This document shows positions 1 to 52,988 of a DNA stretch of 52,988 bases, piece by piece (position 1 is the first letter of the stretch; each line of letters starts with the position of its first letter). The translations under genes and the position numbers were made by a program. Below the pieces are notes generated by a model. It was not told where the DNA came from. It saw nothing but the letters and a program-made list of their open reading frames with translations, and ran no database searches. The DNA is from a virus (taxonomy: Duplodnaviria; Caudoviricetes). The DNA lies in the IMG/VR virus record IMGVR_UViG_3300046777_001138, positions 1 to 52,988 of that record. One strand, 5' to 3'.

Positions 1-127
1 TGTAAGGGAGTACCCGTTGGAGAACGACTACGGGTATGATGAGAAACCCTACGCTGAGGTTACCCCTGATACTCTCGGCGTGAATAATCTGGAATACACC
101 TTGCTTTTACAGAAAGCACAGGGTAAA
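1..127. repeat. Direct terminal repeat, copy 1 (probable circular-assembly overlap)
   Basis: Identical to 52862-52988; 127 nt matches a common assembler k-mer; an ORF reads through the junction. Confidence 0.95.
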
Positions 128-214
128 ACGGTACGAGAGGTGGCAAAGGCTCTACGGCGTAGTAGTAGCTGGGTCCATCGTGAACTGGTGAGGCTTAAGG
201 AGGTGCTGGTATAA
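1..214 (+). CDS. C-terminal part of a sigma70/ECF-like protein that starts at 52626 and crosses the origin (149 aa total)
   Basis: In frame with ATG 52626; region 4-like HTH GKTVREVAKALRRSSSWVHREL. Confidence 0.7.
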   Translation, partial: VREYPLENDYGYDEKPYAEVTPDTLGVNNLEYTLLLQKAQGKTVREVAKALRRSSSWVHRELVRLKEVLV

Positions 215-519
215 TGTCTGAAAGAGATACAGTGTCGAAGTATTGGTCGGATAGTATGGGTATTTTGTACTGCCAAACTGTGGAAGGCTACGCTTTCCGC
301 TGGGATGATGCTTATGAAAAATGGGAGACTATCCCACTACCTCCCGGTGTAGTTCCTGACCTTTCTTGGTCTATGTACACGGATGCCCAATTAAAGTTGG
401 ATCTGATCAAGCAACACTTGACAGACCATAGGGAAAAACAGTACTATGCTCGGACAGAGCATGATCTTGTGCTGTGGGAGAAGACTTTGGAAACCTTGTT
501 TGAAGAGGAGACGAAGTGA
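214..519 (+). CDS. Hypothetical protein
   Basis: TAATG coupling to upstream gene; RBS AGGAGG. Confidence 0.75.
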   Translation: MSERDTVSKYWSDSMGILYCQTVEGYAFRWDDAYEKWETIPLPPGVVPDLSWSMYTDAQLKLDLIKQHLTDHREKQYYARTEHDLVLWEKTLETLFEEETK

Positions 520-725
520 TGGAAATGGAAACACGAGTTGCCACCGTAGATGGAACTGTTATTTGTATTGAATCAAGTAGTTGGCCTAGCTGTGATAACC
601 TGAAGTTGTCAATGGAAACCAAGTTCTTTGACAGTATCAAAACCGAACTAGACAAGACTCAACAATCAGCATTGATGACAGCTTTACAAATTGCATGGGA
701 GGTTCGCTATGGACGAAATTCCTGA
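516..725 (+). CDS. Hypothetical protein
   Basis: GTGA overlap; RBS GAGGAG. Confidence 0.65.
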   Translation: MMEMETRVATVDGTVICIESSSWPSCDNLKLSMETKFFDSIKTELDKTQQSALMTALQIAWEVRYGRNS

Positions 726-930
726 TCCACCATCCTATGAGAAGATCCAAGCGATAGGTAAACAGGTGTATGGCACGGATTGTTTCCGTACTACCCTGAA
801 TAATACCGCTGACCATGAGATCTACATCCCATCGTGTGACGATGAGGGATACATTACTGTCCCAGCGAAGGGACAACTGATTGTTATGAGGACACCGGAA
901 GGATATCGTAATCTGAAAGAAGGAGAATAG
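709..930 (+). CDS. Hypothetical protein
   Basis: GGAGG upstream of ATG 709 within track ORF 691..930. Confidence 0.6.
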   Translation: MDEIPDPPSYEKIQAIGKQVYGTDCFRTTLNNTADHEIYIPSCDDEGYITVPAKGQLIVMRTPEGYRNLKEGE

Positions 931-1493
931 TGATGATTAGTGAAGTGAAGCAGAATGACATTCGACCGATGACAGACGCTGAGAGAGATGCCATGGCTCT
1001 CCACATGAATGTAGCCTACAAGTTCATGCCTAGGAAGAAATACGATGAAGACCAGATGCAGGATACCTTGCTTCGCAATGTGCGAAACTGGATCAGGAAC
1101 AGACACAAGTGTCCTCAGATCAAAGATGTCACCTTCATGGCCAATTCCACGATGTATAACGCTGGGAGATCCAAGCGTCGTAACATCAGCACAATCCATA
1201 TTGACTTGTGCGTGTCATTAGATCGTGACTTGGTTAAAGGTGCGCCGTATGATGTAGCTGACTATCGAGAGCCTGAGGACAAAGGATTCAGGGATTGGTC
1301 TTATGTGACCAACTTCCTCAATGTCTTGACCCAGCGCCAACGGGATATCCTTGAGATGCGCCGACGAGGTGAAAGTCTTAGCTGCATCGCTGAGACATTC
1401 AGTCTGAGCAAGGAGAGGATCCGTCAAATAGAAACTAGGGCTATTGAACGGCTTCAGGTAGAGATTAACAAGGACATGTCCAAATGCAATTGA
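930..1493 (+). CDS. Sigma70-family-like protein (clear region 4)
   Basis: LTQRQRDILEMRRRGESLSCIAETFSLSKERIRQIETRAIERL matches the sigma70 region 4 pattern (S-R/K-ERIRQIE). Confidence 0.8.
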   Translation: MMISEVKQNDIRPMTDAERDAMALHMNVAYKFMPRKKYDEDQMQDTLLRNVRNWIRNRHKCPQIKDVTFMANSTMYNAGRSKRRNISTIHIDLCVSLDRDLVKGAPYDVADYREPEDKGFRDWSYVTNFLNVLTQRQRDILEMRRRGESLSCIAETFSLSKERIRQIETRAIERLQVEINKDMSKCN

Positions 1494-2020
1494 CTCCAAA
1501 CCAGACTCTTCTACACAAGAATGTAGCTCTGGTGTACAAACTCATGGGCAAATACGGGTTGAATAACCGGGAGGCTATGGGAGACAAAGGGCAATTCATT
1601 TGGCTGTGCATATGCAAGTATGTTGAAGGCTACAAGAAGGAAAGGAGTGCATTTGGTACATGGCTGGGATGGGCTGTGTGGTCAGCGGTAAAGGTCTACA
1701 ATAAACAGGTAGCCACACACGCTGACAGGTATAAATGCTTTGAGGACATGCTATTTGTCCATGACCGAGAGCATGAAGATTCTCAGCGGGATTATCTGGC
1801 CCACCAGAAGATCTTGGATACAATGGATAGAGTCTTGGTATCCAAGAAGGGAGGAGCATCACACAGGGAAGTGGTAAGGCTTTGCTGGGAGCAAGGGATG
1901 CCTTACAGGAAAGCAGCTAAGATTCTTGGTATTAGTGGGCAGAGGGCCCATAGGATCCTACAAGTATCAAGACAGAAGTTACAAGTAGAACTCAAGGAAA
2001 TGGAAGGAGAGTTGGTGTGA
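1484..2020 (+). CDS. Sigma70-family-like protein (regions 2 and 4)
   Basis: NVALVYKL...YKKERSAFGTWLGWAVWSAV resembles region 2; HREVVRLCWEQGMPYRKAAKILGISGQRA resembles region 4. Confidence 0.75.
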   Translation: MQLTPNQTLLHKNVALVYKLMGKYGLNNREAMGDKGQFIWLCICKYVEGYKKERSAFGTWLGWAVWSAVKVYNKQVATHADRYKCFEDMLFVHDREHEDSQRDYLAHQKILDTMDRVLVSKKGGASHREVVRLCWEQGMPYRKAAKILGISGQRAHRILQVSRQKLQVELKEMEGELV

Positions 2021-2172
2021 CAGACGAAGAGTTTGAGACGATAAAGAAACTCTACGGTAAATCAGACCGTATTGGTACACACTGGGCAGAGTGTTGGAAT
2101 GCACATGTGTACTGTGCAGTCTGTAAACTGATTAAGGAAGTTGAACGACTAAAGGAGGAACGAAATGGGTGA
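2017..2172 (+). CDS. Small hypothetical protein with H-x3-C-x3-H-x2-C motif (51 aa, not in ORF track)
   Basis: GTGA overlap, RBS GGAG; THWAECWNAHVYCAVC; fills the gap between neighbours. Confidence 0.6.
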   Translation: MTDEEFETIKKLYGKSDRIGTHWAECWNAHVYCAVCKLIKEVERLKEERNG

Positions 2173-2611
2173 ACCAGTATTGTGCTATGTAAAAGGTGAT
2201 ACAGCGTATTTCACTACGCAGGAACTTAGTAAACAATGGGGAGATGACTGGAACGATGCTCCGTATGAGCATAACGCTGGTAGACCTAATGAGCCTAGTA
2301 TGCACTACTATTCGGATGGTAGGCAAGAAAAGAGGGCTTGTGATTGGAACGAGGACGGTACGCCAAAGTGGGAGATCATTGAAGTAAAATTTAGCAGTGA
2401 TCTATATACTCCAGAAGATTGGCACTATGGTAGTTCACCGTTCTCGGTAGAAGACATTAACGTTGGCATAGCCCCATGGCTAGCTACTTCTAAATATTCT
2501 AGTGATCCTAAGATAACAATCTTTGCTGGAGCAACTATCGAAGAGTTTAAGCGTAAGGTCCGTGAGTCCGGTGGAAAGATCTATGTGGAGGAAAAGGAAG
2601 ATGGAGAGTGA
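2165..2611 (+). CDS. Hypothetical phage protein (WGDDWNDAPYEHNAG motif)
   Basis: Strong RBS AGGAGG; 148-aa ORF. Confidence 0.8.
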   Translation: MGEPVLCYVKGDTAYFTTQELSKQWGDDWNDAPYEHNAGRPNEPSMHYYSDGRQEKRACDWNEDGTPKWEIIEVKFSSDLYTPEDWHYGSSPFSVEDINVGIAPWLATSKYSSDPKITIFAGATIEEFKRKVRESGGKIYVEEKEDGE

Positions 2612-2747
2612 ATTGGGTTGTGCTGCCTTCGAGACTTTATTGGAAGCATTAAAGTGGAAGGTAGTACGCCGGGAAAAAGATCGTGTGATCATCGCTCGTA
2701 ACGATGAAGAGATGGAAGTAAAACTGAAGGAGGGAAATGATGAGTGA
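2601..2747 (+). CDS. Small hypothetical protein
   Basis: ATG 2601 inside track ORF 2523..2747; overlaps both neighbours. Confidence 0.5.
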   Translation: MESELGCAAFETLLEALKWKVVRREKDRVIIARNDEEMEVKLKEGNDE

Positions 2748-3540
2748 CACAGACATTACAGCTACGGTAGTAAAGGACTCTCTGAATGTAGACTATGGTT
2801 CAAGACTTACAACCATGATCATTAGATTCCCACGAGTAATACTAAGTCAGGTATTGACCCATCGTGTATTCAGCAGAAATACTAGCTCGTCAAGAGCTAT
2901 TCCTACGAGTAAGCTACTGAACAGGGAACCATGGATTCCTGACAAGGTTGGAGTCAACAAACCGGGTATGTCGGCGGATGAGTATCTGGAAGGCGAAACC
3001 CTTGAGCAATTCAGGGAGGATATTTACTTTTTGCATGAGGCAATGGTTGATGAGGTTGACAAGCTGGCAACCAAGTACAACATTCACAAGCAGACTCTTA
3101 ACCGTTACCTAGAGCCTTGGCTGATGACTACGATGCTCGTGTCATCTACCGAGTGGGACAACTGGTTTAATCTTCGTCTGAACCATAAAGCACAACCTGA
3201 GATTCAGGAACTCGCCGAGAAAATGGCCCATGCCAGAGCGATGAGTACGCCTGAAAAAGTATTGCCCGGTCACTGGCACATTCCATTTGAAGACTTTGGC
3301 GATCATCGTGCATTAGACATTGCTGTAGCACGATGCGCTAGGGTAAGCTATGAGACTCATGCCGGTGTTCGTGATCGTGAGGAAGACATTCGGTTGTTTG
3401 AACAACTGAAAGCGGACAAACACATGTCCCCGTTTGAACATGTGGCGTGTGCAAGGGCGCAAGAAGGCTACTACTTGTACCCTGAGGCAAACTTCAAGGG
3501 TTGGACACAATACAGAGCATTTGTGGAGGCAGGAGAGTGA
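2737..3540 (+). CDS. thyX: Flavin-dependent thymidylate synthase
   Basis: THRVFSRNTSSSRA is the ThyX signature variant; also AQPEIQELA, ARCARVSY, HMSPFEH. Confidence 0.9.
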   Translation: MMSDTDITATVVKDSLNVDYGSRLTTMIIRFPRVILSQVLTHRVFSRNTSSSRAIPTSKLLNREPWIPDKVGVNKPGMSADEYLEGETLEQFREDIYFLHEAMVDEVDKLATKYNIHKQTLNRYLEPWLMTTMLVSSTEWDNWFNLRLNHKAQPEIQELAEKMAHARAMSTPEKVLPGHWHIPFEDFGDHRALDIAVARCARVSYETHAGVRDREEDIRLFEQLKADKHMSPFEHVACARAQEGYYLYPEANFKGWTQYRAFVEAGE

Positions 3541-3779
3541 AAAAGGAGTTTAGGGACGATGAGGGTACAGTTTTTACTGTTGAAGAAAATTGGGACATGC
3601 ACTGGGTTGGTGCTTGGATTGAAATAAACAAGCCCCCACATTATTTTGTGGAAAAAGATGGCAAGTACATTTTAATGTTGCTGCCAGATGTAGCTAAGAA
3701 CTTTGCAAAAGAATTACTTATTATTTCGGATTCTATTGAAAGGAAAAGGGATGAGTATTCTCAGCGGAATGGCGATTAA
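3537..3779 (+). CDS. Small hypothetical protein (family with 14969 and 43977)
   Basis: GTGA overlap; C-terminal LLPDVAKNFAKELLIISDSIE. Confidence 0.65.
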   Translation: MKKEFRDDEGTVFTVEENWDMHWVGAWIEINKPPHYFVEKDGKYILMLLPDVAKNFAKELLIISDSIERKRDEYSQRNGD

Positions 3780-4296
3780 GGAAGCGATTGCACGAGGTGA
3801 CATTGAGATCTCCGACTTCGATGAGTCTAGGCTCAATCCTCATTCGTATAATCTACGGCTTGGAAACAAAGTCTTGACATACTATGAGTCTATTTTGGAC
3901 TCTAGTAAAGAAGATCCATATATTACAGACGAATTACAAGCGGAAGGTTGTACGCTATGGCCCGGTACACTTTATCTTATGCACACCATGGAGACTGTGT
4001 GTTCACACAAGTATGTCCCTATCATTGATGGAAGGTCTTCAGTAGGTCGTCTAGGCATTGGGGTGCATATTACTGCTGGCTACGGTGATGTAGGATTCAA
4101 TGGAACCTACACGCTAGAGGTGACTGTAGTCAAACCAGTGATCGTCTACCCGGGTTCCGAGATCTGTCAGATTAGGTTCCAGACGCTGCAACTTGGTGAG
4201 AATGAAAAGGGGTATCCAAAGTATCAAGGCAAGTACAATGGTCAGACTGGCCCAAGAGCATCCGGTTGGTGGAAGGAGGCTCACAAATGGGGGTAA
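3751..4296 (+). CDS. dcd: dCTP deaminase
   Basis: MSILS...LNPHSYNLRLG, GRSSVGRLG, AGYGDVGFNGTYTLE, ICQI, YQGKY. Confidence 0.92.
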   Translation: MSILSGMAIKEAIARGDIEISDFDESRLNPHSYNLRLGNKVLTYYESILDSSKEDPYITDELQAEGCTLWPGTLYLMHTMETVCSHKYVPIIDGRSSVGRLGIGVHITAGYGDVGFNGTYTLEVTVVKPVIVYPGSEICQIRFQTLQLGENEKGYPKYQGKYNGQTGPRASGWWKEAHKWG

Positions 4297-4679
4297 CACT
4301 CAAAGATTCATTACCCCTGTGTGAAGTGCTTTCATATGCCAGCGATCCTTCCAATCCTGCTGACGCAGCATTGTTCATGGAAGGAGATAAAGTCGCTTTA
4401 CTTCTTATTGATGGCAATGGTGAAAGGACATGGCACGAGAAGAAGATTGCAGAGTTCTGGAATGCTGCACAGGATCAGGGATTGATGGCAATTGCGCTGA
4501 GTTACAATCACTATCAGGATGCTTGGCATTGGTTTGATTTTGATTGGAGTAGCCTTCCAGCAATGGATGTGAACCAAGAGACTCATATGGTAGAAATATG
4601 GTTCAAAGGATACTCGCCGACAAGTGAACTGTATGGTCACATTACTAGGAGGAGGAAGGAAAATGAAGGATCCAATTAA
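4287..4679 (+). CDS. Hypothetical protein
   Basis: RBS AAGGAGG before ATG 4287. Confidence 0.7.
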   Translation: MGVTLKDSLPLCEVLSYASDPSNPADAALFMEGDKVALLLIDGNGERTWHEKKIAEFWNAAQDQGLMAIALSYNHYQDAWHWFDFDWSSLPAMDVNQETHMVEIWFKGYSPTSELYGHITRRRKENEGSN

Positions 4680-5154
4680 ACCGAGTCATTACACAGCATT
4701 AGACGGATCAGGTATTACTTGTGCAGATGCACAGCGAGCAATGCTTGGTAGAGATGGTTACATTGCTTACCTTCGTGGAATGGTGATTAAATATCAATGG
4801 CGATTCCTTCGTAAGGATGGATTCAAAGATATACTAAAAGACGAAGAGTGCCTTAGGATGCTTAAGGAAGAACTATCTTCCTTAGGAGTTCCTGATGCCA
4901 ACCCACAAGTTCCGATTAACACCGCCGCCGTCCACGAACAATATCTGGAGAAGGGGGAAGAAAGGGACCTACCTAGCGCCTCACTACAGGACTTGGATCG
5001 ACACCCATCGTCCGCAAGTAGAATCAGTATTTGGGGAATCGACCAATCCATTATCGCTAGCTCGGTTGGAGATACTGGTCAGCGGTGGGACTGGTTTGAG
5101 GCGGGGTCGGGATCTGGACAACCTGGCGAAAGCGATCTGCGACCTCCTAGTTAG
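4663..5154 (+). CDS. DUF3310 / T7 gp1.7-like protein with a long C-terminal extension
   Basis: DPIKPSHY...YLRGMVIKYQWRFLRKDGFKDILK matches the DUF3310 pattern. Confidence 0.75.
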   Translation: MKDPIKPSHYTALDGSGITCADAQRAMLGRDGYIAYLRGMVIKYQWRFLRKDGFKDILKDEECLRMLKEELSSLGVPDANPQVPINTAAVHEQYLEKGEERDLPSASLQDLDRHPSSASRISIWGIDQSIIASSVGDTGQRWDWFEAGSGSGQPGESDLRPPS

Positions 5155-5293
5155 ATGCTGTGTAATTACGGACGATTGCTACGATGTAGTGCAGGAGATA
5201 AGTCTGAAGTATCTCGGAGGATACAGAGGGGACACTCCTGCATTCGTTGATGTGTTTGTCCATGAACTGGAAGAAAAGAACAGGAAAGTCTAA
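4895..5293 (+). CDS. rusA: RusA-family Holliday junction resolvase
   Basis: PPPSTNNIWR, RDLDNLAKAICDLL, ITDD. Confidence 0.88.
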   Translation: MPTHKFRLTPPPSTNNIWRRGKKGTYLAPHYRTWIDTHRPQVESVFGESTNPLSLARLEILVSGGTGLRRGRDLDNLAKAICDLLVRCCVITDDCYDVVQEISLKYLGGYRGDTPAFVDVFVHELEEKNRKV

Positions 5294-5595
5294 TGTCACG
5301 AAAGTTTACTTTTACCGTACCTCTTGTTCACGACAAGTCCTACGGATCACTTGAATTAACTCGACCAATTGGCAGTAAAACATGGTTGCCTTTGCCAACT
5401 GGTGGTTACATTTGTGTTGAGGTCCTTGGTACTGGAAGGACTCAGGCACAGATTAGATTTACTGCAGATAAGGATGTACCCATTATAAAAGGGGAATCAC
5501 TCAATAGGCCGAAATATGACATAAACGACTGGGGTGATGAGGAACGAATGATTGACGATAGGCATCCGGGTGATTTTGAAGACTATGTGAACTAA
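5293..5595 (+). CDS. CsrA/RsmA-like RNA-binding protein
   Basis: LELTRPIGS...ICVEVLGTGRTQAQIRFTADKDVPIIKGE parallels the CsrA pattern LxLTRxxGE...IxVxVL...QVRIGIxAPKxVxIxRxE. Confidence 0.6.
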   Translation: MSRKFTFTVPLVHDKSYGSLELTRPIGSKTWLPLPTGGYICVEVLGTGRTQAQIRFTADKDVPIIKGESLNRPKYDINDWGDEERMIDDRHPGDFEDYVN

Positions 5596-5600
5596 GGAGG

Positions 5601-6116
5601 ATGCTAATGAGGTATCTTACGGAAGAGGAAGCGTGTGAGTATCTTTATTTTGATCCCACTTCAAATTGTTTGCGTAGAAAACTGACTAAGAAATTGGCAT
5701 CAGAGTCCAATTCTTCGGCGGAGTTTTACCACAAATCGAGTGGCTACCTACATGTCAAGGTTGGTAATTGTAGATTTCAAGCCCATAGGCTTGTTTATTT
5801 AATTACCAAAGGCCCTATTCCGGATGGTATGGATGTAGACCATATTGACAGGGATCGGCGTAACAATGCGCCATACAATCTTCGTTTGGCGACCAAAGCA
5901 GAAAATAGTCTGAACAGGTCAAAGTACAAAAATAATACTTCTGGTTTTCCGGGAGTTAGGTGGTTTGCTAAGCTAAGCAAATGGATTGCATATATTTCTT
6001 TTGGAGGAAAAAGGTTTCACTTAGGTGTCTACACAGAACTTCAGGAAGCGGTTGATGCAAGAAAACTTGCAGAAGTCATTTTCTTTGGTGATTTTAGACC
6101 CATACATTCCAAGTGA
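5601..6116 (+). CDS. HNH homing endonuclease with C-terminal AP2-like domain
   Basis: AHRLVY...VDHIDRDRRNNAPYNLR; NNTSGFPGVRW...WIAYI...HLG. Confidence 0.9.
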   Translation: MLMRYLTEEEACEYLYFDPTSNCLRRKLTKKLASESNSSAEFYHKSSGYLHVKVGNCRFQAHRLVYLITKGPIPDGMDVDHIDRDRRNNAPYNLRLATKAENSLNRSKYKNNTSGFPGVRWFAKLSKWIAYISFGGKRFHLGVYTELQEAVDARKLAEVIFFGDFRPIHSK

Positions 6117-6925
6117 AACGCAAGGTCAACCCATACAGCGAATTTTTAGTGCCATGTTCCTCCATCGACAGGAGGATCTATGTCACTTCGTCGAATAATT
6201 TCCATGGGTTGATCAGTATGCTCGGCGCTGCTTGGGGCATCGCTGAGGAAGATCGTCAGGATCTGGCTGAGACTCTACTAGAAGAGATCTTCTTCTGTGG
6301 GTACGACTGGTATGACGACTTCTACCCGATCTTGTCAAAGATCAGGGTGATTGATATTAACGATTGGCTTGCTGGAACACGACCGTCCATTTTGTTCCCA
6401 AGCTATGATCCAGCAGTGTACTTTAATGGCCTGTCTGGAGGAGTCAATTATCGTCGGCGTTGGTGTCTGGATCAGTCGCAGTCCATGCGTATTGATCAGG
6501 TTGCTGAAATGGTTATTGCCCTATGGGGTGATGACTGTGTAGCCGATATGGGTGCTTACTGTGGATGGGATGCAATCCTAGTCCATAACCATGAGCGCCG
6601 GGTAATCATTGATGTTGCGATATTCCCTTGGAACTTGACCACAGGGGCTATACGCAAGGTCCACATAGCAGCACGGAAGATTCGTGCCATGCAGGGTATC
6701 CACAAAGCGTATGGGCTAGTACCCATTCAAATAGTTGATACCACCAACGGAATCTACTGGTCGCCGGCCCATGACATTGCGATAATGGATTCCGGGAAGA
6801 TCCTGATTACGGCATCAGGGTTACCTAGTGATGAAGAGGAATCGCTGGGAATAGAACTGAGTGAACTTCGTCCTCTTGGTGATTTGAACAGGTATTTTAA
6901 GGAGTTGAAGAATGTCAATGTTTAA
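6113..6925 (+). CDS. Hypothetical protein
   Basis: 270-aa ORF coupled to both neighbours. Confidence 0.75.
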   Translation: MKRKVNPYSEFLVPCSSIDRRIYVTSSNNFHGLISMLGAAWGIAEEDRQDLAETLLEEIFFCGYDWYDDFYPILSKIRVIDINDWLAGTRPSILFPSYDPAVYFNGLSGGVNYRRRWCLDQSQSMRIDQVAEMVIALWGDDCVADMGAYCGWDAILVHNHERRVIIDVAIFPWNLTTGAIRKVHIAARKIRAMQGIHKAYGLVPIQIVDTTNGIYWSPAHDIAIMDSGKILITASGLPSDEEESLGIELSELRPLGDLNRYFKELKNVNV

Positions 6926-7895
6926 GAAGGCAGAGACAAAAGCGATCAAGCTGACGCTGGGAGTGATTGGACCCTCCGGAGCAGGTAAGACACTATCCAG
7001 CCTGAAGATGGCTCGGGGTCTTGTCGGCGAGAATGGTAAGATCGCATTCATCGGAACGGAAGGTGGAAAGGAGCAGCTTTACACCAATCACATCAAGAAT
7101 GGGTTTGACACGCTGACTATCTCAGCGCCATACACTATCGAGAAGTTGCAGGATGCACTTACAGGTGCTGTGGAAGGTGGCTATGACATCGTTGTCATTG
7201 ACAGCCTGTCCCACTTCTGGAGTGGTGACGGTGGCGCATTGTCTCAGGTCGATGAGATCGCTAGCGTAAACAATGGCAATAGCTCCGCTGGGTGGAACAT
7301 TGTCACGAAGAAGATTGACAAACTGATCAATCGTATTACCACCTTCCCTATCCACCTGATCCTTACTGTTCGTAGCGAGATCGTTTACGACTACAGCAAG
7401 GAACCCGGTCAGAAGATGAAGGTCACCAAGCTGGGTCTTACCCCTGTTTGGCGCAGTGGTAAGCAGTGTATTACTTACGAACTTGACAATGTGATGACGA
7501 TTTCGTCTGAGCATATCGCCAAGGTATCCAAGACTCGTCTGTTTGACATGGCTGACAAGATCTTCAATCGTCCTGATGAGAAGATTGGAGCCATGATCGG
7601 TGAGATCGTAAACACCGGAAACTACCTTGCCAAGCCTATCGGCGAAGCAGTAGAGAAGCAGGTTGAACCAGATCTTATTCCGACTGAGGAAGAGTCGGTA
7701 GCTGTCACTGAGAAGCAAAGGTCGCTGACCAAGCTGGAAGACTTGGCGATCAAGACTGGCCGTGACACTGGTACTTGGTTTGCACAGCTCGCTACTCACT
7801 TTGGTAAGAAGGTAATCACTGAAGTACCCAATACCAAACTGAAAGAGGTCATTGACAAGGTTACGGGTGACTTGGCGAAGAAGCAGACGGTCTAG
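6912..7895 (+). CDS. AAA-family ATPase (Sak4/AAA_24-like, probably recombination)
   Basis: Walker A GPSGAGKT; Walker B IVVIDSLSHFW. Confidence 0.85.
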   Translation: MSMFKKAETKAIKLTLGVIGPSGAGKTLSSLKMARGLVGENGKIAFIGTEGGKEQLYTNHIKNGFDTLTISAPYTIEKLQDALTGAVEGGYDIVVIDSLSHFWSGDGGALSQVDEIASVNNGNSSAGWNIVTKKIDKLINRITTFPIHLILTVRSEIVYDYSKEPGQKMKVTKLGLTPVWRSGKQCITYELDNVMTISSEHIAKVSKTRLFDMADKIFNRPDEKIGAMIGEIVNTGNYLAKPIGEAVEKQVEPDLIPTEEESVAVTEKQRSLTKLEDLAIKTGRDTGTWFAQLATHFGKKVITEVPNTKLKEVIDKVTGDLAKKQTV

Positions 7896-7908
7896 TCATA
7901 ACATTCTT

Positions 7909-7937
7909 GGCCCCTTCATGTGGAGGGGCCTTTTTAT
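7909..7937 (+). terminator. Intrinsic terminator
   Basis: GGCCCCTTCA-TG-TGGAGGGGCC followed by TTTTTATT. Confidence 0.85.
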
Positions 7938-7952
7938 TGGAAGGAGACTGAA

Positions 7953-8318
7953 ATGAAATTTGCTGAGATTATTCCGGGATTGTTGGAAGGTAAGAAATAT
8001 TGTAGAAAAGTTGTTAATGTAGTCTATATCTTGCAGCTTGGCACAGAAGGACTTGAGTTTGTATCAGATAATGAAATGTTTCGTTCTGATGTTGTAGAAG
8101 AAGAAGATTTGAAAGCGGAATGGCAAGAGTATTCAAAATGGAAAGAAGCCCCTTGGTATACTGCGGTTGAATTTTCACGCCGTAACCCTCATGTAAAAAT
8201 TCGCATAGGTGATTTTTACAAGAGTTGGAATGATTTTCATATAGGCGTTTCTCTTCAGTATTATCTGCAAAATCATGACCAGTGTACATGGTACATCCCA
8301 GCGGAGGATACCAAGTGA
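7953..8318 (+). CDS. Two-module small protein, DUF2829/Tad2-like family
   Basis: MKFAEIIPGLLEGKKYCR...DLKAEWQEY; second module WKEAPWYTAVE; RBS AAGGAG. Confidence 0.6.
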   Translation: MKFAEIIPGLLEGKKYCRKVVNVVYILQLGTEGLEFVSDNEMFRSDVVEEEDLKAEWQEYSKWKEAPWYTAVEFSRRNPHVKIRIGDFYKSWNDFHIGVSLQYYLQNHDQCTWYIPAEDTK

Positions 8319-10087
8319 TCTCAGTAGAATCCCAGCTAGACCTTCTGAAGCGTAGATTCAAACACTTCACCAAGATCCGTGAAAAGGAGTATGTAGCCTC
8401 ATGTCCGGCTCACGGCGATAATAACCCATCCCTCTCCATCTCAGAGTCTGATTCTGGCAAGGTTCTACTCTATTGTTTTTCTCATGGATGCTCTGCAAAG
8501 AACATCGTAAAGAAGGCAGGTCTAGCCTTCAGTTCAATGGGAGAGATCGTAGAGAAGGATATTGGCCCAGATCTTACCGCTGAGGAAATGGAGCCCGTCA
8601 GTATCAAGCAGTATGATATCTTCGACTGGCCAGTAACCAAGGTCTACAACTACTCCGATGATGAGGGAAGTGTAGTCCTTAAAGTGACACGCAGGGATAG
8701 TGATCCTATCCTGCATGGAATCGAGAAGAAAGCCTTCTTCCAATCTACCAAGAATGACCAAGGAAAGTGGGTCAACAAGGTAGTATCAGGCACTGAGATA
8801 CCTCCCTACAATCTCGGTGACATTCTTTCCTCCACCAAGGATCAGACGATCTATGTGGTAGAGGGGGAGAAGGCCGCTGATATTCTCGGCGATGCTGATC
8901 GCCTGATCGTAACAACTAACCCCGGCGGTGCAGGACGATGGAGCAAGATCTCTTATCGTTTCAAACATGTATTCGCTGGGAGAAACATTGTTATCCTGCC
9001 TGATGCAGATGCAGTGGGACGATCCCACGCTATTGATATTGCATTGGACATGGAAGCAACAGGCGCCAAATCAATCAAGGTCGTTGACCTATGGCCCGGT
9101 GACAATGACGGGAAGGATATCGTTGACTGGCTAAAGGAGCATGAAGTTGATGAATTCCATGGAATTGTTCGTGATGCCAAAACCTTTCAACTGGATCCGA
9201 GTACCACGGGCTTTAGGCTCCCATGCGGGGCGAGCTTTGAGTCACTTGCTCATCCCGACATTGTACTACGAGGTCGTAACTTCCTTGTACCGGGATTGGT
9301 TTTGTCGGGCTCCCTCTGTGTACTGGCCGGTGGCGGGGGAGTGGGAAAGTCATCCCAATGCGGTCACTTGGCCGCAAGAGTCTCTCAGGGCAAGCGTGTA
9401 TTTGGCCTGCCTGCATCCGCCTACATCGACGGAGTACCCAAAGGAAATGTAATCTGGATCAGTAAGGAGGAAGGCGCTGAGACAGAGATTCTTCCCCGTC
9501 TAATCAGCGAGGGAGCAGCGCTAGAACGCATCTTCGTGCTGCGTGAGGGACATGTTGACTTGGACGACCCGGACTCGGTACGGGCCCTCCTATCCGCTAG
9601 GAAACCGAAACTGGTAATCCTAGATCCATTAACCAGTTATCTCAGCGGATCTGAGAATGAGAACCAAGGTATCCGTAAAACCTTGGAGCAACTTCTTCAG
9701 ATCACACAAGAACTTCAATTGGATACAGCCTATGTTGGTCTCGTCCACTTGAACAAGGGTGAAGGTACAGGGGTGAAGCAGGTCCTAGGATCTGTGGGTA
9801 TCCCGAACCTTTCACGATCTACGCTGATGATCACTAAGAACGAAGAGGAGCATTGCTCCGAGCTGAAGGTTGTTAAGTCGAACTTCAGATGTAACACAGG
9901 CACCCTCCGATTCACGATCAATTCGATGATGCCGGAGGAGGCAGAACGACGCATTAAGGCTTCGGGTGTAAGGATGGCTGGCAACACCCGGCGCATAACG
10001 CAAGGTTTTTCACAAGTTGATATCAAGGAATGGGTGGACTCGACTGTCGGGTCAGAGCCTGTATCTTTATCGAGTCAGCCATATTAG
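8315..10087 (+). CDS. Primase-helicase (Zn-binding + TOPRIM + RecA-like AAA_25)
   Basis: CPAHGDNNPSLS...CFSHGC; VVEGEKAAD; PDAD; Walker A AGGGGVGKS; Walker B VILDPL. Confidence 0.9.
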   Translation: MISVESQLDLLKRRFKHFTKIREKEYVASCPAHGDNNPSLSISESDSGKVLLYCFSHGCSAKNIVKKAGLAFSSMGEIVEKDIGPDLTAEEMEPVSIKQYDIFDWPVTKVYNYSDDEGSVVLKVTRRDSDPILHGIEKKAFFQSTKNDQGKWVNKVVSGTEIPPYNLGDILSSTKDQTIYVVEGEKAADILGDADRLIVTTNPGGAGRWSKISYRFKHVFAGRNIVILPDADAVGRSHAIDIALDMEATGAKSIKVVDLWPGDNDGKDIVDWLKEHEVDEFHGIVRDAKTFQLDPSTTGFRLPCGASFESLAHPDIVLRGRNFLVPGLVLSGSLCVLAGGGGVGKSSQCGHLAARVSQGKRVFGLPASAYIDGVPKGNVIWISKEEGAETEILPRLISEGAALERIFVLREGHVDLDDPDSVRALLSARKPKLVILDPLTSYLSGSENENQGIRKTLEQLLQITQELQLDTAYVGLVHLNKGEGTGVKQVLGSVGIPNLSRSTLMITKNEEEHCSELKVVKSNFRCNTGTLRFTINSMMPEEAERRIKASGVRMAGNTRRITQGFSQVDIKEWVDSTVGSEPVSLSSQPY

Positions 10088-10095
10088 GAGTTGAA

Positions 10096-10644
10096 ATGAG
10101 TATTGCTATCGCTAAGGAAGTTGCTGTGCAGTTGTTGAGCAATGCACCTGCAACAGGAATTGAAAAGATCAAGATCGCTAAGGCGATCAAGGATAAACTT
10201 GGACTTCAGGATTGGGCTACGCCCTTTGGATATATCAAGAAGCTGGAGGAGGAAGGACAACTTCACAGCAAGGATTTCTGTTACCCCGGCGCAAAGCCTG
10301 TGTATACCCCGGGTGGTGGTGGGCAACGGTTCCCCAAGCCTAACATTGCCCCTGAGGCCATGGCCAAGTTCAAGCAACAAGTCTTGGATCATTTGGCTAC
10401 CAAGCCTGACGGCAAGGACTTTAAGGATATCCTTACCCGTACCGTCGAGACTCGTGCAGCAATGAATGCTGCTATTCAGGAGTTGAAGGAAGAAGGGAAG
10501 ATCGTCTTCGCTGGGAAAGACGATGCTGGTAGCTGGTACATCGCTCTTCGGCGTACTACCCGTACTCCTGCTGTTCCTGATCCAGTGGATCCCAGCCAGC
10601 CAAAAACTTCTGGGATGAAATCGCAAGATGACTTGCCTTTCTAG
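10096..10644 (+). CDS. Probable tandem winged-helix DNA-binding protein with SSB-like C-terminal tail
   Basis: Repeated IKKLEEEGQL / IQELKEEGKI; ends in DDLPF; lies right after the primase-helicase. Confidence 0.6.
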   Translation: MSIAIAKEVAVQLLSNAPATGIEKIKIAKAIKDKLGLQDWATPFGYIKKLEEEGQLHSKDFCYPGAKPVYTPGGGGQRFPKPNIAPEAMAKFKQQVLDHLATKPDGKDFKDILTRTVETRAAMNAAIQELKEEGKIVFAGKDDAGSWYIALRRTTRTPAVPDPVDPSQPKTSGMKSQDDLPF

Positions 10645-10769
10645 GAAGTGGTGAGTAAGATAGTAGTGTCAAGAACATCTTGTCTGGGGAACCCGGACTG
10701 GCCCAGATGGACTTGATCGGAAAATCTAGCTTCCGTTACGCTAGATGTTTGCTGGTTGCTAACCAGAGT

Positions 10770-10840
10770 GAAGCAATCGTCTAACACTAGGACACCCCTT
10801 ATGATTAGGGGAAATAGAGGATGGCACCCTCTTTGCTTCA
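10770..10840 (+). tRNA. Non-canonical tRNA-like cloverleaf (nominal anticodon TGA; pseudo-tRNA or tRNA mimic)
   Basis: Stems GAAGCAA/TTGCTTC, GTCT/GGAC, CCCCT/AGGGG, AGAGG/CCTCT with canonical spacing; lacks D-loop GG, U33, T-loop TTC and encoded CCA. Confidence 0.7.
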
Positions 10841-11042
10841 ATTACTCACTCAGGCTACTTAACTCATTGTTTGCTCAATGGGCCAACCAGCGTGAACTAC
10901 TGAGTGGGTATCTTTTTACGCTGTGGTAGGATGGGATGTTTTCATCATTTCCTGTCACTCCACATGGTTCTGCTGAAGGCGAAGGATGTCAAGCAGGATC
11001 TCCACAGCGTACTAATTCCATCTGTTCGCTACCGATGGACCA

Positions 11043-11081
11043 GCCCTCACTAGCCAGCCTCCGGTTAGTGGGGGCCTTTTT
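11043..11081 (+). terminator. Intrinsic terminator
   Basis: 13-bp stem GCCCTCACTAGCC/GGTTAGTGGGGGC then CTTTTT. Confidence 0.85.
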
Positions 11082-11097
11082 GTATAAGGATGTGAGT

Positions 11098-11310
11098 ATG
11101 ACTATTAAGGAACTGCGTGATACTCTTAATGACCATATTGAAAATGGATATGGTAATGTGGATGTTCTTGCGAGAGATGTTTATGGGGATATACTTCCTA
11201 TAGATACGGAAGTTAATCCTACTACTGATCATGCAAGGGGAACTTATTTACTATTGGAAGGTAACGAAATAATATGGAATGGGGAATTGTTGCCTATTTC
11301 GCAAGTATGA
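11098..11310 (+). CDS. Small hypothetical protein
   Basis: MTIKELRDTL...; RBS AAGGA; the upstream part of the track ORF overlaps the RNA structures. Confidence 0.65.
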   Translation: MTIKELRDTLNDHIENGYGNVDVLARDVYGDILPIDTEVNPTTDHARGTYLLLEGNEIIWNGELLPISQV

Positions 11311-11377
11311 TTATTGCATACACTATCGGTGTTCGATGGGCAGTGCGTGTGGTGGATCAGTTCTTTAAGGAGAAGCA

Positions 11378-11923
11378 ATGAACTTCGCCGACCAACCCAA
11401 ACAGACACGCTACGATGAAGCAGCATCGCTTACCCAGCGTCTACTCCGTACAATATCCGGTAAACTTCCCATGGAGTACCAGATCAAGTCTACCGCTGGT
11501 GGAGGCATAGACGACATATCTGGTCACGATGCAATCGTAGTCACTCCGTCAGGGGAGTTCTCGGTACAGATATCGATCAGACCAACATATCATTTTGCCT
11601 ACCAAGACATTCTCTGGGAACGCTGGGAATACCCTGCAATGTCTGAACGGGTGAACGGAAGGAGCCAGAATTATGACTTCAACGCATGGTGGCATCTGGT
11701 CAGGCTGGCTGATGAAAACGATTGGGTGTGGTACGAATGTTCTCGGCGTAAACTACATGATGCTGTAAATCGGATGGACATTGCATTTTTCAATGGTGAA
11801 ATGCGTACGGATTGTGGTATGATAAAGTGGATCGGGGAAAAGCCGGGTGATCCGGCGAAGCTGCTGTACTGCTTCAACCCTGAGAAAGTAGCCAGTAGGT
11901 TTCAAAGGATTACGGTGAGGTGA
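11378..11923 (+). CDS. Hypothetical protein, possible PD-(D/E)XK nuclease fold
   Basis: RBS AAGGAG; DDISGHDAIV...FSVQISIR resembles a D-x-G-x-D...Q-x-K core, with the Lys absent. Confidence 0.55.
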   Translation: MNFADQPKQTRYDEAASLTQRLLRTISGKLPMEYQIKSTAGGGIDDISGHDAIVVTPSGEFSVQISIRPTYHFAYQDILWERWEYPAMSERVNGRSQNYDFNAWWHLVRLADENDWVWYECSRRKLHDAVNRMDIAFFNGEMRTDCGMIKWIGEKPGDPAKLLYCFNPEKVASRFQRITVR

Positions 11924-11926
11924 TGG

Positions 11927-13696
11927 ATGTTCAAGAAGGCCAGTGGAAGAACCGATGTAAACACTGTGGAATACACTTTTATACACACGATTTCACAAAT
12001 CAATTATGTACTCCATGCAATAACGGCCTCTTCGATCTTATCGCTAGATACGGAGACAACGGGGCTTCAGCCGTTCCACGACAGCAAGATGCGTCTCCTA
12101 ACGATCAGGACAGACGCTGAGGAAACCTTTGTCATTGACTGCTTTATGGTTGATCCTAGGCCAGTCTTAGAGGCTATTAGGCATAAGGTTGTAATCGCAC
12201 ACAATTGGGCCTTTGATGGCCCATTCCTGATCCAGCATGGGTTCGACTACGCTGCCAACTCTCTTCGTGATACGCTGATCGGGTCATTCTTGCTAAATGT
12301 AGGCTACAAGACTTCAAACAGCCTTGCCAGCGTGTTATCCATGCAACTCGGTATCGAGATGGATAAGGAGCACCAGAAGTCTGATTGGTCTGGTGCATTA
12401 ACAAAGGAGCAGCTTGATTACGCAGCGTTGGATGTTCAATATCTGATTCCTTTACATCAGAAGTTGGTCTGTCTTCTCAAAGAACAAAGGATGATGAAGA
12501 TATGGAGACTGGAACACAAGACTTTGAAAGCCGTTCTGTGGATGCGTATGAACGGTGTGGCAGTGGACCGGAACCGCTGGATCACCCTCTACAACCAAGC
12601 CATCTCCAAGCGTACCAGACTGGTTCAGGAACTGAAGGAGATGGTTCCACCGAGAACATTTGGGTCGCCGTATTCGTGGCGCAAGCCGACAGATATCAAA
12701 CAGGCGGCTGGTCGATTGGGGATCCCTCTGGAGAGTACCAACAAAGCCTCCCTAGCGTTGCTCGGTGATTATCCCTTCGTCAACAAGATTCAGGAATGGA
12801 GAAAGTGTGACCAAGTCATCAAAACTTTTGGACCAGATTGGTTGTCGTTTAGGGGCTCTGATGGACGAGTTCACGCTGAGTTCGTTCAGTGCCGTCCGGA
12901 GACTGGACGATTCAGTTGTAATAACCCTAACATGCAACAGATCCCAAGGGGATCCCACCGAAAATGTTTCGTGGCAGATGAAGGATGGTCAATTGTTAAA
13001 GCAGACTACTCCACCATCGAGTTAAGGATGGCAGCTAAACTAGCCAAGGAACCATCCATGCGTCAAGCATTCCTAGATAAGGAAGACTTGCATACCAAAA
13101 CCGCTAAGGATGCACTCGGCGTAGAGAAGCCTACCAAGGAAGATAGGACTCTGGCCAAGGCTTTGAACTTCGGCCTACTCTACGGTTGCGGTGCTAGTAC
13201 GCTGAGGACACAGCTTGCTGCTAACTGGGGTATGGTACTTCCGCTGGAAAAGGTTCAATTACTCAAGACCAAGTTCTTCAAGGCATATCGTGGGTTGAAG
13301 AAATGGCATAACAAGGTCAAACGAAAGAAGCCTACTACGATTAGGACTCCATGGGGCAGGATGCGATACAACCTGATTGACACGCAGGTTCAGGATAAGA
13401 AGACAAAGAAGTGGAAGACAAAGGAACCATTTACTCAGCGTGTGAACACACCAGTTCAGGCTACATCCGCTGATGGAATGAAACAAGCTATTGCTGATCT
13501 TTGGGATCAAAGGAATAAGTACCCAATTAAATTACTACTTGTAGTCCATGATGAAATTGTATTAACTTGTCCTGATTATTGTGCAACAGAAGTTGCAGAC
13601 TGGCTTAAGATGATAATGACAAAGGCGATGCAGCCTCTGCTAGGGGATATTCCTTGTGAGGTAGAAGCCACTATTGGAAAGACATGGGGTGGTTAG
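11927..13696 (+). CDS. polA: Family A DNA polymerase with 3'-5' exonuclease
   Basis: LDTETTGL, HNWAFD, YAALD; TGRFSCNNPNMQQIP; ADYSTIELR; RTLAKALNFGLLYG; VHDEIV. Confidence 0.96.
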   Translation: MFKKASGRTDVNTVEYTFIHTISQINYVLHAITASSILSLDTETTGLQPFHDSKMRLLTIRTDAEETFVIDCFMVDPRPVLEAIRHKVVIAHNWAFDGPFLIQHGFDYAANSLRDTLIGSFLLNVGYKTSNSLASVLSMQLGIEMDKEHQKSDWSGALTKEQLDYAALDVQYLIPLHQKLVCLLKEQRMMKIWRLEHKTLKAVLWMRMNGVAVDRNRWITLYNQAISKRTRLVQELKEMVPPRTFGSPYSWRKPTDIKQAAGRLGIPLESTNKASLALLGDYPFVNKIQEWRKCDQVIKTFGPDWLSFRGSDGRVHAEFVQCRPETGRFSCNNPNMQQIPRGSHRKCFVADEGWSIVKADYSTIELRMAAKLAKEPSMRQAFLDKEDLHTKTAKDALGVEKPTKEDRTLAKALNFGLLYGCGASTLRTQLAANWGMVLPLEKVQLLKTKFFKAYRGLKKWHNKVKRKKPTTIRTPWGRMRYNLIDTQVQDKKTKKWKTKEPFTQRVNTPVQATSADGMKQAIADLWDQRNKYPIKLLLVVHDEIVLTCPDYCATEVADWLKMIMTKAMQPLLGDIPCEVEATIGKTWGG

Positions 13697-13697
13697 G

Positions 13698-13901
13698 ATG
13701 ACAGAGCGTGAAATGGGATTGAGACAGTTTGACTACCCTTGGTATGCTGACGGCGAATCAATAATGGATCGCCGTGGTAATGTTGTGGCCGTGGTAAGTA
13801 ATAGTAGATTCGCAAACTTTATCGTTCATTGTGTCAAGAACGGAAAAGATGCAACCATGGACTCTTGGGCGAAAGCTGGGATTGAATATGAGCTGGCTTA
13901 A
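13698..13901 (+). CDS. Small hypothetical protein
   Basis: Fills the gap between polA and the next gene. Confidence 0.6.
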   Translation: MTEREMGLRQFDYPWYADGESIMDRRGNVVAVVSNSRFANFIVHCVKNGKDATMDSWAKAGIEYELA

Positions 13902-14490
13902 CGCATCAGACGCTGACAAACCTACCCCGAAGGACTGGGCTATCGTCCAAGGGATTGCCACCCAAATCCATGACATCCTCCAGCGTTCAGATGATCCCAA
14001 CTGGAACCTAAAGTATGACAGGATCTTTGACCGTATCATGGACCGGATGCTATCCGGCGATCAAATCTGGTGGGCTAATGCTCAGGTAGTCCATCTTCTC
14101 AGCGAAGACGAGATCGCTAGGAAGTCTATCTCGTGTGAGTTCCAAGTATCTAGGAACCGCTGGAAGAACTTGAAGGTCGAGGACAAGATTGATGTTCGTC
14201 AGGCTCTCTTAGATGTGGTAGTAAACGAGGATTGCACCCTGACACCGATGGAAGGATTCATCCTAATCTGTCGGTATGTTCATGGCGTATCCATGTCAGC
14301 CATTGGTGAGATGCTCGGGTATGACCGACAGTTTATCTCATCAGCACTTGACGCCATCGCTGAGAAACTTATACTTGAGATGGGTGAGAGGGTGGATGTT
14401 CATGTAGCATCCGAGCCTGAGCCAATAGTGATGAAAGAAGTGAAGTTTGATTCTCGGTTTGTTCCCGGGGCTCATAGGAGGGCTCGGTAA
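13888..14490 (+). CDS. Sigma70 region 4-like HTH protein (possible late-transcription factor)
   Basis: LTPMEGFILICRYVHGVSMSAIGEMLGYDRQFISSALDAIAEKL. Confidence 0.65.
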   Translation: MSWLNASDADKPTPKDWAIVQGIATQIHDILQRSDDPNWNLKYDRIFDRIMDRMLSGDQIWWANAQVVHLLSEDEIARKSISCEFQVSRNRWKNLKVEDKIDVRQALLDVVVNEDCTLTPMEGFILICRYVHGVSMSAIGEMLGYDRQFISSALDAIAEKLILEMGERVDVHVASEPEPIVMKEVKFDSRFVPGAHRRAR

Positions 14491-14963
14491 TGGCAGTACA
14501 AAGCAGTAATCAGAGTTCTCTATCCCTTGCTAGTCAGGGAGGAGACATCGTACTAGATGTCAAGGACAATTCCCCGATCCATGTCCGTATCACGGAGTCT
14601 AGGGAGATCACCCCATCTGTCGGCGATGCTCTTAATGTCTATGGATGGGTAGCTATCAATGCTAACACCAATGGACTCACGCTGGAAGATGATGAACTGT
14701 TTGGCCGTGGAGTAGTACTAGATCCCGGTACTACCGGAACACCTAGTACATTTATTTTATACAATCCTATCGTTACCCAAGGTCTGACAGTAGACCAAGA
14801 AGTGTTTATTAAGTCTCGTGGGTATTACACATTCAGCTACGCTGAACCTCGTGGTGAAGTGGAAGCGTCTACGATGATCTGGGATGTACTCGGTGGAGGA
14901 TCTGGATCCGCTGGGGTAACCAGTGTACAATGTACGGCTAACATTCTTGTGGTTGCATACTAG
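14490..14963 (+). CDS. Probable virion/tail-tip protein
   Basis: Beta-rich composition; ends GGGSGSAGVTSVQCTANILVVAY. Confidence 0.55.
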   Translation: MAVQSSNQSSLSLASQGGDIVLDVKDNSPIHVRITESREITPSVGDALNVYGWVAINANTNGLTLEDDELFGRGVVLDPGTTGTPSTFILYNPIVTQGLTVDQEVFIKSRGYYTFSYAEPRGEVEASTMIWDVLGGGSGSAGVTSVQCTANILVVAY

Positions 14964-14968
14964 GGGTA

Positions 14969-15163
14969 ATGATGTACACAATACATATGGATGAATACAA
15001 AAGGGATGTGTGGATAAGTCCGTACATGAAAAATGTAGAATTGCATTTTGAGATTGACGGTGAAACACTGGTGTATCAATTTACACCTAAGGTAGCCAAA
15101 GACATTGCAGCCGATCTTATTCGATTCGCTGATGACATAGAAAAGTTTGGTCCACATGCCTAG
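14969..15163 (+). CDS. Small hypothetical protein (family with 3537 and 43977)
   Basis: FTPKVAKDIAADLIRFADDIE. Confidence 0.65.
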   Translation: MMYTIHMDEYKRDVWISPYMKNVELHFEIDGETLVYQFTPKVAKDIAADLIRFADDIEKFGPHA

Positions 15164-15596
15164 TTTCAATTGTTACTCCGATCAGTCTTCACCAGATGAA
15201 GCATTGCTCAGGCCATGGCCCAAGTGTGGCATTGAATCCTTGCCGTCATCCATATCTGGTACAGTAAGTTATTCCGGTACTGCGCCTTTAGTGTGTCCCT
15301 ACGCTGACGGTACCTATGCAGTAACATGGACGCAGAACAATCCATGTTCCACAACTTATATAACAGTTGGGCACCCGATTGCTATTACGATCAATCTCCC
15401 AGCGTATATACCGGGTGAACATGATACTGGCACAGGAATATTTGGGTTCACTACGAACTATGTTACCACAGCGTTGAACCAAGGCTCATGCGTGTGGGAT
15501 GGGACTAATTGGGTATTCTCAGCGAACTGGTCTGGGTTCCTAGTAGTAGGAGCAGAGACTTGTTCGATGGCTGTTGAAATAACAGGAGTAGGATAA
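15156..15596 (+). CDS. Cys/Thr/Gly-rich probable tail-associated protein
   Basis: CGIESLPSSISGTV...; charge-poor, beta-rich. Confidence 0.55.
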   Translation: MPSFNCYSDQSSPDEALLRPWPKCGIESLPSSISGTVSYSGTAPLVCPYADGTYAVTWTQNNPCSTTYITVGHPIAITINLPAYIPGEHDTGTGIFGFTTNYVTTALNQGSCVWDGTNWVFSANWSGFLVVGAETCSMAVEITGVG

Positions 15597-15796
15597 TGGA
15601 TAATGGATTGGAGAAGGAGTATGAGAACGCTGAGGAATACTACCAGACCATACGAGAGATATTTGTTGAATTGATCGACAAAGATACTACCGAATTTTAT
15701 TTGACAGCCTGCTTCTATCGATTTATGGATGCTCGGCGTAGAGTACTTGATCTACGCAATGCACTACTCACTTCCAGAGTAAACAATAATGGGTAG
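15596..15796 (+). CDS. Small helical hypothetical protein
   Basis: TAATG coupling; RBS GGAG. Confidence 0.6.
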   Translation: MDNGLEKEYENAEEYYQTIREIFVELIDKDTTEFYLTACFYRFMDARRRVLDLRNALLTSRVNNNG

Positions 15797-16886
15797 AGGC
15801 TTTCACGCTACACGCCTACAAGGCTCCTGCTTTTCCAATGTCCTGTCTGGGTATCAACTCGGACAGGCTACTGCCCACATTGTATGGGGTGTGAACGATG
15901 TAGCTGCCCCACAGACTGACATTACATCCGGTGGATGTTGGTATGATTCAACGCATACTAGCTACCCTATGGTTCCTACGCTGAAGGGTAAATCCTCCTA
16001 CGCATACGGTTACACTCCACAGACTGGTGATAAGGAATTACCCAGCGAATGGTATTTTGACCTAGCCGAGTTGGATAGCAAGGTAGGTCCATACAAGATT
16101 ACTAATCCATTCTTCCCGATCTATTCAAAGACTATTAAGGGATTCAGGTTCAAGAACAGTCAATGTGTTCTTCCTCTGGTGAAGAAGAGATCCAATGTAT
16201 CCCCGATCATGCAGGGGTTCACAGATGTGTATTGGACTGACTTCTATCCTCAGGATCCTTTACAGACTGACATTGGAACGGATTGGCTAGGTAACATCTA
16301 CAACGATGGTGCATCAGCCAGTCAATACATGATGCACTCCGCTGGAGTAACGGAGCCATTCCTTGGCGAAGAGTTTTACGAGGATACTGAGTCAAGTATC
16401 GACAAGTCAAAAGCAGACTACCAGATTGGATTCAGCCCATTCTGTGATCCCATCAAGATCTACAACGATCAGAACACTCAGATTGGATCCGCCGACGGTA
16501 TGGCTTTCCAGCTCTTCATCTTCAACGGGATGATCAAGGATCGTCTCAAACCGGTGTTAAAGCCTGAGGATCCTACTCGATACCTTGATACTGAACTACA
16601 GTATTTTTCCGTGGAATTATGGTCATATTTATCGGTCACCTCGCTGCCCGGATATACGCTTAAGAGTCCTAGGCTATTCACGGAGCGTTGGTGGTATTAC
16701 ACTCAGGAAGGGTTGAAGACTGGATCGGTATCTCCCAGCGACCCTTACTTCTTCCTCACCAACTCGATGAAACAGACCAGAAGCATTCAGTTCAACTTGG
16801 CGGATAACTCAAACAATCCCCTGCATACGCCGACGAAGGCATATACAATACCTTGGTCAGGCGGTCGTATCTATCTTACAGCGTGA
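15789..16886 (+). CDS. Probable tail-associated protein
   Basis: 365-aa aromatic/beta-rich ORF within the virion-like cassette. Confidence 0.55.
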   Translation: MGRGFHATRLQGSCFSNVLSGYQLGQATAHIVWGVNDVAAPQTDITSGGCWYDSTHTSYPMVPTLKGKSSYAYGYTPQTGDKELPSEWYFDLAELDSKVGPYKITNPFFPIYSKTIKGFRFKNSQCVLPLVKKRSNVSPIMQGFTDVYWTDFYPQDPLQTDIGTDWLGNIYNDGASASQYMMHSAGVTEPFLGEEFYEDTESSIDKSKADYQIGFSPFCDPIKIYNDQNTQIGSADGMAFQLFIFNGMIKDRLKPVLKPEDPTRYLDTELQYFSVELWSYLSVTSLPGYTLKSPRLFTERWWYYTQEGLKTGSVSPSDPYFFLTNSMKQTRSIQFNLADNSNNPLHTPTKAYTIPWSGGRIYLTA

Positions 16887-16894
16887 GGTGAGTT

Positions 16895-17053
16895 ATGCAA
16901 GGATTATACATAGCGATCTTCTTTCTTTCCTGCCTAGGTCTTGCAGACATCGCTACTACTCGTGACAAGATACCAGAGTCTGAAGTGAAGGTAAAGTTTT
17001 ACTTGATCGTAGCTATGATGTGTATTCTTGGCCTCCTTACTTGTAGGATCTAG
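16895..17053 (+). CDS. Small two-TM membrane protein (52 aa, not in ORF track)
   Basis: RBS GAGGTG; MQGLYIAIFFLSCLGL...FYLIVAMMCILGLLTCRI. Confidence 0.65.
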   Translation: MQGLYIAIFFLSCLGLADIATTRDKIPESEVKVKFYLIVAMMCILGLLTCRI

Positions 17054-17055
17054 TA

Positions 17056-19023
17056 ATGCCATTCTGGCTCTGCGTACAAACATCGTTCACCCTGCAAGTA
17101 GCTTCACCTAATGCAGGGTATCCTTTTGTCGTCGAATCTGACGAATCCCCCGGTTACATCCGTGTTCTCGGGCCATTCGATACCGAAGAGCTTGCCAACG
17201 CTGCGAACATCGTTCCATTCAATCCTTTGGAGGCTCCTGCTGGACCTAACACTACCAAGGGATTCTACGCATATTGTGCGTACAATAGCAACACAAACAC
17301 CGCAGTAGTTGCGGAGTTTGACAATCCGCCAACAAGACTTATTGCTACCACAGCGTATGGTCCCTATGACACAGAGGAACTTGCTCAGGCTAAAGCTGAT
17401 ACGATGTTCTGTTCCAAATCGTTTACACCTGCGTTCGATGTATGCGATCCGACACCAAGAGCCAAGACTAACCCAGATCTTGAATGTTCCCTCGTCTGTT
17501 CCTCGCTTCAATGGCCACAGCAGTCAGGAACCATCCAAGTAAAGTTCTACGCTAATGTCTGTGGAGAGGATGATCCATTATCCTCACCATGCCTTGGCGG
17601 TATCTACCAGATCCCTTTGGGATGTGCCCCCAGCCTTGAGCCTGTCCAAGCAACCTGTTGGAATGGTTACACAGGTACATTCAATGTTGCCCTGATCACT
17701 GATCCACCAAGAGGATACACCCTGCGTATGTCAGGGACGATGTGTATTGACCCAGACTCTAACTTTGTGACCGTCTCAGTGGCCCTAGAACGGCTTGTGA
17801 ATCCAGTTGACCTAGATCCCAACAATCCACCCGATCTGCCCGTATGGTCCAATTGTGGGTCATTTGGAGGCAGGATACCGATTACGACTCCACAACCCGA
17901 CAAAACAAAGAACAGGATCTATGTTTCTGATCTGGAAGGATTCAACCCATCCTGTGCAGGACTCTCAGGCTGTGTACAGTATGTACAGTACTCAGTCTTC
18001 CTGATTCCTCAACAGTTCGGATGTGATGGTACGGCTAACGGTGGACCGCTGACTACCAACCGCTGTAACATGTCAACGAACATGCACGCTTACTCGTGTA
18101 TGTCAGCGTTGATTGAACCGTTGGCAGTAAGTCCTGTCCCAGCGTTCAGGGCACAGTTTGTACAGATGGGTGCTAACGCTACGACTTCGACAGAGGAACA
18201 TGGGTGTTTCTATGTCACACAGCCAACAGCCGGAAACTATGTTGCGGATCCCTCCCCCAAGTTCTTTTCCGCTAATAGCATCGGAGGATGTGGGTGCCCT
18301 AGTGACGATGTGGTTGGGGCTACCCAGCAGATTCAGTTCGGGAAAGCAGCGGGATTTCAGGTATTCGTCAAGCGAGTTAATGGCGGCTCATTTTGCGTCG
18401 GTATGCGCCGGGGTGATAGCGACACTTGGGTAGTTAAGTCTGGAGCAGACATTACCCACATTCAGGACTCGATCCCGTATGTAGATGTGATTCAGTTTTC
18501 CACATTCAACGCTAAGTTGACGATCTACATGCTTCAGTTTCCATCTCCTGAGATTGCAGGATGCTACAATGGAAATGAGCATCCTCCGACTACAGGACCT
18601 TGGCCTTACATTGAAGACGATGCGTTAGTATACGATCCGTCTGATTCCAGTTATTTAGTCTTTGGTGCTGACGGTTCTGAACTGAAGCCATACGATATCA
18701 TTGTCTGGCAGAAGGCTCCAGTCATGATGGATGCTCCAGCGATGGCTATGGAAGAACCGATATCCAAGCCAGTAGCCAAAAAGCCTCTCAAACTGACTCA
18801 CTCGGTATGGACCGAGAGGATGAGAGAGCCTTGCATCTACGCTGGGAAAGAGATTGAGACCGTTGCTGGATGTGGATGTTCTGGTAAGCCTATGAAGGAA
18901 TGTTCCAAGTTCGGAGTATGTCGTACATCCGGCGTAGATTGGGACACTAGATCAAATGAGCCTACCCACATGAATCCGATTCAATTATGTTTGAAGTGTG
19001 ACGATTATACGAGGAGAAGTTAA
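17056..19023 (+). CDS. Large Cys-rich probable tail-tip/fibre protein
   Basis: 655 aa with many Cys; internal repeat GPFDTEELA/GPYDTEELA; C-terminal GCGC...CSKFGVC...CLKC cluster. Confidence 0.6.
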   Translation: MPFWLCVQTSFTLQVASPNAGYPFVVESDESPGYIRVLGPFDTEELANAANIVPFNPLEAPAGPNTTKGFYAYCAYNSNTNTAVVAEFDNPPTRLIATTAYGPYDTEELAQAKADTMFCSKSFTPAFDVCDPTPRAKTNPDLECSLVCSSLQWPQQSGTIQVKFYANVCGEDDPLSSPCLGGIYQIPLGCAPSLEPVQATCWNGYTGTFNVALITDPPRGYTLRMSGTMCIDPDSNFVTVSVALERLVNPVDLDPNNPPDLPVWSNCGSFGGRIPITTPQPDKTKNRIYVSDLEGFNPSCAGLSGCVQYVQYSVFLIPQQFGCDGTANGGPLTTNRCNMSTNMHAYSCMSALIEPLAVSPVPAFRAQFVQMGANATTSTEEHGCFYVTQPTAGNYVADPSPKFFSANSIGGCGCPSDDVVGATQQIQFGKAAGFQVFVKRVNGGSFCVGMRRGDSDTWVVKSGADITHIQDSIPYVDVIQFSTFNAKLTIYMLQFPSPEIAGCYNGNEHPPTTGPWPYIEDDALVYDPSDSSYLVFGADGSELKPYDIIVWQKAPVMMDAPAMAMEEPISKPVAKKPLKLTHSVWTERMREPCIYAGKEIETVAGCGCSGKPMKECSKFGVCRTSGVDWDTRSNEPTHMNPIQLCLKCDDYTRRS

Positions 19024-19578
19024 GTGGGAACACCTCTTAGACCAGACGAACTTGCTGATGTAACAGCGACTACAGCCGACTATCTAGTCGTAACACCCAC
19101 GGGAGGGCCAGCAGGACGCTCTACAATCGCAGATGTCCTTGCCCTTGGCTCAGGAGGTGTGTCAAGCCTTAACAGCCTTACAGGGGCACTCAGTATCGTT
19201 GCAGGGACCAATGTGACAGTGACCCCTGCTGGGTCAAACATTACTATCGCTGCCTCTGGTGGTTCCTCAGCGCCGACTGTAAATGCGCAGACTGGCACGA
19301 CCTACACCCTTGTTCTCGGCGATGCAAACAATAGGGTAACGCTGAGTAATACATCCGGTATCACGGTAACTATTCCACCGAACAGTTCTGTAGCCTTTCC
19401 TGTCGGTACTGGAGTAGATCTTGTTCAATTGAACACTGGGCAGGTTACTGTAGCACCGGGATCAGGTGTTACTTTAAATGGTACACCCGGGTTGAAACTA
19501 CGGGCTAGGTACTCAGGATGTAGCATCATTCAGACTGCTGCGAACACATGGGTACTTGTGGGGGATTCCACTCCATGA
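19024..19578 (+). CDS. Tail fibre / fibre-like protein
   Basis: GVSSLNSLTGALSIVAGTNVT and AQTGTTYTLVLGDA...VTIPPNSSVAFPVG...WVLVGD, modules typical of phage fibres. Confidence 0.75.
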   Translation: MGTPLRPDELADVTATTADYLVVTPTGGPAGRSTIADVLALGSGGVSSLNSLTGALSIVAGTNVTVTPAGSNITIAASGGSSAPTVNAQTGTTYTLVLGDANNRVTLSNTSGITVTIPPNSSVAFPVGTGVDLVQLNTGQVTVAPGSGVTLNGTPGLKLRARYSGCSIIQTAANTWVLVGDSTP

Positions 19579-20003
19579 ACATTGGCCTTTGGACTCCACA
19601 TGCCCAGATTACATTATGCCCGGGTGGATTCGGTACGCCGACTACACAGACTCGGATGCACTATACAGCGTCGGAACGCCCTGATGTACCGTACATCGTT
19701 GGTGGATGCCTATCAACGCTTGTAGCTGGCAATGATGCCTTAGGCTCATTCCAGAACGCACAGCTAGCGATACCATTCACCATGATCTCAGCAGGGCACA
19801 TCCAAGTGACGCTGACTGTAGGAGGAACCTACTCGTTCCAGCCTACGGTTCAGATCAATGGTACGACATACCTGTCTGCTGCTGGTAATGTTACTGTAGC
19901 TGTATCCGCTGGAAGTAATACTTTAAACTTTTCCATCACACCAGTGGCACCCGGTACAGTGCCTGCTGATGGGATAGCGATAACAGCGATTCTTGGTTTC
20001 TAG
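19575..20003 (+). CDS. Probable tail-fibre-associated protein
   Basis: ATGA overlap with the fibre gene; Thr/Gly beta-rich. Confidence 0.6.
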   Translation: MNIGLWTPHAQITLCPGGFGTPTTQTRMHYTASERPDVPYIVGGCLSTLVAGNDALGSFQNAQLAIPFTMISAGHIQVTLTVGGTYSFQPTVQINGTTYLSAAGNVTVAVSAGSNTLNFSITPVAPGTVPADGIAITAILGF

Positions 20004-20021
20004 TTTAAATAGGAGGATGCG

Positions 20022-20231
20022 ATGAGTTCAATGCCTGATTGTCTATTTGAGCGTGAACTTGAACTAATGCGAGAAACAATTCGTGAAACGTGTAGAAATG
20101 ATTTCTTAGCTGAACTTGTCCATAGATATGATCAGAAAGTATACGATCTATCTACTGCTTACGAATACATTAAACGATTAGACGACCCAGATAGGAATAT
20201 GAGGGGAGTCACCCATGTAATTACCTATTAA
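20022..20231 (+). CDS. Small hypothetical protein (last + strand gene)
   Basis: RBS AGGAGG; converges with the - strand block. Confidence 0.65.
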   Translation: MSSMPDCLFERELELMRETIRETCRNDFLAELVHRYDQKVYDLSTAYEYIKRLDDPDRNMRGVTHVITY

Positions 20232-20584
20232 GCCTTACTGTTCTTAATCATGGCATGGATCTCGGTCAGCTTGGTACCGTGATCCTCAGTCCTCTTGTCC
20301 ACCGTATCAATCTTCTCCAGCGCACGAGTAAGCCTCATTCCTTCAGGCTTCCATTCCAATTGATTTTCAAGTATCCTTGTAGTCGCAGCAGCTACGCTGG
20401 CTAATGTATTCGATGCTTGATCCAGATACGATATGTGTCGTTCAGCAAGTGGCTTGATAACTTCAATGCCAAGCCACTTTAAACTAACCACGAAGACATA
20501 CAAAGCCACGAGAATGCCTACAGCAGGAAGCCCGATCTCTTTGACAGCGGAGACCAGATCTACGAGTTGCATGTCATTCTCCAT
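20228..20584 (-). CDS. Membrane protein with coiled-coil tail (holin/spanin-like candidate)
   Basis: TM segment IGLPAVGILVALYVFVVSL; last gene of the late operon. Confidence 0.55.
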   Translation of the reverse strand: MENDMQLVDLVSAVKEIGLPAVGILVALYVFVVSLKWLGIEVIKPLAERHISYLDQASNTLASVAAATTRILENQLEWKPEGMRLTRALEKIDTVDKRTEDHGTKLTEIHAMIKNSKA

Positions 20585-20592
20585 GTATACAC

Positions 20593-20892
20593 CTAAGAGA
20601 TGTAGTTGGCCAAGATCTTCAGCGCCAGTTTGATTGCTACAGAAATGACGATACCAGAGATCAAGCCTTGCTTCATCTCGTTGGCTTCGATCAGCGCAAG
20701 AATAGCTTCCTCTTCAGAAACATTCTCTGCACCTACAAGTTTCTCGGTAGGAATGAATTTGTTCAGGCCATAGCCTGCAACATTCCAAGCTACATGAACA
20801 AGGTCTGCTACAGGAACATCCTTGCCACGAACCTTGTCCAGAAGAAGCATCAAACCTTCTGTAGGTAATTCAACAGGATACGGTACTAACAT
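20593..20892 (-). CDS. Small membrane-associated protein (lysis-cassette candidate)
   Basis: C-terminal hydrophobic helix GLISGIVISVAIKLALKIL. Confidence 0.55.
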   Translation of the reverse strand: MLVPYPVELPTEGLMLLLDKVRGKDVPVADLVHVAWNVAGYGLNKFIPTEKLVGAENVSEEEAILALIEANEMKQGLISGIVISVAIKLALKILANYIS

Positions 20893-20902
20893 TATAAGCC
20901 CC

Positions 20903-21811
20903 TTAGTAATTTAAGCCAGAGTAATCTAGCTTGTTCTGTTTGAACCCATCAATTCCAGAATACGCCCAACTGTCTCCTTGCCTCAAGATGTAGTTAGCAT
21001 CATCAAAACTGATCCAGAAACACGCACCATTAGGCATATCCACCATAGGACCGGACGCTGAGTTTGGACCCCAGCTATTAACAACCAAAACACCCGGTCG
21101 TTTACCTTTTCGATCCTTGTATGCAATCATGGCCATGGAGTGATTCCATACGCCACTACGCCGACAGAAGCCCTCTTTGTCACGGGTCTGAGTGAACCCA
21201 GCGTTGGATGCGATCTGAATGGCATAGCCAGCCGATATAGCTGCAACCAACTGGTCAATGGTTTTGACCTGAGTAACAGTCTTAATCAGATGCTTTTTGC
21301 CCGATTCGAGCAGGGACTTTGGAGGCCCTTCGGATCCCCACTTTCTCGCTTGAGCTTCGGTGTACACCCCTGCTTCCTCAGCGGAGACGATACCGTATTG
21401 CTGAGAGAACTTAGCACACCAGACAGCGTTTGAGCCATCACCACGGAAGGGAGGACGACCAGAACCGCCGATAAGTACCCTACTGCCCCCATAGACATAA
21501 CTTGGCGAAAGTAGCTTCCATGTTTCCCTGTCGCCATTGTCAATCTCCACAGCGGCTGTTACTTGTGCAGCATTAGTCCACCCAAAACCACAACAGGATC
21601 CAACTGCACCCTGATTCAACGCCGGGAGGGGCTTTCCAGTGACCTTTTCCACACTCTTGAAGAGGAGGACAGTATCCGGGGCTTCTTCTGCACCGTAGAT
21701 CGGTACATCTGAAAACTCTGGATATTGGAGTGTTTCCTTGAAGGCCTCAACGACCCCTTCTTCAGGAGCAACCCAACCATTATCAACAGGAAGTGCGTAT
21801 TCATCTGACAT
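20903..21811 (-). CDS. Papain-like (C1 family) cysteine peptidase
   Basis: NQGAVGSCCGFG (Q and catalytic C), WNHSMAMIAY (H), VVNSWG (N). Confidence 0.9.
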   Translation of the reverse strand: MSDEYALPVDNGWVAPEEGVVEAFKETLQYPEFSDVPIYGAEEAPDTVLLFKSVEKVTGKPLPALNQGAVGSCCGFGWTNAAQVTAAVEIDNGDRETWKLLSPSYVYGGSRVLIGGSGRPPFRGDGSNAVWCAKFSQQYGIVSAEEAGVYTEAQARKWGSEGPPKSLLESGKKHLIKTVTQVKTIDQLVAAISAGYAIQIASNAGFTQTRDKEGFCRRSGVWNHSMAMIAYKDRKGKRPGVLVVNSWGPNSASGPMVDMPNGACFWISFDDANYILRQGDSWAYSGIDGFKQNKLDYSGLNY

Positions 21812-22359
21812 TACTTCACCGGGCCTTTCAACGCTGAGACAACATCTTTTAACACACCTGTCAGTTCCTCAACGCTATTCGCATTCTGGTTACTCAGCCA
21901 GTCACCAAACTTGAACCCCTTAGCGTACTCACCGAACTTAGCGGCATTGAGATTGACAGCAAGAGCCTCAACCATTTGAGGATGAGACCAACCAAGTCCA
22001 CCGGCTTGACCGATTATAGACTCAATCACCGGAACAGCCACCTTACCGGCATCAATCCTTTTCTGAGCATCGGGAACCGACTTGATGAAGATGTTGAGAA
22101 AGTCCTTTGCCCTATCATTCAACTCATCTTCCACAGGAACAGGCGTAGGAGGGATAGGCGCTGGAGGAACAGGTTTTACATCCGGAGCAGCAGAGTCCTT
22201 CGCTAGGAAGATAATAACCCCACCATTGACGATCTTGACCCCGGTAGGCAAGACCGAGATCTGTGCCTGAGTCTTGATCTCAATAGTAGACTTGGATGCA
22301 GGGTCCACTACAATCGTAGTCTGTCCAATCAGCAACAAAGCAAGTAGAGCGTTCATCAT
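21811..22359 (-). CDS. Exported protein with Pro-rich linker
   Basis: Signal-like MNALLALLLIGQ; PDVKPVPPAPIPPTPVP. Confidence 0.7.
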   Translation of the reverse strand: MMNALLALLLIGQTTIVVDPASKSTIEIKTQAQISVLPTGVKIVNGGVIIFLAKDSAAPDVKPVPPAPIPPTPVPVEDELNDRAKDFLNIFIKSVPDAQKRIDAGKVAVPVIESIIGQAGGLGWSHPQMVEALAVNLNAAKFGEYAKGFKFGDWLSNQNANSVEELTGVLKDVVSALKGPVK

Positions 22360-22364
22360 TTCTC

Positions 22365-22658
22365 CTAGAAGTTGGAAGCAGTCACAGTAAACCCAGACTC
22401 ATTTAAAGCCTCAAGTGTCCCCGTACCACTCCATTGGAAGTAATATTGTCCAGCAAATGCGGGAGTGTACAAAATGTAATAACATCCTGTGGAAGTCTTT
22501 ACGACTTCAGGATCGGTTACATACACATAAGTATCAACTGCACCACCTGACAATCGAATCTTGACCGTCACCGTGGTGGGATCTACAAATGTACCGCTAA
22601 CATTGTAAAATGCCCCAGACAGCAACACCGGAGATCCAACTACATAATTCTGAGCCAT
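22365..22658 (-). CDS. Ig-like probable virion protein
   Basis: RBS GGAGG; DPTTVTVKI...STGCYYILYTP...GQYYFQWSGTG. Confidence 0.65.
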   Translation of the reverse strand: MAQNYVVGSPVLLSGAFYNVSGTFVDPTTVTVKIRLSGGAVDTYVYVTDPEVVKTSTGCYYILYTPAFAGQYYFQWSGTGTLEALNESGFTVTASNF

Positions 22659-22659
22659 G

Positions 22660-22923
22660 TTAGACCTCCAAGGAAGATTGTAAACCGTTAAGATCATTCA
22701 GCGTGGGACCAAGAATGGATCCAACCGCACAGACCACATTCAGGTTCATACTGTTCGTACACACGACATAACCGTAGGGTAGGACTACACCAGCAGCAGA
22801 CCCTGCGAACGCTGTGCTAGTCTGCGTAGACCAGCCAGCATTCACGATGTTAGTCGTAGTACCGGATGGCGCTGACGAAGTTGATGTAGCCCAGTCAGCG
22901 GTAACTGTAACGCTGATAGACAT
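22660..22923 (-). CDS. Ser/Thr-rich hypothetical virion protein
   Basis: Coupled ORF in the late operon. Confidence 0.6.
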   Translation of the reverse strand: MSISVTVTADWATSTSSAPSGTTTNIVNAGWSTQTSTAFAGSAAGVVLPYGYVVCTNSMNLNVVCAVGSILGPTLNDLNGLQSSLEV

Positions 22924-23342
22924 TAGTTTTGTACTCGCAGATTGGTGCTAACCGTTACAGCAAAGGTCCCACCGCTGGAAGATTGGTTGGTCGTGAAGTC
23001 AATACACCCAACCAATTCGTCGGCGGAAGCAGCACCACCACGGTTCTTATAGATTACACCGTAACGAGCCGTAATCGTTGAAGTAGTCCATGAGGTGACC
23101 GTAGCAGAGATCTCTTGCCTATCGTTTGTGTTATCAACGCTAAGTATGGTAAGAGCGCAAGCATTACCACCAGCGGTATACCCAGTGCCTGTAACCTCGT
23201 TCGTAATGTCCGAACGCTTACTATGATCCTTATCCGGAGTGTACGACGATGTAGTAAGCATCATTTTGAAGCTGTCTGAAGACACATTAACATTACTGTT
23301 AAAGACATCGTTGTAGAACGAATTGTATACAATGCTGGCCAT
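22923..23342 (-). CDS. Probable virion structural protein
   Basis: FKMMLTTSSYTP...NEVTGTGYTAGG...ITARYGVIY...LVGCIDF, a common phage structural pattern. Confidence 0.75.
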   Translation of the reverse strand: MASIVYNSFYNDVFNSNVNVSSDSFKMMLTTSSYTPDKDHSKRSDITNEVTGTGYTAGGNACALTILSVDNTNDRQEISATVTSWTTSTITARYGVIYKNRGGAASADELVGCIDFTTNQSSSGGTFAVTVSTNLRVQN

Positions 23343-23482
23343 TACTTGGAGCCTTTCTTGTTAGACTTTCCAGACTTGGATAATGCAATTGCGATTGCTT
23401 GCCGTTGAGGCTTACCGGCTTTCATTTCAGTCTTGATGTTAGCCGATATTACTTTGTTTGAGTTTCCCTTTTTGAGAGGCAT
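23342..23482 (-). CDS. Small basic phage protein (46 aa, not in ORF track)
   Basis: [36 protein letters not shown]; RBS AGGAG. Confidence 0.75.
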
Positions 23483-23490
23483 TGTAGCTC

Positions 23491-24063
23491 CTATGGAAGT
23501 TCTTGTGGGATTTGTTGCAATCCTAGTGCATCAAGGCAATTCTGCCAATCCCACGGAGTCAGCGCAGAATGTTCGAGACCATCATTTGATGATTCCAAAA
23601 AGCTCCCCTGATAGCTGACCTTCCAAAACTTCACCCCTGGAGCGGCAGCAATCCCACTTCCAAGCAGCTCCAACCGGTCGGTATCGGTGATATTGAGTGT
23701 CGTTCCGTAATGGGTAAAAGGTGCCGAGCCCGTAACGGAAAGCCCGACGCCAACGGAGAGCGGATTGGCAGGATCCCGTTTGGCCCCATTGGGTAAAGGA
23801 ACCGCAGCGTCAAGAGCGGCGAAGGCCTGTGCGAGTGCATCGCTGGCAACAATGACAAAGAGTCGATTAAAAACAAACTCTTCCGATCCAAGCACAGTCA
23901 AGAATGGCCAGACGGTTTTATCCGCCTGATTCCACTCTTCCGCCGAGATAAACCAAACGCCGACTGCATCCTGAATTGGATTAAAAAAGGAATCAGGCGC
24001 AAACTGTTGACCACGCAGTTGAGCCGCTTGCGCTTCTGTTACGGGATAGACAACTTGCGGCAT
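23491..24063 (-). CDS. Hypothetical protein coupled to 24063..24881
   Basis: TAATG coupling; [18 protein letters not shown]. Confidence 0.7.
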
Positions 24064-24881
24064 TAGACATTCCTCCCAAGGGTGGTCTGGTATGCCTGAA
24101 CAAGAGTGTAAAGGTTGTCACAATCTCCAGAAGTCAGGCCATTGCCAACGAAAGAAAGCCGGTGCTCAATCGGTGAATATTGAGCCGCTGTGCCGGATTG
24201 ATTCCTTGCGCCGATAAAAAACGGATAATTGTGTCTTGTGTTTGAGCCAGCGCCATTGGTTGTTTTTGTGCCACGAATCGAAACAATAGAAGAGCTTGCT
24301 CCGTTCCTTGTCCCAAAAATAAAACCTAAAGTGCTAGCGTTAGAAACGGTTATTTGAACTCCATTGTTTTGAAGAATAAATATTGCGGAGTCGCCCGCTT
24401 CTCTAGGCCCAATTATGTCATAGGTTGCGGTGTCCGTGCATCCTATTGGTTGTTTTGCCGAACCCGCCGCAACAGAAGTGCCACCATAAAACCCAAACGA
24501 CTCGCTATTCGTGGAAAGATTGGAGAGTGGAGAAAGGAAGGTGTTGGCATAGCCATTGGTGCCGTTGGGGAGCGCACCCGTAGATGAGTGTGTCCACCCA
24601 CCTGAGAAGGTTAAACGAAAAGCTGCGTCCAGATCCCTAGGGTCTTTCAGGTTGTACTTGTGCGTCGTCGCTGTCCCGCCCACCATGGGATAAAACGCCA
24701 ACATTTTCGACCAAATCGAGTTGCTTTTCAGGTCCAGCACGAGCTGATTGACTGCGGTCTTTTGGGTTGGATTTGTAATACCAGTTGCAGTAAAAAAAGC
24801 AACAGCATCTGGGTCATACGCCACCGACGAAGTACCACTCGTGGTAGACGAATAGCCAACTCTAAGTAGTGGTAAGCCCAT
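24063..24881 (-). CDS. Probable lectin/LamG-like virion (receptor-binding) protein
   Basis: YDPDAVAFFTATGIT...LVLDLKSNSIWSKM...FFIGARN...VQAYQTTLGRNV. Confidence 0.6.
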   Translation of the reverse strand: MGLPLLRVGYSSTTSGTSSVAYDPDAVAFFTATGITNPTQKTAVNQLVLDLKSNSIWSKMLAFYPMVGGTATTHKYNLKDPRDLDAAFRLTFSGGWTHSSTGALPNGTNGYANTFLSPLSNLSTNSESFGFYGGTSVAAGSAKQPIGCTDTATYDIIGPREAGDSAIFILQNNGVQITVSNASTLGFIFGTRNGASSSIVSIRGTKTTNGAGSNTRHNYPFFIGARNQSGTAAQYSPIEHRLSFVGNGLTSGDCDNLYTLVQAYQTTLGRNV

Positions 24882-24903
24882 TTAGTTTATCCTTCGGAAT
24901 ACT

Positions 24904-24915
24904 ACACTATAAGCA
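24904..24915 (-). promoter_or_regulatory. Candidate late-promoter motif TGCTTATAGTGT
   Basis: Identical 12-mer at 36951-36962; both copies are intergenic. Confidence 0.55.
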
Positions 24916-24917
24916 GG

Positions 24918-26153
24918 TTAGACTAATAGACTTCCAATCTGCTGATAAGTATACGCTGGATCTTGAAAAAGTAATTGGTGAGGAAATGACGGATACAGCG
25001 ACGGTGTACCGTTTGTAGTTGATATTAAAGGCCCACCAATCTTTACTTGTGCTGATGTATACATGGCAGGATACCAATACCCATCCCTTGCGTTTGGGAC
25101 TAAGTTATTACCTCTAGGTATAAACGCACCTCTGCTCTTTAAACCGGCGACAGGATCTTTATCTTCATTTCTTCTTCGAGGATCCCTATAAATAAACATC
25201 AACTCAAGATCGCATAACCTAGATGGAGTTAGAGTGTTGGAAGCGGTAATAGGAGGAAATGGTCTGTTGTAAATCTGCTTTGTCTTTGCACCTACATACA
25301 ACAATGTACCAGCAGGCCAATTATCAAAACTAGTCTGATTTACAGTCCCTTGCGCCAAGTCTAAGATTGAAAATCCCGCTGGTGGGCCAAATACTTTTGT
25401 TACATCAGGACCTGTAAGCCATTCGTAAGGCACCCCGTACCAAGTGTAAACAACCTTTGCTCCGGGTCTAAGTTGATGCACATTACCTTTACCAGCGGGC
25501 AATCCTTGCACATTGGCATTATTAGACCACATCACATATTGACCCATTTCCGCCGACAAAAATTGACCCTCAATCTCGTAAGTCTTTGTGCAAAATCTTT
25601 TCCACTCGTTCCAAACAGGAATGCTAGCTTTGTTTGGTTTTGTGGAATCAGTATTCTGCGGTAAAAAGAAATCTACTTCATCTGTGTTTGTAATTTGATC
25701 GTCCGTAGCAACAAGATAGGACCTTTGGGAATATTCTGAGTTTACTACATATTCCCTGTATCTTGGCCACAATGGGGCTGTTTTTTGTTTTAGATCACTG
25801 GACGCTATGAGTGTACCATTACCATTCTTTCCCTCAAATTGGTCACACATAACATAGGCTTGACCAGAAATACCGGAGATAGCCGTAGCGTACAACCAAG
25901 GCATATACGCATGTGCAAGAGGAGGTACACGGTTTAGTTTACCAAACCCAGCAGATCCACCCGGATAACCTCCAATAGTGTCCCCAAGAATTGTGTAAAT
26001 AAGCGATGGAAGTGCTTGTTCAGATACATGCATTGTCATGGTTGCTTTTGCATCAACCGTAGACAATTGAATTGTATCTTTACTTGTCGGGCCGATAGGA
26101 GTAAGACAGAACCTAAGTTCATCTTGGGTCAACTGCCTATATTGCATTTCCAT
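24918..26153 (-). CDS. Distal tail / baseplate-hub-type protein
   Basis: Immediately downstream of the tape measure gene; 411 aa. Confidence 0.6.
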   Translation of the reverse strand: MEMQYRQLTQDELRFCLTPIGPTSKDTIQLSTVDAKATMTMHVSEQALPSLIYTILGDTIGGYPGGSAGFGKLNRVPPLAHAYMPWLYATAISGISGQAYVMCDQFEGKNGNGTLIASSDLKQKTAPLWPRYREYVVNSEYSQRSYLVATDDQITNTDEVDFFLPQNTDSTKPNKASIPVWNEWKRFCTKTYEIEGQFLSAEMGQYVMWSNNANVQGLPAGKGNVHQLRPGAKVVYTWYGVPYEWLTGPDVTKVFGPPAGFSILDLAQGTVNQTSFDNWPAGTLLYVGAKTKQIYNRPFPPITASNTLTPSRLCDLELMFIYRDPRRRNEDKDPVAGLKSRGAFIPRGNNLVPNARDGYWYPAMYTSAQVKIGGPLISTTNGTPSLYPSFPHQLLFQDPAYTYQQIGSLLV

Positions 26154-26156
26154 GGA

Positions 26157-28163
26157 TTATCCTGCAAAGTTAAATTTAAACATACCAAAGAACTCTTCAG
26201 GAGCAGCCATCTTTTTGTTTACATTACCATCTTCTTTGGCCAATCCCAAATTAGGATTGTTTTTATTTTGTTCAAATTCTTTTGCCCATTTATTAGGCAA
26301 ATCATTTTTAAGAATTTGTTCTGCAACTGCTCGCTGAGGGTCGTTAAAGCCTGAAGTTGCCAAATAAGCGTTCTGGACAGCGGTGTTACCTATGTCTGCG
26401 AAACCAGTGAGTTTGGTCGATGTCGCAGCGGCCAGACCTATAGTAGACTTTTGCGTCAATGCCTTCTTTATGGCTTCACCCAAAAACGGAATATAGCTAG
26501 AAAGCTGAATGATCGCCTCACGAAGAGCCCACACAAATCCGTTTATGTAATCAATCATAGATGCAAATCCCTTAAACAATGGGTTAAGCAATGCCATGAT
26601 TAGATCTATGGTTCCCTCTATTGCTCCAAACAATGTACCTAAAACAACCGAAAGAACATTTGTGATAAATGACAGTATGCTTATAAGCGGTTGCGCCAAA
26701 GTAATAACAGATTGAATAAGTTTACCAAGTAACTGCATAGCTGGTCCAAATATGCCAAGCACATAGTCTACCATTGGTGTTATGGCAGAAATAAAGGATG
26801 CCATGGATTCACCAAGTGAAACCATGACTGGGTATAGCCTATCAGCGATTACTCTTGTCAATGGGATAACTGCTTGAAGTGTCAGCGTAGAATACACGCC
26901 TACGACCGCCTCTAGATCACGAAGAACTAGGCTGGCAGCACTAGCAACACCGGGAGCATATGCAGCAGCAGACTTAATTAGACCAGACACCCATTTCTCA
27001 AATATTGCCACGCTGGCTTGAATCGCTGCGTTTAATGCTACCAGACCAGCACCAATAGTAAACACTACTGCACCCGCTGGACCAAACGCTTTGGTTAGCA
27101 TTTTTGAAATAGCGCCGACAATAGCGGCTTTAGACCACGAAAAGCCTTTTTTCTTTCCGTCTTTCGATTCCCCTGTTTCGCTAGACGCATCGCCTCTAAC
27201 TGTCTGATTGGCAAGAGCTTCCATAGCCAATTCAAGTTTGGCCTGATCCTTCTGATACTTCCTACGCTGCTCGTAGTCACTCCGCAAATATTTTTGCTCA
27301 AGCGCATTCAGCTCGTCTTGTTCACGAGATTTCTTTTTCGCTAACGCATTCAGGCCCTTGCGCCATAAAGCAGCAGCTTCAGCTTCCTCTTTTGCAGCAT
27401 TTTCTTTTTCTTTTACTGCGTCTTTTCCAGCCAAATAATCCACACGAGATGGACCATAGGACCACGCCAACTCGTTAGCAGCGGCATCCTCTCGCATCTT
27501 TTGTATTTTATCTAATCCCCGCCTCCACAACGCAGCAGCGGATTTCTCTTGAGCTGCAATTACAAGTTCTTCTTGGGCAGCTTCTTTACTCAATTCCGCT
27601 GCTTTAAACGCTTCAACGTGAGCCTCTTGAGTAGGCTGGTATTGAGTCTGTTGGCTTCGCTGTTTTTCCTTTTCCTTACCAACCAAGTAGTCCACACGAG
27701 ATGGACCAAACGCCATGCCAGCAGCTAGCCCAGCAAGGTCACTCTCTTTTAGTAGCTGAGCAAACTCTTTGTCAAATGCTTTCTGCGATTCAGACCCAAG
27801 TTTAAAGTCTATGCGTGATGGACCGTAGGCCATCCCTGCATCAATGCCTTCCTGAATTGCTTTTTTGGTAGACTGTCGAATATCGTAGTCAAGTTCACGG
27901 TCAATAGCGGAACCCTTCGATCCCCCTCCACCACTTACTTTTCCAGAACCAATCTTTGAGATCAACTTGTCGATAGACGACGACAATGCAGCTACAGCAG
28001 TCTGTAATTGCTGCTGAACAGTTTCAAGCAATCCCAGTTTTGCTGTGGATGCAATTAATTGGGTAGAATTGTCCGTGAGTGCAGCAATAAGCGGAGCCAG
28101 TGCAGCGTCCGAAGACCCTCCACCAGCTCCACCGAGATCCGTTGCTGTTACTGTTCCACTCAT
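26157..28163 (-). CDS. Tail tape measure protein
   Basis: 668 aa; Ala-rich helical N-half, amphipathic C-half; follows the chaperone pair. Confidence 0.85.
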   Translation of the reverse strand: MSGTVTATDLGGAGGGSSDAALAPLIAALTDNSTQLIASTAKLGLLETVQQQLQTAVAALSSSIDKLISKIGSGKVSGGGGSKGSAIDRELDYDIRQSTKKAIQEGIDAGMAYGPSRIDFKLGSESQKAFDKEFAQLLKESDLAGLAAGMAFGPSRVDYLVGKEKEKQRSQQTQYQPTQEAHVEAFKAAELSKEAAQEELVIAAQEKSAAALWRRGLDKIQKMREDAAANELAWSYGPSRVDYLAGKDAVKEKENAAKEEAEAAALWRKGLNALAKKKSREQDELNALEQKYLRSDYEQRRKYQKDQAKLELAMEALANQTVRGDASSETGESKDGKKKGFSWSKAAIVGAISKMLTKAFGPAGAVVFTIGAGLVALNAAIQASVAIFEKWVSGLIKSAAAYAPGVASAASLVLRDLEAVVGVYSTLTLQAVIPLTRVIADRLYPVMVSLGESMASFISAITPMVDYVLGIFGPAMQLLGKLIQSVITLAQPLISILSFITNVLSVVLGTLFGAIEGTIDLIMALLNPLFKGFASMIDYINGFVWALREAIIQLSSYIPFLGEAIKKALTQKSTIGLAAATSTKLTGFADIGNTAVQNAYLATSGFNDPQRAVAEQILKNDLPNKWAKEFEQNKNNPNLGLAKEDGNVNKKMAAPEEFFGMFKFNFAG

Positions 28164-28516
28164 TAACTATACCCTCGTTGTTCGTATTCTGCCCATTGCT
28201 TTTCAATCTTGTCAGCAGGCATACCGAACGCTGAAGCAGTGAAAAAGAACTCAATCTTGATCTTCTCAAGATCCTTCACTTCCCGATACAGTTCAGGGGC
28301 AGGAAGTGGTCTGGGATTACCTTTTGAATCCCTAGGTCTGAAGTAGTGCCCAAAGATCTGTCTATCCGTTAATTTACCAATCTGCTCATATGTCAGATTG
28401 TAAGGTTCTGATATTAGGATAGCATATGTCTGGGCAATGTTCAGAATGTGATGCTGTTTGCTGCGACTGCTGTACGGCCCTGTTACTGCCCCGTCAGAGT
28501 CGCCCTCCAGTTTGGG
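28163..28516 (-). CDS. -1 frame extension of the tail assembly chaperone (gpGT-like; not in ORF track)
   Basis: Open -1 frame PKLEGDS...PYNLTYEQIGKLTDRQIFG...EQRGYS ends at TAA overlapping the TMP ATG. Confidence 0.85.
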   Translation of the reverse strand, partial: PKLEGDSDGAVTGPYSSRSKQHHILNIAQTYAILISEPYNLTYEQIGKLTDRQIFGHYFRPRDSKGNPRPLPAPELYREVKDLEKIKIEFFFTASAFGMPADKIEKQWAEYEQRGYS

Positions 28517-28956
28517 AAGGAGATATCCATGATCAGCCCAATCAACTCAGCGACTTCCTCAGGATGTTCCTGAAGGATCTTACCCCAGTCCTTCACAGGA
28601 ACGCCGGTACAGACATTGAGGACATTGGCAATGCCATCCTCAGTCTTGAACCATTCCTTGAAAGCCTTGGACCCGAATGTATAGAACCCAGTCAGAGCCC
28701 GATCATGGTACACGCCATAAGCGATACCATACTCTTCGTCTGACATGAAATCTTTATCCTTCTTCAGGATGTTCCTAGCTCTAGCCGCCAACACCCCTTC
28801 AAGTTTAGCCTTCGTGTCCTGATCAATGAGAGTGTAGCTGATCTCACGATCACCGATCTTAAACGGCATCGCTCCAGCCGCATTCCCGATATTAGCCCTA
28901 ACGCTTGCGCTAGGCTTAGAACTTGTACTCACGAGGTATGTCCCTTCAAAGTCCAT
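28483..28956 (-). CDS. Tail assembly chaperone (gpG-like)
   Basis: Between tube genes and TMP; contains the slippery site. Confidence 0.75.
   Translation of the reverse strand: MDFEGTYLVSTSSKPSASVRANIGNAAGAMPFKIGDREISYTLIDQDTKAKLEGVLAARARNILKKDKDFMSDEEYGIAYGVYHDRALTGFYTFGSKAFKEWFKTEDGIANVLNVCTGVPVKDWGKILQEHPEEVAELIGLIMDISFPNWRATLTGQ
28510..28516 (-). other. Programmed -1 frameshift slippery site C CCA AAC
   Basis: In-phase X XXY YYZ heptamer shortly before the chaperone stop. Confidence 0.85.
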
Positions 28957-29495
28957 GGATAATTATTTAGGAATGGATTCTTTGGCGTAATCTTGTTACC
29001 CGTTGTATCCACCCATCCACTATAAACAGGATCTGAACTACCGATATCAAACGACCAATCTATTTTTGCAGAAACACTAATTCCATACGAAGTAGTGATA
29101 GAGTTGGCATAGTCCATCTTGGACACAATGACTGGAATTTTACACATCAACACATCACTATCCAATGACAATCGAAGTTTCCACCATAACGGGCATCCTA
29201 GATATAACCCAGGATTTCCATTACGAGGTACAAGCCCATTCAGGATTATTTCTCCTGCGGGCATTGTAGGATACCAACCTTCACCCCTTGAACTAGGCAT
29301 GTTGCGTTCAAGCATAGTCATGCTCAGCGCAATCGTCCAGTCCTTGAATGTCATGAAGTTATTATCAAGCGTTGGCTCAGGAAACGCTAATGGGTCCGAC
29401 TCATTGAAAATCTGGCTACCACACGGCTTGGGGTACTCACGGGTTTCCATGAGTACCGAGCCTTGTTTGCCAGACCACATCGTCGGAGAAGCCAT
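28929..29495 (-). CDS. Tail-tube-like paralogue 3
   Basis: WSGKQGSVL...KDWTI, shared with the two upstream genes. Confidence 0.5.
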   Translation of the reverse strand: MASPTMWSGKQGSVLMETREYPKPCGSQIFNESDPLAFPEPTLDNNFMTFKDWTIALSMTMLERNMPSSRGEGWYPTMPAGEIILNGLVPRNGNPGLYLGCPLWWKLRLSLDSDVLMCKIPVIVSKMDYANSITTSYGISVSAKIDWSFDIGSSDPVYSGWVDTTGNKITPKNPFLNNYPWTLKGHTS

Positions 29496-29498
29496 TGA

Positions 29499-29894
29499 TT
29501 ACACCTCTTGGCTGGTCAGACTCGTACACGAGATCGAGAGTTCAGTCATGGCCTTGATGTCGTTATTACGGCCATTGTCCGTGATACGCATCTTCCGTTC
29601 CATGACAGTCAGACCAGAATTGACCATCAGTTTTACAGTTACCACAGCGCCGACAGACATAGCTGTCGAGGTCACCAAGGCAGTAGGACGGACATTGAAA
29701 GTCACATTGTAACGCCCAATACCCGCAAGCATTTGTTGCTGTGCAAAGGTATCAACGCCAGCCCTAGACATGAAGGTAGTGGCATCAAGTTCGTCCACTT
29801 CCTCGTCATAGGTCCAGTCATACGCTGGAATCTCAGTACCTGCGACGAGTACAGAGCCATACTTACCGGATAGTCCGGGACTTGTTGCAGCCAT
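29499..29894 (-). CDS. Tail-tube-like paralogue 2
   Basis: LSGKYGSVL...DWTYDEEVDELDATTF...LAGI. Confidence 0.7.
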   Translation of the reverse strand: MAATSPGLSGKYGSVLVAGTEIPAYDWTYDEEVDELDATTFMSRAGVDTFAQQQMLAGIGRYNVTFNVRPTALVTSTAMSVGAVVTVKLMVNSGLTVMERKMRITDNGRNNDIKAMTELSISCTSLTSQEV

Positions 29895-29905
29895 AGAATT
29901 ACTCC

Positions 29906-30283
29906 TTAAGCGTCGTCAGAGGTAGTGGTTTTACCGGAAAGTTCAAACTCATAGGTTCCGTCTACAGACAACTTTTTGTTGATCTTGGAGATCATCACAT
30001 AGTCCGTAGCCCAGACGATAGGAGTCGTACCCGATCCAAGTTCAACAGTAACTACAGTGCCAGTAGTAGGCAGGGTAGTAGCCACGAGCATTGGACCTGA
30101 TATCGTGTATGATCCACGCCGAATACCATCGATGTTATCCTGCATACCACCCGTACAAAAGTTGGTGGTATCAAGGGCATCAGCGGTATCGTCAATCTTC
30201 CAGTTGTTTGCACACAAGGTAATAGGGGATCCACCAACAGTATTCTTGTAGGTGACATACCCCGTTTTTCCGGCGATAGCCAT
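29906..30283 (-). CDS. Major tail tube protein
   Basis: IAGKTGYV...NWKIDDTADALDTTNF...IDGIR; follows the tail terminator. Confidence 0.75.
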   Translation of the reverse strand: MAIAGKTGYVTYKNTVGGSPITLCANNWKIDDTADALDTTNFCTGGMQDNIDGIRRGSYTISGPMLVATTLPTTGTVVTVELGSGTTPIVWATDYVMISKINKKLSVDGTYEFELSGKTTTSDDA

Positions 30284-30294
30284 GTGTAGACTCC

Positions 30295-30756
30295 TTAGGT
30301 AGGTCTTGCTTCAGATGTGGTAACATACATCCGTACATTGGATGCTTGGTAGTTTGATCCCGTCCCTGAGATGGGAATCGTCAGCGGTGTACCGATGGTC
30401 ACATCTATATCCCAGACCTCAGAGATTGAACCAAGTGGGCTACCACTGCGTTTTAGCAACAAGGCATTACGGATAGTCTCTCGTGTCGTCAGCGACGATT
30501 GTAGACCGGTTTCATACTCACGGTTACCAGCTTCTACGAGGCAGATACCGATTGGGTATGTCCAGAACAATCCGCCGAAGAAACCATCTTTTGATGTTTC
30601 CCCCTCGGTAGGACCAACCAAGATCATTGGTAAATCATCACCGGGAAGGATAACCAATTTCTTCCTCGCCACAATCGTACCCGGCAACGCTGGGCTAACA
30701 GCCTGAAGCCTAGCTACTGTAGCACTCAGAATCTGGCCTAGCAGGCTATCGCTCAC
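30295..30756 (-). CDS. Tail terminator / neck protein
   Basis: Position and size; DLPMILV motif. Confidence 0.6.
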   Translation of the reverse strand: MSDSLLGQILSATVARLQAVSPALPGTIVARKKLVILPGDDLPMILVGPTEGETSKDGFFGGLFWTYPIGICLVEAGNREYETGLQSSLTTRETIRNALLLKRSGSPLGSISEVWDIDVTIGTPLTIPISGTGSNYQASNVRMYVTTSEARPT

Positions 30757-31094
30757 AGCGTTTCTCCTGCATCCACGATGCCTGTAATAACCCAGCGATT
30801 AGACCAACTGGTTTCCACATTACCAAGGATCCGGTAAGTCCTGCCAGTATCCTCATCTACGATCTTGCCGTTAGCCTCAGGAGCGTAGCCTAGTTCGTTC
30901 TTGAAGATACAGAACTTGGTTCCTACCGTTGGAACACTTGTACCGGCTACCGATGCAGGAACCTGAGTCGCTGGGTAACGCTTGACATTCTCAATGGTTA
31001 CTTCTGTTCTCGGCGTAGAAAAAGGTGTATAGGTAAGCGTAATCAAGTTGTCAAAGACAAGGTAGTCGTCAGTAATATCGAGAGAATCTGACAT
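30753..31094 (-). CDS. Head-closure (FII-like) protein
   Basis: Position; ELGYAPEANGKIVD...TYRI. Confidence 0.6.
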   Translation of the reverse strand: MSDSLDITDDYLVFDNLITLTYTPFSTPRTEVTIENVKRYPATQVPASVAGTSVPTVGTKFCIFKNELGYAPEANGKIVDEDTGRTYRILGNVETSWSNRWVITGIVDAGETL

Positions 31095-31534
31095 TACAGT
31101 TCTATCATCTCGTATGGGTGATTTGAAACAGTATACCCGCCGACACCGAACACCTTGTCCAACTCAGCCCTTGTATCGTTTTCGTTTAGGAAATCGAAAG
31201 GGCCCTTGCGTTCTTTTTCGTTTGCAAGGAACTCGCCATAGTCGAAGTCATTTCCGAACCATTGACCATGTGAGTGAGGCGTGTAGCCTAGTTTTATACC
31301 GCCGTCAATGATCTGGTAGGCTACTGACTTTTGGAGATCACCAGTGACCAAGTGAGGGTAATCGCCGGGAACTGAAGGATTCTTGTTGTTAGGGTTCACA
31401 ACTCCAAGTTTATCCCGAAGATCCTTAACCAGCTGATCACCTAATTCCTTCAGGCGAGAGATCGGAACTATCAGCCCCTGACCTCTCTTGCCTTTCGCAG
31501 CGATAGACGCAAACAACATCGCTGCTTCACGCAT
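31094..31534 (-). CDS. Neck / tail-completion protein (HK97 gp10-like)
   Basis: PSVPGDYPHLVTGDLQKSV...YGEFL. Confidence 0.65.
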   Translation of the reverse strand: MREAAMLFASIAAKGKRGQGLIVPISRLKELGDQLVKDLRDKLGVVNPNNKNPSVPGDYPHLVTGDLQKSVAYQIIDGGIKLGYTPHSHGQWFGNDFDYGEFLANEKERKGPFDFLNENDTRAELDKVFGVGGYTVSNHPYEMIEL

Positions 31535-31854
31535 TAGACAGCCGCAAACCTGTAAGTCAAGTGACCACCACAGTTCGCAGTAGCCGAAGAGTTAAGAACT
31601 AAGTTCTCACCATCAGCACACTTAAGAACACCAAACTCGTCCATGTAAGTGCCTGAAGACATTACAGGAGAAATACCGCCGGATGCCACTACGGGCATTG
31701 GACCAGTAAGATCCGTAGACCCAGACTTCCACTTAAGCGTAGTATCCGCCGAAACGAGTACCGTATAACCAAGGACAACAATACGCTTCCCAGAGATACC
31801 GGTGACAACCGTAGTGTCCCCAGAAGCAGTAGTAGAAATCTTTGCGTACAACAT
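31534..31854 (-). CDS. Hypothetical virion protein
   Basis: Coupled ORF in the head-tail region. Confidence 0.65.
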   Translation of the reverse strand: MLYAKISTTASGDTTVVTGISGKRIVVLGYTVLVSADTTLKWKSGSTDLTGPMPVVASGGISPVMSSGTYMDEFGVLKCADGENLVLNSSATANCGGHLTYRFAAV

Positions 31855-32081
31855 TAGTAAGTAATCCCCCGAGTGTACTTGACGATAGGGCCCTGAAGTT
31901 TCATCTGTATCCGGCGCAACTCATCCAATTGCTGACAAAGCATTCGGAAGTATTCTGTCCATTCTACCCGCTGGCCGTCCACTTCATACGATGGCTTTGG
32001 GTTTACCGACAACTCTGCGATTTTACCCGATAAGTTGTCGATAGCAATTTGGACATTAGTTGCTGCCTGATCAGTTGCCAT
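31854..32081 (-). CDS. Head-tail adaptor (gpW-like)
   Basis: Helix, then PSYEVDGQRVEW hairpin, then helix. Confidence 0.65.
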   Translation of the reverse strand: MATDQAATNVQIAIDNLSGKIAELSVNPKPSYEVDGQRVEWTEYFRMLCQQLDELRRIQMKLQGPIVKYTRGITY

Positions 32082-32271
32082 CAGTTACCTCTTTGATCGT
32101 ATAGGCCCTGTAAGGGCGATCAGGCGACAGGTTAAACTCAATCCGGTAATTTTCTAGTGCTACTTCAGGATTTGCTACCTGATACTCAACCACAGGGAGA
32201 TTAGGGTAGCTGACCGCATAGGTCTTGATCTTTGGGTTTCCCATCTTGATTATGATCGACTTCGACATCAC
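32071..32271 (-). CDS. Small hypothetical protein
   Basis: RBS GAGGTG; follows the capsid terminator. Confidence 0.6.
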   Translation of the reverse strand: MMSKSIIIKMGNPKIKTYAVSYPNLPVVEYQVANPEVALENYRIEFNLSPDRPYRAYTIKEVTDGN

Positions 32272-32293
32272 TCACCTCATTATAAGCCTTGTG

Positions 32294-32327
32294 GAAAGAA
32301 TCCCCCGGGTTTTTTAGGCCCGGGGAT
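32294..32327 (-). terminator. Probable intrinsic terminator after the major capsid gene
   Basis: ATCCCCGGG...CCCGGGGGAT stem followed by TCTTT on the - strand. Confidence 0.65.
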
Positions 32328-32344
32328 AAGCCTACCTGCTACGA

Positions 32345-33715
32345 TTAGGACGCAGCAGAGGTCTGTTTGGCGGTGTGCCAAGGTGACAACACAGCGGGAA
32401 TACCTTTTTCAGCACCGAAGTAGCTGGCAACGAGTCCATTGTCAACCATGCTGTAGCTGGCAGGTGCAGCCTGTTGGATGGTAAGCGGGAACGCTTGCAT
32501 GTACGCAAATGCTTTCGTGGTATCGGTGAGGAACCAAGTCGCAGTTGCCTGAGCCGTGGTGTATCCACCAGTGACCAACTCTTGCTCAAGCAAGGGGCTG
32601 GTAAGGACCTTGTACGAACCGAAGTTCGACACAGGGTTACCCGCACCGCTGTTGACATACAGAGGGTTAGCCGAAGACTGAGCGCCACCAGTACGGAACT
32701 GGGTGGTGAGCGAGTCAAGGATAAGGTTGGCGGTAGCCAGCTTGCCGGGACACACAACCAGAGTGGTTGGGTTGACCAAGATGCGCTTGCCAGTATCAGG
32801 ATCGGTAAACCGACTGAAAGCAAGGTAAGCAGTCTGGATCGAGGTCCAGTCGTAGAGAGGGTTTGCGTCGGAAACAACAAGGTTACCAGCGTAACCGAGG
32901 GTGTTACCAGCAGCAGCGACGTAAGTGTTATACGCAGTACCCTTCCAATTGAAGGCATTGCTTACACCAGAGAACATCTGAAGCTGCTCAAGTTCCTTAC
33001 GGTAACCGAGTTCTTCACCGATGCTCATGGCATTGGAGAGGATATCGCCAGTCAAATCGTAGAAAACAGCTTCCTTGGTCACATCAATGGCCAAAGCGTT
33101 TTCACGAAGTTCCGGAGTTTGGATCCAGCGTTCCCCGAACTGAGTGCGAGGATGAGGCTGACCGGGTTGACGACGAGCAGCACGGTCACCAATGGGGTTG
33201 AGCCCAATGATTTTCTGACCGTTCAGCTTGGTAGGAATGGTCTTCATCAACTGGTCACCGATGAACGATGGGTTATTAAACCCTTCGAGCATCTTGACTT
33301 CGATCAAACCACCGGTCAGGATCGAGTAGGCGTTGATGTTGATGAACGCTGAGGGATCGAGACCGATACCCGTCGATTCAAAGATCGCATTCTGATTGCC
33401 ACCGCTGGCAGCAGTAATGTGGTTCTTCGCCCGGACATATTTGGCGTAAGTCTCACCGTTGATAGGGTCCAGCATGGCCAGACCTTCAGATCCAAGAATA
33501 CTTTCAGCTACCTCACGGAGACTGAAATTATCAGCAAACAGCTGACGATTAGGATCCAGCTTGCGGTTACCATTGGCATCTTTGTGATCGTTGCCGTTGG
33601 CATCGCACAATCCAAGCCCATGGCGCATTTGGGTAACAAAACTTTGTACCCCTTTCCCGCCACTACGGCTGCAACTTTCGTAAGCATCCCGAAGAACAAA
33701 CTTATTGATAGACAT
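32345..33715 (-). CDS. Major capsid protein
   Basis: 456 aa; strong RBS; downstream of protease and decoration genes; LVVCPG and WFL motifs of the Mu gpT/HK97 type. Confidence 0.85.
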   Translation of the reverse strand: MSINKFVLRDAYESCSRSGGKGVQSFVTQMRHGLGLCDANGNDHKDANGNRKLDPNRQLFADNFSLREVAESILGSEGLAMLDPINGETYAKYVRAKNHITAASGGNQNAIFESTGIGLDPSAFININAYSILTGGLIEVKMLEGFNNPSFIGDQLMKTIPTKLNGQKIIGLNPIGDRAARRQPGQPHPRTQFGERWIQTPELRENALAIDVTKEAVFYDLTGDILSNAMSIGEELGYRKELEQLQMFSGVSNAFNWKGTAYNTYVAAAGNTLGYAGNLVVSDANPLYDWTSIQTAYLAFSRFTDPDTGKRILVNPTTLVVCPGKLATANLILDSLTTQFRTGGAQSSANPLYVNSGAGNPVSNFGSYKVLTSPLLEQELVTGGYTTAQATATWFLTDTTKAFAYMQAFPLTIQQAAPASYSMVDNGLVASYFGAEKGIPAVLSPWHTAKQTSAAS

Positions 33716-33748
33716 GAAATCTCCTTATGACTGTTTGGCTACTCAGGG

Positions 33749-34258
33749 TTAGGGGATGGCATCGGCTGCACGAAGAGCCGAGAACTTGCCAACAAGACGG
33801 ACACGGAGAGATTCCGTACCGGACCCAACCTTGGGTTGGAGAAGTTGACCGATGACGCTACCAGAGGTAGAGCCGATGGCAACAGTGCTGTCAGAACCGA
33901 CTACGCCGACAACAGTAGAACCAACTACCGAAGCAGCACCGGTTACCGACGCCATGTAGATCGCCGACAAAGCGATGACAATACCGTCAGTACCAGTAGG
34001 ATAACCGGGAGTACCCGCAGAAGAGTCGGTAGCAAGTTTACCCTGCATCGACACACCACAGAAACTAGCACCGATGTAAGCCACGGTATCAGAGATACCA
34101 GCGGTTCCCTTGCTGACAGGCTCAACCTTCCCCGTAGCAGGATCGAAACACATGAGATCACCGGGGTTGATTGCAGTCGAAGCAATCGCCGGAAGACTCA
34201 GGGTCTCATATACTTCAGGGGGAAGACAAAAACGCCATCCGTTCGCATTCGTACTCAT
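33749..34258 (-). CDS. Head decoration / cement protein
   Basis: AINPGDLM...FCGVS; Gly/Val/Ser-rich; just upstream of the capsid gene. Confidence 0.7.
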   Translation of the reverse strand: MSTNANGWRFCLPPEVYETLSLPAIASTAINPGDLMCFDPATGKVEPVSKGTAGISDTVAYIGASFCGVSMQGKLATDSSAGTPGYPTGTDGIVIALSAIYMASVTGAASVVGSTVVGVVGSDSTVAIGSTSGSVIGQLLQPKVGSGTESLRVRLVGKFSALRAADAIP

Positions 34259-34271
34259 GTGGTCTCCTTAG

Positions 34272-35303
34272 TTAGCTGCGAAGAGCAGCGAAGTCGATCT
34301 TGTAAGGCTGACTCGGAGCGCCTACCGAACCAGTGACAGGCTTCTCAACGGATTCCGCCAAAGCCATCTTCTTAATCAATGCCACGGCTGAAGACCTTGG
34401 TACGGCACCAAGACTTTCCATGACAGCCTTTTCGAGTTTCACACCAGCGACATCGCAGAGATGCTCGATCTCCGAGAGACTGTTGGAAGATTCCGCAACC
34501 GCTGGAGCAGGTGCAGGAGTTTCTACCTTCTGAGCAACAACCGTGGATTCCGCCACGGGAGCCGCAACAGTTTGTTCGACGACAGGTTCTGCCATTGCAG
34601 ACTCCTTGTGAACGGGATCAACAAAGGAAAAACTCTCGGAGGCAGATCCCTTCTCCTCTTTCGAGCTTGACTTGTCATCGGTATCGGATCCAGATTCGTT
34701 ATCCGTAATACCGTATTCCTCGGCAACAGCCTTGAGCTTGTCACCGTATTCCATGTCCTTGTTCGATGACAACGAAGACATCTTTTTGCACTTGGCACAC
34801 TCACCGACTACATGGCTCATGGACTCGTGCATAGCTTCGGTAGTAGCAGGAGCGCCGACAAGATCAACTGAAATTACTTTGTCGATCTCTTGAGCCTCTT
34901 GCACACCACCTACAGACTTCCATTTACAGATGGCATAATGAGAGAACCCCATGGTATGCGGCATCTTCTCAGCGGTCTCCATTACCTTGGAAGATATTGG
35001 ATCCGACAACAGCAACTGAAAGTCACCGTAGATACCTTCACCGACCACATAGCGAACATTGATGATCTGACCAAGACGGTCATTTACATCACGATCAACC
35101 GGATTTTCCCGGTCATGGTTTCGGTTGACCACTGCGTTTTCATACTTGTGGAAACCTTCCCGCATCGCTTTGTCAGAATATCGCCGACCGTTCTTGGATA
35201 CTGGACCCAAGATCTTGATATTCCTTATGATACCTTCTTTCTTGTCTACGACAAGTTTAGAGAAGGACGTTGATTCATGTACTTCAGATAGATTACTAGA
35301 CAT
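34272..35303 (-). CDS. Prohead protease / scaffold fusion
   Basis: SKNGRRYS, NRNHD, MGFSH, SVDLVGAPAT; low-complexity C-half. Confidence 0.85.
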   Translation of the reverse strand: MSSNLSEVHESTSFSKLVVDKKEGIIRNIKILGPVSKNGRRYSDKAMREGFHKYENAVVNRNHDRENPVDRDVNDRLGQIINVRYVVGEGIYGDFQLLLSDPISSKVMETAEKMPHTMGFSHYAICKWKSVGGVQEAQEIDKVISVDLVGAPATTEAMHESMSHVVGECAKCKKMSSLSSNKDMEYGDKLKAVAEEYGITDNESGSDTDDKSSSKEEKGSASESFSFVDPVHKESAMAEPVVEQTVAAPVAESTVVAQKVETPAPAPAVAESSNSLSEIEHLCDVAGVKLEKAVMESLGAVPRSSAVALIKKMALAESVEKPVTGSVGAPSQPYKIDFAALRS

Positions 35304-35317
35304 GCTACATTATACTC

Positions 35318-36931
35318 CTATTCTTTGTTTTGTTCACCCGGTTTGGAGTCTTTCTTTTTATCTTCATTTGCTTTATCGGCAGATTGTTGTAATATGACAG
35401 GCTCGATAATCTCTGCCGGTTTACCATCTCCGCCGGGAATAACACGGGCCTGATTAGCCATAGGAGGTACAGGATCTTCAACAGCTTCTTGGCGACGATT
35501 AGCAAGTTCTTCTTCGTAGTCCCAATCATTTTCAGAACAAATACGATGCTTGGACTTGATACCCATCTCAACATATTCTTTGTTCATGCGTGCTTCAGCA
35601 CCCTTGTCACGAACCTCAATCGAAGGCGCAGTAAGAACAAGTTCTACCTCGTCCTCCCACTCCAACGGAATAAGCCCAGCCAACGCAGCGTTCTTCATAG
35701 CTGCCATAATGATCGACTCGAAGAATTCCCCGTAGTCGTCCTGCATCGAGGTACAAGTACGCAGGAATGGGGATTCCGCCGTGAGAGACGACGCATTGCT
35801 CATCTCACCACTTTTACCGGATACAACCCATTCAGGAGCATTCCAGCGACTACCAGCACACCTAAGCAGACCCTGAAGCACTTCAAGGTGCGCAGTAACA
35901 TTTCGCCCACCGGGAGGCTCAATGTACTTGGTATTTGTCGTCATATCCAAGATCGCACCCGGGGTAACCGTCTGGTAACCATCAAATGCGCTTGGCATCA
36001 AGTTATTCGGAAGATTTGGAGCGTAGGGATACCCCGATTTCTGGGTGTCAAGGAAGTCGTCAATCTGGGCCGCTGTCGATCCGTCATGCTCCCGAATAGC
36101 TGCAATAGCTGCCTGAATCGCTGATCCCTCACCAACATTACGGGTAAGTTTCAACGAGAGATTGAACATTTCCGCCGTAGAAAACGCAAACGCAGGTTCA
36201 CCACGCTTCATCTTCTCGGTGCAGAACATCTTGATATGCTTGATCTTGTCCGCTTCAACAAACGTATCTGGTCCTACAGACCCATTAGGGCCATTGTATC
36301 GGACGTTGTATCCCTTAATGTTCTGAGTATCTATAACGTCAGTTTTAATACCGAACGACCACTCAAAGAAAGTGGCATCATATGGCATACATACCAATTC
36401 AGGCTCAATAGAACGGAATTGAAGATATCCGTCTTCGCTAGGAAACAACCGCACAAAGTCTTCACCATCAACTTGAGACCGTTCAAAACACTCTTTTTGG
36501 AACTTGATAAACTTCGTCTTCTTCATCCAGTCCTTAAGGAAGTTTCTACATTGCTTAACCAACTCAGCGTTTGAACCAATAAAATGTGGCTTAAATCCCT
36601 TGCCAATAACATACCCACGGATAGCCTGAATAGTACCGCTAGCGTTGGAATTTGTCTTGTAAATAAAACGACTTACCGCACGAAGCCTGCCAAGATCTAG
36701 CTCGTTACGGACAAATGGGTAGTCCGCACCATAGGCCCTGTCTATAGGATTGTTTACGCCGTAAGGACTGAATCCAATACCTAAATACTGGCTTGACCCA
36801 TACATCATGGAGTCGCCTTGCCAGTCCATAGGCTGAGCAGGGAAACCCCATGACTCACGGACAGCCTGCTTACGAATTGGCTGAGTCGGCGAGAACATCT
36901 TTTTCAGCCAATCGAACATAAGGATCTCCAA
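35318..36931 (-). CDS. Portal protein (lambda-like)
   Basis: Follows TerL; VDGEDFVR, IKHIK...KRGEP. Confidence 0.88.
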   Translation of the reverse strand: MEILMFDWLKKMFSPTQPIRKQAVRESWGFPAQPMDWQGDSMMYGSSQYLGIGFSPYGVNNPIDRAYGADYPFVRNELDLGRLRAVSRFIYKTNSNASGTIQAIRGYVIGKGFKPHFIGSNAELVKQCRNFLKDWMKKTKFIKFQKECFERSQVDGEDFVRLFPSEDGYLQFRSIEPELVCMPYDATFFEWSFGIKTDVIDTQNIKGYNVRYNGPNGSVGPDTFVEADKIKHIKMFCTEKMKRGEPAFAFSTAEMFNLSLKLTRNVGEGSAIQAAIAAIREHDGSTAAQIDDFLDTQKSGYPYAPNLPNNLMPSAFDGYQTVTPGAILDMTTNTKYIEPPGGRNVTAHLEVLQGLLRCAGSRWNAPEWVVSGKSGEMSNASSLTAESPFLRTCTSMQDDYGEFFESIIMAAMKNAALAGLIPLEWEDEVELVLTAPSIEVRDKGAEARMNKEYVEMGIKSKHRICSENDWDYEEELANRRQEAVEDPVPPMANQARVIPGGDGKPAEIIEPVILQQSADKANEDKKKDSKPGEQNKE

Positions 36932-36950
36932 TCAAATTTACTACCTAGCC

Positions 36951-36962
36951 ACACTATAAGCA
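36951..36962 (-). promoter_or_regulatory. Candidate late-promoter motif TGCTTATAGTGT
   Basis: In the TerL-portal gap; identical to 24904-24915. Confidence 0.55.
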
Positions 36963-36977
36963 CAAGATTTCAAATAG

Positions 36978-38471
36978 TTAGGTCTTTAGACCCTTAGCGC
37001 CCGGTTTAATTTTACCATTACATAATGATATCAAAGTCCTTAAAGCTAGTTCTAAACTATCCGGTCCATCGTCGTATCTAGCTGAAGGGAACATTTTTAG
37101 TTGGTCTACCAATAAAGCACCATATTGGTTTTTGACCACACGAATTCTTTTTTGCTCCAAAAATGGACCTAACCGCCGAATTCGTATTTCCTTCTTGATA
37201 ACATTATGCACTCCTTGCGTTACAAGCCTCATGTTTAACAAATCGCTTTTTTTCGACAGGTTGTTTAACAAAAGGCTCTGGAACGAGTTTGACTCGCATG
37301 TTATCATTGACGGATTGTACTTCTGTGACATTTCGATAACGGTGTCTACAATAGCTTCGGCGCTCATCCGGCTGATTATGGGGTTTGCTAAAACCGTATT
37401 ATCTCGTAATCGAGCCAGCAATGTAATAGCGCAATAATCTCCAAGTTTAGCTTCGTTGCCCTTGGAAGGGTCAATTGCGATTACACTCTCTACAATTTCT
37501 GACCTTTGGGGCCATTTATCTTCCCACCATATGTGATCTGCGAATAAATCTACCGGCCATTCAGTAGCACCCGGAGCAGTTGGGTTCTGTTGATATAAAG
37601 CCTCAAACTCTCTCGTACCAAGGCTCGTCTTTATCTGCTCAAGCGCCTGAGCATCATACTTGGTAGGCCATAGAGCCTCTCCAATGGCCCTAGGATCGTC
37701 TTTATGGTTCTCACCCGTAGCAATCGCTGGCAGACACAGATACTCGAACTGGTCAGCGTTCTTCTCCATCAGCTGGGTCTGAAGAACAGCGCCGACAAGA
37801 TCCTCCGGGTTCCACCGGGTCATCACGATCAGGATCCGGGCATCCTTTTCAGCACGAGTTCTAAAAGTGGATTTATACCAATTTAGTATGTTTTCCCTGA
37901 TTGTAGGTGAGTCAGCGTCAGCACGGTTCCTGATCGGATCGTCCACGATCAGCCACTGACCGCCCATACCAGTAATCGAACCACCAACACCGGCTGAACG
38001 ATAAAAGCCTCTTTTTCCAACCATTTCAAACAAGTCAGAAGTTCGTGTATATCTTTCTGACACAGCCCCACGGCCGCCCTGACCTTCTGCTAATCTAGAA
38101 TCAGGGAATAAACGCTTGAATTCTTCTGAACATATATATTTCTGCACATCGTTGTTTATTCTACTAGACAATTCGCTGGAGTAGGAACAGGCCATTACCC
38201 CAGTATCCGGGTTCCTACCAAGGATGTAAGAAGGCAAAAGACGACTGATAAGTTCGGATTTACCATGCCGTGGAGGCATTGACACACATAAACGCCGAAG
38301 ATGGTTAGGATCTTCCAGCGGAAGGAACATCCGTTCGATATTGTCAATGATTACTTGATGATGCCACGAACATTCGAATTGTGGAAATACATACTCAGCG
38401 TAATGTTTGAAGCTAGTCCTAGCGTTTTCACGCTTGGCTAGTTCGTTGATCATCATGTCCAGTTCGTTCAT
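36978..38471 (-). CDS. terL: Terminase large subunit
   Basis: MPPRHGKSEL, GGSITGMG, IVDDP, MTRW, ALYQQNP, AIDPS, DDGPDSL. Confidence 0.95.
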   Translation of the reverse strand: MNELDMMINELAKRENARTSFKHYAEYVFPQFECSWHHQVIIDNIERMFLPLEDPNHLRRLCVSMPPRHGKSELISRLLPSYILGRNPDTGVMACSYSSELSSRINNDVQKYICSEEFKRLFPDSRLAEGQGGRGAVSERYTRTSDLFEMVGKRGFYRSAGVGGSITGMGGQWLIVDDPIRNRADADSPTIRENILNWYKSTFRTRAEKDARILIVMTRWNPEDLVGAVLQTQLMEKNADQFEYLCLPAIATGENHKDDPRAIGEALWPTKYDAQALEQIKTSLGTREFEALYQQNPTAPGATEWPVDLFADHIWWEDKWPQRSEIVESVIAIDPSKGNEAKLGDYCAITLLARLRDNTVLANPIISRMSAEAIVDTVIEMSQKYNPSMITCESNSFQSLLLNNLSKKSDLLNMRLVTQGVHNVIKKEIRIRRLGPFLEQKRIRVVKNQYGALLVDQLKMFPSARYDDGPDSLELALRTLISLCNGKIKPGAKGLKT

Positions 38472-38970
38472 CAGTGAAGTCTCTGTCGTTGATCACAGGT
38501 TCACTAGATGGACGAATCACTTTAGCCTCAATCACATTCTGAGGCTTGTTTTCTATACGCTGCTGCCTTGCTCTTTCAGCTACCAAGGCCTGTAACTGCT
38601 GATCACTCATCTTCGACGGATCAGTCGTATTGATCAGCCTATGGTCAATCTCAGTCTTCGATGTGTACCCACGGCCTTTACCCAGCGTAGACAAGGCCAT
38701 CTTCACCGCCCAAGGATCTCCGCTGATGACAGCATCGCTGAAGTGCCCTTCAGCCACATCCACGAGCATGTTTCTTAGTTTGTCAATCAGTTCACGAAGC
38801 CTTGGCCTTACTGCAATGAACCTACTCAGACGGTATAGGTCGATATCCAGAAGATTAGCCGCCTTTGGCACAGACCCATTACACGCTTTGAGTGCAATGG
38901 TTACTTCCCGCAGGGTCAACCGTTTACCCGCTGGAGTACCCTCAGGTGATTCTTCTAGGTCGTTAGTCAC
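38428..38970 (-). CDS. terS: Terminase small subunit (HTH)
   Basis: ALKACNGSVPKAANLL HTH; LSTLGKGRGY; DPSKMSDQQL; directly upstream of TerL. Confidence 0.7.
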   Translation of the reverse strand: MTNDLEESPEGTPAGKRLTLREVTIALKACNGSVPKAANLLDIDLYRLSRFIAVRPRLRELIDKLRNMLVDVAEGHFSDAVISGDPWAVKMALSTLGKGRGYTSKTEIDHRLINTTDPSKMSDQQLQALVAERARQQRIENKPQNVIEAKVIRPSSEPVINDRDFTDERTGHDDQRTSQA

Positions 38971-39158
38971 TTGTGTTCCTTTTGAAATGCCGACTTGTGG
39001 AAGTCAATGTCTGCATCTTCCAATGCTTGAAGAGCATCCAGCCTACCCTTAATAGAAAAGTAGGATGCGGCAGCATGTTCTGCGCTGCTAACCGCTTGGC
39101 TTGTCATAAACGCAAGGATCTCTTTCCTAGCCTCAGCAATCCATTCACTCAGCGTCAT
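38967..39158 (-). CDS. Small hypothetical protein
   Basis: RBS GGAG before ATG 39158. Confidence 0.6.
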   Translation of the reverse strand: MTLSEWIAEARKEILAFMTSQAVSSAEHAAASYFSIKGRLDALQALEDADIDFHKSAFQKEHK

Positions 39159-39159
39159 A

Positions 39160-39798
39160 CTAACTCTCCACTTTAGGTTCCACATCGGCCAACATTAGCC
39201 TAACATCCCGTTCCGTGATCGGATCATCCACACCCAACCCAAACTTCTTCATAACTTGTTTCATGTCTAAAAGCCATGGATCCAGCCCTGAAAGGGCCAG
39301 TTTCTGTAGTAATTCGACCAAAAGTCGTGTCACTACCTCGTTTTCACCCATGTCCTTGCCAGAATCAAGCAATGATTCAACATACCACGATTGGAAGATT
39401 CTGGTCCCCTTTTCGTAGGTAGATTCCTCAATATCAATGAAATCTTCCACATAAATCGGTGAATTGATGCTTCCAGACCACTCAGCCTCAATACCATGGG
39501 AATGTAAAGCCGAAACAGTATTTTTCATCACATCTTTGAGTAGTTTAGCTATTGCACCCTTCTCGTATTTCGCTGCGGTACGGGTAGCAATTGACAAGAA
39601 GATTGGTAACCTTCCCTCATCTGCCATTTCGTCTAGCCCACGCTCTGTAAGATACACTCCCACATAATAATCACACTTGTACTTAACAAGACGCTTACGA
39701 GCTTGGTGACTAAATTCTGAATTTGCTTCCGCTATGTCCATACCCAGAATCCCATGGTAAAATTCTGGGCCAAATATTTTCTTAATCCTTTCAGGCAT
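39160..39798 (-). CDS. Hypothetical protein
   Basis: Probable start 39798, overlapping the HNH stop region. Confidence 0.7.
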   Translation of the reverse strand: MPERIKKIFGPEFYHGILGMDIAEANSEFSHQARKRLVKYKCDYYVGVYLTERGLDEMADEGRLPIFLSIATRTAAKYEKGAIAKLLKDVMKNTVSALHSHGIEAEWSGSINSPIYVEDFIDIEESTYEKGTRIFQSWYVESLLDSGKDMGENEVVTRLLVELLQKLALSGLDPWLLDMKQVMKKFGLGVDDPITERDVRLMLADVEPKVES

Positions 39799-40327
39799 CG
39801 TGACGCAATTTGGCATTGTAGGCATAAGAAAAGTCTCCGTGCAGTTTAGAAGCAGCCTCACAATACGCTTTATAAGCCTCTTCAGCAGTATAAAAGGCCC
39901 CCAAATATTTCTGCTTCTGTTGTACACAAATACTTGCCGTCCACTTGTTTTTATCCCTATTCCAGCTAACTCCCTTGAACCCAGATGTATTATCAGACCG
40001 TTTCCCTTTGTTACAGCAATTTTCCGACGCTGTACTTAACCGCAAGTTTTCTATACGGTCATTAGAATGATCCCGATTTATATGGTCTATTTGCTTTCCT
40101 TCTTTAATTTCACCATTATGCAACATCCATATAATCCTAGCCCTTGATGTATATCTACCGTTTAGTCTAATATACCAGCGCCCAGATCTTTTGTGCAAAG
40201 TACCGGCTATAGATCCTGCTGCGGCAACTACTCTATTTGCAAATCCACCGTTTATTCTGTCTATTTTCCAGCGAATAACACCCGGTTCCGACTCATAAAA
40301 TAAATCATGTACGCTTAGACTGTTCAT
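39791..40327 (-). CDS. HNH homing endonuclease with AP2 domain
   Basis: IDHINRDHSNDRIENLR; NTSGFKGVSW...YLGAF...AYCEAA. Confidence 0.92.
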   Translation of the reverse strand: MNSLSVHDLFYESEPGVIRWKIDRINGGFANRVVAAAGSIAGTLHKRSGRWYIRLNGRYTSRARIIWMLHNGEIKEGKQIDHINRDHSNDRIENLRLSTASENCCNKGKRSDNTSGFKGVSWNRDKNKWTASICVQQKQKYLGAFYTAEEAYKAYCEAASKLHGDFSYAYNAKLRHDA

Positions 40328-40398
40328 ATCAATCCTCCACGAAAGGGTTGGTCAAAGCCCGAGCAGTTGACGCTGCGTCGGGCACTTTCATTATAAGC
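40328..40398 (-). promoter_or_regulatory. Structured 5' leader of HNH gene, copy A
   Basis: TATAAT, a bulged hairpin and an RBS-sequestering hairpin; homologous to 41847-41918. Confidence 0.65.
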
Positions 40399-41061
40399 CT
40401 ATCTACCGTAAAGCTCTAACGGAACGTCATCGAAGTCCTCGTGGCCTAGTGTCTTGTCTATGTCTCGGTTAAACACACAGAATGTACCGTACTTCTGCTC
40501 CAACACCCAATCAACGTAACGAGCAGCTTGTTTTTCATTGGGAAACTCCCGAAATACCGTAGCTCTCTTAGCTTTCGTAGTGTCCCCAACTCGTATTTCA
40601 CCTCTCCATACCCCCGGAATATGCACTCCAAACCCCGGATCCCAACTCACGCCGAAGTATTTCCCTTTCTGTCTACGCTGAAGCATTGCTACCGTCTTAA
40701 ACGCCTCATTAGTCGTGTATTTCGAGTTATGTGGCGTATACTTCTCCTTCGGATCAATCCTCGTCAGTACAGCATTACCGGGCCTAGGATGATCCTCATA
40801 CCACTCCAGAAACAACTTCTTGGTATGAAACATAGGACCCAACAGACCCTCCTGCTTCATACGCTGGAAGAAACTCTCCGCATACAACCTCAACCCTAAT
40901 ACACCCTGAGCCTCACGAGTCCTAGGTACACCCTGCTTAAACGCCTTACGCTTCGCTAGGACAGCTTCCTGCCTAGCTGCCTCAAACGGATCATCCGCTT
41001 TTACAAACTTTGACCTGTAAGGATCCCGTTTGATACGCTGTTTCTTAGGAGGCATCTCCAC
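40399..41061 (-). CDS. Degenerate HNH-like plus AP2-like DNA-binding protein
   Basis: LTRIDPKEKYTPHNSKY (decayed HNH); KYFGVSW...FPNEKQAARYVD...YGTFCVFN (AP2). Confidence 0.65.
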   Translation of the reverse strand: MEMPPKKQRIKRDPYRSKFVKADDPFEAARQEAVLAKRKAFKQGVPRTREAQGVLGLRLYAESFFQRMKQEGLLGPMFHTKKLFLEWYEDHPRPGNAVLTRIDPKEKYTPHNSKYTTNEAFKTVAMLQRRQKGKYFGVSWDPGFGVHIPGVWRGEIRVGDTTKAKRATVFREFPNEKQAARYVDWVLEQKYGTFCVFNRDIDKTLGHEDFDDVPLELYGR

Positions 41062-41260
41062 GCTCCCATTCCGCTGGATGATTCATCTCGTCCACATACG
41101 CATTCCATTGACCAACAGGAATCTCCTCAGAGATACCCTTTGCAATCAACGCATTCACCATAAGATTATGGGAATCCATCATAGTCTGTAGGTGCCTATT
41201 CAGAATCCTAGCAACATCCCTACGGAGTACTAGGATTGTTTCTAACGGCTTGTCTTCCAT
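41045..41260 (-). CDS. Small hypothetical protein
   Basis: RBS GGAGGTG; TATAAT upstream. Confidence 0.65.
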   Translation of the reverse strand: MEDKPLETILVLRRDVARILNRHLQTMMDSHNLMVNALIAKGISEEIPVGQWNAYVDEMNHPAEWERGDAS

Positions 41261-41336
41261 AGCTCACCTCCTCACTTCCATTATACGAAGAAACCTGTAA
41301 GGAAACTAGGGTATAGTCTCTTACAGGTCGGATGTT

Positions 41337-41846
41337 TTACAGACAAGCAAACTCACCGTGGTAATCTAACACGGCGTCACAATATGCTGCATAGGCTAAC
41401 CACTTATTTTCATACGAACCTATCGTTTTTCGTTTACCCTCAAACTGCATTTGCGCACGCCATTTACATTTTGATTGCTCATAACTTACACCTTTCAACC
41501 CAGATGTGTTGTTCTTGTGCTTCCGCCGATTTGCTTGATTCTGTTTTCGTGACGCCAATCTAATGTTGTCTATGCTATCATTAAGCGTATCGTGGTTCTT
41601 GTGGTCTATTTCCATTCCGTCAGGAATTGGTCCGTTGTGCATTTCCCAAATTACTCTACCCCTAGTTACATTCTCCCCATCAACATACATTATCCAGTAA
41701 TTTTTACGCTTGTCTAAGTGTCCAGCTATATCACCAGCCCTTGCCATCAGCCTACTGTAGACAATACCAGAGTACCTATCAGTTTTAAATCTAAGAATCC
41801 CGGGTTCTGACTCGACAAAAAGCTCATTCAGTCTTAAACTGTTCAT
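41337..41846 (-). CDS. HNH homing endonuclease with AP2 domain (paralogue of 39791..40327)
   Basis: IDHKNHDTLNDSIDNIR; NNTSGLKGVS; shared start MNSL...ESEPG. Confidence 0.92.
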   Translation of the reverse strand: MNSLRLNELFVESEPGILRFKTDRYSGIVYSRLMARAGDIAGHLDKRKNYWIMYVDGENVTRGRVIWEMHNGPIPDGMEIDHKNHDTLNDSIDNIRLASRKQNQANRRKHKNNTSGLKGVSYEQSKCKWRAQMQFEGKRKTIGSYENKWLAYAAYCDAVLDYHGEFACL

Positions 41847-41918
41847 ATCAATCCTCTCAGAAAGGGTTGGTCATGGCCCCAAGTAGCGACAACTACTGTG
41901 GGGCTTCTTTCATAATAG
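41847..41918 (-). promoter_or_regulatory. Structured 5' leader of HNH gene, copy B
   Basis: Homologous to 40328-40398, with compensatory stem changes. Confidence 0.65.
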
Positions 41919-42175
41919 AACACCTAGAATACAATACAACTTGGTTCCTAGAAAAATGTCACTTGAGTTCCATTTTTCGTCGTCACTCAGCGCCTTTGGG
42001 CGCTGGATGAGGTTGGTTATCTCGAACTTCGTTCTCGTAACCTTATGTTTTTAATGTAATTATAAACAGAAATTGTAGCTTTGTCACCGGTAAATCCAAT
42101 AATTCTGGAAATATTCCCAAAGTAGTTACTAGTTGTCTCACTGCGTTCGACCGCTGAGGAAAGACAGAAGACACA

Positions 42176-42204
42176 TTGACTTCCTTGGGTTCTAGGTCAA
42201 TAAT
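42176..42204 (+). promoter_or_regulatory. Sigma70-type promoter candidate
   Basis: TTGACT-17 nt-AATAAT at the start of the + strand block. Confidence 0.5.
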
Positions 42205-42223
42205 AGGCCTAGGAGGAAGTGAA

Positions 42224-42397
42224 ATGAAACTGTTTTTGTTCGGATTGAACATCTCGGTCATATCCGTTTGTTGTACGCTGACAGTATGTCAACTCCTTGA
42301 ATACCAGTTCAAAGGTAACCGGGAATCCATCATCATGTGGACTGTAGCCTCTTTGATGGCTACCCACGGTATAGTCAAATCACTCCGGATTAAGTAA
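42224..42397 (+). CDS. Small two-TM membrane protein
   Basis: RBS AGGAGG; two hydrophobic segments. Confidence 0.6.
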   Translation: MKLFLFGLNISVISVCCTLTVCQLLEYQFKGNRESIIMWTVASLMATHGIVKSLRIK

Positions 42398-42451
42398 ACT
42401 TACCTCAGCGGTCATGCCCGTAGGGCAGGACACTAACCAATAGGAGCCAGT

Positions 42452-42871
42452 ATGCCAGAGATTACAGCAGTAGAAGCTTTTGATCGTATGAACAGAGGGG
42501 AAATCGTTGAACGCTATTTTCAGTTTGATGGTGCTTGGCGTAAATGTAAAAAAGTTATTGAAAACAACCAAGAGTCCATCGTATGGTGGTGCAAATCGGT
42601 TAAAAAATGGACCACACCTAAACCTGATTTTTGGCTAATACATTTTTGTGTCAAAGGTAACTACCGTACACCAGAACCAGAATGGAAAGAAGTTCCTTGG
42701 TATGAAGCCGTAGAGTGGATGAACAATAATCGTGACAATGAATGTCAGTCTTGTCATAAAGATTGTGAAACTAGATGGGCCATCCCATTAGCTCATGTTT
42801 GGTCAAAAACAACAACAACATACGATTTTCCTCAATGGTATTTCAACCATGTATTCCGTATACCCGTTTAA
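42452..42871 (+). CDS. Two-module small protein, DUF2829/Tad2-like family
   Basis: ITAVEAFDRMNRGEIVER; WKEVPWYEAVEW. Confidence 0.6.
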   Translation: MPEITAVEAFDRMNRGEIVERYFQFDGAWRKCKKVIENNQESIVWWCKSVKKWTTPKPDFWLIHFCVKGNYRTPEPEWKEVPWYEAVEWMNNNRDNECQSCHKDCETRWAIPLAHVWSKTTTTYDFPQWYFNHVFRIPV

Positions 42872-42970
42872 ACCACACTAGAATGCCCTAGAATCGACGA
42901 TCTACTGAAACTTGACCTCAGAGTCACTTTTACTAACAAAGTGGCTCTACGAGCCTCCTAGGAGCCTAGA

Positions 42971-43195
42971 ATGGATACTGTAAGACTTGGTTCAATCTGC
43001 ATTGACATCTTGTCTCATATAGACTGCCTAATGATAGAAGGATACGGGTCTGGTATATGCCAAGACTCCAAATGGCTTATGACATGTACCAATCCTGAAC
43101 ATGTCCGTACTTACATTGAATCTCTTAAGTATTACCATACCAACCTTGGTAAAGCCATAGAGGCATTGGATTCTAAGAATAAGGACTTCAAGTAA
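42971..43195 (+). CDS. Small hypothetical protein
   Basis: RBS AGGAG. Confidence 0.6.
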   Translation: MDTVRLGSICIDILSHIDCLMIEGYGSGICQDSKWLMTCTNPEHVRTYIESLKYYHTNLGKAIEALDSKNKDFK

Positions 43196-43375
43196 TGACA
43201 CAGACCGAGATAATTCTAGTCTTAACCATACTCCTAGCGTCAACAATGCTAGCCTGTGTATGTGAATACCTCTTTCCAACGAACTTCGATGACTAGTTGT
43301 ACTTGCCATGTAAACGGTGTACCATATTGTAACTGGTGCATAGCTCAATTGTGGTATCCAGTAGAGGAAGTGAAG

Positions 43376-43585
43376 ATGAAGACGATTCAGGACAAGGTAA
43401 GATTCACTAAAGCACTTAGTGATATCATCTCTACTACTGGTGGTAGCACAGTATGTATTACTACCGCTGAAGGTAAATCCTACACCTTCTCAGCGGATAC
43501 CCTAACATACTTCTACACAGACAAACTACTATGCCTAGGTGACCTGTCTGAACATGCCACTGTAACCTACAACATCGAAGGATAG
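43376..43585 (+). CDS. Small hypothetical protein
   Basis: RBS GAGGA before ATG 43376. Confidence 0.55.
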   Translation: MKTIQDKVRFTKALSDIISTTGGSTVCITTAEGKSYTFSADTLTYFYTDKLLCLGDLSEHATVTYNIEG

Positions 43586-43590
43586 TAACC

Positions 43591-43977
43591 ATGCCAGAGA
43601 GACTCACGCTAGGTCAAGCCGTAGATGCTATGATTGCTGGTAAACATGTCCTTGTTGAACGACTCCTATACAGGTATGACCCAATAAGCGGATGTTTTGA
43701 GCAAAAGTCTTCTGATCCAGAAGATGATTTTAATCCTACATGTCTTGACAAAGAAGAGGTCAGAGCTGCCTCAAGAGGTGAATGTTATTTGTATGAACCT
43801 CCAATCAAATGGAGGAAAGCTACATGGCTAGAAGCCTTACAAGCTGCCTACGAAGGCAGGAAAGTAAAGGAAATGAGCCTAGGACACGAAAGGATCATCA
43901 CTAAAAACGACTTCTCGCATATGCGTGTACAAGAACTAGAGTCATGGCATGACGATCTCTATGTGGAGGACAAGTAA
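43591..43977 (+). CDS. Two-module small protein, DUF2829/Tad2-like family
   Basis: LTLGQAVDAMIAGKHV; WRKATWLEALQAAYEGRKVK. Confidence 0.65.
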   Translation: MPERLTLGQAVDAMIAGKHVLVERLLYRYDPISGCFEQKSSDPEDDFNPTCLDKEEVRAASRGECYLYEPPIKWRKATWLEALQAAYEGRKVKEMSLGHERIITKNDFSHMRVQELESWHDDLYVEDK

Positions 43978-44159
43978 TGCCTACATTCTTAGATAGATAC
44001 GGGGATAGTTTACATGTAGGAATTTATCATTCCTATATCGAGATAGCTGCCTGTGAACTACCTATACCGATATCTACTCTTATTTTTGATGCGGATCAGG
44101 CTAGAAAGATTGGAATGGAATTGATTAACTTGGCCAATGAACTCGAAGGGTTAAAGTAA
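43977..44159 (+). CDS. Small hypothetical protein (family with 3537 and 14969)
   Basis: FDADQARKIGMELINLANELE. Confidence 0.65.
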   Translation: MPTFLDRYGDSLHVGIYHSYIEIAACELPIPISTLIFDADQARKIGMELINLANELEGLK

Positions 44160-44356
44160 TGCTTACCCAGCGTAAAGCCTTCCAGATCGTCAAACGAATG
44201 CATATCCAACTCTCCAAGAAATCCATCAGGAGACGGACTGAACAGCTATGGTGCAGGAAACTAGCCAAGTATTACAATGTACCATTATGGACAGATAGGT
44301 CCAGTATTAGAAAATTGTTTATGTATGTAGACCTGTTTCCTAATGAACCAGTTTGA
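44159..44356 (+). CDS. Small basic hypothetical protein
   Basis: TAATG coupling. Confidence 0.55.
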   Translation: MLTQRKAFQIVKRMHIQLSKKSIRRRTEQLWCRKLAKYYNVPLWTDRSSIRKLFMYVDLFPNEPV

Positions 44357-44711
44357 ATTCAGGATCCGGATCAAGGGGGATGGGTGTATGAACATCAAGA
44401 AGGCAATCAAACTATACAAGCGACTAGAGTCCACACCATTCCCAAAGGTAGGACTAAAATATAAAGACTGCTCCTCGCTAAGACAATGGGTAGACTCTTG
44501 TAGTAACAGAATTAGCAGTCTACAACACGAGAGCGTAAGACTCGGCAACGGTAAGTCAGACTGGTGGCAGTGCCAAAGAGACCTATGGGACATATTCAGC
44601 ATACGAGCCTGTAACAAGGCATACCGTAGACGAAGATTAGAGATTGCTATGAAGACGGGTATTATGTCAAAGAAGAAAGTGTGTGACTGGGTGTGCGGTA
44701 TTAATGAGTAG
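44343..44711 (+). CDS. Basic hypothetical protein
   Basis: ORF in operon; start uncertain. Confidence 0.55.
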   Translation: MNQFEFRIRIKGDGCMNIKKAIKLYKRLESTPFPKVGLKYKDCSSLRQWVDSCSNRISSLQHESVRLGNGKSDWWQCQRDLWDIFSIRACNKAYRRRRLEIAMKTGIMSKKKVCDWVCGINE

Positions 44712-44916
44712 GAGTGTAGGCGGTTGGTGTAGACTAGATGAAGTAAATGTGACGAAGTTGGTTTTCGAAGTTTTCATATCCATATCCTAGACCCTCCCCT
44801 TCCCCTCTTCTTACCAGCTTTTGGGTCCCATAGTGGGGGAGGGGGCCGATAGCCCTCGACTCCGCTTGCATGGCTTCCGGTCCAAACCAATGGTAGATCA
44901 TCGATCCTAGGCGATC

Positions 44917-45081
44917 CTATCGCTTACCATTGGCCAATTCTTCCTTGATGTCTCCAATGGTCTGAAGCGCTTGACGGATAGAACATTTGAGAATGACCAT
45001 TTGGATATCCGATGCGGTCCGATCCTTGATAAGCTTGGCCATTGATTTTCCACCCTTGATATACTCGTGCTGGTTAGTCAT
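44917..45081 (-). CDS. Small hypothetical protein (54 aa, not in ORF track)
   Basis: MTNQHEYIKGGKSMAKLIKD...; purine-rich RBS region and its own promoter. Confidence 0.55.
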   Translation of the reverse strand: MTNQHEYIKGGKSMAKLIKDRTASDIQMVILKCSIRQALQTIGDIKEELANGKR

Positions 45082-45125
45082 CGTCCTACCCTTTCCTAGT
45101 GGTGTTCCCGTTTGGGTATGTTCTC

Positions 45126-45154
45126 AGTATCGGGTATGGGCGATTGTATGTCAA
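45126..45154 (-). promoter_or_regulatory. Sigma70-type promoter (leftward)
   Basis: TTGACA-17 nt-GATACT. Confidence 0.7.
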
Positions 45155-45407
45155 GGGGAAAGTGAAGGAAAAGGGAAAGATTTTTTGGAGGGGCTTGGCA
45201 TCCGATGCCGAAGGGCGCAAATCCTAGCCTACTGCTTACCAGTCACTGTACCATTCCACTAGCACACCCCTTTTCCTCCTCACAATATTCCCTCCCCTAG
45301 TTGCCAGTTGAACACCATACCCCCATATAGTATTATTTTCCGCCCATTTCGTAATACTCCCATACCATCCTAGCCCATAGAATGTTTTCTCGGCGATTTT
45401 CTAAACT

Positions 45408-45452
45408 CTAGTTTCCCTTACCCAATAACGACTTATGGCAATCTTTGAAACA
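45408..45452. repeat. 45-bp dispersed intergenic repeat, copy 1
   Basis: 36/45 identical to 49889-49933; core ATAACGACTTA. Confidence 0.75.
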
Positions 45453-45479
45453 ATCCCGAATATTTTCTAGGGAAAATGC

Positions 45480-45508
45480 TTGACGTGTTCCGATACGTGG
45501 TATATCCT
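45480..45508 (+). promoter_or_regulatory. Sigma70-type early promoter (rightward)
   Basis: TTGACG-17 nt-TATCCT. Confidence 0.65.
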
Positions 45509-45551
45509 AGCCCATGTGAGACGACGAAACCCAAACAAAAGGAAACGGAAC

Positions 45552-45863
45552 ATGACAAGCCAAACGGTTGAAATTCAATACTTGCCCCAACGTATTCACG
45601 ACGGGGCCTATTTTTGGAATAGCCCCGCTAGTGCGGTAGTATCCCCATGGGGGCGGTTTACTAGGGGCCAATCTGCTAGCGGCTATGGTTCCAAAATAAC
45701 TACCGATTACATGGTAGAAATAAATAATCGGCTGTACAGGGTTTACGCTACGTGCTTTTCTAACGTTGCTTCGCACTGGATTACATACAAAGGCACTAAG
45801 TTATTTTTGCCCTGCTGGATTGAAAGGTCTGATTTTAGGCCAATATCGGAACGGGTACGATAG
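45552..45863 (+). CDS. Early hypothetical phage protein
   Basis: GQSASGYGSKITTDYM...RLYRVYATCFSNVAS; first gene after the promoter. Confidence 0.7.
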   Translation: MTSQTVEIQYLPQRIHDGAYFWNSPASAVVSPWGRFTRGQSASGYGSKITTDYMVEINNRLYRVYATCFSNVASHWITYKGTKLFLPCWIERSDFRPISERVR

Positions 45864-45942
45864 TGTCCTATTTCCACCCATGTTGACCTATGGGTGGGTG
45901 TGGTTACACTATGTTTCAAACCTACCCTTTGGAGAATGTAAT

Positions 45943-46197
45943 ATGAAAAGCCAATGGAAATTCTATATCTATGACGTTTGGGGCAATTCTGAAGATGGAT
46001 TTGAAGTTAACAACATATACGGAACCGATAAGCAATACGACATATCGGACGATATTTCCGATAGTGACTTAGTGGCCATGGTATTCGGTAAAGAAGCTAA
46101 TCTAGTGGAAATTGACTCCCACTATTGCGACGAAACCGCCATAGGTTTCAACCGTATATCGGATGGAAAACCGATAGGTGAAATACGGAAAGTTTAG
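45943..46197 (+). CDS. Early acidic hypothetical protein
   Basis: RBS GGAG; YDVWGNSEDGFEVNN. Confidence 0.7.
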   Translation: MKSQWKFYIYDVWGNSEDGFEVNNIYGTDKQYDISDDISDSDLVAMVFGKEANLVEIDSHYCDETAIGFNRISDGKPIGEIRKV

Positions 46198-46230
46198 CCA
46201 CATTACCCAACAGGAAAGGACGATAGGATT

Positions 46231-46605
46231 ATGAAAGCATTACCTAAGGACTCTAACGGCTTTACCCAATACCCTAAGGCAATACGGGAACTATTGGACC
46301 ATGGGGGACAGCCTGAAATGTGGATCGACTTACCCAATCATTCATGGGCAAAATTGTATTGGACCAAATCATCCGGCCAATATGGGCACCAAATGATAAC
46401 GGTGTATTGTAATGGTAAGGATATTGCCACAAACAAAACCAGTGGTTGTGGTTATTCCAAATTAGGGTCAAGTTTGGAGAATCTGTTTAGATTCATTGGA
46501 TCCAAACCAAAGGAATATCAAATGAATTCCGATAGTTTGTACCCTTATCATATTGGTGGAAACTATTACCGAATTAATCAAACCGACTTGGAACCAATAG
46601 CTTAA
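46231..46605 (+). CDS. Early hypothetical protein
   Basis: TSGCGYSK motif; RBS. Confidence 0.7.
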   Translation: MKALPKDSNGFTQYPKAIRELLDHGGQPEMWIDLPNHSWAKLYWTKSSGQYGHQMITVYCNGKDIATNKTSGCGYSKLGSSLENLFRFIGSKPKEYQMNSDSLYPYHIGGNYYRINQTDLEPIA

Positions 46606-46644
46606 CCTATTACCCATTCAGGAACCACTAGGGAGAATACGACC

Positions 46645-46956
46645 ATGCCTTATACGCTAACCTTGACTCACGACGAACGCCAAGCGATTGATTGGGTAGG
46701 CTATCGGTATCCTTGCGGGGATGAGTTCCGTAAACTGCTTACCAATTCTAGGGTATCTTCAGATACTCCTGAGGATATAGAATCCGGAGTAGGCTATTGG
46801 CTATCGGGTTGGGAATCAAATCAAGATATTACCTACTCCATTCCCGAATCAATTGCATGGGGAATAAACGATTTACTCGGCGAACCGGGTAGTATAGCAT
46901 GTTTTGAGCCGTCATTTGTTTCTAAACTTTGGGAATTCATGGAAAGGATAGTGTAA
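46645..46956 (+). CDS. Early hypothetical protein
   Basis: RBS GGAG. Confidence 0.7.
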   Translation: MPYTLTLTHDERQAIDWVGYRYPCGDEFRKLLTNSRVSSDTPEDIESGVGYWLSGWESNQDITYSIPESIAWGINDLLGEPGSIACFEPSFVSKLWEFMERIV

Positions 46957-46958
46957 CT

Positions 46959-47180
46959 ATGCCACAACCAAAAGCATACTGCCCGCAGTACGGGTATAGG
47001 TTCCAGATTCTAGTTAAATGTCCGGACGATAGGACATTTGAGCACTGCGATTATGCAACTACTGGCAAGGAAAAGCATAGGCTATTGGCCGAATACAGGT
47101 TAGCCTATGGTCCGGGGTTTGAGTTTAAATCTGTTCTATTGCCAATGAAATATTGGCCAAAGAAAGTAGCTACCCAATGA
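46959..47180 (+). CDS. Early hypothetical protein
   Basis: FEHCDYA...EYRLAYGPGF. Confidence 0.7.
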   Translation: MPQPKAYCPQYGYRFQILVKCPDDRTFEHCDYATTGKEKHRLLAEYRLAYGPGFEFKSVLLPMKYWPKKVATQ

Positions 47181-47309
47181 AATATCTATTCCTATCTACC
47201 CTCTTTGTTACTAGCATAGGGTGCAAGGGATCCACCCAAACCTATGTAACGGTTTCCTACAATCAAGGCCAGAATTCAGTTTCAATAACCCATATGATAG
47301 GAAGGTGAG

Positions 47310-47507
47310 ATGATGCGTCAGAATGTCCAGATCGACTATATCCTAGCGTATCCGTGGGGTTTTACTGAAACCGCTACCCTATTTCATACCCGTACCTTAA
47401 CAGTAAACGGATTGAAACGGGTACTGAAAAGGTTAGGTTATGACCACAACGCAAAATATGTGGAATCAATTGATTGTCAGGGGAGGATAGCCAATGCTCA
47501 GCCTTAG
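47310..47507 (+). CDS. Small hypothetical protein
   Basis: RBS GGAAGGTG. Confidence 0.55.
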   Translation: MMRQNVQIDYILAYPWGFTETATLFHTRTLTVNGLKRVLKRLGYDHNAKYVESIDCQGRIANAQP

Positions 47508-47656
47508 GCTTTCCATTTACTGTCTGATCCTATCCGTTGCCATACTGGGTAGAATAGTCTGGCAGTTTTCAGATTTTCCTATTTGTCAGGATCCAGTACC
47601 CTCAATAGAACTGGACAGGATATCCGATAGTCCACCCATTGAAAAGGAAGTGAAGA

Positions 47657-47962
47657 ATGATTCTGTATGATGCGCAAACCGATGCGGAAATTGGCTACTA
47701 CTATTGTTCCAAAGTATTGGAAACTAGGCGTTATGGCAAATGCTATTTGCATTCAAAGAACAGGGCAACGGTTACCCTATTGGATGGATCCATTGAAATA
47801 ACTCATGGATCCTGGGGAAGATCCCTGAATTCTGGGGGCCACAAATACAAAGTATGGGCCAACTATTCCGATTCCGGAAAGCCAGTACCAACAAAAATAC
47901 TAGTCACCCTATTGGCCCAATACAAAGTGGATTTGAGCAAGGAAAAAGAAAATGCTAAGTAA
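47657..47962 (+). CDS. Hypothetical protein
   Basis: RBS AAGGA. Confidence 0.65.
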   Translation: MILYDAQTDAEIGYYYCSKVLETRRYGKCYLHSKNRATVTLLDGSIEITHGSWGRSLNSGGHKYKVWANYSDSGKPVPTKILVTLLAQYKVDLSKEKENAK

Positions 47963-48632
47963 GGAATTACAATATTTGAAATGGCAAGACCCTGCCCGAA
48001 TTCGTATCGGTTGGGAATGGTATAATGCCAAGCAATTCCAGGTGCATGATTTGACGGATTATGGAACCTATTCCATAGTTCCTGCCGATAGGGTATTCCC
48101 GTATCTAACCAAAAGATATATCGTCTCCCCTATCGCCTCCGATGGAACCGTATGCGAAGGGTTTACTGGCGACGGGGCTACCCGTATGGAATTGGATAAA
48201 CTGATTACTGGGGAGGATATTCCGCCTCATGGTTGGGATTTTCAACCCAAACCAGTAAACCCAATACCCAAGCCAGAACCAATTGGGGACATTGTTTCCT
48301 CAGCGAAAACATTTGCCAAACGACTAGCGGATTCATCCGGATCGGTTCCTATCGTAGTCCTATTACCCGATGGAAAACCGATGGCCTGTAGTCGGGATGG
48401 TTCCAGACTGTCCAGACTGGACACCGTTAGGCTCAAGATGTTAGTCGCCGACGTTGGCATACCATTACCCGATGGCATCAATGGCGAATGGTGGACCATC
48501 CTGAGACGATATCTTGAGGACTCGGCTCCTCAGTTACTTATGATGATTGACGCTGCCACAGGTCAATCTAAGGGCCTTAGCGTGGGTGGTACTGGCTTGG
48601 ATGGTGGGACTCTTTACATTTGGAGGAAGTGA
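47952..48632 (+). CDS. Hypothetical two-domain protein with Pro linker
   Basis: 226-aa ORF; QPKPVNPIPKPEP linker. Confidence 0.7.
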   Translation: MLSKELQYLKWQDPARIRIGWEWYNAKQFQVHDLTDYGTYSIVPADRVFPYLTKRYIVSPIASDGTVCEGFTGDGATRMELDKLITGEDIPPHGWDFQPKPVNPIPKPEPIGDIVSSAKTFAKRLADSSGSVPIVVLLPDGKPMACSRDGSRLSRLDTVRLKMLVADVGIPLPDGINGEWWTILRRYLEDSAPQLLMMIDAATGQSKGLSVGGTGLDGGTLYIWRK

Positions 48633-48633
48633 T

Positions 48634-48957
48634 ATGTACAGTTTCGAGACTAGCTACGATTTTGAGTACAAAGGCAAGAAGTATGACATATTTTGCGAGA
48701 TAGAATACGACATACAAGGCAAACATTTGCCAGCTACATATTTGGAACCTGAAGAATTCCCAGAAGTTGACAATGTTAAAATAACCGTAGTAGGAATGAA
48801 TTGGTGGAACGAAAATAGCTTAGATTGGGACCCAGTACCAGACGAAGAACTAGGGTACGCTGAGATAGAACATGCGTTTTTATCTCAAGACAATTCCGAA
48901 TTGGAATCAAAGATTGAAGAAGAATGTTGGAATGATGCCAGCGAAAGGAGTTGTTAA
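48634..48957 (+). CDS. Highly acidic small protein
   Basis: RBS GGAGG; about 28 D/E versus 7 K/R in 107 aa. Confidence 0.75.
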   Translation: MYSFETSYDFEYKGKKYDIFCEIEYDIQGKHLPATYLEPEEFPEVDNVKITVVGMNWWNENSLDWDPVPDEELGYAEIEHAFLSQDNSELESKIEEECWNDASERSC

Positions 48958-48958
48958 T

Positions 48959-49381
48959 ATGACCACTAAGAAACGCAAAGAGTACACCTACGATCAGGCC
49001 TTGGAGATGATGAAACAGACACCGGGCTTGATCATGAGTTGGAGTCCATTTCCTAAACACAAAGTTAGCTATGTAGCTAGGTATTGGAATGGTAAGTATC
49101 AGGAGAAAGAAAGGTTAGGGGTTGAATGGTATCCTTGTTGGCCGGATACACCATATGGCTATGGTAAATCAGATCCATGGTGGGTTTACCAAAAGCCTCC
49201 TGCCACTAAGAAACCAAAGCCAGTACCCAAACCAGAACCAGCCCCGGTCCAACCCATCACCCCAAATGACGATCTCATGAACATTTGGACACCTCTTTCC
49301 AATACTCTTCTTGATGCACTAGACGAGTATATCAAAGCTGCTGTAAATGAAATACTTAAGGAGAAGTTCAGTGGAAACTAA
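48959..49381 (+). CDS. Hypothetical protein with one DUF2829/Tad2-like module and Pro linker
   Basis: RBS AAGGAG; YTYDQALEMMKQTPG. Confidence 0.6.
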   Translation: MTTKKRKEYTYDQALEMMKQTPGLIMSWSPFPKHKVSYVARYWNGKYQEKERLGVEWYPCWPDTPYGYGKSDPWWVYQKPPATKKPKPVPKPEPAPVQPITPNDDLMNIWTPLSNTLLDALDEYIKAAVNEILKEKFSGN

Positions 49382-49658
49382 GCAGGATTACAAGATACAC
49401 GCTGAGGTAACAACTGAAACTGTTACCATCTCTATGGGTCGAGACTGGTTTGGATCCCTCTTAGGCATCCTCTACCAAGCCGAGAAGCGGCTGAAAATTC
49501 AACACGCTCACCATGACGAACAAGGCAATGTGAACGAAGCAATCATGCTAAAATGGCAACTTGAAATAGTGGATCAGATGGTAGAACAACTTACGGATCG
49601 TATATTGGATACTGTCCCCAAGAAGAACCTACTACCCAAACAAAAACCAAATGGCTAG
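49371..49658 (+). CDS. Hypothetical protein
   Basis: RBS AAGGAG before GTG 49371. Confidence 0.6.
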   Translation: METKQDYKIHAEVTTETVTISMGRDWFGSLLGILYQAEKRLKIQHAHHDEQGNVNEAIMLKWQLEIVDQMVEQLTDRILDTVPKKNLLPKQKPNG

Positions 49659-49881
49659 ATTTTACAGGCTACTTACCCCTAGGAAAACCATGGACTCTTT
49701 TGAATTGGTATCCGACGACTCGATCACTTGGAAAGTCGTTGGTATCAAGAATGGCATGGAAGTGTGTACCATGGCTTACTGTAACGAATTTACTCAGGCT
49801 CTTGAGTTAATTCAGGAGCTTGGTGGAAACATCGCTAAGGATAGACATTTGCTTCCTCAGCGGTCACAAAGTGACATCTAG
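49651..49881 (+). CDS. Small hypothetical protein
   Basis: Overlaps the upstream stop. Confidence 0.55.
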   Translation: MARFYRLLTPRKTMDSFELVSDDSITWKVVGIKNGMEVCTMAYCNEFTQALELIQELGGNIAKDRHLLPQRSQSDI

Positions 49882-49888
49882 GTAACAA

Positions 49889-49933
49889 CTATTTTCCCTT
49901 GGTACATAACGACTTAGGGAAATCTGTGAAACA
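49889..49933. repeat. 45-bp dispersed intergenic repeat, copy 2
   Basis: 36/45 identical to 45408-45452. Confidence 0.75.
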
Positions 49934-50111
49934 GAGGGTTTGAAGAACCCGATCATTCCCATTAGACAAACAAGTCTAGGAGTGTATACGACGACGACTT
50001 CACTTACTTCATCGCCTTTCGGCGATGTGTGGAGACGAGTAAATCGAGACTAATCGAGATTTACGATGTCGGAACCAATAGACCTACTACCCAAGATTGA
50101 AGGAGATGGCT

Positions 50112-50723
50112 ATGAGTGATGAAGTGAAACTGAGTTGGGAAGAAGCTAGCAAACTGATCGTGGAAAATCCCGGAAGTATTGTCAGGCAACTAAACGAGGA
50201 CATACGCTACTGGTATGAGGGTTCCCAGTTAATGTGGGAAGTTCCAAATCGGGTGAAAGAAGCTACTAGGTGGTGGACATATGAAAAAGAGATTCGGTAT
50301 CTCATCGTTTTTGATACCCGTACCCCATTACCCAACTTAGAACTAGCTACCCTAACCGCTGGGCAGGCTATTGATGCCATGGGGGAGGGGAAGATGGTTA
50401 AGGGTGTAGACGGAGGTATTTTCCGTAAAACACCCGAATCTACCTATGGGTATCAAACATTAGATGTGTCTACCAACGAATGGAGTAGTGCAATAACTAA
50501 CTTCATGTTGGGACTAGGGGCACCATTCACCATCTACGAGGAACCTATTGAACAATGGACTCCTACCAGTATGGAGGAGGCACTACGCCAACGGTTTGTT
50601 GACGGTCGTACCATCAAGATAGTACACCCCAATACAGGCCGAGAGGATATTTATGGAGAGGATGCCAACGCCGTAAGCATCACTAAAGTCCGATGTGATG
50701 CCACATGGTTTGTTAAAAAATAA
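50112..50723 (+). CDS. Three-module protein, DUF2829/Tad2-like family
   Basis: LSWEEASKLI; LTAGQAIDAMGEGKMVK; TSMEEALRQRFVDGRTIK. Confidence 0.65.
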   Translation: MSDEVKLSWEEASKLIVENPGSIVRQLNEDIRYWYEGSQLMWEVPNRVKEATRWWTYEKEIRYLIVFDTRTPLPNLELATLTAGQAIDAMGEGKMVKGVDGGIFRKTPESTYGYQTLDVSTNEWSSAITNFMLGLGAPFTIYEEPIEQWTPTSMEEALRQRFVDGRTIKIVHPNTGREDIYGEDANAVSITKVRCDATWFVKK

Positions 50724-50736
50724 TCCGGATTACCTC

Positions 50737-50794
50737 TTGTTTTCCAGCGAAGTGTCCGATATAGTTTCAACAGAGGGGAGATGTGACTCCCCTC
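50737..50794 (+). promoter_or_regulatory. Promoter candidate followed by a 5' hairpin
   Basis: TTGTTT-17 nt-TATAGT, then GAGGGGAG-ATGTGA-CTCCCCTC. Confidence 0.5.
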
Positions 50795-50810
50795 ATCTAA
50801 CAGGAGTGAA

Positions 50811-51281
50811 GTGATGAACGCAGCAGTGATTAAGGCCGCCAGTAAAGTTCTCGAATCCACCGACACTATCGAGGTCGGTAACCATCATGTCGATTTCATC
50901 GTCTCGATCACCGATAACATCGCTGACGAAACAACCACTCACCACTATCAAGGTACTGTCAGTAAATCGTCTGACCAGATGATCGCAGCTACCGCTACGA
51001 TCCCTTGGCTACAGGTCGTTGGCCGTATGGCTATCGCTCTGGGTGCTACGCAGGACAACACCCTGAAACTGCTCCGGGAATGCATCCTAGGCGCTGTAAA
51101 TGGTGGTCAGGATGTTTCCTCAGCGTTACTCGAACTCGATGTTAGGATCGCTGGTACGGTTGACAAGGTCAAGAAGGAACTGACTGGTAGCCTGCCCAAG
51201 ATTCCTCGTGCAGGTGCTGTCAAGGTTTTAGTCCAAGAATCAGTTGAAGTTGAAACCATGTCTAACTGTGAGGTGAAGTAA
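50811..51281 (+). CDS. Hypothetical protein
   Basis: RBS AGGAG; 156 aa. Confidence 0.75.
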   Translation: MMNAAVIKAASKVLESTDTIEVGNHHVDFIVSITDNIADETTTHHYQGTVSKSSDQMIAATATIPWLQVVGRMAIALGATQDNTLKLLRECILGAVNGGQDVSSALLELDVRIAGTVDKVKKELTGSLPKIPRAGAVKVLVQESVEVETMSNCEVK

Positions 51282-51565
51282 TGACTATTAAATGGAACTA
51301 TTGTACTAATCTTCCTGATGTATTTCCTAATGGCAAAGATTATTTTACCTCTGATCTTGTTTTGGTTTACGCTTTGGAAAAATATTATGGTGATAGGGAC
51401 TTACTTATAGGAACGGTGAGTATCATTAACTCAACCGATGGGACCAACAAAACAAGTTGGTCCTACGATAATGTAGAGTTTGATGATAACTACATCCCAC
51501 TTATGTGGGCACCCTTAAACAAACCTACATTTGAACAACTTGCGTTGTGTAGTCATGGAGAGTGA
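51281..51565 (+). CDS. DUF551-like small protein
   Basis: W...LP...VLV...WAPL pattern. Confidence 0.55.
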   Translation: MTIKWNYCTNLPDVFPNGKDYFTSDLVLVYALEKYYGDRDLLIGTVSIINSTDGTNKTSWSYDNVEFDDNYIPLMWAPLNKPTFEQLALCSHGE

Positions 51566-51685
51566 TGACATGATCCAGTTTGTCAGGAGGATGTTCGTGT
51601 CATTCTCCATTGTGGGATTGTATTTTACTGTCTTGTGTGGTATTTCGTGGATCGTAAGTTGTATGTACGGAAAGAGGGGTGAGTG

Positions 51686-52066
51686 ATGGAAGGGTACAAA
51701 GAGATTACTTGGCAAGAGGCTTGTGAAGTTGAGGATTGGGCTGAATTGCAATACAACGAAGGCGATGGTACATGGGTAGGCAAACACAATGACATTCGCT
51801 CGAATAGTCTGGGATGGATTCAAGATTGCAAATGGCGCATCAAGGTCAAATCTGAAAAGACTTGGTGGGAGAAGGAAGGGCTGAAGAAAGTAGACTGGAA
51901 ACAGGCTTTGCGTTGGTGGTGTAGACAAAACAAAGAAAAGCATCCTGAAATTAAATTTGAAACACCTAGAGGTACTGTGTATGAATGGGTATGGGCAGAA
52001 GGGGATGCAGTTGCTTGTATGCTTGATGATGAAAGAAATACATACTTTATCCCAGCGGAGGCATAG
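51686..52066 (+). CDS. Two-module Trp-rich small protein (same repeat family)
   Basis: YKEITWQEACE; LKKVDWKQALRWW; ends YFIPAEA, compare WYIPAE of 7953. Confidence 0.6.
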   Translation: MEGYKEITWQEACEVEDWAELQYNEGDGTWVGKHNDIRSNSLGWIQDCKWRIKVKSEKTWWEKEGLKKVDWKQALRWWCRQNKEKHPEIKFETPRGTVYEWVWAEGDAVACMLDDERNTYFIPAEA

Positions 52067-52069
52067 CCC

Positions 52070-52636
52070 ATGGATCCCAGTGAACTACCCCACAAACTGA
52101 TTTTCTCCAGTATCAACCGAGCTAACGCTATGCGTGGTAGCTACGCCTTAGTCCTTACCGAGGATGATCACCAGACGCTAGCAACCATGCTGATCGGGAT
52201 GTATTCAAGGAAGTACAACCCGAAACTAGGTAAGCCTAGCACCTTCCTTACCAAGTCTGCTAGGTTAGCTCTCAAGGCTCTAGCCACTACCCGCCAGAGA
52301 AGGTCTAAGCGACCTGCGATGATCCAGCCTGTACTTTATGCGCTGGATAAAGAATCCCGCCCAGAGTCTGAACAGGCAGAATCCTGTATTGAGGATCTGG
52401 ATCGACAGAAGGCTCTACAGTCCGTCAGGGATGCACTGGAGTGGCTGGAACCTAGGAAAGCAGAAGCAATCAGGCTTAGGGACTTTGAGGGTCAACGCTA
52501 CGCAACTATTGCAGCAACCATGGGGTTGAGTAAAGCTAGGGTAGCTGCACTGAGATCGGAAGGGATGGAGGAACTGAAGTTCTTCCTCAGCGGGGCTACT
52601 TGGGACGCACTTGGAGGTGACCCTAATGCTGACTAA
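52070..52636 (+). CDS. Sigma70/ECF-like protein
   Basis: YNPKLGKPSTFL (region 2-like); ALEWLEPRKAEAIRLRDFEGQRYATIAATMGLSKARV (region 4). Confidence 0.8.
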   Translation: MDPSELPHKLIFSSINRANAMRGSYALVLTEDDHQTLATMLIGMYSRKYNPKLGKPSTFLTKSARLALKALATTRQRRSKRPAMIQPVLYALDKESRPESEQAESCIEDLDRQKALQSVRDALEWLEPRKAEAIRLRDFEGQRYATIAATMGLSKARVAALRSEGMEELKFFLSGATWDALGGDPNAD

Positions 52637-52988
52637 CACAGACCGAAAGGAGTTGGAATCAGTCATGCCTGTTGTGTTCAACAGGATGGCTAAGCTAAAG
52701 CCTAAATACAACCTGACAGACGATCAGGCTCAGGACGCTTATGTCAGTCTGGTTGAGCGTTGGATCAAAAGGAAGAACAAAACGGCTTGTAGGCCTACTA
52801 CAGCAGCAGCAAATGCCATTGGCTGGAGTTGCATAGATGTGGTCAGGGTAAAGCCTGAACCTGTAAGGGAGTACCCGTTGGAGAACGACTACGGGTATGA
52901 TGAGAAACCCTACGCTGAGGTTACCCCTGATACTCTCGGCGTGAATAATCTGGAATACACCTTGCTTTTACAGAAAGCACAGGGTAAA
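52626..52988 (+). CDS. N-terminal part of the sigma70/ECF-like protein crossing the origin (continues to 214)
   Basis: RBS GGAGGTG; MLTNTDRKE...DDQAQDAYVSLVERW (region 2.2-like); no stop before the window end. Confidence 0.7.
   Translation, partial: MLTNTDRKELESVMPVVFNRMAKLKPKYNLTDDQAQDAYVSLVERWIKRKNKTACRPTTAAANAIGWSCIDVVRVKPEPVREYPLENDYGYDEKPYAEVTPDTLGVNNLEYTLLLQKAQGK
52862..52988. repeat. Direct terminal repeat, copy 2
   Basis: Identical to 1-127. Confidence 0.95.

Follow-up and report, generated by a model that had tools for sequence, protein, structure and literature searches.

Four clustered putative sigma factor genes and a fifth sigma-like gene in an uncultured aquatic phage with a 53-kb genome

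An uncultured tailed phage of aquatic origin (IMG/VR record IMGVR_UViG_3300046777_001138) encodes four clustered and strongly diverged members of the sigma-70 family, named here sigA to sigD, and a fifth sigma-like protein, sigE, at a separate locus. The products of the four clustered genes are, with a probability of roughly 60%, real phage sigma factors that retarget the host RNA polymerase. The window, meaning the whole stretch of 52,988 nucleotides that was analysed, represents an entire phage genome of approximately 52.9 kb; it is circularly assembled, with bases 1–127 identical to 52862–52988, and is a direct-terminal-repeat genome of 100% completeness according to its record. A sequence-only reading of this DNA had proposed five sigma70-like genes, four of them clustered around the origin. 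The terminal repeat bears out the wrap of the cluster across the ends of the record, but because of this repeat the "origin" is an arbitrary assembly start without replication-origin meaning. All five open reading frames (ORFs) were found on the positive strand where that reading had placed them, and a six-frame scan of the genome with TIGR02937, a two-domain sigma model of 165 positions with a curated cut-off of 42.9 bits, returned five matches at E ≤ 10, which are exactly sigA, sigB, sigC, sigD and sigE. These four or five sigma-like genes take up approximately 5% of the 53-kb genome.

The four clustered genes form two overlapping tandem pairs within 2.8 kb, confirming the arrangement first proposed. 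The first pair consists of sigA (52070..52636, positive strand; 188 aa), encoding an ECF-like sigma factor with sigma-2 and sigma-4 domains, and sigB (149 aa; P0013), which overlaps sigA by 11 nt and crosses the assembly junction, its 5′ part lying at 52626..52988 and its 3′ part, which starts within the duplicated bases and contains the C-terminal helix-turn-helix (HTH), at 1..214, both on the positive strand. The sigB gene is intact across the junction, and the ATG at 52626 is the start kept in five of five relatives. The second pair comprises sigC (930..1493, positive strand; 187 aa), encoding a sigma factor in which region 4 is strongly matched, and sigD (1484..2020, positive strand; 178 aa), encoding an ECF-like sigma factor and sharing 10 nt with the 3′ end of sigC. 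The pairs are separated by three small, family-less ORFs on the same strand (214..930, made up of 214–519, 516–725 and 691–930), the first and third of which have orthologues in the same order in the related contigs L017 and L015. The cluster sits in a positive-strand array with small early-type ORFs on one side and nucleotide-metabolism and replication genes on the other. The fifth gene, sigE (13888..14490, positive strand; 200 aa), encodes a sigma-4-like HTH protein directly after the DNA polymerase gene, and its start at 13888 is backed by the orthologue in L012.

A 51-aa ORF (2017..2172, positive strand) overlaps the sigD stop codon by 4 nt and is conserved in L015, L016 and L017 with a dN/dS of 0.22. 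Its product carries an H-x3-C-x3-H-x2-C motif, in which H22, C26 and H30 are invariant in four of four aligned rows and the last cysteine is present in all three rows that reach that far. This position would fit a cognate anti-sigma factor, but the ORF has no Pfam family, and a complex prediction with sigD (score 0.01, mark 0.32) speaks neither for nor against a sigma/anti-sigma pair. A Pfam scan of five small ORFs neighbouring the sigma genes found no family at E ≤ 0.001 and recognised no anti-sigma homologue among them.

Membership of the sigma family is clearest for sigA, sigC and sigD, and the matches cover most of each protein, that of sigE to TIGR02937 being confined to region 4. Two proteins score above the TIGR02937 cut-off, sigD with 50.6 bits over positions 5–165 of 165 and sigA with 46.6 bits over positions 41–162, while sigC is matched under the cut-off with 36.8 bits over positions 15–164; orthologues of sigD reach 61.1 and 60.8 bits, and those of sigC 41.0 and 38.8 bits. 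The Pfam family Sigma70_r4 is found above its gathering score in three of the five proteins, sigC (46.4 bits, E = 2.8e-12), sigA (28.5 bits) and sigD (27.8 bits), and Sigma70_r4_2 is likewise above its gathering score in sigA (31.3 bits). A sigma-4 domain with the region 4.2 HTH is present in these three proteins, in agreement with the six-frame scan, and their families retain the region 4.2-type signature S-x-x-R-V/I. The sequence-only reading had ascribed a region 4 HTH to all five, which holds for sigA, sigC and sigD; sigB yields only generic HTH families in the Pfam scan and the match of sigE is sub-threshold. PHROG sigma families match sigA, sigC and sigD, in the case of sigC phrog_1740 "RNA polymerase sigma factor" (E = 2.6e-7). 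In profile searches of the PDB, sigC paired with SigB and RpoS over region 4 (E = 6e-7), whereas the sigD family gave only weak region 4 matches.

The N-terminal halves are more diverged. Pfam Sigma70_r2 matched none of the five window proteins at E ≤ 1, nor any of the six translated frames, though the sigma-2 domain is recovered in sigA and sigD by the two-domain model above its cut-off. For sigC, the sigma-2 region is covered by the colinear, below-cut-off TIGR02937 match. Orthologues extend this picture: Sigma70_r2 is detected in those of sigD (E = 1.7e-4 and 9.2e-4) and, more weakly, in those of sigC (E = 0.03–0.06), and Sigma70_ECF exceeds its gathering score in two of three full-length sigA orthologues (P0015 and P0016). 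The sigA N-terminus MDPSELPHKL is invariant in five of five sequences. A joint alignment reveals an acidic D/E-x-x-Q motif followed by a T-F/W motif common to sigA–sigD, which we take to be regions 2.2 and 2.3. All five proteins are compact and lack regions 1.1 and 3, and sequence comparison suggests that sigA–sigD have a group-4 (ECF-like) build in which a linker joins the sigma-2 to the sigma-4 domain. The initial suggestion that several of the proteins retain degenerate region 2 motifs is supported by TIGR02937, which spans both domains in sigA–sigD, and not by Sigma70_r2. The contrary picture, of generic HTH matches with no region 2 anywhere, was not what was seen, as two proteins pass the two-domain model and two more align over both domains.

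The shortest protein, sigB, is a weaker case. It matches TIGR02937 below the cut-off (24.5 bits, E = 1.7e-5, positions 7–161 of 165), the sigma-2 half of the model alone is matched by its orthologues at E = 2.5e-6 to 6e-6, and hhalign aligns it with the sigC family over 134 columns (probability 90%, E = 1.6e-6). Structure models were made for sigB, with an alignment of 6 rows, and for sigE, with one of 4 rows. The sigB model has a mean pLDDT of 61.9, with 34–67 in the N-domain and 82–87 over residues 100–149. In VIA comparisons with this low-confidence model, the C-domain resembles LuxR-type domains (Z 7.4–7.7) as well as it does sigma-4 domains (Z 7.2–7.5).

The evidence for sigE is thinner than the title "sigma70-like gene" had implied. 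A region 4-like signal is present, with Sigma70_r4 at 15.4–17.4 bits under a threshold of 24.1 and TIGR02937 at 16.3 bits over region 4 only, but no sequence-level signal of a sigma-2 domain was obtained with Pfam, TIGR02937, NCBIfam on its relatives, or hhalign. A search of 1.84 billion representatives returned only two true relatives (P0005 and P0006), in addition to the L012 orthologue, and no NCBIfam model matched either of the two. It is quite conceivable, at somewhat short of even odds, that sigE, and with less likelihood sigB, is a plain HTH regulator that activates or represses transcription through a DNA-binding domain of the sigma-4 or LuxR type, which would leave three or four true sigma factors. 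The sub-threshold region 4 matches, the relatives without a model and the LuxR-like fit of the sigB C-domain favour this interpretation, as does the finding that hhalign ties sigE to the sigD and sigA families over the HTH alone, at a probability of 3–4%, and that sigE lacks the D-x-x-Q and T-F/W motifs common to the other four. Pointing the other way, the sigB match to TIGR02937 and that of its orthologues to the sigma-2 half include the N-terminal domain, and the fold matches of sigE are to sigma factors. Sigma chains (13 ECF and one SigA) occupy all of its first 14 rows in Foldseek, aligned over approximately 160–180 columns, though at E of at least 0.06, and ten of ten Atlas structure rows are sigma clusters, with TM of 0.32–0.50. 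VIA aligns sigE residues 6–80 with the sigma-2 domain of SigR (Z 7.1, rmsd 3.6, 75 residues aligned) and of SigC (Z 6.4), and matches the sigma-4 domains of SigD, SigF and SigR at Z 6.8–7.2. Unrelated helical bundles score the same Z in the sigma-2 alignments, and the fold evidence for a sigma-2-like N-domain, drawn from a poor model (mean pLDDT 56.9), is within noise. All of these fold matches for sigB and sigE are weak (Foldseek E ≥ 0.06; VIA Z ≤ 8.0, a value common for helical models) and, because the models are of low confidence, they serve as leads only; no sigma chain came up in PDB profile searches with either the sigB or the sigE family. The sigE protein is either a very diverged sigma factor or a sigma-4-type activator.

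The overlaps indicate that both pairs are translationally coupled, and in bacterial ECF operons it is the regulator that sits at the second, coupled position. This layout raises the alternative that some copies, most plausibly either one per overlapping pair or sigB and sigE, do not initiate transcription but act as competitors or decoys that engage the host core RNA polymerase or a partner sigma and thereby silence host or early genes. The shortness and low sigma-model score of sigB would suit such a role, as would the lack of a separate anti-sigma family among the neighbours in the Pfam scan. The second members, sigB and sigD, nevertheless align with the sigma model over both domains. No protein of the set matches that model better than sigD, which is also strongly constrained (dN/dS 0.09), and the S-x-x-R-V/I signature is kept in the sigA, sigC and sigD families. 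A decoy function is considered distinctly unlikely.

Orthologues of the sigma genes keep their gene order in L015, L016 and L017, which are related aquatic phage contigs. The genes are under purifying selection, which is strong for sigD (dN/dS 0.09 between L016 and L017) and also evident for sigC (0.18–0.19). Relatives from IMG/VR and the metagenome scan are fragments of 1.4–14 kb, and orthologues are also found on many contigs of 48–52 kb; the shared sizes of contigs are the basis for placing all five genes in one relative. The lineage is seen in both freshwater and marine data. Within the genome, the best pairs among the five proteins are sigB/sigC (21% identity over 142 aa) and sigA/sigC (29% over 52 aa), and profiles link only sigB and sigC. 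Recent tandem duplication was rejected because the proteins are barely alike, and sigA–sigE are, judging by this divergence, old paralogues. The isolated-phage collection holds no sequence relative of sigD, and for the DNA polymerase only relatives at 28% or less were found.

Three word-based searches, which together covered sigA, sigB and sigD, gave 3, 6 and 5 matches, all from the phage lineage, and no bacterial relative of sigA was found in one-per-species bacterial genomes. Since only phage-lineage relatives were found, these results argue against recent capture of a host sigma factor. They also bear on the idea that the sigma factors are auxiliary switches for host regulons rather than for phage genes, in the manner of the sporulation-like sigmas known from Bacillus phages. 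Examples of phage sigmas that target host gene networks and can be lost without harm to lytic growth have been described (PMC9429907), however sigA, sigB and sigD do not resemble copies of host sigmas because no bacterial relatives were found in the word-based search. Moreover, the conserved early-to-middle position in the array and the conserved phage late motif described below fit a programme of the phage's own. A host-regulon role is considered improbable.

The gene set suggests a stepwise reprogramming of the host RNA polymerase. A phage-encoded RNA polymerase is unlikely because no ORF exceeds 668 aa, the length of the largest in the genome; the T7-type RNA polymerase model PF00940 gave no match, but neither did its positive control, so that the argument rests on ORF lengths. 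In the proposed scheme, phage genes would be read by the host sigma-70 holoenzyme in an early phase, after which sigA–sigD would bind the host core RNA polymerase, displace the host sigma and direct transcription from phage promoters. Different sigmas may serve different gene classes, and one candidate class is a -10-only element, GYTTATARTG, ahead of the structural genes.

This -10-like motif is confined to the structural genes. It has six exact sites, all on the negative strand in the structural block, at 20890..20899, 24905..24914, 29018..29027 (GTTTATAGTG), 32278..32287 (directly after a hairpin plus T-run), 36952..36961 (between the terminase and portal genes) and 40389..40398, against 0.35 expected, and none of 100 shuffles reaches six. 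Four related structural fragments likewise contain six sites, all on the terminase strand, with none for the reversed-pattern controls, and no site occurs in a replication-module fragment. When the terminase-portal gap is aligned with four relatives, the conserved island is the fifth of these sites. The exact form GCTTATARTG is absent from all four relative records, and the relaxed form alone is common to them. The core of the motif is TATAAT-like and might be read by the host sigma-70 holoenzyme unaided. Some sites lie merely 4–13 nt from a called start codon.

A divergent pair of sigma-70-type promoter-like sequences is located at the switch point of the two strand blocks (42059..42204, both strands), with GTGACA-17-TATAAT on the negative strand (11/12) and TTGACT-17-AATAAT on the positive strand (10/12). 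The total of sigma-70-like sites in the scanned region is not above that of shuffles (30 vs. 25.9). K-mer scans of 21 intergenic stretches revealed no additional class of promoter. The element ATAACGACTTAKGS, present in two copies (45425 and 49906), was considered as a promoter class and set aside, as no further sites were found.

SPO1-type phages, with genomes of approximately 130–150 kb, offer a close parallel. In the Bacillus phage SPO1 (gp28, followed by gp33/gp34) and in related phages, SP10 among them, an early phase on host sigma-A gives way to middle and late transcription in which phage sigmas take the place of the host sigma on the host RNA polymerase (PMC13401047, PMC9429907). The likeness lies in phage-encoded sigma-70-family proteins and the use of host RNA polymerase, the latter being proposed for the present phage. 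Whereas the SPO1 type carries up to three sigma genes in much larger genomes, four or five are present here in 53 kb, and, unlike in the SPO1 type, four lie in one 2.8-kb cluster of two overlapping pairs and have both domains each, the sigma-2 domains of sigB and sigC being drawn from sub-cut-off matches.

In phiEco32 and Salmonella phage 7-11, one phage sigma reads short, well-conserved, low-copy middle and late motifs, searched at an extended -10 length of approximately 9 bp; the structural genes have late promoters of their own and the early genes use host sigma-70 promoters (PMC4331800). The small, diverged sigma-70-family protein is a shared trait, and GYTTATARTG is similarly short, low-copy and located at structural genes, whereas those phages combine one sigma with an anti-sigma and here four or five occur with no anti-sigma homologue recognised among the neighbours. 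The late promoters of T4, served by gp55 with gp33 and the sliding clamp, are -10-type only and have no -35 element. Late transcription in T4 is coupled to replication (PMC2988020). The location of sigE directly after the DNA polymerase gene is reminiscent of this coupling, however no clamp gene was identified and replication coupling in the present phage is conjecture. Bacterial group-4 ECF sigmas share the two-domain build of 150–190 aa without regions 1.1 and 3, and sigA and sigD pass TIGR02937, but here there is no recognisable cognate anti-sigma factor and the searches returned no close bacterial relatives.

Phage-encoded sigma factors are a textbook means of host transcription takeover, and the studied phages that encode them have one to three sigmas, mostly in genomes two to three times larger than this one. 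A literature search turned up no phage reported to have more than three. Of 4,350 reference phage genomes surveyed in 2022, 86.6% lacked a sigma gene, 11.7% had one, 1.1% had two and 0.7% had three (PMC9429907), in keeping with the statement of the sequence-only reading that phages with sigma genes have one or a few of them. Four clustered sigma genes and a fifth sigma-like gene exceed the maximum of three in those surveyed phages. A bolder proposal, rather unlikely to hold in all its parts, is that a widespread aquatic phage lineage of approximately 50 kb runs a four- or five-tier programme of its own sigmas on host RNA polymerase and has the densest viral sigma complement known; that pair members cooperate or control each other, a sigma-like partner replacing an anti-sigma; and that the fifth protein, encoded beside the DNA polymerase gene, ties late transcription from the -10-only GYTTATARTG motif to replication.

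Phage sigmas are undercounted when Pfam region 2 is the criterion, as none of the five genes here is found that way. Four or five sigma-like genes in 53 kb, conserved across a lineage, would be a compact natural model for learning how many orthogonal sigma-promoter pairs a single core RNA polymerase is able to serve. The lineage would further be a source of new, small sigmas that differ widely from one another, of the type used as orthogonal switches in synthetic circuits.

The ends of the window are identical (bases 1-127 and 52862-52988), and the record is listed as a 100% complete virus contig carrying direct terminal repeats. The window is therefore a genome of 52,861 bp assembled as a circle, and the "origin" around which the sequence-only reading had placed four of the sigma-like genes is thus an arbitrary cut point only. 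A positive-strand gene block runs from approximately 42.2 kb across the junction to 20.2 kb, and a negative-strand block from approximately 41.85 kb down to 20.2 kb. The latter, structural, block includes the genes for the large terminase subunit (36978-38471) and portal protein (35318-36931), both on the negative strand. The positive-strand block proceeds from many small ORFs without a family through the sigma cluster to ThyX (assigned from a search with the gene that returned thymidylate-synthase relatives), dCTP deaminase, an HNH protein, a Sak4-like protein, a primase/helicase and a family-A DNA polymerase. No tRNA genes were found in the window. The largest ORF encodes 668 aa and is therefore too short for the usual single-subunit RNA polymerase; a scan of the window with PF00940 gave no match, but neither did the scan's control. 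Reads matching the window come from freshwater metagenomes, and one relative from a marine metagenome.

All five ORFs proposed as sigma70-like are present, and a six-frame scan of the window with NCBIfam TIGR02937, a joint model of sigma-2 and sigma-4 (cut-off 42.9 bits), gave five matches at E<=10, corresponding exactly to these genes, named sigA to sigE and all on the positive strand. Of these, sigA (52070-52636, 188 aa; 46.6 bits, positions 41-162) and sigD (1484-2020, 178 aa; 50.6 bits, positions 5-165 of 165) exceed the cut-off, whereas sigC (930-1493, 187 aa; 36.8 bits, positions 15-164) and sigB (52626 across the junction to 214, 149 aa; 24.5 bits, E 1.7e-5, positions 7-161) fall below it, and sigE (13888-14490, 200 aa; 16.3 bits) matches over region 4 only, also below threshold. 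The intact sigB product was recovered from the protein database as P0013. In Pfam, region 4 scores above the gathering threshold in sigA (r4_2 31.3, r4 28.5), sigC (Sigma70_r4 46.4) and sigD (27.8), but sigE is sub-threshold (15.4) and sigB matches generic HTH families only; PHROG sigma-factor families likewise match sigA, sigC and sigD. An alternative account, that the true number of sigma factors is smaller than five, concerns sigE and, less probably, sigB.

A counter-indication is that none of the five window proteins matched Pfam Sigma70_r2. This family is matched by sigD orthologues (E 1.7e-4 and 9.2e-4) and sigC orthologues (E 0.03-0.06), and Sigma70_ECF exceeds its threshold in two sigA orthologues. 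In a joint alignment, an acidic D/E-x-x-Q stretch followed by a T-F/W stretch, which we take to be sigma regions 2.2 and 2.3, is in register across the first four proteins, sigA to sigD, and lacking in sigE.

Structures were predicted for the two doubtful proteins, and both models are poor (mean pLDDT 61.9 for sigB, with residues 100-149 at 82-87, and 56.9 for sigE). In Foldseek, both models have full-length sigma chains as their best matches, most of them ECF, though at E of at least 0.06. VIA-align matched sigE residues 6-80 to a SigR sigma-2 fragment (Z 7.1, rmsd 3.6, 75 aligned), sigE to a SigC sigma-2 fragment (Z 6.4), and residues 98-170 to sigma-4 domains (Z 6.8-7.2), although unrelated helical bundles score equal Z. 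All ten rows of an Atlas structure search with sigE were sigma clusters (TM 0.32-0.50). These predicted fold matches are consistent leads, not proof. For sigE, a very diverged sigma factor and a sigma-4-type regulator are about equally likely identities. The protein carries a conserved central E-F-Q-V/I-S-R/K-N-R-W motif and a conserved tail of approximately 35 aa beyond the HTH (14388-14490), ending K-F-D-x-R-F/Y-x-P-G-x-H/R-R-R-x-R. Its gene lies directly 3′ of the one for DNA polymerase, and any connection with replication is conjecture.

Recent duplication of the five genes was ruled out by their very low mutual similarity, the closest pairs being sigB/sigC (21% over 142 aa) and sigA/sigC (29% over 52 aa, in the HTH). 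Profile comparison of the families joins sigB to sigC across almost the full length of both (probability 90%, E 1.6e-6, 134 columns), while sigB/sigD, sigE/sigD and sigE/sigA share the HTH alone. Judged from sequence, the five are old paralogues or separate acquisitions. Relatives were found in uncultured-phage data only: four for sigA (61-71% identity), five for sigB (58-60%), two for sigD (48-49%, on 51.8- and 51.5-kb contigs) and, for sigE, two among 1.84 billion representatives plus an orthologue (59%) on fragment L012 that directly follows a DNA polymerase 80% identical to that of the window. Fetched fragments have the order sigB, two small ORFs, sigC, sigD, a small ORF, a 139-148-aa ORF and ThyX. 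Members of the orthologue clusters occur on many 48-52-kb contigs, and several shorter contig sizes recur among orthologues of more than one sigma gene, two or three in each case; such matching sizes are a proxy for co-occurrence in one genome, not proof of it.

The dN/dS ratio between two close relatives is 0.09 for sigD, 0.19 for sigC and 0.22 for a conserved 51-aa ORF (2017-2172, positive strand) that overlaps the sigD stop codon. Between the relatives L015 and L017, sigC is 86% identical and the adjoining sigD just 54%, a sharp contrast that suggests mosaicism with exchange of sigD alleles. The 51-aa ORF occupies the usual place of an anti-sigma gene, yet has no family; its H-x3-C-x3-H-x2-C motif is a possible zinc site.

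Candidate promoters were found in the structural block. The sequence GCTTATARTG has five exact sites before structural genes against 0.12 expected (0/100 shuffles reach five), and the relaxed GYTTATARTG has six against 0.35, all on the negative strand (20890-40398) and before structural-module genes only. No conserved -35 element is visible at these sites, and in some cases the called start codon is only 4-13 nt away. Four related structural-module fragments lack the strict form and hold six relaxed sites, every one on the terminase strand; reversed-pattern searches and a replication-module fragment gave none. In these relatives the motif forms a conserved island within an otherwise diverged terminase-portal spacer. 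The motif is thus a candidate for a class of -10-only late promoters, resembling those of phiEco32 and 7-11 as described in PMC4331800. The host holoenzyme, too, could use its TATAAT-like core. One site immediately follows a GC-rich, terminator-like hairpin with a T-run (32290-32330, negative strand), located after a 456-aa gene (32345-33715). Two sigma-70-like sites (11/12 and 10/12 matches) lie at the divergence point of the strand blocks, where the total of such sites is not above shuffles, and motif scans of the window yielded no further promoter classes.

Other repeats are present. The 10-mer CGCTGAGGAA has 11 exact copies, on the positive strand at 6241, 8578, 12115, 15628 and 42152 and on the negative at 19272, 21383, 48305, 49862, 51125 and 52592; with at most one mismatch there are 23 against 2.67 expected (0/100 shuffles reach 23). 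Copies lie mostly inside coding DNA with orientation in blocks, occur also in relatives L012, L016 and L017, and show no conservation beyond the 10-mer itself; candidate roles are a polar or Chi-like site, or a regulator site. Two paralogous negative-strand genes (39791-40327 and 41337-41846) share a 104-nt repeat (40257-40360 and 41776-41879, 73% identical) spanning a hairpin, GACCAACCCTTTC, the ribosome-binding site and first codons. The former looks like a homing endonuclease because it encodes HNH_3 and AP2 domains; positions 5601-6116 hold a third HNH gene. TTCCCTT-N-ATAACGACTTAKGS-N-TGAAACA has two intergenic copies in the early region (45425-45438 and 49906-49919, positive strand).

The earlier observation of five sigma-like genes thus stands, while its interpretation as a sigma cascade, decoys or polymerase-sequestering mimics is supported in part only. 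The simplest account, to which we give a probability of roughly 0.6, is that transcription would begin through the host sigma, after which sigA to sigD would act as working sigma factors steering the core RNA polymerase of the host towards phage promoters; less probable alternatives are that some copies are decoys or that the sigmas reprogramme host regulons. Takeover of host RNA polymerase by a phage sigma is a kind of system already well known. As reported in the survey of 4,350 reference phage genomes (PMC9429907), 86.6% lack a sigma gene, while 11.7% carry one, 1.1% two and 0.7% three, and full-text literature searches turned up no phage described as having four or more; a 53-kb phage with four certain or near-certain sigma genes therefore exceeds that survey's record.
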